A DNA stretch of 64,000 bases. Source: Amphiscolops sp. MND2022 (taxonomy: Eukaryota). Under the pieces are notes generated by a model that saw only the letters and a program-made list of their open reading frames with translations, was not told where the DNA came from and did no database searches. Shown piece by piece: positions 1 to 64,000 of the stretch. The position numbers were made by a program, and so were the translations under genes. Numbering within the stretch: position 1 is the stretch's first letter; each line of letters begins with the position of its first letter. The DNA lies in contig OZ076409.1 of NCBI GenBank assembly GCA_964187785.1, positions 35,588,001 through 35,652,000 on the forward strand. Reading direction: 5' to 3'.

Positions 1-459
1 TTCAGCGAGAAACCACATGTATGGCGGACGCGAAAAGCATTTTTGAACAAATGTGCATTGACTATCCAATTATGTCAATGTAGCTGAAACCTGATGCCAA
101 AATCATTCACTCACCAAATTTTGAGAATGCCATAATCAAAATTCAGAACTGTACAACCTACACCCTCTCAGAGGAAGAAAAAGAACAACTTCCAAATTTA
201 AAGTATCCAGAGACATCTGAATCCTGAAATTGAGAGCGACTTTGCAGCAAGTATTATAAAGAAAAGAAAAATTGCCACAGGGGTTTCGCGGTCCCAACCC
301 CGGTATATGGACTGGCATTTTCTGCTTCGAATTTGCTTGAGAGATTTTTTAGTACTGCGGAATATGCCTATTCTGAGCTGCTATTTCTGAAAATCAACAA
401 AACGTACTGGAATAATGAACTCGTGTCCAAAGTTGTTGCTGAAAACTGATGTTTTCCCT

Positions 460-1040
460 TTGCAATTAATTGCATGTAATTGCAATTTACTTTTGGGTTT
501 TATCAATTAATTGATAATTGATTTTTACTATTCCAATTAATTGCAATGTAATTTTTGGATGCGCAATCAATTTTTGAACGCCCCTGGTGGCCAGGGGTGG
601 ACCACCTGTGGCCACCGGTGGAGAAAATTTCATGTTGTATACAAAATATTGCAAAAATCGTGACGCGAAACTGTATTATTGTTGACACTCCAGCATTGTT
701 GACCTCTGCGCAATCAGCTTTTGTAATTTGTATGTTTTGCCTTAGCTACCTTTCTTCTGCAGCATTGCCTACATCGCGGCTCCCATACACGCGGTGCTAA
801 AATGGTCTTAATCGCTGCAGAACTTCTTGAGTGAAGAAATAAATTGTTGAAAATTTGAATAACCTTCGAATTCCATAATGAAATAATAATTTTTAATAAT
901 TTTCCACAATTCACAATTCATTTTTTTGAAAAAAATTGGACCGGTGACCACCGGTAGAAATAGTGACTGATTATCCAAAATTGCTTACACCGGTGGTCAC
1001 CGGTGGTTAGCGGTGGTTAGCGGTGGAGTGTCAGTACGGG
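460..1040. mobile_element. Possible right end of a DNA transposon with palindromic subterminal motifs
   Basis: Repeated CCACCGGT-type motifs (about 610-620, 940-955, 988-1005), a CCCCTGG-TGG-CCAGGGG hairpin at 581-597 and GGTTAGCGGT repeats end in ...GTGTCAGTACGGG (1040). No matching left end was found in the window. Confidence 0.3.
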
Positions 1041-1762
1041 TAATACGCTAATAATCCGCTTTCCCAGAGCTTGGACAAACACATGTTTCACTGCCATCAA
1101 ATGAAATAAACAATTTTCGGATCTTTTATGTTATTCCCCCCACAAAAAACAAGGAAAATTTAATTCCCCAACACTATCAGCAATGAGTTTCAGTTGCAGT
1201 TAGAGTTATAAAAGACTGCAATTTGACTGGTTGTTACCAGCGCTTTCCGATTTAATATTGCAATATTATTTTGTATCAAAAAATTTTCAATAAATATGTT
1301 TCAATGAACAATGTCAAAACTAACTATATTGCAATATGTTGCAAAATGCTGACTTTGAAGTCTCTGGACAGAAAAGCAAAGAAAAAACTATTTTTTAAGT
1401 TAAATATACAAAAAACTCTTCAAAAAGAGATTTGAACAATTTGAGTCAGTATAAATACCAGTCTAAAAGCTGCTAATGTTCCGAAATTTTTGATAATGTT
1501 TAAGAAACAACTACATTTGCAAAATTAAAGGTAAATTGATGTTTTCATACATTGAGCAATATCAAAAGCGCAGTTAAATTGAAGAGCTGCGAGCAATTCA
1601 GAGAAAAGTCGATGTAGGCTTATAATGTGGTTGCTTTATATTTCTCAGAAATGCTCCACAAGAATGATTTTTAACTTTGTTTTTATATCCAATAAATTGC
1701 AATACTATTTCTACTTCTTTCTACCGCCAATGAATACATTACAAAACAAATATTGCAATTTT

Positions 1763-3950
1763 TGAGAGGCTTGAAAACCAGTGCAGATAAAAAGACCTCT
1801 AATTGGTTGAATTTGCAGAACCATAACTCCGACCCCCAATGAAAGAACGAATATCACCGTGCAGAGCGAATCACATTCAAATTGAATCAAATGGAAGCTT
1901 TCACGACTGAAAATGATACCCTAGTCAGCAGAAAAGGTTATCATCAGAGTCGAACATTGCACAACTTTCTTCATTTCTAATCGATAAATAATTATAACAT
2001 CGTTACAAATCAATAAACATATTCATTAAATCACGAACGTAAATTATAACTAAAGTTTAATTTACAATTTTTTAAATGACAGAGGTCATTTTACTTTTGC
2101 TCAACCAGTAGTTTTGAATGCTCATGATATGCAGACGGATGAGAAAAGCACACGACACGTGTTACTTTTCAAAGCGTTCACGTTTTGATTTTCGGTTCAG
2201 CTGTGATTTGCAGGAACATTTTGCATGTACACTTTAACACAGTGTTTCAGACAGGATTGGGTTGTTGAGAAGTGTGCCAGGCCCAAAGTTTACCACAATT
2301 CTGAAGGAGTTGACACTACGGATAAGTTGGGCAAATCAAACGGTAAATCAATTCACGGAAACTCTTTCTACATCAACGGAGCAGAGAGGTGTCTTCGCAA
2401 GAGTACCCTCCTCACTGATATCGTCGCTTAAACGCTTACAGGTTGTAAAAGGCAAAAACCCAGGTTAACAGGTTCAAGCTCTCTGATCGGCACTCTTGAC
2501 AGAACTATGTTAGAGTTCGACATGTGCACGGCCACGTCGATACGTTGGAAAAATTGAAGTGTTTCTGCTGCACTTTGTCTATTTCTAGGTGAACATGGAT
2601 TTGTAATAGCACGTGAACGCTTATCAAAAGCTGCTTTCGAATTCGATACTAAACACCCAATTCGTCTACCCTCCAAACATCCTTCAACACGACTGATGAT
2701 GCTAAAATGTCATTTGGACGTTCGTCGTCAAAGCGTTGAAAGTAGACGACTCGAATTCCAACAAAGATTTAGGAACTGTGGCCTCAGAAACGCCTTAGGG
2801 AACATCAAAGGTCATTGCGTTCCATGTAAGAAATACAGTGCTGTTGTCCAAGCTCCAACAGTTGCTGATGCACCAACAGAAACAGTGGAGCAACTTGATT
2901 TCCCTTCACTTATGTTGGAGTCGGTTATTTTGAGGCCATAGAGGTGAATAACATGGGAAGGACATTGGAAAGATAGGTGTGTGTCTATTCTTGCCTGTGT
3001 GTATTCACTAGACACTGGCTCCTGTCAGGGCGCAGTTGCACAATTTATAGCCAAACGAGGTCATCACTCCATCAACTATTTTGAGTGATAATGGGACTAA
3101 CTTCGTTAGAGCGAACAACGAGCTGAAGCAGTTTGCATCAATGTGACAAAACTGCGATTTGCAAGAAAAACTTTGTCGAAAGAAGGTTGTTTAGACATTC
3201 AAACCTGCAGCAGCGCCACATTTTGAGGGTTCTTGGGAGCGGATGGTCAAGACATGCAAGCAGGCCATTTACCACGTTTGAATTGTCAAAGGATTACCGA
3301 CGAGCTTTTAGCTACAATTCATTGTCTCACTGAGCAACTACTAAACTCTCGCCCCCTCACGCCTAACTCTGATGATCTTTCTGACAAGCAAGCTTTGACG
3401 TTTCATCATTTTCTATTGGGCCAACAGAGTATTGCTATTCCTTATTTGCCTGAAACGCAAAGGTATCAAAATCACAGGAAAATGTTGCGAGTTGCCCAAG
3501 CTCACATGGACAACATTTGGGCGAGATGGCTGACAGAGTATCTCCCAGGGCATTATAATCTCCAGAAATGGTACAACGAACGTCAGTACTTGAAAGAAAA
3601 TAATTTGGTGTGGTTTATCGACCATCGTTGAAAACGGGGTTTTTACCGGCTTTGAAGAGTCAAAAAGTGTCATTTTGGGAATGATGGAAATTTTCAATCT
3701 TCTGACGTCCTAACCCAATCTGGAGTAGTTTTTCGAACTACAGTTAAATTGTCCCGTGAAAGGGACGGCATTGGGTGTGTTCCTCGCCAAAATAAACACA
3801 GGGCCGCAATGAAAAGGCCTGAAAACCAGTAGAGAAAAAAGACCTCAAATTAGGTGAATTTGCAGAGTGTTACTCCGACCCCAATGAACGAATCAACCCC
3901 GAAACAGCAGTGACCTCCCGTATTTGAGCCAAATCACCGATATAGATTAG
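1763..3950 (+). mobile_element. Old, internally deleted BEL/Pao LTR retrotransposon remnant
   Basis: Two diverged direct repeats start with TG (1763 TGAGAGGCTTGAAAACCAGT...; 3810 TGAAAAGGCCTGAAAACCAGT...). The second follows a BEL-type PPT (AAACACAGGGCCGCAA). They enclose only integrase/DUF5641 remnants. The right boundary is approximate. Confidence 0.7.
2130..3790 (+). pseudogene. Degenerate BEL/Pao integrase and DUF5641 C-terminus
   Basis: Fragments across frames include DTKHPIRLPSKHP, CVPCKKY, SDNGTNF, and CLTEQLLNSRPLTP...LTFHHFLLG...IWARWLTEYLP (ORF 3233-3631). They are colinear with the end of the 13138-19542 polyprotein and contain many frameshifts and stops. Confidence 0.85.
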
Positions 3951-6900
3951 AAAACTGGAATTCAAAGCAACTTTCACTCAAAAAAAAGTGTTTATGGTGG
4001 GTTTTTGGACTTTTCAATCAAAACACTTTTCTAGTAAATACCGCCCTCCATTTCCTGATTAACCCATTTAACCCTCAAATTTGTTAAATATCGTATTATG
4101 AGAACGTATTTGAGTATTTGTACCCAATTTTAGCCTACTTAGATAGGATAGGCAAAAAAGCCCAAGGTAGTGTATTTCTTGATCACGAAAGTCATGTTGC
4201 TCGTTGTAAATCAGATGAAATACTCTCATGACTTCATATTTACGCATAAATAATTGCTCCTATATTGTTTACTCTATTAGTCGATGTACCTGAGATGCTG
4301 TATAACCATGAAAGAACGGAAAAATTACTTCTTGAAAGCAATTTGAGTGTTTTCAGAAGCTGAAATTTTCAGTTTTCATCACGTATTCGTAAAGTTTTCA
4401 TGAAGATATTGCAAAACAAATAATTTATTGAAAAGCCTTGGATGTAACTATTAATTCAATGACATTTTTACTTGACCGTTCAATTGAATGGGGAATTGAA
4501 TCGGTGGGGAATTAACAGAATAGATCCCAATTTTGATTCGCCAATCAAAGTAAGAGTTATGATCTGGTCTGAAATGATTAGGTAACTGGTAGTAAATTCA
4601 GCAGTTGTCACAAAATAACTGACACAACTGTATTTGAATCATACTTCATATTTCCTCGGTCATGACGCAAGATCCAGGAACGGAACGCCTGAAAAAAATT
4701 GAAAGTTGAAAGCTTTTTTCTTGAACACACGGTAGTCACTTAATCTAACATATATTCTAACGCGATGAATATCATAAAATTCTTTTTAAAAAAAAACGTT
4801 TGAGCCAAACAAAAGGAGCATAATCAGCTCTCCGAGTTTCTGCCCTGGACATTAGAGAGTCAAATTTCTACCTACTCACACTGATTCATTTATCATCAGC
4901 AATCACATTTTAATTACACAGTGAAAGTTTTATTAATCATTATTTGGTTGAAATGAATGATCCAGCAGTATTTTAACAACGGTGAGAAACATTTTATTGG
5001 CAGAACAATGCAAAAAGGTCACCACTTTATGTTATATATAGCTACTGTTATATATATATAAATATGGTTTTCCAGGTATGTTCTGATTTACCTGTGAGAC
5101 TGGTTTCATGACAACAGGTATTATATTCATTTGCAGCAACCAATTATATCCTTTGATTAGTGTCTGTTCAACCGATTTTGATTTGCATTTTGTTCGACAG
5201 TTGGGTTTTGTCAAAAACCCTTTTTTCGATCCTCGCGTTTTTCGTTGTTTCGACTCAACAACGAGTTTTTTAAATTTTGTTGTTCCATTAGATCTCAGTT
5301 GATTACAATGTTCTCGAATTACATCCAAAATGAACAATTCAAAAACTGTATTGAGATGGGTTTTGCGCAGAATATCTTGTAAACTGTCATACTTTTCCTG
5401 AATAAAATGGCTCCACTATTTCACCTCTGTGCCTTTTCAACTGAGTCTATCCCATTACAGACCTAGCGTACGCGTTGGGGAACGACAAACATTTTATTGG
5501 ATAATTTCCCGTTCTCGAGTTTTGAAATGATTATCCTACTACTACAGTTTTTAACGAGCTTTAAGTTTTGCAACACAGCTGGTCAATCATTGAAAACAAC
5601 AATTCCACCCATGAAGCGATAGAGAAAAAAAGAGTTTCCAAAAGTGTTCAGCGTCGAAGTACCATTGTACAATTCTTCAACTCATGGGGCGCAGATCGTT
5701 TACATTTTTAGACATTTTGATTTTCATTTTTGATTCGTTTCTAGTATTGTCGTACCTGTAATGCAGGGTTACATTTACAGTTATATGCGGTTCATTGTTT
5801 GAATTTGCGTGGTTGATTTCATTGGGGTTTATTCTCCGAGTTGAAAAACAAGAGTCAGTCTATCCCGGAGAGACTGTCGACTTTCGAAGATAAGTTCTCT
5901 ATCCATTATAGGATTTCTTTTTGATTGATCTCCCTTTTGGGACCCTGTTCGCTATCTTATTCGTGATCCTCAATCTGTTTCTCGGTAAGATCTGAAGTCT
6001 CGTCTCTGAAACAATCGATCATCAAAAGCTCTTCGTTCATTTTTTTCAATCGAGCTTTTCTTTAAGGCGAGCGATTTTCTTTGGGTTCCTTTCTCGAATG
6101 AAAAAAGTGTTTTGTGTGGAACTTTCAACTAGACTTTTGATAACTCATCCTCAACTCCTTTTTCAACTTGAACAAAAATGGCGCAACTTTGAAAACAGTT
6201 AAGAATTATCTGATCCCGCGTCAGGTACAAATACGTTGCGCTAGACGCAGGGGGGATTTTTTTCCGAGGAGAAAATACAATTAGAATACGCTTCCCCAAG
6301 ACTTCAGCTTCAAATTTGATCACATATTCAGACAGAAAGTGACTTTCAACTTCCTGCCTGGGTCTCAATTCGACGTCCCTTTCTCTTCAATTTACCTTTT
6401 GCCTGGACCCTGAAACCAACGGTCGCACCAATGTACACCAACCTAGCTAACTTACGCGGGAAAGGAAAATATACAAACTGGGAAATGAGTACCAACTTAA
6501 ATGAATACAAAATGAATGAAGAAAATAAATATTTAAAATAATAAATCCAAATATCAACCTACTGATCCTTCTTTTCAACGTATTTATAATCGTTTTTTCC
6601 TCACAAAAATGTTTTGAGGTCTCAATGTGGAATGAACTGAGAAACATCAATGTAAATTTTTGTGCAACTTCCAAGTCTCATGGCCAGAATATGATGGTAG
6701 AGCCTTCAAAGCAATTAGTACAAATATATCTATCATTGTTCACTTGAATTCAGTCAATGGGACAACAGGCGAAATTAAAATAGCTCATGTTAGGCATGTA
6801 CGACTTTTAGTGTTGTTGGTTTTCACCTTTATACCAACAGAATATCAGATTTCATCTGAGACGACATCCCAGACAGTCTACGCATAAATAATAATCGAAC

Positions 6901-9477
6901 AGTACAAAAAAAATTACTTCGACAATTCCAAACGTTTTTCATGACTGTAGAATCAAACTATCGTTCTAATCTGTTCAAACACTTGGGTTCTTTGAAACAA
7001 TCCAGCGGGTCTTTTTTTAACAATCTAACATTGGGACGATTTCTGTTGGCGCCTCAAACGACCTTCAAATAACTTATAGCGAAAATATAGGTCAAAATAG
7101 CCTAAGTATTAGTGCTGTAAAATTGGGTAGAGCAAACTTTGAGCAGTAGTTTTTACCCAACCGACCATATTTGGCCCCTAAAAGCTGTCCACGCCAAAAA
7201 TTGCAAATCGAAGAGAAAATTTTTTTTGTGTTCTATGACCCATTTTTGAGCCTTGCTTCCAAATTTGGTGTACTTTTGAGTTTCTAGCTATGTTTTTGTA
7301 TTTGATCCCTTGAGTAGGTCATATTTGGTTATCCCTACTTCGAAGAGGAAGCCGGTAGAGCTTGTGTAAACTGATTGAAGCTTCTGAGGGCAAATGCTCA
7401 CTCTAATCGTGAACCATTGAACCATAAAATCATGAAAGTGTTTACTGTTGATGTTGATATACAATTATCTTTATATACTTTATGGCCTCGAACGTGGGCA
7501 GTTTGCTTACTTTGTTGTTTTTTGAAAGAGACTTCATGGTACCTATATACTCGATTCTAAACATGACAGTCAATGCAATTTCCTATGCGTCTTAAAAAGC
7601 TTATGAAACTCTCACTGTTTTTTTTGCGCGCAGCCCAAACCATGAACAGACCCATGTAATCACGTTTTTAGACCGTCGAAATAGTGAAAATAGCTAAAAA
7701 GGCTGACAATGGCTTGTTTCAAAAAGGCTTATTTGACAAACCAGGTGTTTACTTAGTAAACGAATTTCTTAGGCAAAATTACCAAGTTAGTTAGTGAGCG
7801 ACATCGTCGATGTAATTGTTCAATTTGGCTAAGTCAGAGTTGATCCCTGGGAGCGAATTTTACTACGTCCCACTTTTGGCCGAAAATATTCTAAGATACA
7901 CTATGAAAAACCAGTGCACTAAGCCAACCTATGAATTCGTCGGCGAAACACGGAAGAAGTCATATGATGTATAAAATTGATAGTCCCTGGGATATTAGGT
8001 CATTTGCGCATATTTTCCGAACCCTATGACGCGTGTCGGAGGAGCACGGACCCTATGTAAAGAAACCCCGAATATTATGCAAAGAGCCACCACCTGACCC
8101 GAAGATCTTGAAACTTGCCAAAGATATTATGTCATGTCTAGAAATAGCATCGATTTGGCCTTGAATCTATAATTAGAATGGGGGCACAGGAAGACGGTCT
8201 GTTATAGGGACAGGAAGTTATAGCAAATGGTTTGAATGACAAGCACTTGTTTACTTATTACTCTATATGAGAGTAATACAGCTTGGTGGACTGGTAGTTC
8301 GCTTGACTATATAATATTAGCAAATACAGCATATTGGATTGGTGGTCCAAGCTGCTAGAGAATACTAGCACGTGATTGGTCAATAATTACCAGAGACTGT
8401 GTGTCGAGTTGACTGGAGTGATTTTCACTTCGAACGCGTTTCCTTTATTGCATACACCTTTTTTTCAGTACTTGTTTCAATTATTAAACTAGAAAGCCAC
8501 AACAATTCAATCTGGTTTACACTAACGCTAGCATAATGCATATTTCACACCAGTGATCTAGAATAATTTACATGTAGAACAAATAAACTCAAGTCCTAAA
8601 GTTATAGGCGAATGGATCTACGGTCCCATGATTACAGGGTAGTACTACGCGTATGAATGGTAGGTAGTTATCACTAGAGGCTATTGGTATCACGTACCGT
8701 CACAGGCGGTAGCCTGCGACAATACATTCAAAAGAGCAATCAATAATTCAATATTTGAGAAAAACTTAATGTTCGCAAAAAAAACAAAAAATTCTTTTTG
8801 TTCGTTTTTTGAGACTTCGTTCTCATTTTTGGTCAACCTGGATTTTTTTGTGACGGATAATACTACCCACAAAGCACAAAATTCAAAACGGAAATGAATG
8901 TCTATGTAGCATACTCTTTATGGTAGAAACAAGTTGAAGAAAAGGTACGAAGTGACCTCAGAAAACCAAAAAATATCGAAAAATTTCCATTTTTTGGAAA
9001 ATTGGTGGCTTTTTTGGACAGTTATTGAACATTGCGTTGACAATGACTCAATTTGCTTGAGGAAGAGAAAGATAACGTTTTTTTAGGTGATGCCCCAAAA
9101 AGCCCCCATGAAAACCTACATTTCTGCAATTTCAATCGTGTAAATCAATTTTCGTACGTTTTTCGTACTTTAAGTGGGAATTATCACAGCGTTCGAAGCA
9201 CAATATCTGCCTCATTTTCTTTTAAAAATGAAAAAGCTGACTCTAATTTTTGAAAGTTACACGAAACGTCCAATCAAAAGCTGAAAAATGTCCATTTTCG
9301 AACGTTTCGTTCTTTTTTTGGATAATCTTCGCCCACTCTTCCAAATTTGAAAGTTTGCTTCCTGGACATACTTTTTCAGAAAACACATTCAGTTTCTTGA
9401 AGCAAGGCGTCAATTGAATTGAAAGGTGGAGAAGTTTTCATGCTCGAGCCTTGAGAAATTGTCGTAGCTTATTTGTT

Positions 9478-9516
9478 TCGGGGCGGAAAGTATCTCGCTC
9501 TTAAGCGGGCGTCTTG
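9478..9516 (+). mobile_element. Helitron-like 3' terminus (GC hairpin followed by CTTG|T)
   Basis: GGGCGGAAAGTATCTCGCTCTTAAGCGGGCGTCTTG|T contains a CTCGCT/AGCGGG hairpin 3 nt before CTTG. A near-identical terminus occurs at 24530-24565. Confidence 0.45.
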
Positions 9517-9914
9517 TTATTCAAAAAATAACTTTGGATTTTTTTCTGATGAATTGTCGTTTTCTTTCATTTTGTGGTCTGTCGCCGATTTGAAACCCAG
9601 TTTCGACCAGTTGAAAAGTGATAAGGATTCCATTTTGTTCTTAAGGTTCAATCAGGGCTTAAGAAACGTGTGTATGATCATAAAAAGGCTATATCTCTAT
9701 GGTGGAAATTCTTTGATTTGTTTTACAGAAAATTATGAGGCCACATAAAATTATAATTTACCGAGGCACTTATCCGAAATGAGTGAATTTCAGTATGATT
9801 ACAAAACGTCCATACAAAATTACTGAAAGGCAAAATTACATTGCAGCTTGCTACGAAATCTAAGTTTGATCAGAGTTCGGAACTTACCCAGTTCTATCGA
9901 GTATTATATTTCGT

Positions 9915-10198
9915 TCACAAAAACGGTTCTCTAATTTCTTCACCGGAGCTGAAACTATTTTCCTCCCCTTTTATTTCACGCGTTCGAGCTGCAATGAAAA
10001 ATTCTTCCTTCGTATTCAGAAGCGGTTTTCCCAGAGTTTCAAGCCCATATAACATTATGAACAGAGAGGAGACGACCCCAAAAGCTGCAAATATTAAGTA
10101 TGGGGCGCAGTTGTAAGGACCCACATCTATGTAGGTCACAAAGGGCGCCAGAATAGTAGCACTCGATGCAGCAGATGAACACAATAGAAGTCCAGTGC
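9915..10198 (-). CDS. SLC22/organic cation transporter-like MFS gene, last coding exon (exon 4)
   Basis: Encodes GTGLLLCSSAASSATILAPF...LETLGKPLL...*, matching TM11-TM12 and the PETKGxPL-type C-terminal motif. It joins in frame (phase 1) to ELYPTVLR of exon 3 through the acceptor cttcgAG|gc. Confidence 0.85.
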
Positions 10199-10753
10199 CT
10201 CGAAGCCAGCATTCGAGTAAATTTTATGCTTCTATAAAAAAATTACGCTATTTTCCAAAACAGGAAGCTAACGTCTATTAGAAAAGTTTTTTGTTTGAGC
10301 GAACTTTTTTCACACATTGCACTGTGATTATGTTCGAATTAAATGTCTTTTTTTGTGAATCAAAAAAGGAAGCTGTTGATTTTCCAATCAAAATTGTGTA
10401 ACTTGATCAGGAAAAATAGTGTGGACAAAATTCATACCTGGATGCTAAACTGTCACCCAGCGAAAAAATTTGAAATTGAAGGTTTCTGGCTTACTTTTGA
10501 GTCTTTTTCGTATATTTTCAAAAAAATCGATGGAAGGGAAAACAGAGAAGAAACAGAAACTGTGAAAAGGATTCTATAGATTTTCTGAAATGAAAAAAGA
10601 ACAAGAGATGCAATGGTATTGCGATATTTTGTATAATCTGCTATTACGTTTTTAGAAAAAAATCAGAACCTTTTCAGCATCTATTAACTAGCTCATGCAA
10701 AGATACATATAAAGTTCCAAAATGACAGTTCGAAAAAAAATTTCCATTGCCTG

Positions 10754-11129
10754 TGTTGTGTACACAATATGATTGGATTAAAACAAACTAATCTCAAGGC
10801 GCTATGGCGAAATAGGTTAGTGCATTCGGTTCCTATTCCAAAGGTCCGGAGTTCGATTCCCGGAATCTGCGGAACCTTTGGTAAAAATACTAAAATACCG
10901 TTTTCGACTAAAATAATTTTTGAAATAATATATACGAAACTTTGACCTTGCTATCTCGAAACTTTAATTAATGTTTGATAATATTTGTAAACAACCTTTG
11001 TGCCTTTGTCAGTTTCGTTAATTTATACAGCTTTATCATTGTTCTATTGTGTTGCGTTCGATAAAACAGAAAGGTTCGAAATATACCATTCATTTCTTAA
11101 AGTCTTTTGCAAAACGATCTGTAGAATTG
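10754..11129 (+). repeat. BEL-1 5' LTR (portion shared with the 3' LTR; the true LTR probably extends further right)
   Basis: 376 bp match to 19702-20075, with 3 substitutions and a 2-bp indel by eye. It starts with TG and is preceded by GCCTG. Confidence 0.92.
10798..10870 (+). promoter_or_regulatory. tRNA-derived cassette with Pol III A and B boxes inside the 5' LTR
   Basis: GGCGCTA TG GCGAAATAGGTTAGTGC A TTCGG TTCCTAT TCCAA AGGTC CGGAG TTCGATT CCCGG AATCTGC is 73 nt with tRNA spacing. A box TGGCGAAATAGG, B box GTTCGATTCC. The acceptor stem does not pair. Confidence 0.75.
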
Positions 11130-12111
11130 CTCCGAGACTACAGCTATTTTAAGGTGGCCATAGAGAGGCATATACATTACACAGATTTTTATCGAGGCTA
11201 CGGTTGAAGTGGACAAATCAGAGACTGGACAAGCTTTAACTCCTGAACTCGTGACGTCTGACCCCAAGACATGTGCGACCCTTGATGTGACCCAAGCGAA
11301 GAATCAACTGCCCGAACAACGTCTTCCACCCCTCCTATCGCCCGCCTCAGACGTCAGCTGGGTGAAATCATCCACAGAACGGGTTCAAATTAGTGAGCAT
11401 GTTCCACCTCAGGGAGACGAATCCTCCCCGCAGAAGTAAACGAGATTAAACCAGATATTATACGCCCAAAAGCAGACCGAATCGAATGAACAACTATCAT
11501 TGCTGATTCAGCCGAAGGTTCGACGAAATCTTAGCAACTTTCTCGACACCACTAGAACTTCCCCCACTGATGAGCTACCCCCATACAACCCACAGAAGAT
11601 CCCCTGGTTGTTAGTAACCGAAAAAACTCGAAACACATCGCGGTTCTTCAGGATTTAAAATTCCTGAAAAGTTCTTGATGAAAACTTTAAACCCAGAGGC
11701 TTTATTATTTTAATTATTGTGCTAATCTTCGAGATAGCAAAGTTTGTCAAATTCGGGACACTTTTGTGTTATGTAAAACTTCCAGTTTCTTATGAAATTT
11801 GGAAAGGGTGATTGATGAAAAAACCCATAGTAACACTTTCCTAAAAGGCACACAAAAATTGACACCCTTCTTTCAAACAGAACCCAAGAAAGGGTTCAAT
11901 TCGTAATTATCAACTGAAACTCGGCATAAAATTTAGAAAACTGAGCGCTAATTGCATTTTGCTTCTTGTAAAAAAAACTTTGTCCCGAATTTTCCATGTA
12001 ATCTTGTTCCAATTTGAAAAATTGTTGGATCCGCCTTTTGATAATCCGTGTAGCTGAAAAAAAAAATCACAAAAAATATCAGTTTTGCGCGAAGTGTTGC
12101 GAAAAAAACGC

Positions 12112-12714
12112 ATGGTTTTCATATTGGCTGCTAGTTCTTTGCACCATGCAATAGAAACGTTAACTCCCGATGAAAAAGAACGTTATGAAAGCAAAATTGT
12201 CTCTATCCCGGGCCTAAGTCTCAATCCGAACACGAAAAATCCCAAGAAGATTGTTCAAAATTTAAAAGATCTGAAAGATAAAAAAGACATTGTGATTTGG
12301 CATGATGTTTTGAACAATAGTGTTTCGAAACATGATAGCAACCATTTACGTGCGTTATCAGTGTTGGATCTAATTAAAACATTGAAAAATCTTCAAGACA
12401 AGTTTTGTGCTCTGGTGTATTGCCAACGTTACCGCAACCCGTACATTTTCGAAGAATTGAAAGTTTTGCAAACTGATCATGACATCAAAGTGTTTAGTAT
12501 CGTCAAAGATTTTATATCCGTGAAAAAACGAAAGGATCCCGAGATTCTTAAACAATTCAAGGCGTTGCATCAGAGCCCAGAGCTTGAGCTGAAAAATTTG
12601 GATTTCGTTCTTCGTAAAGAGAATCAACTCTCTGCAATAACCGATAAAAGCCGACCCAAACGGCCAAGTAAGCGTGCCCGGAACGCTGCTAAGAGAGCCG
12701 CTGCCTCCTTTTAG
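12112..12714 (+). CDS. Accessory 200-aa ORF in the BEL-1 leader, SGNH/GDSL hydrolase-like with a basic C-terminal tail
   Basis: Uninterrupted ATG-to-TAG ORF. Motif order and spacing resemble SGNH blocks: FILAASSL (I), SIPGL (II), IVIWHDVLNNS (III), KALHQS (V). It ends KSRPKRPSKRARNAAKRAAASF. The fold call is from motif recognition only. Confidence 0.7.
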   Translation: MVFILAASSLHHAIETLTPDEKERYESKIVSIPGLSLNPNTKNPKKIVQNLKDLKDKKDIVIWHDVLNNSVSKHDSNHLRALSVLDLIKTLKNLQDKFCALVYCQRYRNPYIFEELKVLQTDHDIKVFSIVKDFISVKKRKDPEILKQFKALHQSPELELKNLDFVLRKENQLSAITDKSRPKRPSKRARNAAKRAAASF

Positions 12715-12727
12715 TCTCAGTTGACAA

Positions 12728-12740
12728 CCCCCCCCCCCCC
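12728..12740 (+). repeat. C13 homopolymer just after the accessory ORF stop
   Basis: GACAA followed by 13 C and TTCCAG. Confidence 0.9.
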
Positions 12741-13137
12741 TTCCAGCTGTCGAGACAGTGTCCGAACTTCACTGATCGGTTGAAGTTTCTTCAGCTCTTC
12801 CTCCTTCTTTCAGAGTTGTGTCCAGTCTTGACTGACTGGTTGATACTCTGAAAGATCGTTTCGTCCCTCACCCGCACCACCGTCAACTGAGACCGCGTTG
12901 AGTCGACGCGACTTTGAGTTTATCGTGTTCCGTCCTCGTAGTCTGTGACTACTTTTAACTTAAAACAAAAAAATTGCCAGTTTCTTTGTAGAAGCACTGT
13001 ACAAACACAGTGTTGTCACCGATAAACACCGTTCTTTCTTCTACCGAACTTTTTCTTGAACTGTGTCCAAACTTAATTGTTTGGTTGACGTCTGAAAAAG
13101 TACAAACGCGCACCGATCCTCAAATTTGGCTACGGTC

Positions 13138-16100
13138 ATGTCTGACCCCGTTCACGAAAAGGTGCAAAAGTTGTATGACAGTCGCGCGAAAGCCGAAGCC
13201 GACCTGAACAGGTATCAAAAAGACGTGACAGAAGCAGTAAACAATGCCGATAGACGAGTCCGCGTCGAACGGTTGGTCACTTCTTGCGAAGAGGCTATGA
13301 CAAAAGCTTTCGCTAAGAACGAACAGCTACTCGAGCTTGCCAAGAAAACCAACGACCCGGCAACTGTCACAGCAGACTTAGAAAAATGGTTGAACGTCAC
13401 GAGCATACAAAATGATGGAATTTTGAGAAGCGCAAGGGAATATATCGATCAATGTCCCAAAACAGATAATTCTTCGCAAACTTCAGTCAAAGCTGCCACC
13501 GTGAAGACTAAGTCTAGCAAAATTTCAAGCAGCAAAGCGTCGAAAACTCCAAGTCAGCGCCAACGAGACTTGCTTATTGCCAAACACAAGCGAGAAGAAG
13601 TAGAAAGACAAAACGAAGCTGCTTTACGACTAGCTAAACAAAAGCAAGAGCTGGAGCTTGAACAACTGCAAGAAGAGAACCGCAAACGACTTGCAGAGGC
13701 GCATCTAGTTGAACTTGAACTTCAAGAAGACCCATCTGAAGCTAACGAAGATGCTCATGGGATTCTTTCGCGTTTAAGCAGAACAACAGACGCTAGTGAA
13801 ACACGGCGAGTTAGCGACTGGGTTAACAACTCGCCAATCGTTACCACGACTCAACATGAGACGGTAACAGCGGTGACTGCAAGTCTAGCTACTTCTGCCT
13901 CAAATACTACCGCTTTGATCCCATCTCAGCAACCTCCGGTTAATGTCTCTCGGCCGATTTTCGCACCAAGTGATCCCAATGAAACAAACGTGGCAGTACA
14001 ACTACCAACAACTACCGTTCCATCAATGAGTTTAAATCACACTCCTGCGATACAAACTCAGACTCCTCCATTGACAGCGCAAAACTTGGGGAATATCGGA
14101 CCTTCAACATCAGCTGTCATTGTACAACAACAAGTTCAACCGACAATCATCCCGACCCAAACTGGAAGTTTCAATGCGCAAGTTTTGCCGCCACAAACGA
14201 CAACACGGATGCCCACGTTCACAATGCCGGTGAACCACATCCTCCCAAACTTGTCCGCATGGACCTTCCCGAACCCGACTGTTACCACCGCACCGATTGT
14301 AACAACGATTCCGCCCCCGACACAGCCGACGGCACCTACTTTCATGCTGTTTGCTCACGCGCCAACCTATGCTGTTCCAACCGTACCCGTTACCGCTGGT
14401 GGAACTGTTTATTATATACCCCCAGCAACCGTTACAACGCCAATTGTGTACAGTACAACACAACCGACGACTTCCCTTAGTCCAACAGCCGCTACATTTG
14501 TGCCACCCGGAACGTTAACGACTATGCAACCAAGCACAACCGGATTCACGATACAAGATCTTGCATTGTTGTTAGCTTCAACGAAGAAAGACCATGTTCC
14601 AGGGTGGAAACTAGCACAATATAACGGCGACCCGATTCAATGGCATGAATGGTTCGGCCAGTTTAAAAGTGCTAAAGACTCAGTACCACTAACAGACGAC
14701 GTCAAGTTAACATACCTCAAGACTCTTGTAACTGGCAAAGCAAAGACGGCTATCGCTGAATTTGCTTACTGCGGAGCAATGTATAGAGACGCCCTAAAGA
14801 CACTAGAACGAAAATTTGGACAGCCGCAGGCTGTAGTAACTGCTTATCTGGATAAGCTGGCAAGCTTTCCTCCTGTCAAGATGCACAACAGTGAGAGCAT
14901 CATCAGTTACTCAGCAATACTTTGTTCTCTAGTCGGGGTTTTCCGATCTCTAAACTACGTCCAAGACCTGTCAAGCGCATCATTGCTTGGACAAGCCGTT
15001 CAAAAGCTTCCGCCAAACATGAAAGAAGCATGGTCACTGCACACAGTGAGGCGAACTTTGGACAGACCGACGCTCATTGATTTCAATGACTGGCTCAAAG
15101 ACAAAGCCGAAGCGCATGAGCGCATGAAGTCTCTGCCCAACAAAGCGAAACCTGAAGAAAGTAACAACGTGACTGTAATTAAGACTAAAACTGCTTCCAA
15201 GGTTTTCGCAACGACGACTTCTAGTCAACAAAGTGCCAGCGCCAAAGTTAAGAATGACAAACCGCCTAACACTTGTGCTGCTTGTAAAGAAAAACATCCT
15301 TTGTGGAGATGTCCAGCATTCAGAGGAAAAACACCCACAGAGAGAGCAAGAATTGTAGCTGACAATAAGCTTTGCTTTTCATGCTTCAACCAAAATCACA
15401 CGTTTCGCCAGTGCCCCCAACCCCGCAAGTGTACGAAAGATGGATGCGGGAGTTCACACAACACTTTCTTGCACGGAGCTGACAGGATTTTTGCCAAGAA
15501 AGTCACTAGCGTGAACAAGGACAAAACTGAAACATCTGGTTGTATTGGAACATCAATGAACAACGAAAGATCAGACGAGAGCTCAGGCATGCCTTCCATT
15601 GCCGATGTCAAAGGCCTATTACAAGTAACGGAAGTTGAACTTCACTCGAACGGCAAAAGCGAAAAAGTCCTAGCACTGTGTGATTCTGCCTGCAGCCATT
15701 CCTGGATCTCAGCGAATCTGGCAACGAAGTTGAACGTACACGGCACCCCGACCAAGCTTACTGTCCATGGCATAAATTCCAACCAAGTCGTAGACACGCA
15801 ACTGGTGGAGCTTAAGTTGACACCCGTTCATTCGGGTGGCTCTTGCTCTCCCTTTGTTGTTAAACCGTACGTCAGGGAAGACCTCAAAGTCGGAACTGAC
15901 ACCATCGATGTCGAACTTTTGAAAACAAAGTACCCCCATTTGCAACCAATCTCTTTGAAAAGGTACAGCTACGCCGATGTTGAAATGATACTAGGTCAGG
16001 ATGTTTTCCACTCAATCCGCCCGCTGGAGTATTTTGATTCCGACCGCAAAACTGCTCCAGTTGCCGTTCGTTTACCGTTGGGTTGGGTTTTGAGTGGACC

Positions 16101-19100
16101 GCTCCCCTCGTCGTCAGGTCTCTATTCAACCTGTTTTAAAGCTGTTGCTTCCAACAAGGAATTGGACTCCGAACTTGCCGACCAACTCCGAAGCTGGTAC
16201 GATATCGAATCGTATGGAGCGTACAAACAAGTAGATTCGCGTTCCGCAGCCGATGCGAGAGCGTTGGAAATACTTGAAGAAACGACTTACCACGATGGTA
16301 ACCGATACCATGTGGGAATGTTGTGGACCGAAGCCGACAGTAGTTTGCCGAATAACTACTTTTCCGCGCTCGTGCAGCTGAAGTCGTTAGAACGTCGCCT
16401 CGACAAAGATCCTGAATTGAAACAACTTTATGCCAAAACAATTCACGACGACTTCGACAAAGGTTACATCACCAAAGTTGACAAAAGCGACTGTTTCAAA
16501 TTAGACCAACCCCGCGAGTGGTACCTGCCACACCATCCTGTAGTGCACCCGCACAAACCTGGCAAAGTTCGCAGAGTATTGAATGGCGCAGCAAGGTTCC
16601 AGGGCCAATCTTTGAACAACGCCTTGTTAACCGGACCGGACTTGCTACAAAGTTTGATACACATACTGATCCGCTTTCGTCAACACAAGTACGCCGTCTC
16701 TGCCGATATCGAAGGTATGTTTCTTCAAGTTGGAGTCATACCAAAAGATCAACCTTCACTTCGTTTTCTGTGGCGGGAAGACCCAGCTGCAGAAATCGCT
16801 GTGTATCAGTACGTCCGGCACATCTTCGGGTCGAAGGACTCACCAACATGTGCGAACTACGCACTGAAGCGTACTGGTAGCGATAACCAAGACGCTTTCC
16901 CTGAAGCAGCGAAAAGCGTTCATCGCAATTTTTACATGGACGACTACTTGGAATCAAGCCCTACGGTCGAAGAAGCCAGTAACAAAGCAAAGGACTTGGT
17001 GGCACTGCTTGCAAAAGGTGGCTTTAATCTAACTAAGTTTGTTTCCAACATTAACCACCTTTCAGCCGAACTGCAACAAAGCGGCGAACTAGCACCGACC
17101 GATGAGAAGGTGATTCCGAAACCAGACGAGTCCTCACATGTCTTGGGACTTAAATGGAATCATGCCTGCGACACCCTCGTAGTAAGTCGGGGAACGAGCC
17201 CTGTTACGAACAAGAAACTTACTCAACGAAAGGTACTGAGCGTAGTTTCAGCTGTCTACGATCCCATTGGACTCGTTGCTCCATTTACCGTCCAATCAAG
17301 ACTGTTGTTGAAAGACATCTGGAGATTAAGTGGTCAACAGTGGGATGACGATCTGCCAGACGAAATCGTAACTAAGTTCAACGAATGGAACAAGGAACTG
17401 CCAACTTTGAGCGAAATTCAAATCCCACGGAGCTTTTTCGAAGAGCGAGTTGAAACCTTGGAGCTGCATATGTTCTGTGACAGCTCTCAAGATGTCTTCA
17501 GCGCCGTCGCTTTTCTACGAGGAAAAGTTGCCACCACGATTGGTTCCACAACAGAGTTAGCTTTCGTCTTTGGGAAAGCCAGAGTACCACCCATGAAAGC
17601 CCTTACGATCCCGAAGCTTGAACTACAAGCCTCGTTGTTTGCTGCACGACTCCGAAAAGAAATTGAAAATGCGCTAACGGTCAGAGTTGCTAACACTTTC
17701 ATGTGGACGGACAGCACGACGGTCCTTCAGTGGCTCCATTCTTTAGAGAAGCAACCGGTGTTTGTAACCAACCGCGTGGCCGAAATCCTGGAACTAACAA
17801 CAGTGGATGAATGGAATTATGTTAAATCAAGTGACAACCCCGCTGATGCAGGAACGCGTGGTCTTTCAGCCAACTCACTTCGTGACAGTCCTTGGCTCAA
17901 AGGTCCTTCATTCTTGCGAACACACGACTGGCCGTTCAAACCACCAAAAGAAGTTGAGGTCAAATTGAAAACGAAAAAGTTGGACACTTCCCTTTCGGAA
18001 CAAGAAACTTCTGAATTTTTGACAGCTTTAAGTGCAACTGTGATCGGCATCGCGACAACTTTCGAGTGGCAGAAGTACAGCTCGTACGAGAAACTTCTGC
18101 GCGTTGTTGCTTACATTTTGCGCCTACTGCCAAAAAACGAAGGTTACCGTTCCGACTCCGGTTTAGTAACTGACCCAAATGAAATGCGAAATGCTGACTT
18201 GAGACTTTTCTATCTCATCCAACAAGAGTCATTTCCCGTCGAACTGAAGTGCTTGCTAAAAAAATCCCCCGGCAGCAACTCTTCTAAATTTTCCCAATTC
18301 TCCCCTTTCATTGGGCCTCAAGGCCTACAGCGAGCAACCGGTCGGACCAAACAACTAACAGTTTCCAACTTCGACGCAAAACACCCTATTTTACTGGACA
18401 GCCGTCACCCCGCCGTACGCTTGTACTTAGAGCAGCTCCATGAAACGCATTGCCATCAGGGTGTCGACTACATGAGGGCGTTGGTGCAGCAACAGTTCGC
18501 CATCGTCAAGCTTAGAACCGCCCTGAGGTCAATTGTCTCCAAATGTGTCACTTGCCGCAAACGTCGAGCGGAAACTCTTAATCCGATAATGTCCGACCTT
18601 CCTCGGGAAAGACTAGCATTTAAAGAGCGTCCATTTACGAACACTGGAATTGACTATTTTGGTCCGTTTTACGTAGCTGTGAAAAGATCAACCGAAAAAC
18701 GATGGGGATTCCTATTCACTTGCTTAACAACAAGAGCTGTCCATTTTGAAGTTGTCCCGTCAATGGACACTAGTAGCTGTGTTATGGGGATCGAAAGATT
18801 TGCTGCCTGTCGGGGCGTCCCATCTGTTTTGTGGTCTGACAACGGAACCAATTTCATCGCCAGTGAAAAGGAGTTGCTACAAAACGTGTCAGCGTGGAAT
18901 CAACATATTCTGTCTGAAGCTTTGGTCAAAAAACGGATCCACTGGAAGTTCAATCCTCCCAGTGCTCCCCACCATGGAGGTGTCTGGGAACGAATTGTCA
19001 GGAGCTTCAAACACGTTTTTTACGCAATTCTTGGAAACCGTCGCCTAATCGACGAGATATTAACAACTACCTTTTGTCTTGTAGAACAGAGTCTCAATTC

Positions 19101-19542
19101 CCGCCCACTGGTGCCCGTTAGCTCCGACGCTACGGATTTTGACGCCTTGACACCCAACCACTTCCTCTTGGGAACCGCGGGTTCCACAATGCCATCGCAC
19201 CAAAGAGCCGACGTAGACCACAGAAAACGCTACGCACGCGCGCAAGCGTACTCAGATGCAATTTGGGACCGTTGGCTCAAAGACTACGTTCCGTCGCTTA
19301 ACCGCCGTTCGAAGTGGTCAACCCAACCAGATCGAGATCACAAGACCGGTGACCTTGTCTGGATTGTGGAGCCTACGAGTCCACGAGGACATTACCCACT
19401 TGCACGTGTGGTCAAGCTGAACTACGGTACCGACGCTGTCGCTCGTTCTGCGGAACTGAAAACCGCAACAGGAAACCTTGTTCGACCCGTTGTCAAACTT
19501 GCACCCGTTCTCCCGTCCCCCGATTCCCCCAATCTTACTTAA
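13138..19542 (+). CDS. BEL/Pao Gag-Pol polyprotein (Gag, three Cys-His knuckles, protease, RT, RNase H/peptidase A17, integrase, DUF5641)
   Basis: First ATG at 13138 in ORF 13126-19542. Motifs: YNGDPIQWHEWFGQF (DUF1759); CAACKEKHPLWRC, CFSCFNQNHTFRQC, CTKDGCGSSHNTFLH; LCDSACSHSW (protease); ADIEGMF and YMDD (RT); FCDSS and PKLEL; H-H-C-C zinc finger, GIDYFGP, SDNGTNF, GGVWER (integrase); WLKDYVPSL. Confidence 0.97.
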   Translation: MSDPVHEKVQKLYDSRAKAEADLNRYQKDVTEAVNNADRRVRVERLVTSCEEAMTKAFAKNEQLLELAKKTNDPATVTADLEKWLNVTSIQNDGILRSAREYIDQCPKTDNSSQTSVKAATVKTKSSKISSSKASKTPSQRQRDLLIAKHKREEVERQNEAALRLAKQKQELELEQLQEENRKRLAEAHLVELELQEDPSEANEDAHGILSRLSRTTDASETRRVSDWVNNSPIVTTTQHETVTAVTASLATSASNTTALIPSQQPPVNVSRPIFAPSDPNETNVAVQLPTTTVPSMSLNHTPAIQTQTPPLTAQNLGNIGPSTSAVIVQQQVQPTIIPTQTGSFNAQVLPPQTTTRMPTFTMPVNHILPNLSAWTFPNPTVTTAPIVTTIPPPTQPTAPTFMLFAHAPTYAVPTVPVTAGGTVYYIPPATVTTPIVYSTTQPTTSLSPTAATFVPPGTLTTMQPSTTGFTIQDLALLLASTKKDHVPGWKLAQYNGDPIQWHEWFGQFKSAKDSVPLTDDVKLTYLKTLVTGKAKTAIAEFAYCGAMYRDALKTLERKFGQPQAVVTAYLDKLASFPPVKMHNSESIISYSAILCSLVGVFRSLNYVQDLSSASLLGQAVQKLPPNMKEAWSLHTVRRTLDRPTLIDFNDWLKDKAEAHERMKSLPNKAKPEESNNVTVIKTKTASKVFATTTSSQQSASAKVKNDKPPNTCAACKEKHPLWRCPAFRGKTPTERARIVADNKLCFSCFNQNHTFRQCPQPRKCTKDGCGSSHNTFLHGADRIFAKKVTSVNKDKTETSGCIGTSMNNERSDESSGMPSIADVKGLLQVTEVELHSNGKSEKVLALCDSACSHSWISANLATKLNVHGTPTKLTVHGINSNQVVDTQLVELKLTPVHSGGSCSPFVVKPYVREDLKVGTDTIDVELLKTKYPHLQPISLKRYSYADVEMILGQDVFHSIRPLEYFDSDRKTAPVAVRLPLGWVLSGPLPSSSGLYSTCFKAVASNKELDSELADQLRSWYDIESYGAYKQVDSRSAADARALEILEETTYHDGNRYHVGMLWTEADSSLPNNYFSALVQLKSLERRLDKDPELKQLYAKTIHDDFDKGYITKVDKSDCFKLDQPREWYLPHHPVVHPHKPGKVRRVLNGAARFQGQSLNNALLTGPDLLQSLIHILIRFRQHKYAVSADIEGMFLQVGVIPKDQPSLRFLWREDPAAEIAVYQYVRHIFGSKDSPTCANYALKRTGSDNQDAFPEAAKSVHRNFYMDDYLESSPTVEEASNKAKDLVALLAKGGFNLTKFVSNINHLSAELQQSGELAPTDEKVIPKPDESSHVLGLKWNHACDTLVVSRGTSPVTNKKLTQRKVLSVVSAVYDPIGLVAPFTVQSRLLLKDIWRLSGQQWDDDLPDEIVTKFNEWNKELPTLSEIQIPRSFFEERVETLELHMFCDSSQDVFSAVAFLRGKVATTIGSTTELAFVFGKARVPPMKALTIPKLELQASLFAARLRKEIENALTVRVANTFMWTDSTTVLQWLHSLEKQPVFVTNRVAEILELTTVDEWNYVKSSDNPADAGTRGLSANSLRDSPWLKGPSFLRTHDWPFKPPKEVEVKLKTKKLDTSLSEQETSEFLTALSATVIGIATTFEWQKYSSYEKLLRVVAYILRLLPKNEGYRSDSGLVTDPNEMRNADLRLFYLIQQESFPVELKCLLKKSPGSNSSKFSQFSPFIGPQGLQRATGRTKQLTVSNFDAKHPILLDSRHPAVRLYLEQLHETHCHQGVDYMRALVQQQFAIVKLRTALRSIVSKCVTCRKRRAETLNPIMSDLPRERLAFKERPFTNTGIDYFGPFYVAVKRSTEKRWGFLFTCLTTRAVHFEVVPSMDTSSCVMGIERFAACRGVPSVLWSDNGTNFIASEKELLQNVSAWNQHILSEALVKKRIHWKFNPPSAPHHGGVWERIVRSFKHVFYAILGNRRLIDEILTTTFCLVEQSLNSRPLVPVSSDATDFDALTPNHFLLGTAGSTMPSHQRADVDHRKRYARAQAYSDAIWDRWLKDYVPSLNRRSKWSTQPDRDHKTGDLVWIVEPTSPRGHYPLARVVKLNYGTDAVARSAELKTATGNLVRPVVKLAPVLPSPDSPNLT

Positions 19543-19689
19543 TCTTTAACCTTCTTCGTTTTTGTTTTCTATTGTAATCATGCCAAAAATGAATAAAATG
19601 TAACATGTACATCAAAAACCCATGTAAACCGTTTGCAAAAAAAGTTTCCGTTTCAATTCAAATGTTTTTTTTTGCATTCACACCTTCTT

Positions 19690-19701
19690 GGGCCCGGAGG
19701 A
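19690..19701 (+). promoter_or_regulatory. BEL-1 polypurine tract
   Basis: GGGCCCGGAGGA directly before the TG of the 3' LTR, a BEL-type GC-interrupted PPT. Confidence 0.8.
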
Positions 19702-20075
19702 TGTTGTGTACACAATATGATTGGATTAAAACAAACTAATCTCAAGGCGCTATGGCAAAATAGGTTAGTGCGTTCGGTTCCTATTCCAAAGGTCCGGAGT
19801 TCGATTCCCGGAATCTGCGGAACCTTTGGTAAAAATACTAAAATACCGTTTTCGACTAAAATACTTTTTGAAATAATATATACGAAACTTTGACCTTGCT
19901 ATCTCGAAACTTTAATTTGTTTGATAATATTTGTAAACAACCTTTGTGCCTTTGTCAGTTTCGTTAATTTATACAGCTTTATCATTGTTCTATTGTGTTG
20001 CGTTCGATAAAACAGAAAGGTTCGAAATATACCATTCATTTCTTAAAGTCTTTTGCAAAACGATCTGTAGAATTG
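19702..20075 (+). repeat. BEL-1 3' LTR, truncated at its 3' end
   Basis: Matches 10754-11129, then diverges after GTAGAATTG with no terminal CA and no GCCTG target-site copy. Confidence 0.92.
19746..19818 (+). promoter_or_regulatory. tRNA-derived Pol III-type cassette inside the 3' LTR
   Basis: Second copy of 10798-10870 with two substitutions. GGTTAGTGCGTTCGG here is closer to the tRNA-Asn D-arm/anticodon-stem sequence. Confidence 0.75.
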
Positions 20076-20270
20076 TCCTCGCACTAGGACCTTTCTCAGA
20101 AAATAAAAAACATTAGGCAAGCCAGCGAGAATTTTGACCTTGCTGAGAAAAAAATGCGCGTAGCTATATTACTTTTCATTTCATTCGTAGGATTTTAGGG
20201 ACAAAGTTTTCCTATCGTGAAGGTTTTCAAATAATCGTGAAGTCGTTCGGATTTGATAACCAATACTTGC

Positions 20271-21030
20271 CTCGGAGCACTGTAGGGTAAAGTTCAGGTG
20301 TGTAGGTGAACAAAAGGTCAAATGCAGCGGTGACCATTCCCTTTCCCACCATGGCAAATGCGATCTGAAACACGCCCCCTGCTATGGGCGCTGTGAACGG
20401 CAAAGTGAAGCATGCTGCTGAGGAGAGTAAAAGGCAAACATAAAAGGCCACTTTCCGACCATACTTGTCCATGGCGAATGCAACGAGCCATACTGGAAAC
20501 TCACAAATGGCTAACAAAATGGAATTGATATACGGGCTTCCACTGATGCCACCAACTCCAAAGGTCAACCCAAAGTACACCAAAGATACGGTGAACCATG
20601 AGCATATTTGACCTCCTGACAGCATGAAGGCGGGAAAAGTCCGGAAAAGGTCAAGTATGGATGCTGTGTCATCTAGCTTCGAGCCTGGTCTCTTTTTGAT
20701 CTCTAGGTCATCCAGGGGCTCCGGTGATTTCATTGATAACACCATTCCAGTCGATGTCTCAGTCTTTTCACTCTTTGCTGATCCGTTTGCTGACAGCCTT
20801 ATCGTTGATGGGTCGTTTCCGTTGCGTTCAGCGATTAAGCACAAAACCTTTTCAGCTTCGCGGAATCGTTTTCGGGAGTTCAGCCACATTGGGCTTTCAG
20901 GGATAAAAACAGCGAATATAAACCAAATTGGCACAGGCACTGCTGACATAATCATGATCTGCAACCTCCAGGAGGACCTGAACAAGTATCCGATGACAGC
21001 CCCGATTATTTCCCCAATAGCGTAAATAAC
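20271..21030 (-). CDS. SLC22-like transporter exon 3 (TM5-TM10)
   Basis: Encodes VIYAIGEIIGAVIGYLFRSSWRLQ...IPESPMWL...WFTVSLVYFGL...MDKYGRK...YTPELYPTVLR. Acceptor cttttaAG|GTT, donor CGAG|GCAAGT. Confidence 0.92.
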
Positions 21031-21471
21031 CTTAAAAGCGAACCTCTGCGATTAATCTACTGTTCAACATAGAAAAATTTCGTGATTCCGATGTAGTTGA
21101 TAATTCGCAAACACCACAATCACGCACGGGTGGAAGCTTCTAATTTTTATGAAACAAATAAAATAATTGAAAAGCCATAACTTCTAGAGTAAGCTTACCA
21201 AAAGTGTACGCTTTTTTTCTTGCTTTTATCCGATTTTAACTTGTTTGGCTAGTATCAAACTAATCAAAGAAATCGTTTTTGACCTATCGGCCATGCGGTC
21301 ATTTTGTATCTCACTATTTTGTTAGGATTCCAAATTATTCACGATACGAAAGACCCTTTTAATCTCAAAATCTTTTTGTGAGAAGGGAAAAGTTTTGACC
21401 GAAGGAAGTTTCCAGATGAAAAATAATTGTGAGTTGTCTTCCTGGATATAGTGAATCAGAAGTTTGCTTTC

Positions 21472-21875
21472 CATTGCTCCCATGGACAACTGGGCGAGGT
21501 ATTCTTTTTTCACTGTTTCAGCCATTAGAATGTAAATGGGTCCGCAGAATCCTCCATAAAACAGCCCATTCAAAAAGCGGAAACAGGTATAAAACCAAAT
21601 GTTTGGAGCAAAAGCCGTTGTTGCGCTGAAAGCAGCAAATAAAGGACAGCAAATTAGAAAAATTGTTTTCCGGCCAAACCGATCGCTTGCGCGGCCAGAC
21701 AGAATTAAGGAAATCATGTTCGCGAACCAGAAAACAGAATTTGAAAGCGAAGACATCACTTGGTTACTTCCACAAGACAAATCAAACTCTGCTACGGTCG
21801 ATTTGACGTCTTGCTTATAAACATATAACTGGCAATCTTCGATGCATTTTTTGTCGAAGCTTTGATTGGACAAAA
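21472..21875 (-). CDS. SLC22-like transporter exon 2 (extracellular loop to TM4)
   Basis: Encodes KCIEDCQLYVY...STVAEFDLSC...SGRASDRFGRK (MFS motif A)...RFLNG...LMAETV. Acceptor gatgcAG|TT; an alternative acceptor would start the exon at 21900. The 3' end is inferred at ATG|GAAAGC. Confidence 0.88.
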
Positions 21876-22864
21876 CTGCATCAGTGCGTTGCAGTGATAG
21901 CTAGGTATACAATACTTAACAAGTTTCCTGCATTAGGTGCCTAAATTATAATCGCCTTGGCATGGAAAATTAATTTATACCAAAAAACCACCATAATTTT
22001 ATATTGACGAACTGGTTAAACTAAATTACCTTTAAACGCCTAAAAAGCTTCATAACGTCAATGAGCCCATAAAGTTTTCATTTTTAAGTCTTCCTTATCC
22101 TGAAAGGTTCCTTTTTGGCTTTTTTTGTTACTGTAAAATTTCAGTTCATATTGTTTATCACAAATTGGGCGGAACTCGCATCTAACCAATGTCAAGTTTC
22201 TGTATCTTTTCAAATTGAACTATAATAGTGCTGTTCTAGACAAAACGTTTAAATCGATGAAAAATGTGCTTTTTTGGAGGAGTTAATGTTATAGCCGATT
22301 TTTATTCGATCTTCGTCTGACGTTCATCCGAATTGTCTTACGTGTTCCCAAGAAAAGTATGGGTTTCAGCCAAGACCAGTATCTTTTCTATTTGAGCAAT
22401 AATGAAAGAGTTGTCTTTTATAAAACAAATTGAGCTACGAACTATATTTTGTCTAGCGAGGACGAAACCAGGGGACGTTTTTTGAACTGCCAGTATGGAA
22501 TTTATTAAACATATTGGCATGAGCAAGTTTTCAGATCTATAAAAATTTTTCAGTCAGTGTTTTTGTTACAAAAAGTGCCCGGACATCACAGTTACAAGTT
22601 TTTGACCTCATACTGAATGGTTGATTTTTAAAGAAGTTTTGCGAGAAAAATATTTGGCGGAAGAGTTTCATAAGTACCCAAATCTTCCTAAACTAAATAA
22701 GTTGATGAACTTGAGTTGCACCTCTAAATTGTATAAGTTATTCAAGTTTTGCAAACAAATTACGAACTATGTTCGCTGTAAAATGCAAGCTCTGTAATTT
22801 GTCAGCTCGAACAGGGCAACGAATACGAATTTAAATATTCATTCATTCATTCATTACTCGACTT

Positions 22865-22937
22865 GGCAGTAACTTGACCCGGTGGTTAAGATGCGTGGCT
22901 ACCCAAGGGAAGCTCGTAGGTTCGAATCCCACTCGGA
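22865..22937 (+). repeat. tRNA-derived (Leu/Ser-like) SINE-type head preceded by (ATTC)4
   Basis: A box TGACCCGGTGGTTAAG and T arm GTAGG-TTCGAAT-CCCAC (B box GGTTCGAATCC). No pairing acceptor stem. The microsatellite is at 22837-22855. Confidence 0.6.
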
Positions 22938-23589
22938 ACCAAAAATTTTTGTCGTTGCAAAGTTTGGCGGTATCGACAGTACGACTTTTTCAGCACTGTG
23001 CGATTTCTCAAGTTTTTCCTTTATTGTTCGTTTTTACCCTGTTTCTACTTAGAAAGCAAGTTTTTAAGTTTTTACAGCCTGAAAAAAATCTGTAGATTTT
23101 TCGGGCACAATTCGACTTTCTAGAGAAGATTTTCCCATCATTATGGGTTCATTGTTTCCAGTTAGAGAAAAAGGGGTTCGACTCCGAAGAGCGCTTTTGT
23201 TTATTCGGCACTCTGGAATCTACGAGGTTTTCCTAAAAGCCACCCTGAAACATTCATTAGACTTTGCACTTTTTGGGCCTTGAGCCGGGCGCCGACTTAG
23301 GGACGTGTCCGTTTTGGTAGTTTAGTGGTTAGGGTGAGATGCTCTGTTTAGTGAAAGAGACCAAAGGGTTCCCATTTTGGATTTTTCCAGCACCGTGCGA
23401 ATAATCCCGTTTTTTTGTGAACTTTGAAATTTTTGAGATCATTTTTTGAACAATTTTTTCACAATTTTCAGTTTTTTGAGATTTTTTTTAAAACGGAAAA
23501 CAGTTTTCCCGATCCTTGAGAAGACCTTTTTGGATATTTTTCTGGTCCTTCGGAACTGATGAGAGATATTTCTCAGTATTGTGGAAAAA

Positions 23590-24565
23590 CAATGTATCAG
23601 TTTTTTATTTTCCGCCCATATTTCATATGGGAAAGGAAAATATTTAAATCAAACGGGTTTTTTTACAAAATTTGCCAAGAATTATTGTTTACCTAATATG
23701 AAGAAGTACATTCACAGAATTCAACTGACATAAATTGAGTTCCATGCGATATGTATTTGTAAAGATTTTTGGACTTTTTTGGGAATGACGGAAATGACCC
23801 CATAATGACCCAAAAATGTTCAAAACATTTCAAAAAAAATCACAAAAATTCAAAACTTTCCCAATTTTCACTGTTTTCATGCATTTTTTGCCATTTTTCG
23901 ATAAACATCGTCGATTAGAATGTTCAAAACGTTCAACAAGGCACGAATTCGTTGTCCAATAGTATTCTGAAGAGATAAATGCGGTTTTTTAAAAGAAAAA
24001 TTACCAAAAAAATGACAAAAATTCCAAAATTTTTCGACTTTTAACGTTTTAATGCAATTTTTGTCATTTTTTCGATAAACATCGTGGATTAGAATGTTGA
24101 AAACGTTCAACAAGGCACGAACTCGTTGTCCAATAGTATTCTTTAAGGAGATAAATGCGTTTTTTCAAAAAGAAAAATTACCCCAAAAATGATAAAAAAA
24201 TTCCAAAATTTTTCGACTTTTAACGTTTTTATGCAATTTTTGTCAAATTTTCGATTAGACTTCGTGGATTAGAATGTTGAAAACGCTCAGCGTGACAGGA
24301 ATGGCAGGAATTCGTTGTCCAGTATGCTTTTCCGAAGAGATAATGGCTGTTTTCTAAATGAAAAATATATCAATTGAAACCGAAAATGACAAAAAACCCA
24401 AAATTTTCCAATTTTCAAAGTTTTTATGCAATTTTTGTCAAATTTTCGACAGACTTCGTAGATTGGAATGTTGAAAAGAGTCAACAAGGAACAAATTTGT
24501 TGTCCAGTAGTCTTTTTCGAAGAGATTTGGGGCGGAAAATATCCCGCTGGTCCGCGGGCGTCTTG
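23590..24565 (+). mobile_element. Putative non-autonomous Helitron-like element with about 4 internal 174-194-bp tandem units
   Basis: The anchor TTAGAATGTT(C/G)AAAACG recurs near 23915, 24089, 24269 and 24463. The element ends with a CCCGC-TGGTCC-GCGGG hairpin (24543-24558) and CTTG|T. The 5' end is undefined. Confidence 0.55.
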
Positions 24566-25285
24566 TTGTATAAAAATATCAGTATTTAAATGACTCTTAA
24601 CGAATTTGCTGCCCCGGTATTTTTGATGGTTTCAATTTAAGAACCCGTTTGCAAACGTGAGAGGTTCCGTCTCTGGATGATTTCGCCACTGTGTGATGTT
24701 TTTTGAAAAAAAGTTCTTGAAAAAAAATCAAAATTAGGTTTTTGCGGTTTTTAGTTTGTCCTTTTAACCCTGAAATGCCCCCCGATGAAAAATGTCTGCT
24801 GTAACTCTGTACGAGACATTTAGCAGTTCCACTGAGTCTTTCGTTGTTATATACATTATATCGGATTATTTACTGACGTTCCAAGATCGTTTACCGGTTA
24901 ATTGGTGATTATCATTTACAATTGGTAAATGAAATTCGGGAGCTTACAAAAAATAAACTAGGTGTAAAGCTTGAAAGCTTCAGCTAAATTCTGAACTGAA
25001 GCTATTCTAAGCTTAGCATTTTAATCGCTAAGTTTGCAAATTACACAAATTTGGAAGACATCCGTTGAAAACTGGAATATTTCAAATAAACGACAAATTT
25101 CAAAGGATCGTTTCCAAAAATTTTGGTTCCACTTCATTTGAAGAAGGAACAAATCATATTACTGCCACTCGAACTTCAACTCGAATTACAGCCAGAAAAA
25201 AAATCAGGTATGGATGAGAAACGAACCCCGACATCTCACAAAGTGGGTATAGCAGTGTCCGGACACTTGCAACTAGATCACTTTA

Positions 25286-25401
25286 GCTGTTTTGGTATTG
25301 GTATGGCTATTTTGGTATTGACTATTTTGGCATATTGGATATTATGGCATTTGTTGTTTTGACCTTGGCTGTTTTGACTTTGGTTATTTTGTCCTGCCAC
25401 C
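25286..25401 (+). repeat. About 15-bp degenerate tandem repeats (GCTATTTTGGTATTG-like), probably subterminal repeats of a DNA transposon
   Basis: Seven to eight (G/A)CT(A/G)TTTTGG/GAC units ending GTCCTGCCACC. Confidence 0.6.
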
Positions 25402-25404
25402 TAT

Positions 25405-25772
25405 GGGAACATTTGCTACTATGTAGAACATTTGCTACTAGGCCATTTCCTACTACGACATTTTCTACAACATGCAAAATGTTACTAGGACATTTGCTAC
25501 AATTGAAGTTCGACTAAGCTATTACTGCTAACTGGCGTATTGGGTGCTACTGCAGAGTGAGTAGTGAAACCAATTTGAGACTTTAAAAAATGAAGTTTGC
25601 TGGAATTTGGCACAACATTGGTCAAAATTGCCGGTTAATCGAGTCGTTATAAGTGGATTTGCTTGTGTTTTCAGATTCAAAATCAGAAAATTTGACTAAC
25701 CGTCCCATATGTAACAGCTTATATCCCATAGCTAAAATTAGTAGCAAATAGACTCTAGTAGCAAATGTCCTG
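25405..25772. mobile_element. MITE-like element with inverted ends and subterminal ACATTTGCTACTA repeats
   Basis: The left end GGGAACATTTGCTACTA with about 5 tandem variants faces the right end TAGTAGCAAATGTCCTG, its approximate reverse complement. Confidence 0.45.
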
Positions 25773-25837
25773 TAACTGTAATAGCCAACTGGGTTACCGA
25801 ACGTGATAGCTGCCAAAAGTTCTCCGAGTATGGCACG

Positions 25838-25891
25838 AAGTGGGAAAATGGTATTGGGAGGTTATAACCTCCCAATACCATTTTCCCACTT
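25838..25891. repeat. Perfect 54-bp palindrome with no spacer
   Basis: AAGTGGGAAAATGGTATTGGGAGGTTA|TAACCTCCCAATACCATTTTCCCACTT; the 27-bp arms are exact reverse complements. Confidence 0.95.
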
Positions 25892-26265
25892 AGTTAAATT
25901 TCCTCCCTAATACGATTTCATCGAAATTTTTGTTAAACTCTATCATGAAAACTATTTCAAAAGATTCACGGCCTTTTTGGGCTGCCACTTTTCGATGATG
26001 ATTGCAATTTGTATCGAATGTTCTAATGAAACATGCAAAAAACTTAAAACACAGTGAAACGTACTCCTCTCAATGCCTCAGCGGTAAATCACAGAGAAAG
26101 TTTGTACATTCTATTGCACGTAACTTTTATAGAGTTTTTGTTTACTTTTTAGTTTACCATTGTGCTTTCAGATGAACTTCAAAACTATCCGTGGAGCGTA
26201 TAACGCTTTGATAATTGCATATGGAAACAGTTCGCTTGGACGTTTAGTAGAAGACAGCAACACAC

Positions 26266-26428
26266 TGCTTTTGTTATCTGAACAATAGAAGGGGACTTCA
26301 ATTCCAGTGAAAACCGGCGTAACGGCCTGCCATCCAGCGAAAATGTAGGCAACAAAAACCATAACAATTATCAATAATTGCGCTCTGCCCAAAGTTCCTG
26401 CTTTTTCGAAAGCTTCTTGAAATTCCAT
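26266..26428 (-). CDS. SLC22-like transporter exon 1 (start, TM1)
   Basis: MEFQEAFEKAGTLGRAQLLII...VFTGIEVPFYC resembles the M-x-F-(D/E)-x3-(E/K)-x-G-x2-GRxQ start of SLC22 proteins. The donor is taken as AGCA|GTGTGT (phase 1); an alternative donor is at 26169. Confidence 0.75.
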
Positions 26429-27116
26429 TTCATTAACTCCTTTCTGTTGGAAAAAAAGTCAACACACAATTGTGATTGCCAAACTGTAAATTCGATGAAT
26501 ATCTCAACACGATAAACGGACTAGAATGCAATAATTTAGGCTTCTTCGGTAAAGTTTTTCACAAAAATAATTAATGGGAGCACTTTTTGTAACTCATAAA
26601 TTGGAATCAAATAGAAATATAAAGTCATTCGAATATAAATGAGCATAAACATGATCATAAACAAATGATATAATAGACTCAATATGATATAAACTCAAGG
26701 TATAATTGGCAATAAATTGCAGCTAAACTTTGTCGGTCCATCAGACATTGCAGACGCCAATTAATGATTTTGATTCATGATTTTTTTTGTTTTAAATTAC
26801 ACAATGGGCAATGTAATTTAAAGAAAAATGTTTTCAAGAACTAAACAAGTTTTTTTTCGAACCCTATGAACGTGCTCTTGACTATAGTGGAGAGTGCTGA
26901 ACCAAAAAGTTCTGTAGCTTTTGAAAAAGTATGATGTCATTTTTTCAAACTGTACGAATGGTATCCGGCGAATAAAAAACTGACAAAATTTGCTTTATAA
27001 CTAAAGAAGCTATTTTTGGAAATGGTTTTCAGTTGCGTGAATGATCTCGGAGTCCTCCAGGGATTTCGTAAAAAAAAGTGTAGTCAGAAATGTCAAAATT
27101 GGAGAATTCAGTATTA

Positions 27117-27475
27117 CTAGGTGAACCATAAAAAACGGAACGTGGAAAAATTTTTGAGCACTCAAAGTTTCAAATATTTGTCAACAAATGCTTCAAAACA
27201 ACTCTGAACAATGCAATTCAACTTGTCAGCCATTCAATTTGACGTCTTTTGTTGGAAGCCGAGAAACTTTCACATATCAGAAGTGTGAACGAAATGACTG
27301 GTAAAGACGTCTAGACTTTTTTCTGAAGGTTCGGATCATTCTTTGTTAAAGATTTGATTACGTAATGAGAATGATTGACAGAGAAAACGTACGATTTTCA
27401 GTGTCTTGTTTACAAATATTACGATTTTCAAGAGTGTGAAAATTTTGTGCATTCCGTTTTTTTTGGTTCACCTAG
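27117..27475 (+). mobile_element. TA-flanked MITE, copy 1 (Tc1/mariner-type ends)
   Basis: TA|CTAGGTGAACCATAAAAAACGGAAC ... CATTCCGTTTTTTTTGGTTCACCTAG|TA. Confidence 0.8.
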
Positions 27476-27479
27476 TATA

Positions 27480-27787
27480 CTAGGTGAACCAAAAAAAACG
27501 GAATGCACAAAATTTTTTTAAGCTCTCAAAGCTTTAAATATTTGTAAACAAACAACTTTGAACGTTGCTGTCAATCATTCAAATTGATAACTTTTACTCG
27601 AAACAAAGGAAATTTCACCAATGTCTAGACTTCTTCTGAAGGTTTGAACCATCCTTAGTTGAAGATTTGATTACGTAAGAAGTGTTTCATTTCAATCAAT
27701 AGACAGAAAATTGATAGATGTTTGCAAACAATTCGATTTCGGTGACGAAATTTTTTTTGTTCGTTCTGTTTCTTTTGGTTCACCTAG
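27480..27787 (+). mobile_element. TA-flanked MITE, copy 2
   Basis: Same TIR CTAGGTGAACC...GGTTCACCTAG, separated from copy 1 by TATA, same internal orientation. Confidence 0.8.
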
Positions 27788-27789
27788 TA

Positions 27790-28111
27790 GTAGGTAAACC
27801 AAAAAAACGCTACGAACAAAAATTGTATTTGTGAACAAGACGCTCAAATTCTCTCAATTTCCTATCAATCGTTGAAGATGAAGCTCTCTCTTGTTACGTA
27901 AATGCATTTTCAACTGAGGATGGTTCGAGCCATTCGAAAAGTCTTTACTAGTCACTCGCTTTTGGTGATAAAATTCTGCTTCAAAGAAGTTGCCAACTTG
28001 AATGATTGACAGCAGCGTTCAAAGTTGCGAAACGTATTTGTCTGTTAACAAATATTCAAAACTTTGAGAGCTGGAATATTTTTGTGCGTTTCGTTTTTTT
28101 GGTTCACCTAG
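27790..28111 (-). mobile_element. TA-flanked MITE, copy 3 (inverted)
   Basis: GTAGGTAAACC...GGTTCACCTAG. The internal CAGCGTTCAAAGTTG...AAATATTCAAAACTTTGAGAGCT is the reverse complement of the copy-2 interior. Confidence 0.75.
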
Positions 28112-28144
28112 TGATTAAATTCGACAACCGTTTTTCAATGGTTG

Positions 28145-28329
28145 TGAAGTATTTCTAGAATAGGCTCAGGAAAAGAGATAAGAATCAATGATTACTCTAA
28201 ACGAAAAGTTACTGTAATGATGTAAACTTTTAGAGTATAGGCTAAGTGGTTGTTAGTAAACAAACTAAAAATAGCAACAGAGATACAGTGTTGTTTATCA
28301 ACAGTCTATTGAGTTTCTGCTATTCTACA
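28145..28329 (-). repeat. Gypsy-1 3' LTR
   Basis: 185 bp, TG...CA on minus, preceded by the PPT. Confidence 0.92.
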
Positions 28330-28391
28330 TTCCCCCTTCTGTAATTGGAGGAGAATCATCGAATGAGTATCCGTTGCTGTCCATTTTGGTG

Positions 28392-31300
28392 TTATGTTCG
28401 GTCGTCCGTCCATGGTCTGGTGATGTTTTCTCCGGTGTTCCGTGAGAAGCATGTTGTATATTCCGGTTGTGGGATAGTTGTACATATTGGGCGGTTTACT
28501 GGTCGTCCTCTTTGTCTTGTTCCGGCATTTCTTCCGTGCACTCCGGAAGTGGTGACAGGTTGAGTCGTTTTGCTGTGTTTCCTGTAATCAGATTGGTTAA
28601 CTGGATTATTTAGTCTAACAATTGGGTTTGTTTTCGTTAACGTCTTTGACCAGCGTAGGTTAGCATTTTCTAGTTGTTCTATGTCTTTCTCTATTTCGGT
28701 GCTAGAGCTTAGGTTGCTTGCTAGTTCTAGTTCTGATAAGTCTAGTTTATTTTCTTTGTTATTGTTATAAAATGTTACCTTACTGGAATTGTCTCTGATT
28801 TGGATTTCTGGCCCTGACTGTATGGAGTCTCTCATTGTTTGGTCTATGTCGGAATCCGACATTTGGTCCGTGTTTATGGTAAGTGTTCCCAGGGTTGTTT
28901 TGTTGGCCCGGTGCATTGTCCGAGGTTGCTGATGCTGTACGGTCAGCCGTGGCCTTCCTCCGCCAATTGTACCTGTCCGTTTAGTGGTAGGCGGTTCTGG
29001 GCTGGTATCCAGATCTTCTTCCGATTGGGATTTTTGGGGGGTAGTGTTGGCTTTGCTTTTGTTTCTTGGTGAATTTCCCGTCTGGTCCTCTTGGGCCGGT
29101 CAGTCTGTTTGTTGGTTCCTGATCAAATGTATTAATAGGTTTACTAATAAATTTACAGTGAATTATTTTGTTATCAGAGGTGGTCACTGTATGTTTTGTT
29201 CCGGTGACTGCCGTTTGTAAGTGTTCTGAATATGGGCATTCAAACTTTCCCTTCTGTATTTTTTTCGTTCGAAGAATTGAAACGGATATTTACTTACCGT
29301 TTTTGCTCCTTTTCTCTTTTGTTTCATTGGTAGATGGTCGGAACTACCGCCTTCTCCACTGAAAGTGTTTACCTCTAAAGTATCTGGTCTTGCTGCAATG
29401 AAATCATTGGTTATTGACTTGGTTTTGTCTAATTTAATCATGTTACTCCATTTCGTGTTCGGTTCCCTGCCAAAGTGTAGTTCGAATGCGGATTTTCTTA
29501 ACCTGTGTGTGGTGTTGTCCGCATTACGTTTAGAGCTAAGTTCAATGCTTTTCCGAATGGTTCTCCGGCCATAATATTAGTTAGGAGCTTTTCTTTCAAA
29601 GGTCGTACTCCTCGTTCTACTAGGCCGGTTGCGGTGTGGATATACGGTGTTTCGTATATGATTTTAATAAATTTGTTCTTGCGAAAATTTCTAAATTGAC
29701 GTCCGGTAAAATCTGTTGCCTTATGCGTTCTTATGGTTTTCGGTATACCGTTTAAGTTGCAGAATTGTTCTAGAAATTTTGTGGCCGTTTCTCCGTCTGT
29801 AGTTTTGCACAGACTGGCGGCTGACTTTGCTGTACCTGTCCATGGAGAGCAAGGTATAAAATCTACGGTTCTGGTCCGTGATTGGTCCAATGAAATCCAA
29901 TTGGATTTCTTCATTCGGTACGCTTATTGGAGTTAGGCTATTCTGTTCCGTTTTAAGTATGTTAGGTTTATTGTTCTTACCGGAAAGTTTTCATGGTATG
30001 CATTTGTCGCATTTCCGTTGTATCACTTCCGTCAATTTGGGCCACTAGAAGTGCTTTGCTGACAAGGTCATCTTGTTGATGGCTGGATGTTCTTTATGAA
30101 GTAGGCTTATGACGGTTGTTCGCAAGTTGATTGGCACGATAATTTTTCCTTCAAAGAGTACCAATCCATAACGCGTTGACAGTTGCTTTTTGTATAAGCT
30201 GTATTCGTCCGGGATGTTGTCATATTGTTGGCGTTCCAAGCAAACGAGTGTTTTTAGTAATTTGGGGTCGTTGGTTGTTTCGGTCATAAGCAATTATAGA
30301 TCCGTGGCGAATTCTTTTTCCGTTTTTCGGACGGTATTTTCCAAGTCCCAGTTATTTTGTTCGAGGGCTTGGACTTTCGTGGCGTGTCCCATCTTTATAT
30401 TTTAGACGCTCTTTACCCCAATGTAGTTCGCCCAGTTATTGGTGGGTACCTCCAGTACCAACGGTGCCAGTTCGGAGTTGCTGGAAGTTTCTCCTTCCTC
30501 CATGGGGATAGTTTCTTGTGTAACCGATTGAGGTCGCGATGAGCCCAATTGGTCTTTTGGTGTTCGTTGCGTGAACCCCCTTGGAAGTTTTGTGGCGAGG
30601 GGGCAGGGAATTGCCAATCCGCGGTATATTCATCCGATTGTTGTTGTCGGTGTGGACGTTATCGGATTTCCTTGGCCAATCTTTCTATTCTCCGGATTAT
30701 TTCGGATAGTCTTTCTTCTATTTCCCTTCTTTCTCCCCGATGAAATTTTGGTTCGTGGTATTTTTTCCACTTGCCGTTTGAGAGTCAGTATATACCTGGC
30801 TTTACAATCTTTTGCCATTACTCTATCAGATCATTTGTCTCCTGGGAGTGGTCTATTTTCTCCAGATTATCAATTATTTTGGCATCCATTGATCTGATTT
30901 CAACTTGATTTTGAAAGTTAGTGCTGCTTGTTGTGATGCGATAACGGCTGTTAATGGCGTTTTGTTCACGCGTGTATTTCGTTGACGGTTGCTTGTTTGC
31001 TTTTGTCCCTTTTGGCGTTCCGCTGCTCGATTGCGATTGGTTGAAATGGTTGCTAAGGCAACCAATTTTTGAAACAAAATTGTAGTGCGGTACTATGCTG
31101 CTGATTACGTATTTTTCTTCCTATGCTTCGTCTTGTTGTGGCGGTGCGTTTGGATTTCTACTCAAGTAATTTGTCAATGCTAGATGCTTTCCCGCGATAT
31201 GGTTACGTTAATTGTGAAATGCAATAATCGGTCTAACCACCGAGTTAAGCGGGCGCTGTACGTTTTATTTGAGCGGTTGCGTTTAATTAGTGGCTCTAAA

Positions 31301-33925
31301 GCTTGGTAATTGATCAGTAATTTTATAGGTTTACCGTAGATGTTTAAACGGAAATGTTCCAAGTTCTATACAACTGCCAATAAGTCTAGTTCATTATTGG
31401 CGTTTTTTTTCGGTATCCGATAGAAATCTGCTTGCAAATGCTATCGGTTTTAATTCGCCGTTATGCTGTTCTTGCCAGAGTGTTGCGCCTAAGCGTTTTG
31501 TGCTGGCGTCTGTAGTAATAGTATTTGGTAAATTGGAGCTGTAGTGTGCCAAATACGGTTTCTCCGTGATTGTTTTTTTTAATTACGTAAATACTTCGGA
31601 ATGTTCTGGTGTCCAATTCCATCATTTGTTGTTCTTTTTCACTAATTGTCTCAGTAAAGCCATTTGGGCTGACAAGTTTTCGATATAGTCTGACAAATAT
31701 TGAATTGCTCCCAAAAAGATTTTAGTTCTTTTTCGTTCTTTTGGTTCTTTTAGTTCTTGTAAGGCTTTAAGTTTGTCGTGCAACGAAATAATACCGTTTT
31801 GGTCAATTTTGAGTTCCCACTCATTCTATTTCGGATTTTAAAATTTCGGTTTTGTTTTCACTCAATCTATATCCTGCGTTTTCTAGTTTAGTTATTACGT
31901 CTATTAACTCACGTTTGTGTTGTTCTTTTGTTCCTTTTGTGACCACTAGTATGTCGTCTAACCACGCCGGTTGTTTGTTTTCCGGTGTTTTGTCGATTGT
32001 TTCTCGGAATATGGTCGGTATGTCTCCTAAACCGTAGAAGCCTTTTAAAAATCTATAGGAGCCGGTAAAGTTTCCTCCGGTTACCGCAGATATGCATAAA
32101 GCCATTGCATTCTTTGATAACGGTAGTTGATCGTACGCGTAATCCAGATCAAATTTGGATATCCATATCTCGTCTGCTTCTCCGTCGGCGATTTTTCTTG
32201 ACATTCTAGATATCAACTCCTTCATATTTGGCATTTGTGCTTTCCTTTTCTTGGTGATCTAATTGAGTTTCCGTGAGTCTAAAGCTATTTTTACCGTTTT
32301 GTCTTTTTTGATTGTGATAACGGCTGGACTGACGAAGCAATTTTCATCGATATCTGTAGCTTTTTCAATATGGCCGTTCTTCACTAGTTTTTCAATTTCT
32401 TTACCGACTGCCGGTTGTAGGTGAATCAGTATTGGTTGGCCCTTTTGTTGTATCAGTTTTGCGTCTGGTTTTATGGGATGTCTACTTCTACTCTTTTTAC
32501 TGTTTTGTTTTCATGGAATAGTTTTCCGAATTGTTTCTTCAGGTCAAGGATGTCCGGGTCTTCTTGGAAATTTTGAGTTCGTAAATTTGATTCTCGATGT
32601 TTAGCTTTATTCCCAGATGTTTCATCCAATCTAATCCGAGTGATGGGTTCGTTCTTTTTGTGGTAATCAGTTACTCTAGTTTTTTCTTTTCCCCGTCTAT
32701 TTCGATGTTTGCCATTACCTTCAAGTTTGATTTTGTTGTTGTTTACATCTTTGTATTCCTGATGGAGTGGTTACGTTGTTGTAATTCTATTGAATTTTTG
32801 TTTTGGTATGAGCGTGACCGGTGATCCGCTGTCCGCTGTATATTATGAATTTGATTGGACGGTTGTTGACCAATACCGTCACAGTAAAGAATGGTTGTCC
32901 GTCTTTGGATATTTGTCTTGTTGAATAGACCGTGTTGTTTATTGAGTGTATTTTGTTTGGTGTCCAGTTGTCTTCTTCTGCACTTGTAGCTTCGGAATCA
33001 TATTGAATATGTTTCATTCTTTGATCCGAATTTTGTTTTGATTGGCATAATCTTGTGTAATGACCAACTTTCCCGCAAATTTTTTGGTGGGCAAATTCTT
33101 CTCTGTCTTTGGTGGGCAGTCATGTGATTTATTCCAGTTCGGTGCCCCGCATCTAATACAGTCCACTTTTCTAATTTTGTTTTGTTTTTCCCTTTCGGGT
33201 TTTTGGTAGGTTCTTTTTCTATCCACATGTTTGATTTTGTTTCTTCTTCGGAATCGCTCGAATCGTTCATTTTTCATACATGTATTCGTGGATTGTATCG
33301 GTAATTGCTTCCACCGACATGTCTCCTTTCTTTGTTTTTTTCTTCAGGTCCTTGTCACCCGTCGTTTTTCCAATGACGGATAGGAATTTTGATGCGAGCA
33401 GTTCGGTTGCCGTTGTTTTTTCGAATTCGCAGCTCTTTTCAATTTCTAGAATGAGTTTCCATGTTTCTGCAGCTGATTCTCCCGGTTCTCGTTTTAGATT
33501 AAAAAAGTCTCCTCCGCTGTTGTGTTTGTTCCGCTCGGGAATGAAATGAAGTCTGAAAAGTGTGTAAAGTCGGTACAATGGTAAAGAATTTGGTTCCCTT
33601 TCTCTTACCGTCTTTGTAATTTCCGTGATTGCTGATTGACCAATCGCCCATATGAATACATCTTTAATTTCCTCCTCTAACTGTTCTCTGAATTGTGGTA
33701 ATATTCTTTGGAGTTGATCATTTTCGATAAGTTGATATCACGGGTCATTATGTTGTATTGGACGAATTTTCTCCGCCATAGTTTTGCACTGGTGTGGTCG
33801 TTCTTCTCAAGGATAGGAAAGGATAACTTTTGTGTAGATGTCCGTTCTACCGATCTTGTCGTTGTATTGTTTGGGATAGACTGGCTGCTGCTCTGTCCAG
33901 TTATGTTGCCGTCTTCGTCTTCCAT
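28392..33925 (-). pseudogene. Gypsy-1 gag-pol with multiple stops and frameshifts
   Basis: Fragments: DFFNLKREPGES (gag); PFFTVTVLVNNRPIKFII (protease); KFDLDYAY and PAWLDDILV (RT); TDAS region and LEPLIKRNRS (RNase H); LHKEHPAINKM; ETPYIHTATGLVERG (integrase). Confidence 0.9.
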
Positions 33926-33943
33926 TGTTTTGTTTAAATTGTT

Positions 33944-33953
33944 GACTGCGCCA
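33944..33953 (-). promoter_or_regulatory. Gypsy-1 primer-binding site, tRNA-Ser type
   Basis: TGGCGCAGTC directly after the 5' LTR CA, matching the 3' end of tRNA-Ser-type primers used by several gypsy families. Confidence 0.75.
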
Positions 33954-34138
33954 TGAAGTAATTCTAGAATAGGCTCAGGAAAAGAGATGAGAATCAATGT
34001 TTACTCTAAACGTAAGGTTACTGTTATGATCTAAACTTTTAGAGTATAGGCTAAGTAGTTGTTAGTAAACAAACTAAAAATAGCAAAGGAGATATAGTGT
34101 TGTTTATCAACAGTTTATTGAGTTTCTGCTATTCTACA
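33954..34138 (-). repeat. Gypsy-1 5' LTR
   Basis: 185-bp match to 28145-28329, about 93-94% identical by eye. Confidence 0.92.
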
Positions 34139-34601
34139 AGTAGTTTCAAAATTGGCTTGAAAAAGGCTTTACGGTCAAAATGACAACTAATTGTGGCATC
34201 TAAAACGCAATTGATGGTTACTTTTGTATGTCACTGGGTGAACGAACATAACGCAAAGGCATTTTTTTGGGATTTCATTTTCCGAACAAATGGTCAACAA
34301 CTCTTGCGAAACGTTTGAAAATTACTCCTATTTTTAAGTGACCTGCAAAATCGGTGCATGTAAAAACTTCGCAAAACTCCAAGTTTACAATAGTCAGTAA
34401 GATGTCAAAAATTTTCCTAAGTTCATTTTGTCACTCGTCAATTATTCAGAACAGAATAATGTCTCGAAGACACCATCAGACAAATTTGACTGGCGCTTTG
34501 ATTCAGCTCACCCTTTATTTTGACGTTTCGTTTATTCATAATTGGTTCTGGATTTGGGTACAAAACGGTTCAAGCATGGTTCGAATCATCAAAAAAGCCT
34601 A

Positions 34602-34968
34602 CTAAGTGAACCAAAAAAACGGGACCCGCAAACATTTGTAAGCTTTCAAAGTTTCAGATATGTGTCAACAAACGTTTCACTACATCTTCGAAGGCTGCTG
34701 TCAATAATCCAATATGGTAACATCTGGAGAAGCAAAAGAATTTTCACATATCAAAAATAAGAACGAAATGACTGGTAGTGATGTCTTGACATTTTCTGAT
34801 GATTCGAACTATCCTTAGTTGAAGATGTAATGACGTGAAAATTTTTCAATGATTGATAGCTTCTTCTTAAATGATTGACAGAAAATTTGATATTCAGTGT
34901 CTTGTTTACAAAAATTACTATTTTCAAAAGCGAAACTTTTGTGCGTTCCGTTTTTTTTGGTTGACCAG
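34602..34968 (+). mobile_element. TA-flanked MITE, copy 4 (same family as 27117-28111)
   Basis: TA|CTAAGTGAACCAAAAAAACGG ... GTTCCGTTTTTTTTGGTTGACCAG|TA. Confidence 0.7.
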
Positions 34969-35739
34969 TAGAACTCGCCTTGACCACTCTTTTTGTTCGC
35001 TTCTAAGAAAAAATGCTAATTCGAAAGATTGGCGGCAGCGTCAAAGTTGATGTGAAGCAAATGTAAACAAATATTTGAAACTTCACGAGCTCGAAAATTT
35101 CTGTGCATTCCTTTTTTGACTCACTCATTAATAGAAGTGCTTCAAAAGTGGTACTCACCATTTTTTGACGTTGATGTTCGTCAATAAACAGATGAAGTTG
35201 TAGTCAAGCATCGATGAACAGGCCTGCGAAAATCGAAAAACAAGTGATTTTTCTAGACCATATTCTCATGTAATTTTGTAATTTGGATTGAAACCATTAC
35301 GACTCTTAAACGCTTGCTTTGAACGCTTGAAATGCAACGAAGTAAAAAGAGAGAGCTTCTGACAAAATTTTCTTGAAGGTTTGGTTTTTGAAGAATACTA
35401 AAACTTTCATGTCTACTGTTTCGCATGGGACACTTGATATATAAACCAAGAAAAAAACGCGTCAAACCAATTGCTCAGAAATGCTTGAATATACAATCAA
35501 TTTCTTCAAAGATCTCTGCATGTCAACAAATGGAGAAATTAAATTTTTTGATGCTTTTGGTTTCATTCTATCGTTTTTATGAAAAAAGCCAAGTTTTTCA
35601 ATGGAACAGTTGGCTAATTATAATTATGTATTAATATTTATGTATTATATTATGCATTATATTATGTATTATAACTATAGTTATGTGGAATGTTGTTGAA
35701 CGCTGAGGAAACTCATACCCTCAGAAACATCCAAACATC

Positions 35740-38700
35740 ATCCGTATTGACAAAAAACAATCAAAATTTGACAGAGTTGACACTTTTTCTATTGGTTTTA
35801 CTACTTTCAGAAACAATAAACATCACGTGTTGAACTTTGGTCACTCATATGTTCAAAAAATTCCAAAATAAAAACTATTTGCATCAAGCACTCGAACGTT
35901 AGTAGAGTGAACAAAACGTTGGTTTTTACCATTTTGTCAGGTTGTTTCTTTTTTGTCGGCGGTTTTTCTGGATGTTATCTCCTCATAGTAGGCTATGTTG
36001 TTAGTTCTTCAATCAATTCGTCGGCTTCAAGACGATCTCCAGATTTGCTCGAAGAAACAATATTCTGATTGCTCGTTGACGCTGTTTTCATTTTTGTTTT
36101 AGCCGCAGAACGCGTTTTTGTCAGTAACCAAACCACTAAGGAAAAACTCAAGAACTTTTTTCCGCACGAACACGGGCCAGAGTCTCTGATCACTACGAAA
36201 TGATCACCGAAATCTTCAAAGTTTGATGTTTCGTGGTTCATTTGAGCAGAAAAATTACTTTTGGCAAACGTACAAAAAGTAGAAACTTTTGTATCGAAAA
36301 CCGAAAAAAGAAGTAAAACAAATGTCGTCAAAGAAGTAAAACAATTATCGGCAAAGAACTAAAACAAATGTCGGCAAAGGTTAAGTTTTGGCATTTTGAC
36401 TTTTTTGGGCATTTTATGACTTTTTAAGAACCAAAGCATTTAATTTTCCTACTAAAAACTGTTGTATGCTGCGTGGATTGTTAATTTGTCCGAAATTTTA
36501 TTCCCACTGAAACAAGCAAAAATGTGTAAAACAAATACTTGACACAGTCGAAGTAAAAAAAATTCGGAGGGCATTGTGAGCCATTATTGATTAAGGGACT
36601 CAAAAATGCCAAATGTATAGCAAATTCGCCCTTCATTCAACTCTTTTTGTGCTTAAACGTACGAAAAATTTCAAAAACTGGACAATTCAAGCAATTGGTA
36701 AATTATGGACACTTCTGTTTTTTTTTTGCATTTTTGCAGTTTTTTGCCACTCCATGAACAAAGGACGTCCAATTTCTCCTCAGACAAACGTTATGGATAA
36801 TTGGGTGTTTCTTTTTACAACGTTTTGCACATATCAAAATTTCATTTGTTCAAAGTCCCAAAAACTAACTGAAATTTTTAAAGTATGGAAATTTTCACTC
36901 CTTTCGGTCATTCTGACGCGCTCTCCAAAAACGAGAATGCACTTGACTTTTCCAAAAAGCCTACTGGATACTGTATCAGTCCAGAACATTACATCATTCT
37001 AATACAAGAAATCGCTCAAAAAAGTTCCAGAAAAAAGTCACGAGAAAAATTGCACGAAACCGTCACTCCCTTTTCAATTTTTGGAGAAAGTTTTGCGTAT
37101 TTTTCTACTTGGAAAACTGAAAAATTGTCTTACCAAAGGCGTACTGCTTAGGTAGTTATTTCTTTTGGAGCCTAATGAATAATACACATAAAACCAAAAA
37201 AAGTCGAAAATAAAGAATTTTCTGAGTTCAAAAAAACTTTATATTTCGAAATTTTTTGTAGTGGTAATACAAATTTCCGGAACTCAGTACATGTAGCTAC
37301 ATGTTTCAATGCTAATCCTATGCAACTTCTTATTTTGGAAAACATTCAGAAAAATTCCAAAATTGGAAGTATGTCGTCGTTAAAAAAGTGAGTTCTGACA
37401 GCTTTGTTGTCAAAGTCGAGGAAATTTCTTCCATTTTCTTTGCCAAGTAGCGTTTTCAATAGCCTTTTGTTCCAACATTTAGGTCAATCGAAAACCTGTT
37501 CTACAAAATGTTTCGTCAATTGAACAAAATTGGTACTAAGTTGACATTACACGCGGTTTTTTTTTTCATTTTCGGTTTTTGGGGTGTTTTTGCGCCGTTT
37601 CTAACAAGAACTCACGTTCAAACCGCCTAAAAGGACTATTGGAAACGAAGGGTTGTCGTTGTTGGGTGTTTAATTTATTGTATGCCACGAATTTGTACAC
37701 AAATGTTGCGTACAAGCTGCATGAAAACGTCGAAAACTTGGAGTTTTTTGTGAAAATTTTGTTCCTTCTTATGTTGTATTTATTCATCTTTTTTAAAAGC
37801 GTACTGCGAACCTAGTTGTTTCGGCTGCAGATTATTGACGTGGCAAAAACCATCAAAGTTTGAAAGAGTTGACACTTTTTCTATTGGTTTTACTACTTTC
37901 AAAGACATTAAACAACACGTGTCGAGCTTCGGTCATTCATATCTTCAAAAAATCCAAAATATGTAAACTATTTGCATCAAGCACTCAAACGTTAGTAGAG
38001 AGAACAAAACGTTGGTTTTTACCATTTTCTCAGTTTTTTTTGATGTCGGCGGTTTTTTCCGGATGTTATCTCCTCACAGTAGGCTATGTTGATAGTTCTT
38101 CAAATAATTCGTCGGCTTAAAGACGATCGCCAGATTTGCTAGAAGAAATAATGTTCTGATTGCTCGTTGACGCTATTTCCTTTTTGTTTTAGCCGCAGAA
38201 CGCGTTTTTGTTGATAACAAAACCACTAGGGAAAACCTCAAGAACATTTTTCCGCACGAACACACCAGGAGTCTCTGATCACCAGGAATTGATCGTCGAA
38301 ATCTTCAATGTTTGATGTTTCGTGGTTCATTTGAGCAAAAAAATTACTTTTAGCAAACATACAAAACTTAGATACTTTTGTATTGAAAACCGAAAAAAAG
38401 TGAAACAAATGTCGGCAAAGAAGTAATACAAATATCGGCAAAGAACTAAAAGAAATGTCTGCAAAGAAGTAAAACAAATATCGGCAATGAACCAAAATAA
38501 AAATCGGCAAAGGTTAAGTTTTGGCATTTTGACTTTTTCGGGCATTTTATGAAATTTTAGGAACTAAAACGTTTAATTTTCCAACTAAAAACTGTTGTAT
38601 ACTGAGTGGATTGTCAATTTTTTTGAAATATTATTCCCACTAAAACAAGCAAAAATGTGTAACAAAAAATACTTGACGCAGTTGGAAGAAAAAGAACATT

Positions 38701-41700
38701 TCGGAGGCTATTGTGAGCCATTATTGATTAAGGGACTCAAAAATGCGAATTGGATAGCAAATTTACCCTTCATTCAACTCTTTTTGTGCTTAAACGTACG
38801 AAAAACTTTAAACACTGGACATTCCAAATATTTGGTAAAGTATCGACACTATTGTTTTTTTTGCAGTTTTGAATTTTTTGCCATTCCATGAACTTCCAAT
38901 TTCTGCCCAGAGAAGTGTAAAGGATAATTGGGTGTTTCTTCTTTGTCCAATATCATTCTAACACACGAAATTGCTCAAAAATTTTACAGAAAACATTCAC
39001 AAGAAAATTTGCATGGAAACATCAACCCCATTTTGGTTTTTAGGGAAAGTTCTGCGTATTTTGCTACCTAAAAAACTGAAAAACTGTACTTTCAAAGGCG
39101 TACTCCTTAGGTAGTTATTTATTTTGGAGCCTAATGAATAATACACAAGAAACCAAAAAAGTTCGAAAACAAAAATTTTACGAGTTCAACAAAATTTCTT
39201 TATAATTTGAATTTTTTGTAGTGATGGTGCAAATTATCGGAAATCAATACTTTTAGCTACATCTTTCAACGCTGATCCTATGCAATTTCCAAATTTGGAA
39301 AACATTCGGAAAAATTCCAAAATTGGAAGTATGTCGTCGTTACAAAAGTAAGTACTGACAGCTTTGTTGTCAAGTCGAGGAAACTTCTTCCTTTTTTGCC
39401 AAGTAGCGTTTTCAATAGCCTATTGTTCCAACATTTAAGTCAATGGAAAATCTGTCCTACAAAACGTTCCGTGAATTGAACAAATTGGTACTAAGTTGTC
39501 ATTACACGCGGTTTCTGTCATTTTTCGGTTTTTGGGGTGTATTTGCGCCGTTTCTATTAAGAACTCACGTTTAAACAGCCTAAAAAGGACTATTGGAAAC
39601 GAAGGGTTGTCGTTGTTGGGTATTTAATTTATTGTATGCCACGAATTTGTACACAAATGTTGCGTACAAGCTGCATGAAAACGTCGAAAACTTGGAATTT
39701 TTTGTGAAAATTTTGTTCCTTCTCATGTTGTATTTATTCTTCTTTTTTAAAAGCATACTGCGAACCTAGTTGTTTCGGCTGCAGATTATTGACGTGGCAA
39801 AAACCTTCAAAGTTTGAAAAAGTTGACATTTTTTCTATTGGTTTTACTACTTTCAAAGACATTAAACAACACGTGTTGAGCTTCGGTCATTCATATCTTC
39901 AAAAAATCCAAAATATATAAACTCTTTGCATCAAGCACTCGAACGTTAGTAGAGAGAACAAAATGTTGGTTTTTACCATTTTCTCAGTTTTTTTTGATGT
40001 CGGCGGTTTTTCCGGAAGTTATTTCTTCATAGTAGGCTATGTTGATAGTTCTTCAAATAATTCGTCGGCTTCAAGACGATCTCCAGATTTGCTAGAAGAA
40101 ACAATGTTCTGGTTGCTCGTTGACGCTATTTCCTTTTTGTCTTAGCTGCAGAACGCGTTTTTGGTAGTAACAAAACCACTAGGGAAAACCTCAAGAACAT
40201 TTTTCCGCACGAACACACCAGGAGTCTCTGATCACCAAGAATTGATCGTCGAAATCTTCAATGTTTGATGTTTCGTGGTTCATTTGAGCAGGAAAATTAC
40301 TTTTAGCAAACATGCAAAACTTAGATACTTTTGTATTGAAAACCGAAAAAAGAAACGAAACAAATGTCGCAAAGAAGTAATACAAATATCGGCAAAGAAC
40401 TAAAACAAATGTTTGCGAAGAAGTAAAACAAATATCGACTAAAAACTAAAACAAACGTCGGCAAAGAAGTAAAACAAATATCGGCAATGAACCAAAATAA
40501 AAGTCGTCAAATGTTAAGTTTTGGCATTTTGACTTTTTCGAGCATTTTATGATTTTTTAGGAACCAAAACGTTTAATTTTCCTACTAAAAATTGTATGCT
40601 GACTGGATTGTTAATTTGTCCGAAATTTTATTCCCACGAAAACAAGCAAAAATGTGTAACAAAAAATACTTGACGCAGTCGGAACAAAAAGAACATTTCG
40701 GAGGCTACTGTGAGCCATTATTGAATAAGGGGCTCAAAAATGCGAATTGGATAGCAAATTTACCCTTCATTTAACTCTTTTTGTGCTTAAACGTACGAAA
40801 AACTTTAAACACTGGACGTTCCAAATATTTGGTAAAGTATCGACACTATTGTTTTTTTGCAGTTTTGCATTTTTTGCCATTCCATGAACTTCCAATTTCT
40901 CCCCAGAAAAATGTAATGGAAAATTGGGTGTTTCTTCTTTGTCCAATGTCATTCTAACACACGAACTTGCTCAAAAAGTTTACAAAAAACATTCACAAGA
41001 AAATTTGCATGGAAACATCAACCCCATTTTGGTTTTTAGGGAAATTTCTGCGTATTTTGCTACCTAAAAAACTGAAAAATTGTACTTTCAAAGGCGTACT
41101 CCTTAGGTAGTTATTTATTTTGGAGCCTAATGAATAATACACAAGAAACCAAAAAAGTTAGAAAACAAAAATTTTACGAGTTAAACAAAATTTTTTTAAA
41201 TTTTGAATTTTTTGTAGTGGTGGTGCAAATTATCGGAAATCAATACTTTTAGCTACATGTTTCAACGCTGATCCTATGCAAATTCCAAATTTGGAAAACA
41301 TTCGGAAACTTTCCAAAATTGAAAGTATGTCGTCGTTATAAAAGTAAGTTCTGACAGCTTTGTTGTCAAGTCGAGGAAACTTCTTCCATTTTTTTGCCAA
41401 GTAGCGTTTTCAAAAGCCTATTGTTCCACCATTTAGGTCAATGGAAAATCTGTCCTACAAAACGTTCCGTGAATTGAACAAATTGGTACTAAGTTGTCTT
41501 TACACGCGGTTTCTGTCATTTTTCGGTTTTTGGGGTGTTTTTGCGCCGTTTCTAACAAGCACTCGCATTTAAACCTCCCAAAAGGACTATTGGAAACGAA
41601 GGGTTGTCGTTGTTGGGTATTTCATTTTTTGTTTACCACGAATTTGTACACAAATGTTACGTATAAGCTGCATGGATTGGTCAAAAACTTGGATTTTTTG

Positions 41701-44700
41701 TAAAAAAATGCTTCTTTCTGATGTTGTACTTTTTCTTCTTTTTTAAAGGCGTACTGAGAGCCTAGTTACTTCGTTTGAAAATTACTTACGTGGCAAAAAC
41801 CATCAAAATTTGAAAGAGTTGGCACTTTTTCTATTAGTTTTACTACTTTCAGAAACAATAAACATCACGTGTTGAACTTTGGTCACTCACATGTTCAAAA
41901 AATTCCAAAATAAAAACTATTTGCATAAAACACTCGAACGTTAGTGGAGTGAACAAAACGTTGGTTTTTACCATTTTGTCAGGTTGTTTCTTTTTTGTCG
42001 GCGGTTTTTCTGGATGTTATCTCCTTATAGTAGGCTATGTTGTTAGGTCTTCAATTAATTTTAATTCGTCGTCTTCGAGACTATCTCCAGCTTTGCTCGA
42101 AGAAACAATGTTCTGATTGCTAGTTGACGCTATTTTCCTTTTTGTTTTAGCCGCAGAACGCGTTTTTGTTAGTAACAAAACCACTAGGGAAAACCTCAAG
42201 AACATTTTTCCGCACGAACACACCAGTAGTCTCTGATCACCAGGAATTGATCGTCGAAATCTTCAATGTTTGATGTTTCGTTGTTCATTTGAGCAGAAAA
42301 ATTACTTTTAGCAAACATACAAAAAGTAGATACTTTTGTATCAAAACCGAAAAAAGTAGTTAAAGAAATTTCGGCAAAGAAGTAAAACAAATATTGGCAA
42401 AAAACTAGAACAACTGTCAGTAAAGAAGTAGACCAAATATCGGCAAAGTACTAAGACAAATGTCGGCAAATGTTAAGTTTTGTCATTTTGATTTTTTTGG
42501 GCCTTTTACGACTTTTTGAGAACCAAAACGCTTATTTCTCCTTCTAAAAATTGTATGCTGAGTGGATTGTTAATTTGTCCGAAATTTTATTCCCACTAGA
42601 ACAAGCAAAATTGTGTAAAAAATATACTTGAAACAGTCGAAGTAAAAAAAAACATTTCGGAGGGCATTGTGAGCCATTATTGTTTAAGGGACTCAAAAAT
42701 GCCAAATGGATAGCAAATTCACCCTTCATTTAACTCTTTTTGTGCTTAAACGTACGAAAAACTTTAAACACTGGACGTTCCAAATATTTGGTAAAGTATC
42801 GACACTATTGTTTTTTTGCAGTTTTGCATTTTTTGCCATTCCATGAACTTCCAATTTCTCCCCAGAAAAATGTAATGGAAAATTGGGTGTTTCTTCTTTG
42901 TCCAATGTCATTCTAACACACGAACTTGCTCAAAAATTTTACAGAAAACATTCACAAGAAAATTTGCATGGAAACATCAACCCCATTTTGGTTTTTAGGG
43001 AAATTTCTGCGTATTTTGCTACCTAAAAAACTGAAAAATTGTACTTTCAAAGGCGTACTCCTTAGGTAGTTATTTATTTTGGAGCCTAATGAATAATACA
43101 CAAGAAACCAAAAAAGTTAGAAAACAAAAATTTTACGAGTTAAACAAAATTTTTTTATATTTTGAATTTTTCGTAGTGGTGGTGCAAATTATCGGAAATC
43201 AATACTTTTAGCTACATGTTTCAACGCTGATCCTATGCAAATTCCAAATTTGGAAAACATTCGGAAACTTTCCAAAATTGAAAGTATGTCGTCGTTATAA
43301 AAGTAAGTTCTGACAGCTTTGTTGTCAAGTCGAGGAAACTTCTTCCATTTTTTGCCAAGTAGCGTTTTCAAAAGCCTATTGTTCCACCATTTAGGTCAAT
43401 GGAAAATCTGTCCTACAAAACGTTCCGTGAATTGAACAAATTGGTACTAAGTTGTCTTTACACACGGTTTCTGTCATTTTTCGGTTTTTGGGGTGTTTTT
43501 GCGCCGTTTCTAACAAGCACTCGCATTTAAACCTCCCAAAAGGACTATTGGAAACGAAGGGTTGTCGTTGTTGGGTATTTCATTTTTTGTTTACCACGAA
43601 TTTGTACACAAATGTTACGTATAAGCTGCATGGATTGGTCAAAAACTTGGATTTTTTTGTAAAAAAATGCTTCTTTCTGATGTTGTACTTTTTTTTCTTT
43701 TTTAAAGGCGTACTGAGAACCTAGTTACTTCGTTTGAAAATTACTTACGTGGCAAAAACCATCAAAATTTGAAAGAGTTGGCACTTTTTCTATTAGTTTT
43801 ACTACTTTCAGAAACAATAAACATCACGTGTTGAACTTTGGTCACTCATATGTTCAAAAAATTCCAAAATAAAAACTATTTGCATCAAGCACTCGAACGT
43901 TAGTAGAGTGAACAAAACGTTGGTTTTTACCATTTTGTCAGGTTGCTTCTTTTTTGTCGGCGGTTTTTCTGGATGTTATCTCCTTATAGTAGGCTATCTC
44001 CAGCTTTGCTCGAAGAAACAATGTTCTGATTGCTAGTTGACGCTATTTTCCTTTTTGTTTTAGCCGCAGAACGCGTTTTTGTTAGTAACAAAACCACTAG
44101 GGAAAACCTCAAGAACATTTTTCCGCACGAACACACCAGTAGTCTCTGATCACCAGGAATTGATCGTCGAAATCTTCAATGTTTGATGTTTCGTTGTTCA
44201 TTTGAGCAGAAAAATTACTTTTAGCAAACATACAAAAAGTAGATACTTTTGTATCAAAACCGAAAAAAGTAGTTAAAGAAATTTCGGCATAGAAGTAAAA
44301 CAAATATTGGCAAAAAACTAGAACAACTGTCAGCAAAGAAGTAGACCAAATATCGGCAAAGTACTAAGACAAATGTCGGCAAATGTTAAGTTTTGTCATT
44401 TTGATTTTTTTGGGCCTTTTACGACTTTTTGAGAACCAAAACGCTTAATTCTCCTTCTAAAAATTGTATGCTGAGTGGATTGTTAATTTGTCCGAAATTT
44501 TATTCCCACTAGAACAAGCAAAATTGTGTTAAAAATATACTTGAAACAGTCGAAGTAAAAAAAAACATTTCGGAGGGCATTGTGAGCCATTATTGTTTAA
44601 GGGACTCAAAAATGCCAAATGGATAGCAAATTCACCCTTCATTTAACTCTTTTTGTGCCTAAACGTACGAAAAACTTCAAAAACTGGACGTTTCAAGCAA

Positions 44701-45775
44701 TTGGTAAATTATGGACACTTCTGTTTTTTTTTGCATTTTTGCAGTTTTTTGCCACTCCATGAACAAAAGACTTCCAATTTCTCCTCAGACAAACGTTATG
44801 GATAATTGGGTGTTTCTTTTCACAATGTTTTGCATGTTTTGCACATATCAAAATGTCATTTGTTCAAAGTCCCAAAAAGTAACTGAAATTTTTAATGTAT
44901 GGAAATTTTCACTCCTTTCGGTCATTCTGACGCGCTCTCCAAAAGCGAAAATGCACTTGACTTTTCCAAAAAACCTACTGGATACTGTATCAGTCCAGAA
45001 CATTATATCATTCTGATGCAAGAAATCGCTCAAAAAATTTCCAGAAAAAATTCACGAGAAAAATTGCACGAAACCGTCACTCCCTTTTCAATTTTTGGGG
45101 AAATTTTTGCGTATTTTTCTTCTTTGAAAACTGAAAAATTGTCTTACCAAAGGCGTACTGCTTATGTAGTTATTTCGTTTGGAGCCTAATGAATAATACA
45201 CATAAAACCAAAAAAAAGTCGAAAATAAAGAATTTTCTGAGTTAAAAAAAAACTTTTTTATATTTCGAAATTTTTTGTAGTAGTAGTGCAAAATTCCGGA
45301 ACTCAGTACTTGTAGCTACATGTTTCAACGCTGATCCTATGCAACTTCTTATTTTGGAAAACATTCAGAAAAATTCCAATATTGGAAGTATGTCGTCGTT
45401 AAAAAAGTGAGTTCTGAGAGCTTTGTTGTCAAAGTCGAGGAAATTTCTTCCATTTTCTTTGCCAAGTAGCGTTTTCAATAGCCTTTGTTCCAACATTTTT
45501 GTCCATGGAAAATCTGTTCTACAAAACGTTTCGTGAATTGAAGAAAATTGGTACTAAGTTGTCACTACACGAGTTTTTTGTCATTTTTGGGTTTTAGGGT
45601 GTTTTTGACCGATTCTAACAAGAACTCGCGTTTACACCTCCCAAAAGGACTATTGGAAACGAAGCGTTGTCGTTGTTGGGTATTTAATTTATTGTATGCC
45701 ACGAATTTGCACACAAATTTTACGTATAAACTGCATGAAAATATCGGAAACTTGGAATTTTCGAAACTTTGATCC
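35740..45775. repeat. Tandem array of five ~2-kb units (macrosatellite)
   Basis: The anchor CTAATGAATAATACACA occurs at 37172, 39131, 41127, 43086 and 45186 (spacings 1959, 1996, 1959, 2100). The same short ORF translations recur in the ORF track. Edges are approximate. Confidence 0.95.
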
Positions 45776-46899
45776 TTTCTGATGTATTTTTGAAGCTTTG
45801 GTTCAGTCTGGAGATTTTTGAAGCTTCCAACTCACCAAATGTGCTCTAATCTTGAATAAAAATTGAGGAGCATCATCAAAAACTAGAAATATTGAATTTT
45901 TTGACTAATTTGGGGTTATTTTGAAGCACTTTTGTTGCAAGAAACTGCAGTATTTTGTAGAACCCTACTGGATACCGCGTTTGTTCGTTGTTGAAAATTT
46001 CTGTTTTCCTGAAACATAAAAAACACTACAAATTTTGCAAAATGGAAACATTGAAATATGGTCGACTGTTTTGGTCAACCTCTCGTACTGTTTTTATAAA
46101 ATTGCCAAATTTTCTATGGAAGGCGTACTGCTTTGTTAGACATTTGGTTTGAAACCTAATTGGCCAAACAATCCTGAAAATTCCATCCATGTTGCACAAA
46201 AATCTATAAAACAGTCAAATGTAATTATTTAGATGTTTTGGGACCAGTTCGAAGGATTTTCTGACATGAGCATGCTGTTATTTCTTCAAAAAGCTTACTT
46301 GAGAACAGTTTTATTCCCTTTTGAACGCTTTGAACTTCCTTTATTTCAAAATTTCAAAAATTTCGCAAGAAATACATAAAAACGATAAGAAAAACGACAT
46401 GTTTTGGCTCATATGAAGACTTTCCGAAGTGTTTCTGAAGCAAACTACTACATCTCCTAAATGAGGCGTACTGTGTACGAACAGTTTTCTTCCGTGGAAG
46501 TTTTGAAACCTCGAAATCATTAAAACCCACAGAAGTTGAACACAAAATCCATGAAAAACAACAAAAAGTGAAGAGTTCAGAATTTTTATTGTTTTTGTGT
46601 CTACTTGAGGCGAAAGTCTACTGAACAACGAAAGAAAATCTTGTTGAATGTTTCCATAATATACATCACGAAGGTAATCAACCAGAGTCGCATATGCAGT
46701 AAAAGGGTCGACTTAGGTCTTTTTCCTTCAGACTCGCTCGAATACCATTCATGCGAATTCAATGAAATTGGACACAAAGGACTATAATATAGTGTAGAAT
46801 GACTGTACAAAATTTCGTTCGAATCGTATGGACAGTTTTTGCAAAAATCAAAAAAAGACTAAAAATGGCAATTTTAACTGACAATTACAACAGAACTAG

Positions 46900-49800
46900 C
46901 TAAAAACTACCCACTCCAAATTACGTGCCAACGAATGGATGACTCCAACAACACACCTCTACAGAAGAGGAACAGTAGAACCATACAACCGATCAGTCCA
47001 CGAACAGCCGGTCGTTACCCGGCGAGACAACATTGAGAGCGGCCGACCGGACATGCAACCTGAAATTTTCCATTCCAAGCATAGAGAAACACGATAGATC
47101 AAACCTTAGAAAACCTTTGGTGGCGGAAGTTCGTACAATACATCAAAATGACGAAGGAGATCGGTTTATCAACGATGACCAATTCGAACGAAAAACTAGG
47201 ACAATTCCGTGACCAACTGGAACTTGAAACAAAAGATACATTTCTTTGGGCTATCGGACAAAGCGCACTGACAGAAATGACAAAAACGGTTAGAGATCGG
47301 GAACCCAGTGCCCTACCGTTATACAGATTGTACACTTTGTTCCGACTACACTTTACCCCAGAAAAGAATGTACAGCATTGCCGGGCCGATTTCTTTGATC
47401 TGAAAAGAGAAACAAACGAAACAGCCGCGGACCTATGGAAAAGGATTCTAGACGTTGAGAAGAATTGCGAATTTGAGACTATAACAGCTGCCGAACTCAT
47501 AGCTTCAAACTTCCTATCATTAATAGGGACATCCACGGGGGACTATGATTTGAAAAAGAAGATTCGGAAAAACGATATGTCCATAGAAGCAATCACAGGA
47601 GCAATACATGAAAACGTGTTTGAAAAACTAAATGAATCTTCTGAAACAGAAGAAGAAAAGAAAATCCGACATGTGGATAAAAGAAAATTAAAAAATAGTA
47701 AAAAACAAACCGAACGGTATTCGAAAACAAGACGAATGGACTGCAATAAACGTGGAACACCCAACTGGTCCAAACTGCTTGAATGTCCAACAAGAGAAAA
47801 GAAATGCACGAAATGCGGTAAATTGGGACATTGCGCAAAATGTTGCAGATCAGCCAGGAAGATTAACCATATTGCAGGCGAAGAAGCTTATAGTGCAGAC
47901 GAAGACGATTGGATACCCGACAGAATACACTCAATTCAACAAAAGATATTCATTCACTCAATTCACTTATTCCCATACACTCATTGGGAACAAAAAGCAA
48001 GAACGGACCACCGTTCTATACTAAGACGATATTGGTTATTAACCGACCAATAAAAATCTTTGTGGACACAGGCTCACCGGTAACACTAAACCCGAAGATG
48101 AAATTCAACAAGATAACGACAATCAAACCGGGAATGGAAGACTACCGGAAAGTAAATGATAATAAAAAGTGTTCGACGATTAAAAAAATAGCGAATGTCG
48201 AGCCCGACGGTAAAATGAGACAACTGGAGCTACTAATCACCACCAGACACACACCCATTGCTTGGACTGAGCTGGATGGAACAATTGGGAATAACACTGA
48301 AAACAGCGACTCCACAGGAAACAATCAACCACAAAGACAAACCAGACGCGGACATAACAACGCTGAAAATTAAGTTTCGCAAACTTTTTACAAAAAACCA
48401 CACAATAAAAAACATAGAAGTGATTCAAATACAAGAAGGAGCGAAATTAATACAACAAAAATGTAGACCAATTCACCTACAAGCGGCGGTAGAGAAAGAA
48501 ATCAAGAAATTAAAGAAGGAGGGTCACATCGAAAAAGCGAGAAACATCGACAAAAATTGTTTTGTAAGTCCCGCGGTGATCACAATCAAGAAAGACAAAT
48601 CAGTAAAAATAGCGCTAGACTCCAGAAAATTGAACGAAATAACGCTAAAGAGAATAGCACAAATGCCCAATATGAAGGAATTAATATCAAGAATCTCTCG
48701 AAAAATAGCAGACGGACCGGCGGACGAAGTCTGGATCACAAAGTTCGACTTAGATAACGCGAATGGCCAACTACAGCTATCGGAAGAAGCAATGGACCTA
48801 TGTATCTTTGCGGTCACCGCAGGTAACTTCATCGGTTAAAACCGCTTCTTAAAGGGCTTTTACGGGTTAGCGGACAAATCGACAATTTTTAAAAAAAAAT
48901 TGAACAAACATTAGAAAACAATAACCCAGCCTGGCTGGATGACACAGTAGTAGTAACAAAAGGCTACTCCAAACAAAAATACATGGACGAACTAGGAGAC
49001 GTATCAACAAAACACGGAAACACAGATTACCGATTGAGCGAAAGCAAATCCGGATTATTTAAAACGAAAGTAGAATGGATCGGTCACAAAACAGACCAGA
49101 ACGGGATCCGACCGTTACAAGATGAGCTACTCGCTATCACGGAACCAAAAAAAAAACAGAAAACGAAAAAGAACTGAAATCATTTTTGGGGGCAATCCAG
49201 CACTTGTCCAAATATATCAGAAAATTCTCATCACACAAGGATACTCTCAGACAATTACTCAAAAAAGACACCGAATGGAAATGGACCGAAGAACACAAAA
49301 AGGTATTTGAAAATTTGAAACCAAAAATCACGGACTTACCGTGTTTGGCCCACTATATTTCAAACTATCCAAACATAATTACTATCCAAAACGCCTCGGA
49401 GCTACGCTCTGGCAAGAAAAACCGGACGCTAAATTGAAACCGATTGGATTTGCCAGCCGTTTCCTTTCAGATACGGAAACGAACCATGCATTTAACGATT
49501 TGGAATTATTGGCGGTAGTCTGGGGACTAGAGCATTTCCGCTTATATATTTACCGAAAACCGATATAATTGCTTACAGATCACCAAGCACTTGAACCATT
49601 GATCAAAACAAATCGGTCGAACAAGACCTATAGCGCAAGACTAACTCAATGGTTTGGCCGATTAGCTCAATTTTCAATTAACGTAAACCATATAGCTGGT
49701 AAGCACGTAGCACTCACGGACTATCTAATAGCAATCCGTCCGCACCACCGCAAGCGGATGGCGCATACGAAGAAGAATACGTAATCCACAACATCATTCC

Positions 49801-52745
49801 GCACTACAAATTCATGGCCAAATACGGTTGCCTTAGCCAGCACGTAGACCAATCACAAAGCGAGACATTACATATCAAACCGAAACAATCCATTACGCGT
49901 GAACAAACCGCCATTGCTTGCCTTAATCGACCGACAACAAGTTACGTCAATTCACTGACGACAAAAACTAAACTGTCATTGACGCAAACACCATCAACAA
50001 CTTGGAATTAGCTGATCCCCCTGCAAAAACTAGAAATCTAATAGCCCGCTGGCGAGAAATAGTTAAACCGGGCGTTTACCGACAATCTGGTGGCCGGCAG
50101 AAAAAATACCATGAACTCAGATTTCTCAGAAATGAAAGATGGATAATAGAAGAGGAATTGCAGATAGCCATTAGAAACAAAGAAAACAGACAACCAGCCC
50201 AGCCACAAAGCTTCCAACCACGGGAAAGACGGAATGAACAACGGACAGTGGGTCCATTCAGGGAGGTGGACCGCCCACAACGCCAGCAATCACAACAAGA
50301 TGACGAAACTGGACCGTCTTGAAAACAAACGCCCAGCCCAACTGAAGAAGAAGAGATCGATTCAGATCAAGATCCATCAATACTGCAAGTCCCTGCGGTC
50401 AACTGGGCAAAATATGTGGAAGTCAAAAGCGTCCATTACATAAATATGGGCCTTGCGCCGAAAGTGGAAAAGTGGATGCGGAAGAGCCAAGTGAATGGGA
50501 TTTGGGAAACGCAGGAAGAGAAACAATTTGCAACAGATCTACAACTTAATGACAGAAACGACAATCGACTCAAGCCTTCTCAAAACGCTTGTCTACTTAG
50601 AAAGGCAACAACTTGAAAATATGTCAAATGAATACTCACTCTACCGGAAAAAACTAAACACAAGATATGGACTAGTTTGATACGGAGACCGAAAACCGTT
50701 CCCAAGAACCTGAGAACAACCGTCATCAGTCTCCTATTTAAAGGACACCCGGCCATAAACAAAATGTCAGTGGCAGCAAGACACTTTTGGTGGCCACAGA
50801 TCACCGAAGCCAAAGATGAGAAATGCGACAGCTGCGACAGCTGCGACCCCTGCAAAGTGTCCGGTAAGATTATCAAACCTAATATACCGAATACGGAAAA
50901 AATCAGTTACCCCACCAAGTAAACCAAATGAAGAAATCCAATTGGATTTCATCGGTCCAATCAACGAAAAGGACCATAGATTTTACATTTTGTTCTCAAT
51001 GGACCGGTATAGTAAATGGCCGGTAGCCAGTCTCTGTAAAACAACAGAAGGCCAAACAGCGGTCAAGTTTCTGGAACAGTATATTATTTTAAACGGCGAC
51101 CCAAAACAACTAGAACGGACAAAGCTACCGCATTTACAGGCCGACTAATCAGGGAGTTTTGCAAAAACCACCAAATAAAGTTGATACACGAGACTCCGTA
51201 TATACATACGCCAACGGGATTAATTGAACGTGGCGTCAGGACGCTGAAGGAAATACTATTCACCAATAAAAAAAGCGGGCGAAAACTTCGGTAAAGCCGT
51301 AGATATTGCACTGGATGTAATGCGAAAAACGCCTCATACACGCTTAAACAAAACCGCATTTGCGCTAACTACGGCCGCGAACCGAATGCAGAAACTATTG
51401 TTATGGTAAACCTTGACGCATTAAAGGAGATAACGAAAATGTGTATTTCAGCAGAACCAGACACTCTGCAAGTATATTCGTTCAACCGAGCTGGCGGTGT
51501 CTCTGACCAGTTACCGATGAAACAAAAGAAAGGAGCCAAAGGAGTTAGTATTTACACTTTTTCCTTTTACAAGAAAAAAAGTAACAAAACCCAAGCTTGA
51601 TAGTTCATATTTCGATAAAATTTAAAACGCCATGTCGGGCATCGACCAAACTGTCACCACGGCAGATAATAGAGTTTTACATAGAAAACATTTTAGTAAA
51701 CCCATTTCTGAACTTAAACAGGAACCAAACAACAAAGGAACAGGACTACGTGGCGCAGATGGACGCTTCATAAAATCACCCCGGACCCACACCATCCACG
51801 ACACGGACAGCGAGTCAGAGGATGTACCACTTGCTTATATGGATACCACAACCGGGAGTACACCGGACTATGGGAAACAACAAACCACTCCGAAGAAAAC
51901 TGGTACACTGGGACGGGGACGTCCAAAACTGGACCGCCATCGCCAAAATACGGACTCTCCTGGGGGCCAACACAAATAAGCCAACACAAGACAACACCGG
52001 ACCGCTAACTATAGTGGCGGCAAACATGACGGACGAAGACATAGACCGTGCTATTAAAGATGCCAGAGGGGCAAACACAAAAATACCCATTAGAGACAGC
52101 AACGGTAAGGTATTTCAAAGTAAATTTGAAAACCCCATTGGAGGGGAAGAAGAGGAAGAAATATCGATGAAGCCTCAGATCTGGAATTACTCAGTAATCT
52201 TAGTTCAAGCACTGAAAAAGAACAAGAAACGAAATATCATATTTTACATAGATCGAAACGAATAACAAAAACCAACCCGATCGTTAGGCTAAATAATCTA
52301 GTACCATCTGACTACAGGAAACACAGTCGAAACACTAAACAACCGCAAAGTGACACCGGACACACGAGAAAACTACTGATAAGCCAAATGAACAACCTTG
52401 TCCGGAAGAAAACCATAAAGACCGGACTACAACGGACACAGCACGGAATACTGCGGCGAAACAATGCTTAGGCCGGACAACCGCCTCCAAAGAAAATAGC
52501 AACCTCCCATTGGCCTACTCTGGCCAAATTACAGAGGGAGGAATGAAAAGCAATAACAATTTAGACGTGAAATTATGATGAGATTTTAGCTTACTGAATG
52601 GAATGTCTCAAGTACCTGCTACTATTTTATCATGCTAAATTGCTAACGTTTCTCAGTAGCAAAAAATTCGATTGAAAATACAGTCTTGTGATAAAACTAA
52701 AATCTTGTAGTTAGAAGTTACAACAATACGATTGCATAAGTAGTC
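46900..52745 (+). mobile_element. 5'-truncated, decayed Ty3/Gypsy element (Gypsy-2), related to Gypsy-1
   Basis: gag to integrase is colinear with Gypsy-1. The PPT AGAGGGAGGAA (52533-52543) precedes TGAAAAGC (3' LTR start 52544). No 5' LTR or PBS found. Ends are approximate. Confidence 0.85.
46935..52265 (+). pseudogene. Gypsy-2 gag-pol with stops and frameshifts
   Basis: Fragments: CTKCGKLGHCAKCC (knuckle); IKIFVDTGSPVTL (protease); CFVSPAVITIKKD, KFDLDNA and PAWLDD (RT); KPIGFASRFL and TDHQAL (RNase H); EEIQLDFIGP (integrase). Confidence 0.9.
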
Positions 52746-53179
52746 AGAAATTTTTTCCGACTCCTAAAAATCTGAAGAAAAACGCGTTTTAAATAGTAGA
52801 AATTTTGAAATTTCGGGAATTTTTGCCAAATTCAGTCTCAATTCGAGGTATTTGGAAATACTGTTAATTTTTGTCACAATCTGAGGTTTTTTCTCTGGCA
52901 TTCGACTATTTTTTTCAAATTGGGTTTCATGGATGACAAATTTTTCCATTTGAAGCGTTTTTAGCAATAACGTTGACAATAATTCCATAAAATCGTGAAA
53001 ACTTGAAACTTCTTGTCCTTTTTGGTAATTTCGGTCACAATTTGTGACTTTTCCCATCAAAAAACTTTTTTCATTTCCTCAGATAACCCCCTGTTTTTTC
53101 CTTGTTTTACGTTTTCAACTTTCTGAGTCACCAACCAAGTCCACGAAATTTTGACACAAGTTGCGACAAAGCGCTAAAT

Positions 53180-53420
53180 TTTGAAAAAAAACATTCATTT
53201 TTTGTCATTTTTGGGTCATTCTGTGTCTTAGGGGGACCAAAAACGCTCTACATATACATACCGGAAAAAACAAAACTTACACCAGTTGAATTCCATGGGT
53301 GAAACTCTTAAACGTGAATGTAAATTTGGAACAAAGCAAATTTTTTATAAAGAAGTTTGAAATAAATATTCTCCTTTCCTATATGGATTATGAGCGGAAA
53401 ATTAAAATTGCCACTGGAAG
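53180..53420 (-). repeat. Inverted copy of the 23590-23830 repeat family, flanking BEL-2
   Basis: The reverse complement TTTTCCGCTCATAATCCATATAGGAAAGGAGAATATTT resembles TTTTCCGCCCATATTTCATATGGGAAAGGAAAATATTT near 23610. GAATTCAACTG and AATGACCCAAAAATG are also shared. Another unit lies at about 62200-62520. Confidence 0.65.
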
Positions 53421-53549
53421 ATCAATAAGTGAGCAATTTGCAGTTTTTGAGGTTCATTTTCAGGCTTTTCTGTCAAAACTGTAGAGTTTTTATTGAGCGT
53501 ACTGTCTAGCTGCCTTTTAATTACTGAAGTCCTTGGATTTTTTACTCTA

Positions 53550-54581
53550 TGTTGGCGCCTGAGATTTGAGATTATGTAGACCTGGAGCAAAAATATCGGA
53601 AAAACTCGATGTTAATTAATTGGTATCGATCCGGTGAAGGTTTTAGACCCTTTGATTTTTCCCTACTACGTACTAGATTTTCGGAGACTCCACTTAATAT
53701 CTGATACGTTTCTTCGTTTTTCATCCTTTTCTTCATTTTAGTGCATCAAACTTAACTACATCTCATTCAATTATTTGGTTCATTGGTGCTTCAAGGTTAC
53801 ATGATATTGGTTGAAGCGACTCATTCGACCTTTTATTCTATAATTGAAATTGAAGGAATTTTAGGTTGTTGGTATTTTAGTGAATACATATTTGTTAATA
53901 TATGGCGTGATTTAGCATTTCCTGTGCTTTTGTTTCTTTAAGTTATCGTTCACGCCACATCTACGTAAATCATGTATTCTGGCCTCCATTGTGATTCCTT
54001 GTATGCCACATATTTATTTGTGATATTTTCCTAATTAATTTGAATGGATATTCTGATGACCACTGAATTTGATATGTAACGATTATTCGACTATTTTATA
54101 TAGTTAATACACAAATAATCGTTGAGTTTGGGTTATTCCATACCCACCTACATATTTGTGGCTCTTTCGGCCGCTACCAATCCACCTTTCATTCACGCTT
54201 CGACATTCTAATTTTATGGTTAAATAGTTTGTTTGTTATGTAAACAATGCATTCTATCAGAACATCAGTAGAAGTTGGAATAACGCCAGTGAGCGGTTGA
54301 TCGTTAACTCGAGAATAAATTGTTCAGTTCTTCATAATCGAGCGCTAAAGACAGATTTCAGTCAAGTTGGGACTGGAATCCCCAAGATTGTCTATTTCGA
54401 AGAAGATTTGGATAATAGAAACTCTCAAAGTTAAGAAATAGCTAGCTAGTGGAGTTATTTCGCCTCAGTGAAAGATACAGTCTTTCCAAAATCGAGAATC
54501 TGCTTTATTTGTGGAAAGCAGGACGAACCAAGGACCGGCAAAAGCTTGAATCGTTTGTTGGGATTTGAGTCAGCCGTTACA
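53550..54581 (+). repeat. BEL-2 5' LTR
   Basis: TG...CA; about 31 substitutions and 1 indel against the 3' LTR by eye (about 97% identical). Confidence 0.95.
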
Positions 54582-54583
54582 TT

Positions 54584-54601
54584 TGGTCCGCCGACCCGGA
54601 T
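54584..54601 (+). promoter_or_regulatory. BEL-2 primer-binding site, tRNA-Tyr-like
   Basis: TGGTCCGCCGACCCGGAT, 2 nt after the LTR, resembles the tRNA-Tyr complement TGGTCCTTCGAGCCGGAT common in BEL elements (15 of 18 match). Confidence 0.75.
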
Positions 54602-54789
54602 ACTGTCTGTTTGGAAGCTGAAGACGAGGTACAACTGATATTGTGGTAGTTTGGACTGCCATATTTGCGTCTGCCACATATCGCTATCATCTCGTGGTAG
54701 TTTGGACGTTTGCGTCTGCCATACATCTTCATCATCGTTGTATTTTGGACGTTATTCATTGGACTTCGTGTTACGAGGGAGTCAGTGTG

Positions 54790-57700
54790 ATGAATACTCA
54801 GACTCAGATCGACTTTGATGTTTCATGGTACACGGATACCAAGCACTCTAAAGACCTACGAAAATCAACGGATCTTGTCAAATGGAGAATTCATGCAGAA
54901 GTTTTACAAAAAACAATTTTGGATTTGAATGTCGTTGTGAAAGAATTCGAAAAAGGAACACAATGGCTGGAAGAAAGAAGACTCGGTGATTTGGGAAAAT
55001 TGTACCATGAGTACCGCGATCTCAGAGCTAGAGTGACGGACTTGCACCAAATTGGGAACGAGATGCTGAAGGCCAAAGCGGTAGATGAACAACGACGTAT
55101 GCAGTCAACCGTGTATGTGCTACTGGGCGACGCCTTGAAAAAATGGACCACAACGAACACTTGATTGTCATGGCTCGGCCCAGTTTATACGCACCTAAAG
55201 CAGAAGTCTTCTTGCGTAACCTATTGTAAACAGCAAGATAAATTCAATCAACTCATCGTTGAACTGAAGAAGACTACTTCGCAAATAGAAGACCAAATTG
55301 AAAATGGAGATCGGTCGGCGAAAATACGGACGTCAGTACACAGGTTCATTAACACCGTGGAAGAAGTCAAGGCTGTTTGTCGCTACCAAAAGAGCCTTTT
55401 AAGCGAGTCGGGAGCAAACCAACGTCAAAATTTATTCGAGGGAGATGAAGTCAGTTGGATGGCAGCAACCCAGAAATGGCTACACTATTTGGAGGCCATA
55501 GAAAAGGAAAGTGCCTTTTCAGACAATTTTCAAGACCCCGTTGAAACTACTGAAACATCACTACTGATGACAAATAATGAGACAAGTGAGACTGAAGATG
55601 GGAAGCAAGTAGAGAACCAGAACAACGTGGAAGGTAATGTTGCTTCTGCTAACACTCAGTAAAGGCGCCTCAACAACCTCCAAAAGAAAAACCAAATATT
55701 ACTGGCACAAGCGTGGTCTCACCTCAGAAAAACCTTTCCAGAGAAGACGACCCCGAGGATGTCCTTGGAGCACTAAAAGTGAGCCGTGGTTCCACCGCAT
55801 CGTCACGCTCCTCTAGACGACGTTTGCAATTGGAAGCTGAAATCGCCGAGGATGAATCTCGTGCCAAAATTGTAAGAAAGGAGCAAGAGTTAGAGCTGCG
55901 ACGCAAGAAGAGAGAAATAAAACTGGAGGCCCAAAAGGAGGAAATGGAGCTTGCCGAAATGAGGCGAGAGGAGAAACTATCACTGAAGTTGAAGAAAATG
56001 GAAATGATGGATCGAACATCTTCAGGAAGTAGCGTGTTTAGCATCTGTGAGTCGCTTCGCTGTCAGAACGTCAAAACTAGCACATGGGTCAATTCACCAG
56101 AGAATAAATTTGGCACTCACGTGGAGACCAAGCTTGGGGAAGAACTTCAGGCTGCTGAAAATAGCGAGAGACCGTGCTCATCGAGACGAGCTGATGCTAA
56201 ACTGGAGCAATCAATAGAGCATATTACACCCATGGCAACTACCGATGTCAAGCCGAAGAGGGAACTAAAGTTCGGTTCAAATGTGTTTGTGCCTGGCAAT
56301 GCATCCCCTGGTGGTGCCAAAACCCCAGCACCAAAGCAAGTGTTTGGATCAACGATGCAATCAACCCCAACACAGACAGTTTTGCCGTCCGCGTCAGTGC
56401 CAATGAAACTGCCAAAGATGGTCTTAGAAAATTATTCGGGCGACCCTCTGGAATGGCCTGAATGGTCCGGTCAGTTTATCGCAACCATTGATCAATCGAG
56501 AGTAGCAGACAGTGTCAAGATGAACTATTTGAAGACACTGGTCACTGGTAAGGCAAAAGCAGCAATTGAGGGCATGGGATACTCGGGTCAGATGTACCAT
56601 GTTGCTTGGCAGACTCTGGCGCATGATTTCGGGCGACCTGAGCTGGTTGTGAATGCGCAACTAAGAAGGATTCATGCCTACCTTTTCATCAAACCGCATG
56701 ATTCAACAGAAATTGTGAAGTATTCTCAAGTGGTGTCCGGATGTGTCAACGTGCTCACCCAATTTGGATATGAAATAGACATTGCCTCCAAATCAGTGCT
56801 GAACAGTGCCGTCAAAAAGCTGCCAAATGAACTCAAGAATAAGTGGACGACGTATTTGCAACGATACGACATGAGTTATAAGAATATGCGAGTTTTCAGT
56901 GCATGGCTCAAGAATATTGCGCAAGTACAAGAGAACATACGCTTGCAGTTTGGCTCTAGTGGTGACAAAGCGAAGTCCAACTTCACAAAAGACAAGACGA
57001 GGAATACGAGTTTTGCTGCGACAAGTGATTCTGGTTCATCCACGAAGGCGCAATGCCCTCTAAAAGATGGTGAACACAAAATCTGGCAATGTGATGCGTT
57101 CAAGAAGAGAAGTTGTCGGAACGACATGATGCCGTCAAAAAATGCAATTTGTGCTTCTCTTGTCTGAGCTCTGGCCACAAGATTGGTCAGTGTCAAGTCA
57201 ATCGAACGTGTGGAAAAAATGGGTGTAGCAAGCGGCATAACAGACTCTTGCACAGTGACGATTACAAACCCAAGCTTCAAAAAGAAACTAGTAACAGCCT
57301 TGAGAATACAACCAATGCCGATGCGGTTATGACAGCAAACGCGTGTAGTAGAAGTCTGCAGATTGTTCCAATCACGCTCTCGAAAGGAGCCACCTCAATT
57401 GAAACGATGGCCATTTGTGACACTGGATCGACGCTCTCCTTTGTGGACAAAGACATTAAAAACCGGTTGGGTGTTCAAGGGAATGCTATCACACTCAATA
57501 TCGCTGGAATCAACGGAACAAAGGAAATGAACAGCGAAAGGGTGAGGATCAATGTCTCAACTACGAATTTGTCGCAAGCAGTGAAGTTCCATGTTCATCC
57601 TTCGATGTATCTGGGAAACAAATCTTATGATTACAATGATCTAAAGCGGAAGTACAGCCATTTAGACGTTTTGCCAGACAACAATGTGGATCTGAAGAAT

Positions 57701-60700
57701 ATCAAAATGGTCCTGGGACAAGACAACTATCACCTGCTTTTTCCTGTTGCGTACAGAAAAGGCAAGCGAAATGAACCCTGGGCTGTCAAGACAAAACTTG
57801 GATGGACGTTAAGTGGCCCACTACTAAAGCATGAAGTGGCACAAGTAGCAGCAACGAGCCATGTTGCATCCGAAGACAACGAGCTGGGAACGCAATTGGA
57901 ATCCTGGTTCAACATGGAGTCATACGCCACCAGAGTAAATCTCAGCGGACGCTCAAAAGAAGATAAGAGGGCTCTTGAACTACTGGAAAAGTCGACGAAA
58001 CTAGTCGATGGCCACTACGAAGTAGGGTTGCCTTTGGCAGAAGACATCGCGACTATTGAGAACAACTATTTCTCGGCACACTCGCAATTCTGTTCACTAG
58101 AGCGACGGTTGCAGAAAGACGAGTGTCTCAAGCAACGTTATAAAGAGACGATAATTGTGGATTTGCAGAACGGCTATGTTCGTAAACTAGACGAAAACGA
58201 ACTAGAGGAAACAAGAGACGAAAGGCAGTGGTATGTGCCGCATCATCCAAATAAAAACCCCCACAAACCCGAAAAAGTCAGACGCGAATGCAACGCAGCA
58301 TCTAAATACAAGGGAGAGTCGCTGAACGACAAGCTCCTGACAGGTCCTGTCTTGCTACAAAATCTAGTGGGAATCATTTTTAGATTCAGAGAACATCAAA
58401 TTGCCTTGACAGCGGACATAGAAGCTATGTTCCTGCAAGTGAAAGTGCCACCTCAAGAGTGCCGCGTGCTACGATTCTCATAGAGAAACAACCCTCATGA
58501 CAAGATTGACGTCTATGAGTATACAAGGCACGTCTTTGGTGCCAAAAGTAGTCCGACGTGTGCAAAATATGCCCTCCTCCAAGCTGGCGTGGACAACAGA
58601 GAAAGTCATCCAATAGCTGCAAAGGCTATCAAAAGAAACTTCTACATGGATGACTTTGCAAAATCTGTGGCCACAGTGGAAGAAGCTGTGCATGTCTACC
58701 AGGATGTGAGGTCGACTCTTAAAAAAGGGGGTTTGAGTTGCTGAAGTGGATCTGCAGCAATGAAGAGGTCACGAGAAGTATTCCTAAGCCGGATAGATCG
58801 CAGACAAAAAGCAAAACATTTGAAGCTGAACCTCACACTTCATCACTTCTGGGCATGCAATAGAATGTGGGCAACGACACTCTGGAAGTGTGTCGTGGTG
58901 CTGACAAAGAACCACCCAACAAAATAACACAACGAGCAGTGCTTTCGTTCGTGGCATCAGTGTTTGACCCGCTAGGACTCTTTGCACCGTTCACGATGAA
59001 AATGCGCGTCCTACTTAAGACAATCTGGGCAAAAATCGGACAACAGTGGGATGACAAAATTGAGGAAGAAGACGAACGGCAGTTCCTGGATTGGGTGAAA
59101 GAACTAGCGGAATTAAAGAACATGCCCTTGAAGAGGCGATATTTTGACAAATGGTACAAGAAAAAAGATTTGCATATTTTCTCAGATGCCTCTCTTGAAT
59201 CAATGTGTATAGTGGCTTACCTGCGAGCAGAAGATGATGAAGGAGTGGAATTGTCCTTCGTCATTGGAAAGTGTAGAATTGCTCCAACAAAGCAGCAGAC
59301 TATCCCGAAGTTGGAGTTGCAGGCCGCACTCTACTCGGTGAGGTTGAGAGAGTTGATCACAGAGAACCACGACATTCAGGTTCAGACCGTGACACACTGG
59401 ACAGACTCTATGACGGTTCTCCAATGGCTACACTCTGCACTTAAAAAACAGCAAGTGTTCGTGGCAAATCGAGACGGAGAAATATTGGATCAATCTACAG
59501 TAGACGAATGGCAACATGTGAAGGGCACAATGAATCCTGCGGGCATCGGAACTCGAGGGGTCACAGTGTCACAGTTACTTGGAAGTGAATGGGTAAATGG
59601 GCCGGCCTGGCTTAAGCAGCGCCCAGGTAGCTGGCCAGAACAAACAACGCTAGTGGACGATGACGATATTGCTTTGATGACTACTCCCGCAGAGAGCGTC
59701 ATAGATTGGTCCAGGTTTAGTAAATACAAGCGAATGGTTAACGTGGTTGTTTACTGTCTTAGACTTAGATCAAAGCAATGTGGTGTTTTGACAGCATTGG
59801 AAAGACAGAAGGCCGAGTTATTGATTTTGCAAATGACTCAACGAAGCATGACTTGGCAAAGTTTGCTCCATTTGTTGACAGTGACAACACAATACGATTG
59901 AAGGGTCGATTGAGCAAAGCAACAATATATAATGACTTGAAACATCCAATTCTACTATCAGCCAAGCATCCTGCAGTGGTTCTGATGTTGGTACAAATGC
60001 ACGAAGACAACCACCATGAGGGAACCGAGTATGTGAGAAGCCTGGTTCAGCAACGGTTTTGGGTTATCGGACTACGGAATGCATTGCGCAGCATCAAATC
60101 CAAGTGTGTCAAATGCAGAAAACAGGCAGTACAACCAATTCACCCTCACATGGCGGATTTGCCGAAAGAACGAGTGGAGGGTAGTGTATATCCTTTCAAG
60201 AACACTGGAGTAGATTATTTTGGCCCGTTGGAAATCACTGTTCTGCGTAGACCAGTGAAACACTGGTGTTGTTTGTTTACGTGCTTGGTCACTAGAGCTG
60301 TGCACATAGAAGTGGTCAATGGACTGGACACTGATGCATGCATGATGGCAATCACCAAATTCATGGCTAGTTGTGGCAAACCCCACATAATCATTAGTGA
60401 TAATGGAACGAACTTTGTGGGAGCTGCTCGGGGATTTAGAGAGTGCTTCAACGAGTGGGATCGTGATGCTGTGCGTGAGCGACTGGCAAATTCGCGAGTT
60501 ATTTGGAAGTTCAATCCTCCGGGAGCGCCACACTTTGGTGGAATTTGGGAGAGATTATTAGTACGTAGCTGCAAGAAAGCTATGTTTGCGATTCTTGGAA
60601 ATCGTAGACTAATGTTGCCAGTGCTGACGACAACAATGTGTTTGGTTGAGCAGACATTGAATGCCAGACCATTGACGCCTGTAAGTGACGATCCGGAAGA

Positions 60701-61130
60701 TCTAGAAGCACTGACGCCGAATCACTTTCTGTTGGGACGACCTGTGGTGGCAGAACCGCTGATGCCAGATTCTGTCAGATACGTGGACTGTCGAAAAATG
60801 TACAAGGTGGCTGAAGCGTACAATCAAATGATCTGGAACAGATGGGCGAAAGAATATCTTCCCAAGTGGAACCTGTGAACGAAATGGGCAAATGATGACG
60901 AACGTGTCCTCAAAGTTGGAGATCTGGTTTGGTTGATTGATGAGTCAGTTCGACGCCATGAAAACAAGATGGCGCGTGTGATCGAAGTGTTTCCGGGAGC
61001 TGATGGCGTCATACGATCAGCACTGATCAAGACAAGCGATGGAGCCCTTCGAAGACCCGCTGTGAAGTTGGCGCCAGTTTTCAATGAGTGTTTTCGAGAT
61101 GAAAACAGGGCCGGCGATGTTGGCGCCTGA
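54790..61130 (+). pseudogene. BEL-2 gag-pol with at least 7 disabling lesions
   Basis: Motifs: YSGDPLEWPEWSGQF, CFSCLSSGHKIGQC, AICDTGS, ADIEAMF, YMDD, FSDAS, PKLEL, GVDYFGP, SDNGTNF, GGIWER. Stops at 55162, 58481, 58861 and 60876; frameshifts near 55650, 57115, 58735 and 59840. The frame ends 13 nt inside the 3' LTR. Confidence 0.93.
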
Positions 61131-62150
61131 GATTTGAGATTATGTAAACCTGGAGCAAAAATATCGGAAAAACTCGAAGTTAATTATTTGGTACCGATCC
61201 GGTAAAGGTTTTAGACCCTTTGATGTTTCCCTACTACGTACCAGATTTTCGGAGACTCCACTTAATATCTAATAAGTTTCTTCGTTTTTCATCCTTTTCT
61301 TCATTTTAGTGCATCAAACTTAACTACATCTCTTTCAATTATTTGGTTCATTGGTGCTTCAAGGTTACATGATATTGGTTGAAGCGACTCATTCGACCTT
61401 TTATTCTATAATTGAAATTGAAGGAATTTTAAGTTGTTGGTATTTTAGTGAATAGATATTTGTTAATATATGGCGTGATTTAGCATTTCCTGTGCTTTTG
61501 TTTCTTTAAACTATCGTTCACGCCACATCTACGTAAATCATGTATTCTGGCCTCCATTGTGATTCCTTTTATGCCACATATTTATTTGTTATATTTTCTT
61601 AATTAATTTGAATGGATATTCTGATGACTACTGAGTTTGATATGTAACGATTATTCGACTATTTTATATAATTAATACACAAATAATCGTTGAGTTTGGG
61701 TTATTCCATACCCACCTACATACTTGTGGCTCTTTCGGCCGTTACCAATCCACCTTTCATTCACGCTTTGACATTCTAATTTTATGGTGAAATAGTTTGT
61801 TTGTTATGTAAACAATACATTCTATCAGAACATCAGTAGAAGTTGGAATAACGCCAGTGAGCGGTTGATCGTTAACTCGAGATTAAATTGTTCAGTTCTT
61901 CATAATCGAGCGCTAAAGACAAATTTCAGTCAAGTTGGGACTGGAATCACCAAGATTGTCTATTTCGAAGAAGATTTGGATAATAGAAATTCTCAAAGTT
62001 AAGAAATAGCTAGCTAGTGGAGTTATTTCGCCTCAGTGAAAGATACAGTCCTTCCAAAATCGAGAATCCTGCTTTATTTGTGGAAAGCAGGACGAACCAA
62101 GGACCGGCATAAGCTTGAATCGTTTGTTGGGATTTGAGTCAGCCGTTACA
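61118..62150 (+). repeat. BEL-2 3' LTR
   Basis: TG...CA, preceded by the PPT and followed by CCCTA. Confidence 0.95.
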
Positions 62151-62199
62151 CCCTATAAAAACCTTTGAAAGCGATGGAAAGAAAGCAGTTAAGTTGTTA

Positions 62200-62520
62200 A
62201 TTGGACAAGTTGTTTTGGGGTCATTTTTAGGCACTTTTTCATCAAATATTCGTGTTTTTCTCTGGATTGCCGGTCCTTTCATCTGGGATATTTCTGGATA
62301 TGAAAGTTTTAGAAAATCGTAGAAAATTGCATGAAAAGGAAAATGATAACCAAAAAATCCTAAAATCCCTACAAAGAAATATTGCCCTAAACTAATGTTA
62401 TAGTTGAATTCTGTGGAAGTGCTTCCATCATTTGGATAGAAATTCGGACAACCGTCGGAAACAAAAACGGCTGAGTTAGTTTTCCTAAAAATTATGGGCG
62501 GAAAATGACAATAAAATGGA
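62200..62520 (-). repeat. Further unit of the 23590/53180 repeat family
   Basis: TAGTTGAATTCTGTG (reverse complement CACAGAATTCAACTA, compare about 23715) and TTATGGGCGGAAAAT (compare about 53390). BEL-2 appears to have inserted into this repeat. Confidence 0.55.
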
Positions 62521-64000
62521 AGTCTTTCACGTTTTGATATCAATCATCATAAACGGATTTGTCAACACGTAATCAACAGCTCAAACAGTGATTGAAGGTT
62601 TCGGATGATGTCTGATAATCTTTCAAGTCACACGTGCCTTTCAGATTTGGTTTTGAATTGTGAAATTTATGAAATTTAAATGACTTTAAATCGAAATGGA
62701 GAGGATTTCAATAACGATTGACATTCTGCAAAAAAACTGAGCATTTCAAACTAGACGAATATTTTGAAACTCAAGCGCTTGGAAAATTTACGTATTCTGC
62801 GTGCACGTTTGAAGATCTTAGTTGAAACTGAACATTCAGCAGGCCGATTAGACGTTCACTTAAAACTTCAACAACAAAATCGGAGTCTTCTTGTTAACGT
62901 TTTATACACTTTCTACACTTTACGATATTCTAGTCTTTTTGAGAAATAAGAACAAGGCATTTTTCCTCCAGCTGTCACTGTAGAGGCGATCATTTATAGA
63001 CTTTATAGCTATCCGTTTTTTATAACTATCCTTAGCTGGATGGGCTGTGACTGTACGGTTTCATAAAGAAAACGTTTACCTCAAGTTACACAAACAAAAA
63101 CGTTATTCAATATTCTAGACCTTTCAACGCTTGGTTCAAAACACAGTGCAAAGAAAACTTTTTTCATGAAGGAACTTTTTTTGAGGAAAAAACGTACGAC
63201 AGTCAGGAAGACTAGATATTATCTCCAACTTATCAGTTTCGAGTTTTTAACCATTAACAGTCTTAACCATTAAATGGCGTAATGGTCCATTTTGTTTTTA
63301 GTTAAGTTTACTAAACTAGATGGTGAGATAGGTAAAAGTTCCAATAAGAGTTACGAGTGGATAGGAGATAAGACTATTTTTAAGACTATCAAAGGCCTTC
63401 TTTTTGACAATTTCTAGCACCAAAGCTCAGAAAACGTTTGGTATTTTTCGAATGTCTTCCAGAAATTTTAATTTTTCTATCATTTTTTCAGTGTGGCGTG
63501 TGAGCCATTTAATTTTAGACAGTCGCAGTTTCGAAAGCAGTCCTATTTGAAAAATTTTATTGTGATCAGTTTGTTTCCCGCTATTACAGCTACAGTAAAA
63601 TCCTGTAGTAAAGAAAACTACGTTCGTTCAGAATTCGCGATAACTACATTTTCGTGATTCCGGTCAATTTTTCCGACCGTTTTTTTCTATGAAAGTTAAT
63701 TCTAAAGTTCACGAGTTGTAATCGTATCTTCTCTGCACTCAGCTAAGTGCATAAGGCGGCTTCAATAACCGACTCGGTCGGACCATTTTTCAACTTTGAG
63801 GCTATGCATGTTAGTGGCAAGAACTGATGCAAGTCTGAGGCTTGTATCCTGGCAAGTTTTCTTGTTCGTTCATAGATATCTCGTTCAATAAATTATACTA
63901 CTGGAGTTGCTGAGATATCAATTCACATTTTTGACGAAAAACAATCAGAAAACTAGCACAGGAAAAGTAGAATCATATCGAGAGTTTAGTTACCATGATA

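Follow-up and report, generated by a model that had tools for sequence, protein, structure and literature searches.

ORF0, a 200-amino-acid ORF that stands ahead of gag in a young BEL/Pao retrotransposon, is a real gene under purifying selection, and it encodes an SGNH-fold protein that lies outside the Pfam GDSL families and is not an ORF1p of the ZfL2-1 type. It starts with an ATG on the plus strand of the window (the whole 64,000-nucleotide stretch of DNA that was analysed), in the same frame as gag-pol and 423 nt upstream of it, with stops between the two. This layout is as a preliminary description, made from the letters of the window, had claimed. SGNH esterases are known from transposons; what appears to be new is the upstream ORF0 layout and the occurrence of an SGNH protein in BEL/Pao elements, which gain an upstream accessory ORF that Pfam-based annotation would overlook.

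The carrier element and selection on ORF0

The domain set of the intact gag-pol (Peptidase_A17, E 1.7e-41; DUF1759; DUF5641; RT; integrase zinc finger) places the carrier element in BEL/Pao. Its two LTRs are 98.7% identical over 376 columns (5' side 10754-11129), which indicates that the insertion is recent. The element is arranged as follows:

10754-11142, plus strand: 5' LTR, TG...CA; the end at 11142 is inferred from sister copies
11152-11168, plus strand: PBS-like motif, present at 24 of the 30 family loci and located 790-1070 nt 5' of the ORF0 start
11170-12111, plus strand: hypervariable leader, long and containing 10 ATGs ahead of ORF0 (from the ATG count and leader grouping)
12112-12714, plus strand: ORF0, a stand-alone member of family A with an SGNH fold (from the ORF call, model, conservation and dN/dS)
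12715-13137, plus strand: spacer between ORF0 and gag, strongly folding, 0 ATG (from the ATG count and folding z)
13138-19542, plus strand: BEL/Pao gag-pol, 2134 aa (from domain matches)
19690-19701, plus strand: polypurine tract (from the sequence; similar tracts lie 5' of the 3' LTR in other full-length copies)
19702-20075, plus strand: 3' LTR, lacking about 13 nt at its 3' end relative to the 5' LTR

The window copy is slightly damaged. Its ORF0 is two codons shorter than those of its sisters (200 versus 202 aa), its 3' LTR lacks the last 13 or so nucleotides, and no target-site duplication is visible around it, whereas such duplications are visible in related copies (for example, L066, L068, L070, L071 and L077). 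The 5' LTR also contains a tRNA-like segment at approximately 10805-10860, with A and B boxes read by eye, and similar boxes were found in the LTRs of BEL lineages L064 (1325), L067 (1262) and L077 (1319), making 3 of 13 by pattern. Such segments could be a Pol III promoter or a captured SINE head; Rfam and ARAGORN searches of the LTR and leader returned nothing significant. On the other side of the element, exons of an MFS/sugar-transporter-family gene (20230-26458, minus strand) come to within about 150 nt of the 3' LTR.

A search of the genome that contains the window returned 3395 ORF0 candidates. Among the best-scoring 150, a sample biased towards intact copies, 126 matches had no internal stop and were 71-100% identical to the query. 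The preliminary description had proposed a check for homologues at the same position, and the N-terminus of gag was found downstream of ORF0 in all 29 of the closest sister copies that were fetched (30 of 30 loci including the window), although in one of them (L021) the gag match covers 42 residues only, owing to a tandem duplication. The pooled dN/dS of ORF0 across 30 copies was 0.17 (pairwise NG86; the pairs are not independent), which is far from 1 and close to the value of approximately 0.15 (0.145) for gag residues 1-230 in 28 copies. Shifted-frame controls gave 1.26 and 1.74. The proposed dN/dS check thus came out in favour of purifying selection. ORF0 evolves somewhat faster than gag, with a median dN of 0.054 versus 0.022. 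Elsewhere in the family, dN/dS was 0.47 in the Gypsy carriers, 0.41 and 0.31 in two LINE groups and 0.10 in a second BEL pair; in one BEL trio dS was saturated, so that the ratio is uninformative.

Fold and active site of the ORF0 protein

An AlphaFold2 model built from a 100-sequence alignment had a pLDDT of 96.3 and a pTM of 0.88, and showed five strands with flanking helices in a flavodoxin-like α/β arrangement. When the model was compared with 48,161 chains, SGNH proteins occupied the top of the list of fold matches, the best being 7ddy (Z 11.5, rmsd 3.6, 157 residues aligned), and a second fold search agreed. The top Foldseek match was 3p94 (E 8.5e-4), and the top matches were GDSL lipases, an acetylxylan esterase and PAF-AH. 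The SGNH/GDSL-like fold put forward in the preliminary description is therefore borne out by the model and by both kinds of structural match. That description had also named a different fold, homologues unlinked to BEL, and near-neutral dN/dS with stops as outcomes contrary to its reading, and none of the three was found.

The protein consists of an SGNH core (residues 1-175, with S8, G34, H64, N68/N69, H153 and E159) and a basic tail (residues 176-200). The AASSL, PG, NNS and ALHQS blocks that had been proposed as SGNH motifs are all present, and conservation across 100 homologues supports the assignment of Ser, Gly, Asn and His to them: Ser8 of block I is kept in 90 of 94 sequences, Gly34 of block II in 92 of 98 and His153 of block V in 96 of 99. 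Block III retains its asparagines (N68, 84/100; N69, 92/100), but its Gly position is Val, Ile, Leu or Ala. High conservation was also seen at H64 (95/100), D65 (92/99) and E159 (90/100), and C104 is kept in 71 of 100. In the model, S8 lies after strand 1 and H153 before the last core helix, as is usual for SGNH proteins; the active-site geometry is read from these predicted secondary-structure positions. Ser8 and His153 are invariant in a 24-sequence alignment across element classes.

The Asp of DxxH is missing, as had been noted: the residue three before the His is not Asp in the window protein, and Asp is not among the six commonest residues at this position (150) in the 100 homologues. This Asp is not obligatory for SGNH proteins, because it is the catalytic acid in 23 of 30 SGNH structures, with a main-chain oxygen serving instead in five (PMC10792757). 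D65 or E159 could be a candidate replacement for the acid. The Lys/Arg-rich tail is likewise as described (9 Lys or Arg among the last 25 residues); almost all of 24 diverse family A members retain it, and the whole protein has a pI of 9.8.

Sequence searches placed the protein apart from annotated families. Pfam (Lipase_GDSL and Lipase_GDSL_2) gave no SGNH match for the window protein, and for the 100 homologues at E <= 0.1 no SGNH family was among the 25 listed of 48 families matched. ESM Atlas neighbours carried PF13472 on 21-46% of members with scores of 0.90-0.92, which we treat as a lead only. A PDB sequence search with one query (A2) gave 0 matches; a single match from another query (A4) was set aside as a chance match. 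The ZfL2-1 ORF1p esterase structure (4C1B) was not among the 50 entries listed in any fold search, which excludes nothing.

Carriers, exchange and expression layout

Many matches in the same genome were likewise obtained with distant ORF0 homologues (35-40% identity). We examined 20 hand-picked loci and found 11 BEL elements, 2 Gypsy elements of one family, 6 LINEs and 1 truncated LINE 5' end. The BEL carriers have pol sequences 23-70% identical to that of the window, the Gypsy carriers have a PR-RT-RH-IN order, and the LINE carriers encode an endonuclease and RT, to which some of them add a PHD ORF1. In every carrier ORF0 is a frame of its own on the sense strand, occupies the first slot and is followed by a normal gag or ORF1; a longer form appeared once among 7999 candidates scored, which is weak evidence. 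The proposal of a BEL accessory gene therefore held in that ORF0 is linked to BEL gag, but not in being specific to BEL, since the same family also heads Gypsy and LINE elements.

We also surveyed in the reverse direction, starting from pol. Elements were drawn from the 150 best Pfam scorers, with BEL taken at roughly even steps and Gypsy, Copia and LINE picked for long frames, near-copies included. Family A was found upstream in 3 of 20 BEL, 0 of 20 Gypsy, 0 of 15 Copia and 7 of 20 LINE elements. A second SGNH family, which we call family B, held the leader slot in 4 of 20 BEL (two of them broken) and 3 of 20 LINE elements. Neither family was present in 13 of the 20 BEL, any of the 20 Gypsy or any of the 15 Copia elements sampled, and at least 4 of the 10 remaining LINEs resemble 5'-truncated copies of A-bearing families. 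ORF0 is thus patchy in its presence and dispensable to its carriers. The window itself holds a second BEL/Pao element (53549-62150) with LTRs of approximately 1.03 kb (96.9% identical) and a frameshifted gag-pol, in which neither family A nor family B was detected. A weak family A profile match elsewhere in the window (5035-5415, minus strand, E 5.6e-4) is probably spurious, its translation bearing a closer resemblance to the end of a LINE ORF2.

Family B is a canonical SGNH ORF, with a GDS-like block, PG/GG, GGN and DxxH, and has 951 candidates in the genome. Three of four members tested matched Pfam Lipase_GDSL_2, below the cut-off. A profile comparison of the two families gave no similarity, the family B profile being shallow, and families A and B are linked by fold only. 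Examples in the leader slots of BEL and LINE elements are:

L084, 3107-3739: family B ORF
L087, 3481-4083: family B ORF
L133, 1817-2398: family B ORF
L139, 1906-2460: family B ORF

A separate arrangement was seen in L176, a young BEL element (LTRs 1-1248 and 7924-9171, 99.6% identical; 2214-aa gag-pol) that has a canonical SGNH frame of family B without an ATG inside both of its 1.25-kb LTRs. Many pairs similar to these LTR frames, about 8 kb apart, are among the family B candidates.

Phylogenies point to exchange of ORF0 between carriers. In a family A tree of 40 rows, BEL-borne ORF0 needs four changes and a single BEL clade appears in 0% of bootstrap trees; the AU test rejected a single BEL clade (p=2e-6). 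Long branches meet in this tree, and none of its starred branches demands a second origin, so that the number of transfers is uncertain. In a BEL RT tree of 21 rows, family A, family B and neither alternate among sisters, and family A requires four changes. At four loci (L007, L010, L026 and L028) ORF0 is close to that of the window (dS 0.4-0.6) and gag is saturated (dS >2). Taken jointly with the esterase and membrane-tether reading set out below, we give about even credence to ORF0 being a swappable first cistron exchanged among the retrotransposons of this host.

The leader ahead of ORF0 is 36-476 nt long in the 11 lineages whose 5' end is defined, and their leaders together have 5 ATGs where 36 are expected. 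The spacers of 19 lineages contain 11 ATGs versus 47 expected and 56 on the opposite strand, and relative to shuffles they fold with z <= -3 in 9 of 19 lineages, compared with 1 of 19 for ORF interiors; the window spacer gave -5.5 and -7.0 in two runs. Covariation among sister spacers was not above the null (0.51 versus 0.47), so no specific structure is supported. Such ATG-depleted, often folding spacers fit a bicistronic RNA on which gag or ORF1 is reached by reinitiation or internal entry.

The window family is an exception. Its leader is hypervariable, approximately 0.8-1.05 kb long, and has 5-13 ATGs upstream of ORF0, an arrangement that simple scanning does not explain. The 24 leaders of this family fall into 15 groups, one of which was left out of the motif count as half-shared. 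A donor-like GTGAGT was found in 11 of the other 14 versus 2.6 expected, a count reached in 0 of 500 simulations; the window's own leader has no such hexamer. Leader positions 11728-11740 are the exact complement of LTR positions 10948-10960 (13 nt), the patch most conserved among sister families. The leader motif recurs in representatives of 12 of the 14 groups, for the most part at a distance of 46-120 nt 3' of the donor-like hexamer. This motif could mark a long-range pairing, a promoter element or a small intron, and for the family as a whole a small leader intron or internal start is plausible. A splice acceptor after ORF0 was rejected as a general rule (9 of 26 lineages versus 9.1 expected); the window family keeps an acceptor-like site there in 30 of 30 near-copies.

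Outside the genome, candidate ORF0 relatives were found at 18 metagenome loci, lying ahead of LINE ORF1/ORF2 in 10, without context in 5 and downstream of a GIY-YIG ORF in 2; the last (L194) was a bacterial false positive. None of the 18 had a BEL context, and the BEL linkage is therefore shown for the window's genome only. The two loci with a distant family A ORF 3' of the GIY-YIG ORF (L192, 2-4208; L193, 2-1766) are possibly borne by a Helitron-like carrier; L192 also encodes a PIF1 helicase. Among viral contigs, none of 13 pattern matches was confirmed as a relative.

Possible functions and known systems

Why transposons repeatedly gain SGNH esterases is a question that has stood since the work on CR1 and ZfL2-1. 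Carriers with and without capsids narrow the function of ORF0 to a step that LTR and non-LTR elements share. LINEs are described as making no Gag capsid (PMC3905857), and a shared benefit should therefore concern the RNA, the RNP or host defence; an action on particles is less likely than one on an RNA or RNP step. With moderate confidence, and by analogy with ZfL2-1 ORF1p, we favour a reading in which ORF0 would be an accessory esterase with a basic tail that serves a capsid-independent step, such as tethering RNPs to membranes. The ZfL2-1 esterase is slow and binds acidic phospholipids, and its protein has an arginine-rich motif linked to RNA binding (PMC3905857). On this model, ORF0 would be the first cistron of the element RNA to be translated, and ribosomes would get to gag or ORF1 by reinitiation or internal entry through the ATG-poor, often structured spacer; the long-leader family of the window may require a splice or an internal start. 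The protein would act as a slow esterase with a Ser-His dyad, its tail would bind element RNA and its basic SGNH body acidic phospholipids, and the RNP might thereby be tethered or routed on membranes, a step that would help LTR and non-LTR elements alike without being essential. Against this reading stand the family-wide absence of the DxxH Asp, the changed Gly position of block III, the upstream ATGs of the window family, the null-level spacer covariation, the long branches of the ORF0 tree and the lack of either SGNH family in most elements sampled by pol.

Other explanations account for parts of these data. ORF0 might be a counter-defence protein: its tail would be a nuclear or granule localisation signal, and its enzyme would deacylate or counteract a silencing or restriction factor of the host, from which any retroelement with the gene would profit. 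This fits a dispensable gene that is common to unrelated element classes in one host and swapped between lineages, its faster evolution relative to gag and the holding of the same slot by two unrelated SGNH families; the pooled dN/dS is nevertheless well below 1, with no diversifying signal in the pooled estimates, and the ZfL2-1 esterase had no histone-peptide deacetylase activity (PMC3905857), and we regard the idea as rather doubtful. The missing DxxH Asp and altered block III, together with the pI and the presence of the OSK domain of Oskar among the fold matches, would also suit an enzymatically dead RNA-binding or scaffold protein, an extra RNA chaperone resembling OSK. Ser8 and His153 are, however, among the most conserved columns, whereas OSK is described as having no triad (PMC10792757), and LINE carriers already have a PHD/zinc-knuckle ORF1, all of which makes a dead protein unlikely.

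We think it very improbable that ORF0 is a hitchhiker that moves on its own, inserts at the 5' ends of retrotransposons and does nothing for the element that carries it. Its patchiness on the BEL RT tree, with four changes for family A, would be expected of such an insert, yet we saw no termini or target-site duplication of its own and no transposase or RT function, and ORF0 is always in the sense orientation and in the first slot; the sole opposite-strand match (L117) falls outside that Gypsy element. The fixed slot and orientation and the lack of termini largely refute this reading. A chance or neutral ORF, for which the absence of SGNH families from the 25 listed Pfam families would speak, has next to no probability and is refuted by the contrast between the dN/dS of ORF0 and its shifted-frame controls and by the confident SGNH fold. 

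A more speculative reading, which we hold to be less likely than not but well short of improbable, is that the host lineage imposes a barrier on retrotransposition, either a membrane or cell-to-cell step into the germline or an acylation-based defence. LTR and non-LTR elements might have met it with a portable front-end esterase cistron, recruited at least twice from different SGNH families and traded across superfamilies. If true, the cistron would be an accessory or anti-defence module that works irrespective of element class and has an enzymatic target.

Among accessory ORFs of retrotransposons, those of the ORF3 type lie downstream of pol, and the plant Gypsy element Ogre has an extra ORF1 upstream of gag-pol. 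SGNH domains are known in ORF1p of CR1, L2, RTEX and Penelope elements (PMC3905857 and PMC4120745). ZfL2-1 ORF1p (PDB 4C1B) shares with ORF0 the SGNH fold, an arginine-rich motif and a 5' position, and the spacing of Ser and His is similar (S143 to H282, 139 residues; S8 to H153 in ORF0, 145). By spacing only, H191 and N195 of ZfL2-1 correspond to H64 and N68, and the transposon-specific H191 and S228 fit H64 and C104. The ZfL2-1 esterase, however, lies within an ORF1p that has a coiled coil, no structured RNA-binding domains and a full Asp-His-Ser triad (PMC3905857). ORF0 instead stands as a frame of its own, with a normal gag or a PHD/zinc-knuckle ORF1 downstream; it has no DxxH Asp and is also found in LTR elements.

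The closest precedent for sharing is the GDSL ORF3 of Vesta, a bdelloid LTR element, which like ORF0 is a stand-alone SGNH ORF and is shared with the unrelated Athena/Terminon elements in one host (PMC5408684). Vesta ORF3 is canonical and recognised by profiles, and no departure from neutrality is reported for it; ORF0, by contrast, lies upstream of gag in BEL/Pao, is invisible to Pfam and is under clear purifying selection. The amphibian Ngaro elements also have an extra SGNH hydrolase ORF of putative function, placed after the tyrosine recombinase in an order of elements different from that of ORF0 carriers (PMC9210276). The ORF0 of the plant Gypsy element Retrosat2 resembles ours in being an extra ORF beside gag-pol, with no function or SGNH fold assigned and no sharing with LINEs reported in the available text of PMC3485330. 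The OSK domain (5a4a, Z 8.2) has the SGNH fold without the triad (PMC10792757), whereas ORF0 keeps Ser and His. Our literature search, which covered sources other than Repbase, subscription papers and supplements, returned no report of an SGNH protein in BEL/Pao or of a stand-alone esterase upstream of a normal gag or ORF1, and the words 'esterase' and 'hydrolase' are absent from PMC8556966.

This genome offers a natural experiment, with many selected copies, sisters that have family A, family B or neither, and carriers with or without capsids, and the small stand-alone ORF0 protein is an easy assay target. Elsewhere in the window, a tandem array at 35750-46200 consists of five units of approximately 2 kb with an inner 23-nt repeat, and lies between long, strand-skewed inverted arms (28000-33000 and 47900-51000) that are approximately 72-80% complementary.

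Follow-up and report, generated by a model that had tools for sequence, protein, structure and literature searches.

The window, by which is meant the whole stretch of 64,000 nucleotides that was analyzed, carries on its minus strand a four-exon gene of the SLC22 type, the exons of which were mapped with intronless paralogs as probes. Exon 1 (26266–26428, with the ATG at 26428) was located by tblastn with the intronless paralogs C4, C6, and C7b; its 3′ boundary, AGCA|GTGTGT, falls in a poorly conserved loop and is provisional, as is intron 1 (21876–26265, GT-AG, about 4.4 kb), for which more than one GT-AG solution fits. Exon 2 (21472–21875), which matches the solved structures of SLC22A3, A11, A12, and A6 in phmmer searches, ends in ...AETVKKEYLAQLSMGAM and is followed by intron 2 (21031–21471), a phase 0 intron of 441 nt with the ends GAAAGC...TTTTAAG (GA-AG). 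Exon 3 (20271–21030; 253 codons plus one nucleotide, VIYAIGEIIG...YPTVLR(G)) is separated by the lineage-specific intron 3 (10199–20270; GC-AG, GAG|GCAAGT...TTCGAG|GC) from exon 4 (9915–10198), which has its stop codon, TGA, at 9917–9915. The spliced product of the four exons has 536 amino acids and zero stops and is colinear with the 542-residue intronless paralog C4.

The SLC22 assignment made in the earlier note is upheld by both exon 2 and exon 3, whose phmmer matches comprise solved chains of SLC22A3, A5, A6, A11, A12, and A1; in addition, the exon 3 open reading frame, P0121, carries precomputed PF00083/PF07690 (Sugar_tr/MFS_1) domains, as do the paralogs. The family is large, with more than 25 paralogs in this genome, and among named proteins the paralogs come closest to an SLC22A15-like protein of Symsagittifera roscoffensis (44–47% identity), vertebrate matches being near 30%. 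Neither that protein nor its DNA occurs in the window's genome, which is therefore not that of S. roscoffensis, and this one family tentatively points to an acoel-like animal. In searches for transcript-derived proteins, exon 3 matched genomic ORF calls only, and exon 2 gave no matches. ARAGORN calls no tRNA genes in the 9–27-kb part of the window, and three stretches that look tRNA-like by eye (19780–19850, 22880–22960, and 23300–23400), where ARAGORN likewise finds no tRNA, are probably pieces of tRNA-derived repeats.

On the minus strand, exon 2 ends GCT GAA ACA GTG AAA AAA GAA TAC CTC GCC CAG TTG TCC ATG GGA GCA ATG, the final ATG ending at 21472 and the peptide reading ...LSMGAM. The letters directly 3′ of the exon end are GAAAGCAAACTTCTG, and intron 2 begins with GAAAGCAAAC after the ATG, its GA lying at 21471–21470; it ends ...CGCTTTTAAG|GTT ATT TAC GCT ATT GGG, with AG at 21032–21031 and exon 3 starting at 21030. 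The two boundaries and the GA-AG reading had been proposed previously from the sequence, and re-reading gave the same coordinates and strand. The earlier comparison with human OCT1 was replaced by a test of the join on paralogs, in which the peptides of exons 2 and 3 served as queries against the 1.07-Gb genome that holds the window. At least eight intronless paralogs (C4:12.9 Mb, C6:35.7 Mb, C12:29.7 Mb, C7:44.5 Mb, two on C13, C11:13.4 Mb, and C3:59.7 Mb) run uninterrupted through this region, and the number of codons between their flanking alignments is exactly that of a direct GAM-VIYAIG join; the 441 nt, which are single copy in the genome, are therefore a precise phase 0 interruption. 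A scan of all donor and acceptor pairs within 45 nt of the alignment ends, made with five intronless paralogs and without a dinucleotide prior, ranked the GA..AG join first, tied with the one-base slides GG..AA and AA..GG that give the same mRNA.

Use of a canonical junction in place of GA-AG, either a weak TT|GTCCAT donor joined to the GAG acceptor at 21044 or a GT farther downstream with a gain of at least 24 residues, is very improbable. Both options are in frame, exon 3 is preceded by open frame (SQRFAFK), and read-through past exon 2 continues for 49 further codons before a stop; as had been claimed, the nearest in-phase GT donor is TCG|GTCAAA downstream, which adds 24 residues, and upstream the only GTs are GTTGTC and GTCCAT. 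However, every GT-AG or GC-AG solution in the scan was at least 60 BLOSUM units below the GA-AG join, with the best of them 60 units lower, and the paralogs with canonical donors splice exactly at the codon boundary of intron 2. The GTCCAT donor with its GAG acceptor exists as a formal option, but its earlier rejection stands since it would exchange the conserved SMGAM for FAFK; the S[M/T]G[A/T][M/Q] codons, which lie downstream of that donor, are kept in more than 10 relatives, with no exception among those examined. The chance that the GA reflects an assembly or sequencing error, position 21470 being truly T, is negligible. The public runs that cover the locus are four from one sample, of a kind not on record and none of them listed as RNA; their contigs span 20200–21900 collinearly and without joints, and they agree with the GA at 21471/21470 despite 3–5 other single-nucleotide differences from the window in 1.7 kb, so that the check proposed in the earlier note favors the assembled letters. 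The two exonic differences, at 20446 and 21001, are both synonymous. A U12-type intron was considered and rejected, the donor being GAAAGCAA as against RTATCCTT and the branch site TCCTTAAC, 10–15 nt from the 3′ end, being without a match. A candidate branch-point motif, ATTAAT (21051–21056, minus strand), fits YTNAY.

The homologous junction can be followed in paralogs and in a second, related genome (ERZ26859043 in ENA), which was found through ORF-level protein matches. Where the window gene has ATG|GAAAGC, its closest paralog in its own genome (C7a, at C7:35.88 Mb) has LSMGTQ CAA|GTAAGT...TTTCAG|GTC (VIYAVG; 433 nt), and the ortholog of that paralog in the second genome (L054) has CAG|GTTAGC; another paralog, C5, has CAG|GTGTCA...GAAAG|. 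Two further genes of the second genome, on contigs ctg53790 and ctg83541, read ATG|GCAAGCAAATTTCTG...CAGAAATTTTCTTCAAG| (L053, donor GCAAGC) and ATG|GCAAGTAAATTTCC...GAGAAATTTGCTTGAAG| (L055, donor GCAAGT), and two members of a cluster on C12 of the window's genome read ATG|GAAGGC...AAGCCAAAAAG| (C12b) and CAG|GGAGGC (C12d). Some of the paralog loci are incomplete, and the C12b intron sequence contains a 151-nt gap. Thus, at the homologous position of intron 2, the +2 base is T, C, A, or G among orthologs and paralogs.

In a maximum-likelihood tree, the window gene, C12a–c, L053, L055, and L056 form one clade (SH-aLRT 100), the sister of which is C7a with L054 (98), followed by C5, and the intronless C4/C3b/C6 fall outside these groups. 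The intron position is common to two species and at least six paralogs, and this common codon boundary, taken with the tree, indicates that intron 2 predates the split of the two species. The introns of the window gene, L053, and L055 (441, 595, and 1240 nt) can be aligned at their ends alone, over 15–20 nt on the 5′ side and ∼20 nt on the 3′ side, and their interiors are unalignable, at saturated synonymous divergence. Exon 2 of L056, L067, L068, and L069 was not found within 10 kb upstream. The S. roscoffensis locus L066 (OY783234.1:10901288-10923263) is without an intron across this position; its gene model, P0013, treats 350 nt within an unbroken open frame of 479 codons as "introns" with the ends TG..TA and GT..GC, and this intron model is probably an annotation artefact. 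The introns at the codon boundary of intron 2 in C5 (L005/C5:42023677-42024100) and in C7c (C7:17.36 Mb), a member of a distant clade, have direct repeats on either side (AGGTGTCA, 8 nt, and CAGGTA, 6 nt, respectively), and these two may have been inserted independently at a single proto-splice site.

Intron 3 is missing from all relatives examined, including C7a, C4, L053, L054, and L055, and is flanked by a 7-nt direct repeat, CGAGGCA, that is single copy in the spliced reading. It has the appearance of an insertion that duplicated its target site, with the duplication providing the AG of the acceptor as well as G+1/C+2 of the donor, and a transposon origin is plausible; the duplication of a target AG|GC that provides both splice sites would be a simple reason for the GN starts of new introns in this genome. 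Within intron 3, on the plus strand and antisense to the gene, lies a young BEL/Pao LTR retrotransposon (10754–20075) of 9.3 kb, with LTRs at 10754–11129 and 19702–20075 that are 99–100% identical and a 2138-residue gag-pol ORF at 13126–19542; the derived boundaries of this element show no clear target-site duplication. The intron also contains a dispersed, SINE- or MITE-like repeat of about 300 nt (∼10249–10551), for which a first look gave more than 2700 candidates genome-wide at 75–80% identity. A second BEL/Pao-like element, broken up into several ORFs (DUF1759, Peptidase_A17, and integrase), occupies 54643–60878 on the plus strand.

The main rival to a functional GA-AG intron is recent inactivation, in which a GT or GC donor has mutated to GA, the intron is retained, and the gene has become a young, unprocessed pseudogene, still free of stops. 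The GA could indeed be derived, given the GT of the closest paralog and of its ortholog and the GC of the nearest relatives from the second genome; the family is large, such that the loss of one copy could be tolerated, and the retrotransposon insertion in intron 3 is young. Nevertheless, we consider inactivation unlikely, although the comparative constraint is compatible with a very recent C>A or T>A change at the donor. The four exons are open across 536 codons, both exonic differences in the public contigs are silent, and every contig compared (four runs, one sample) has the GA. The window gene differs from L053/L055 with a pS of 0.81, which is saturated, and a pN of 0.23, whereas its pN to the outgroup C7a, 0.293, is close to those of L053 (0.281) and L055 (0.261); by these distances, it is without rate acceleration relative to L053/L055. 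Also, the independent paralog C12b has GA at the homologous intron, and many other members of the family need GA, GG, or GC donors.

The extent of this donor variety was assessed from the well-resolved junctions of SLC22 paralogs. GA donors are found in the window gene, in C12b and C12d at residue 131, in C6b, and in C12b at residue 194, and GG donors in three C12 copies at residue 404, in three at the small exon after WRLQ, and in C12d at residue 194. GC is the donor of intron 3 in the window gene and of introns in C11a, C11b, C3b (two), L053, and L055, and about eight donors are GT. Counted by independent position, roughly half are non-GT, and all have G+1 and a 3′ AG; it should be noted that some of the C12 copies behind the GA and GG examples contain stops and are possible pseudogenes. 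These copies belong to a tandem cluster at C12:13.22–13.33 Mb (L038–L041, L020, L021, and L025), which has at least four SLC22 copies of at least seven exons each, with GA donors recurring at residues 131 and 194 and GG donors after WRLQ and at residue 404. The earlier note had suggested a relaxed +2 position with the consensus GNAAGY. The first part is supported by the presence of all four bases at a single intron, but the consensus is too narrow, as GAGAGT, GAATGA, GGATGG, and GCATCC also occur. Intron 2 has A at +3, and exon 2 ends in TG before the GA donor; other GA donors of the family are preceded by AG.

In the copies that were read, the U1 and U6 snRNA genes, inspection of which had been recommended as a further check, hold no change that would compensate for a GA donor. 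The genome has more than 20 U1 genes, and in the 12 copies that were read, position 7, the partner of +2, is A throughout. The 5′ end is the canonical AUACUUACCUG in 8 of the 12, whereas 4 (L032, L033, L034, and the L036/L037 type) differ elsewhere in the 5′ end. The variant ends in L032, L033, and L034 are ATATTTAAACCTG, ATTCTTACCTG, and ATACTTACTTG, with the +2-pairing base unchanged, and L036 and L037 are non-canonical at position 11 (ATACTTACCTT). The ACAGAGA and AGC context of U6 is canonical; a U at U1 position 7 and an altered U6 ACAGAGA are thus absent from the 12 U1 copies and from U6. Such snRNA variants have been proposed as a mechanism for G[ACG]-AG introns and do not define them. 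Five pairs with U1 remain available to the intron 2 donor, at G−1, G+1, A+3, A+4, and G+5.

The two ends of intron 2 are complementary, which the earlier note had missed. A 5′ arm at +2 to +15 (21457–21470, AAAGCAAACTTCTG) faces a 3′ arm at −18 to −5 (21035–21048, CAGAGGTTCGCTTT), both on the minus strand and the latter just downstream of the candidate branch-point motif, and the 14 positions comprise 12 Watson-Crick pairs, one G-U pair, and one mismatch. The helix is without a 6-nt exact seed and for this reason was missed by the repeat search. For the first and last 30 nt, RNAduplex gives −17.2 kcal/mol, within the 0.5% tail of a null in which the 5′ end of one family intron is paired with the 3′ end of another (−7.5 ± 3.2), and the mean for 24 family introns is −13.6, introns with GT and non-GT donors being alike. 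When the whole intron is folded with RNAfold, the helix closes the minimum free energy structure as well as the centroid (z = −2.0). Among the window gene, L053, L055, and C12b, 49 of 56 cells pair in register as opposed to 16–30 of 56 in slid registers, and at 8 of the 14 positions both sides have changed with the pair kept (for example, C:G versus T:A at +10 and A:T versus T:A at +7/+8); none of 2000 column shuffles reached the observed pairing. The evidence for covariation from these alignments is strong but, with only four related sequences, not overwhelming. The persistence of the helix in the window gene, with its own compensated C:G pair at +10, also argues against the recent loss of the gene. 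Since the helix covers +2 to +6, the region bound by U1 and U6, it would, if it persisted, compete with their pairing and must open at some stage.

It might be supposed that the helix is the decaying terminal inverted repeat of a transposon that founded the intron and has no role in splicing, with the GA tolerated for other reasons. Terminal inverted repeats are present at intron 2, transposon-derived introns that carry them are documented (PMC11282704), a repeat resembling a target-site duplication occurs at intron 3, and direct repeats flank the introns of C5 and C7c. The covariation makes such an origin improbable for the helix of intron 2, as a neutral remnant is unlikely to stay paired at saturated divergence when 8 of 14 positions have changed on both sides and the interior can no longer be aligned. 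Moreover, intron 2 is older than the species split; it is found once in its genome and at the same position in two species, unlike introners or MITEs, which have many copies and recent, species-specific positions. It has no recognizable target-site duplication, ATG|GAAAGC and TAAG|GTTATT having only GG in common.

The reading that we favor, and consider likely, is that intron 2 is functional as a GA-AG intron, that it belongs to an old class under structural constraint, and that its lineage accepts whichever base stands at +2. On this reading, an intact SLC22 gene, for an organic ion transporter, would hold an inherited, phase 0 spliceosomal intron that is older than the separation of the window animal and the second species. 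Since that split, +2 would have drifted among T, C, A, and G, with G+1, A+3, mostly G+5, and the 3′ AG retained, and the helix of 13–14 bp, formed by +2 to +15 with −18 to −5, would have been maintained by compensatory substitutions. Canonical U1 and U6 point to excision by the ordinary U2-type spliceosome, in which case the spliced product would read ...GGAGCAATG|GTTATTTAC... The helix may bring the two splice sites together and so offset the lost pair between U1 and +2, which would make +2 nearly neutral in this lineage. With GT, GC, GA, or GG starts among sister genes and the second species, and with ends that keep pairing, the odd GA start appears to be tolerated and not broken. The boundaries of intron 2, its homology, the variability of +2, the covariation of the helix, the integrity of the gene, and the GA in the public data are direct observations, whereas splicing of the GA form and the role of the helix are inferred. 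A wider proposal, which is put forward tentatively, is that there is an acoel-like class of introns with a covarying, intron-specific end helix and an effectively free +2 position, and that this class is fed by insertions that duplicate AG|GN.

Few signals in eukaryotes are as conserved as the GU with which introns begin, and the rare lineages that relax it are natural experiments on the selection and proofreading of 5′ splice sites. The present genes, which are under purifying selection, supply a clean comparative series in which the paralogs and the two species together show all four +2 bases, and a helix in which pairing is conserved but sequence is not suggests the hypothesis that end-to-end pairing replaces the +2 contact. 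There is also a practical consequence, in that gene finders that insist on GT/GC-AG introns would mis-annotate a sizeable share of genes here; the P0013 model illustrates the odd structures that can result. Among the papers available to the literature search, there was no relevant report of non-canonical or introner-type introns in acoels. What is new is the lineage, the occurrence of four +2 bases at a single homologous intron, and the covarying end-to-end helix.

Introns of the type G[A/G/C]-AG have been published in Oikopleura dioica and Eurytemora affinis (Frey and Pucker 2020, PMC7072748; Robertson 2017, as cited in PMC7072748). Like intron 2, these keep G+1 and the AG acceptor, vary at +2, and have A at +3 after GA; as in the window's genome, many genes are affected, and the major spliceosome is believed to carry out their removal. 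However, their GA donors follow a highly conserved exonic AG (PMC7072748), whereas intron 2 follows TG, and the U1 C8>U isoform proposed for Eurytemora (PMC7072748) has no matching change in the 12 U1 copies read here. The Oikopleura and Eurytemora cases are backed by RNA-seq and, in the accounts consulted, come with no report of a conserved end-to-end helix; intron 2 has such a helix and is known from genomic sequence alone, in a lineage that is acoel-like and neither copepod nor tunicate.

The non-canonical introns of Fritillaria borealis, which bear terminal inverted repeats (Henriet et al. 2019, as described in PMC11282704; Soo et al. 2026, PMC13326754), share with the window's genome the inverted-repeat intron ends, frequent non-GT donors, a link to transposons, and conserved core snRNAs. 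Fritillaria introns have mostly AG-AC or AG-AT ends and species-specific positions, and U2AF is duplicated in that animal, whereas intron 2 keeps G..AG, is found in two species and several paralogs, is single copy, and has a covarying helix. With respect to introner elements and transposon-derived introns (Gozashti et al. 2022, as summarized in PMC11282704), the two introns differ: intron 3 fits, being lineage-specific with a 7-nt duplication that gives AG and G+1/C+2, but intron 2 is old, single copy, and without a recognizable target-site duplication.

Two other systems bear on how a GA donor might be used. A GA-AG intron of human FGFR is spliced efficiently by the major spliceosome in a manner that, according to the summary in PMC7072748, depends on a canonical GT six nucleotides upstream. 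At the corresponding position exon 2 reads TCCATG|; a GT (GTCCAT) is present 9 nt upstream and is only a possible anchor for U1. In the nonconventional introns of Euglena, the intron ends base-pair and bring the exons together, and the borders depart from GT-AG. These introns are without conserved G..AG borders and perhaps do not use the standard spliceosome. Intron 2 therefore resembles them in the pairing of its ends but differs in having borders that are canonical except at +2.
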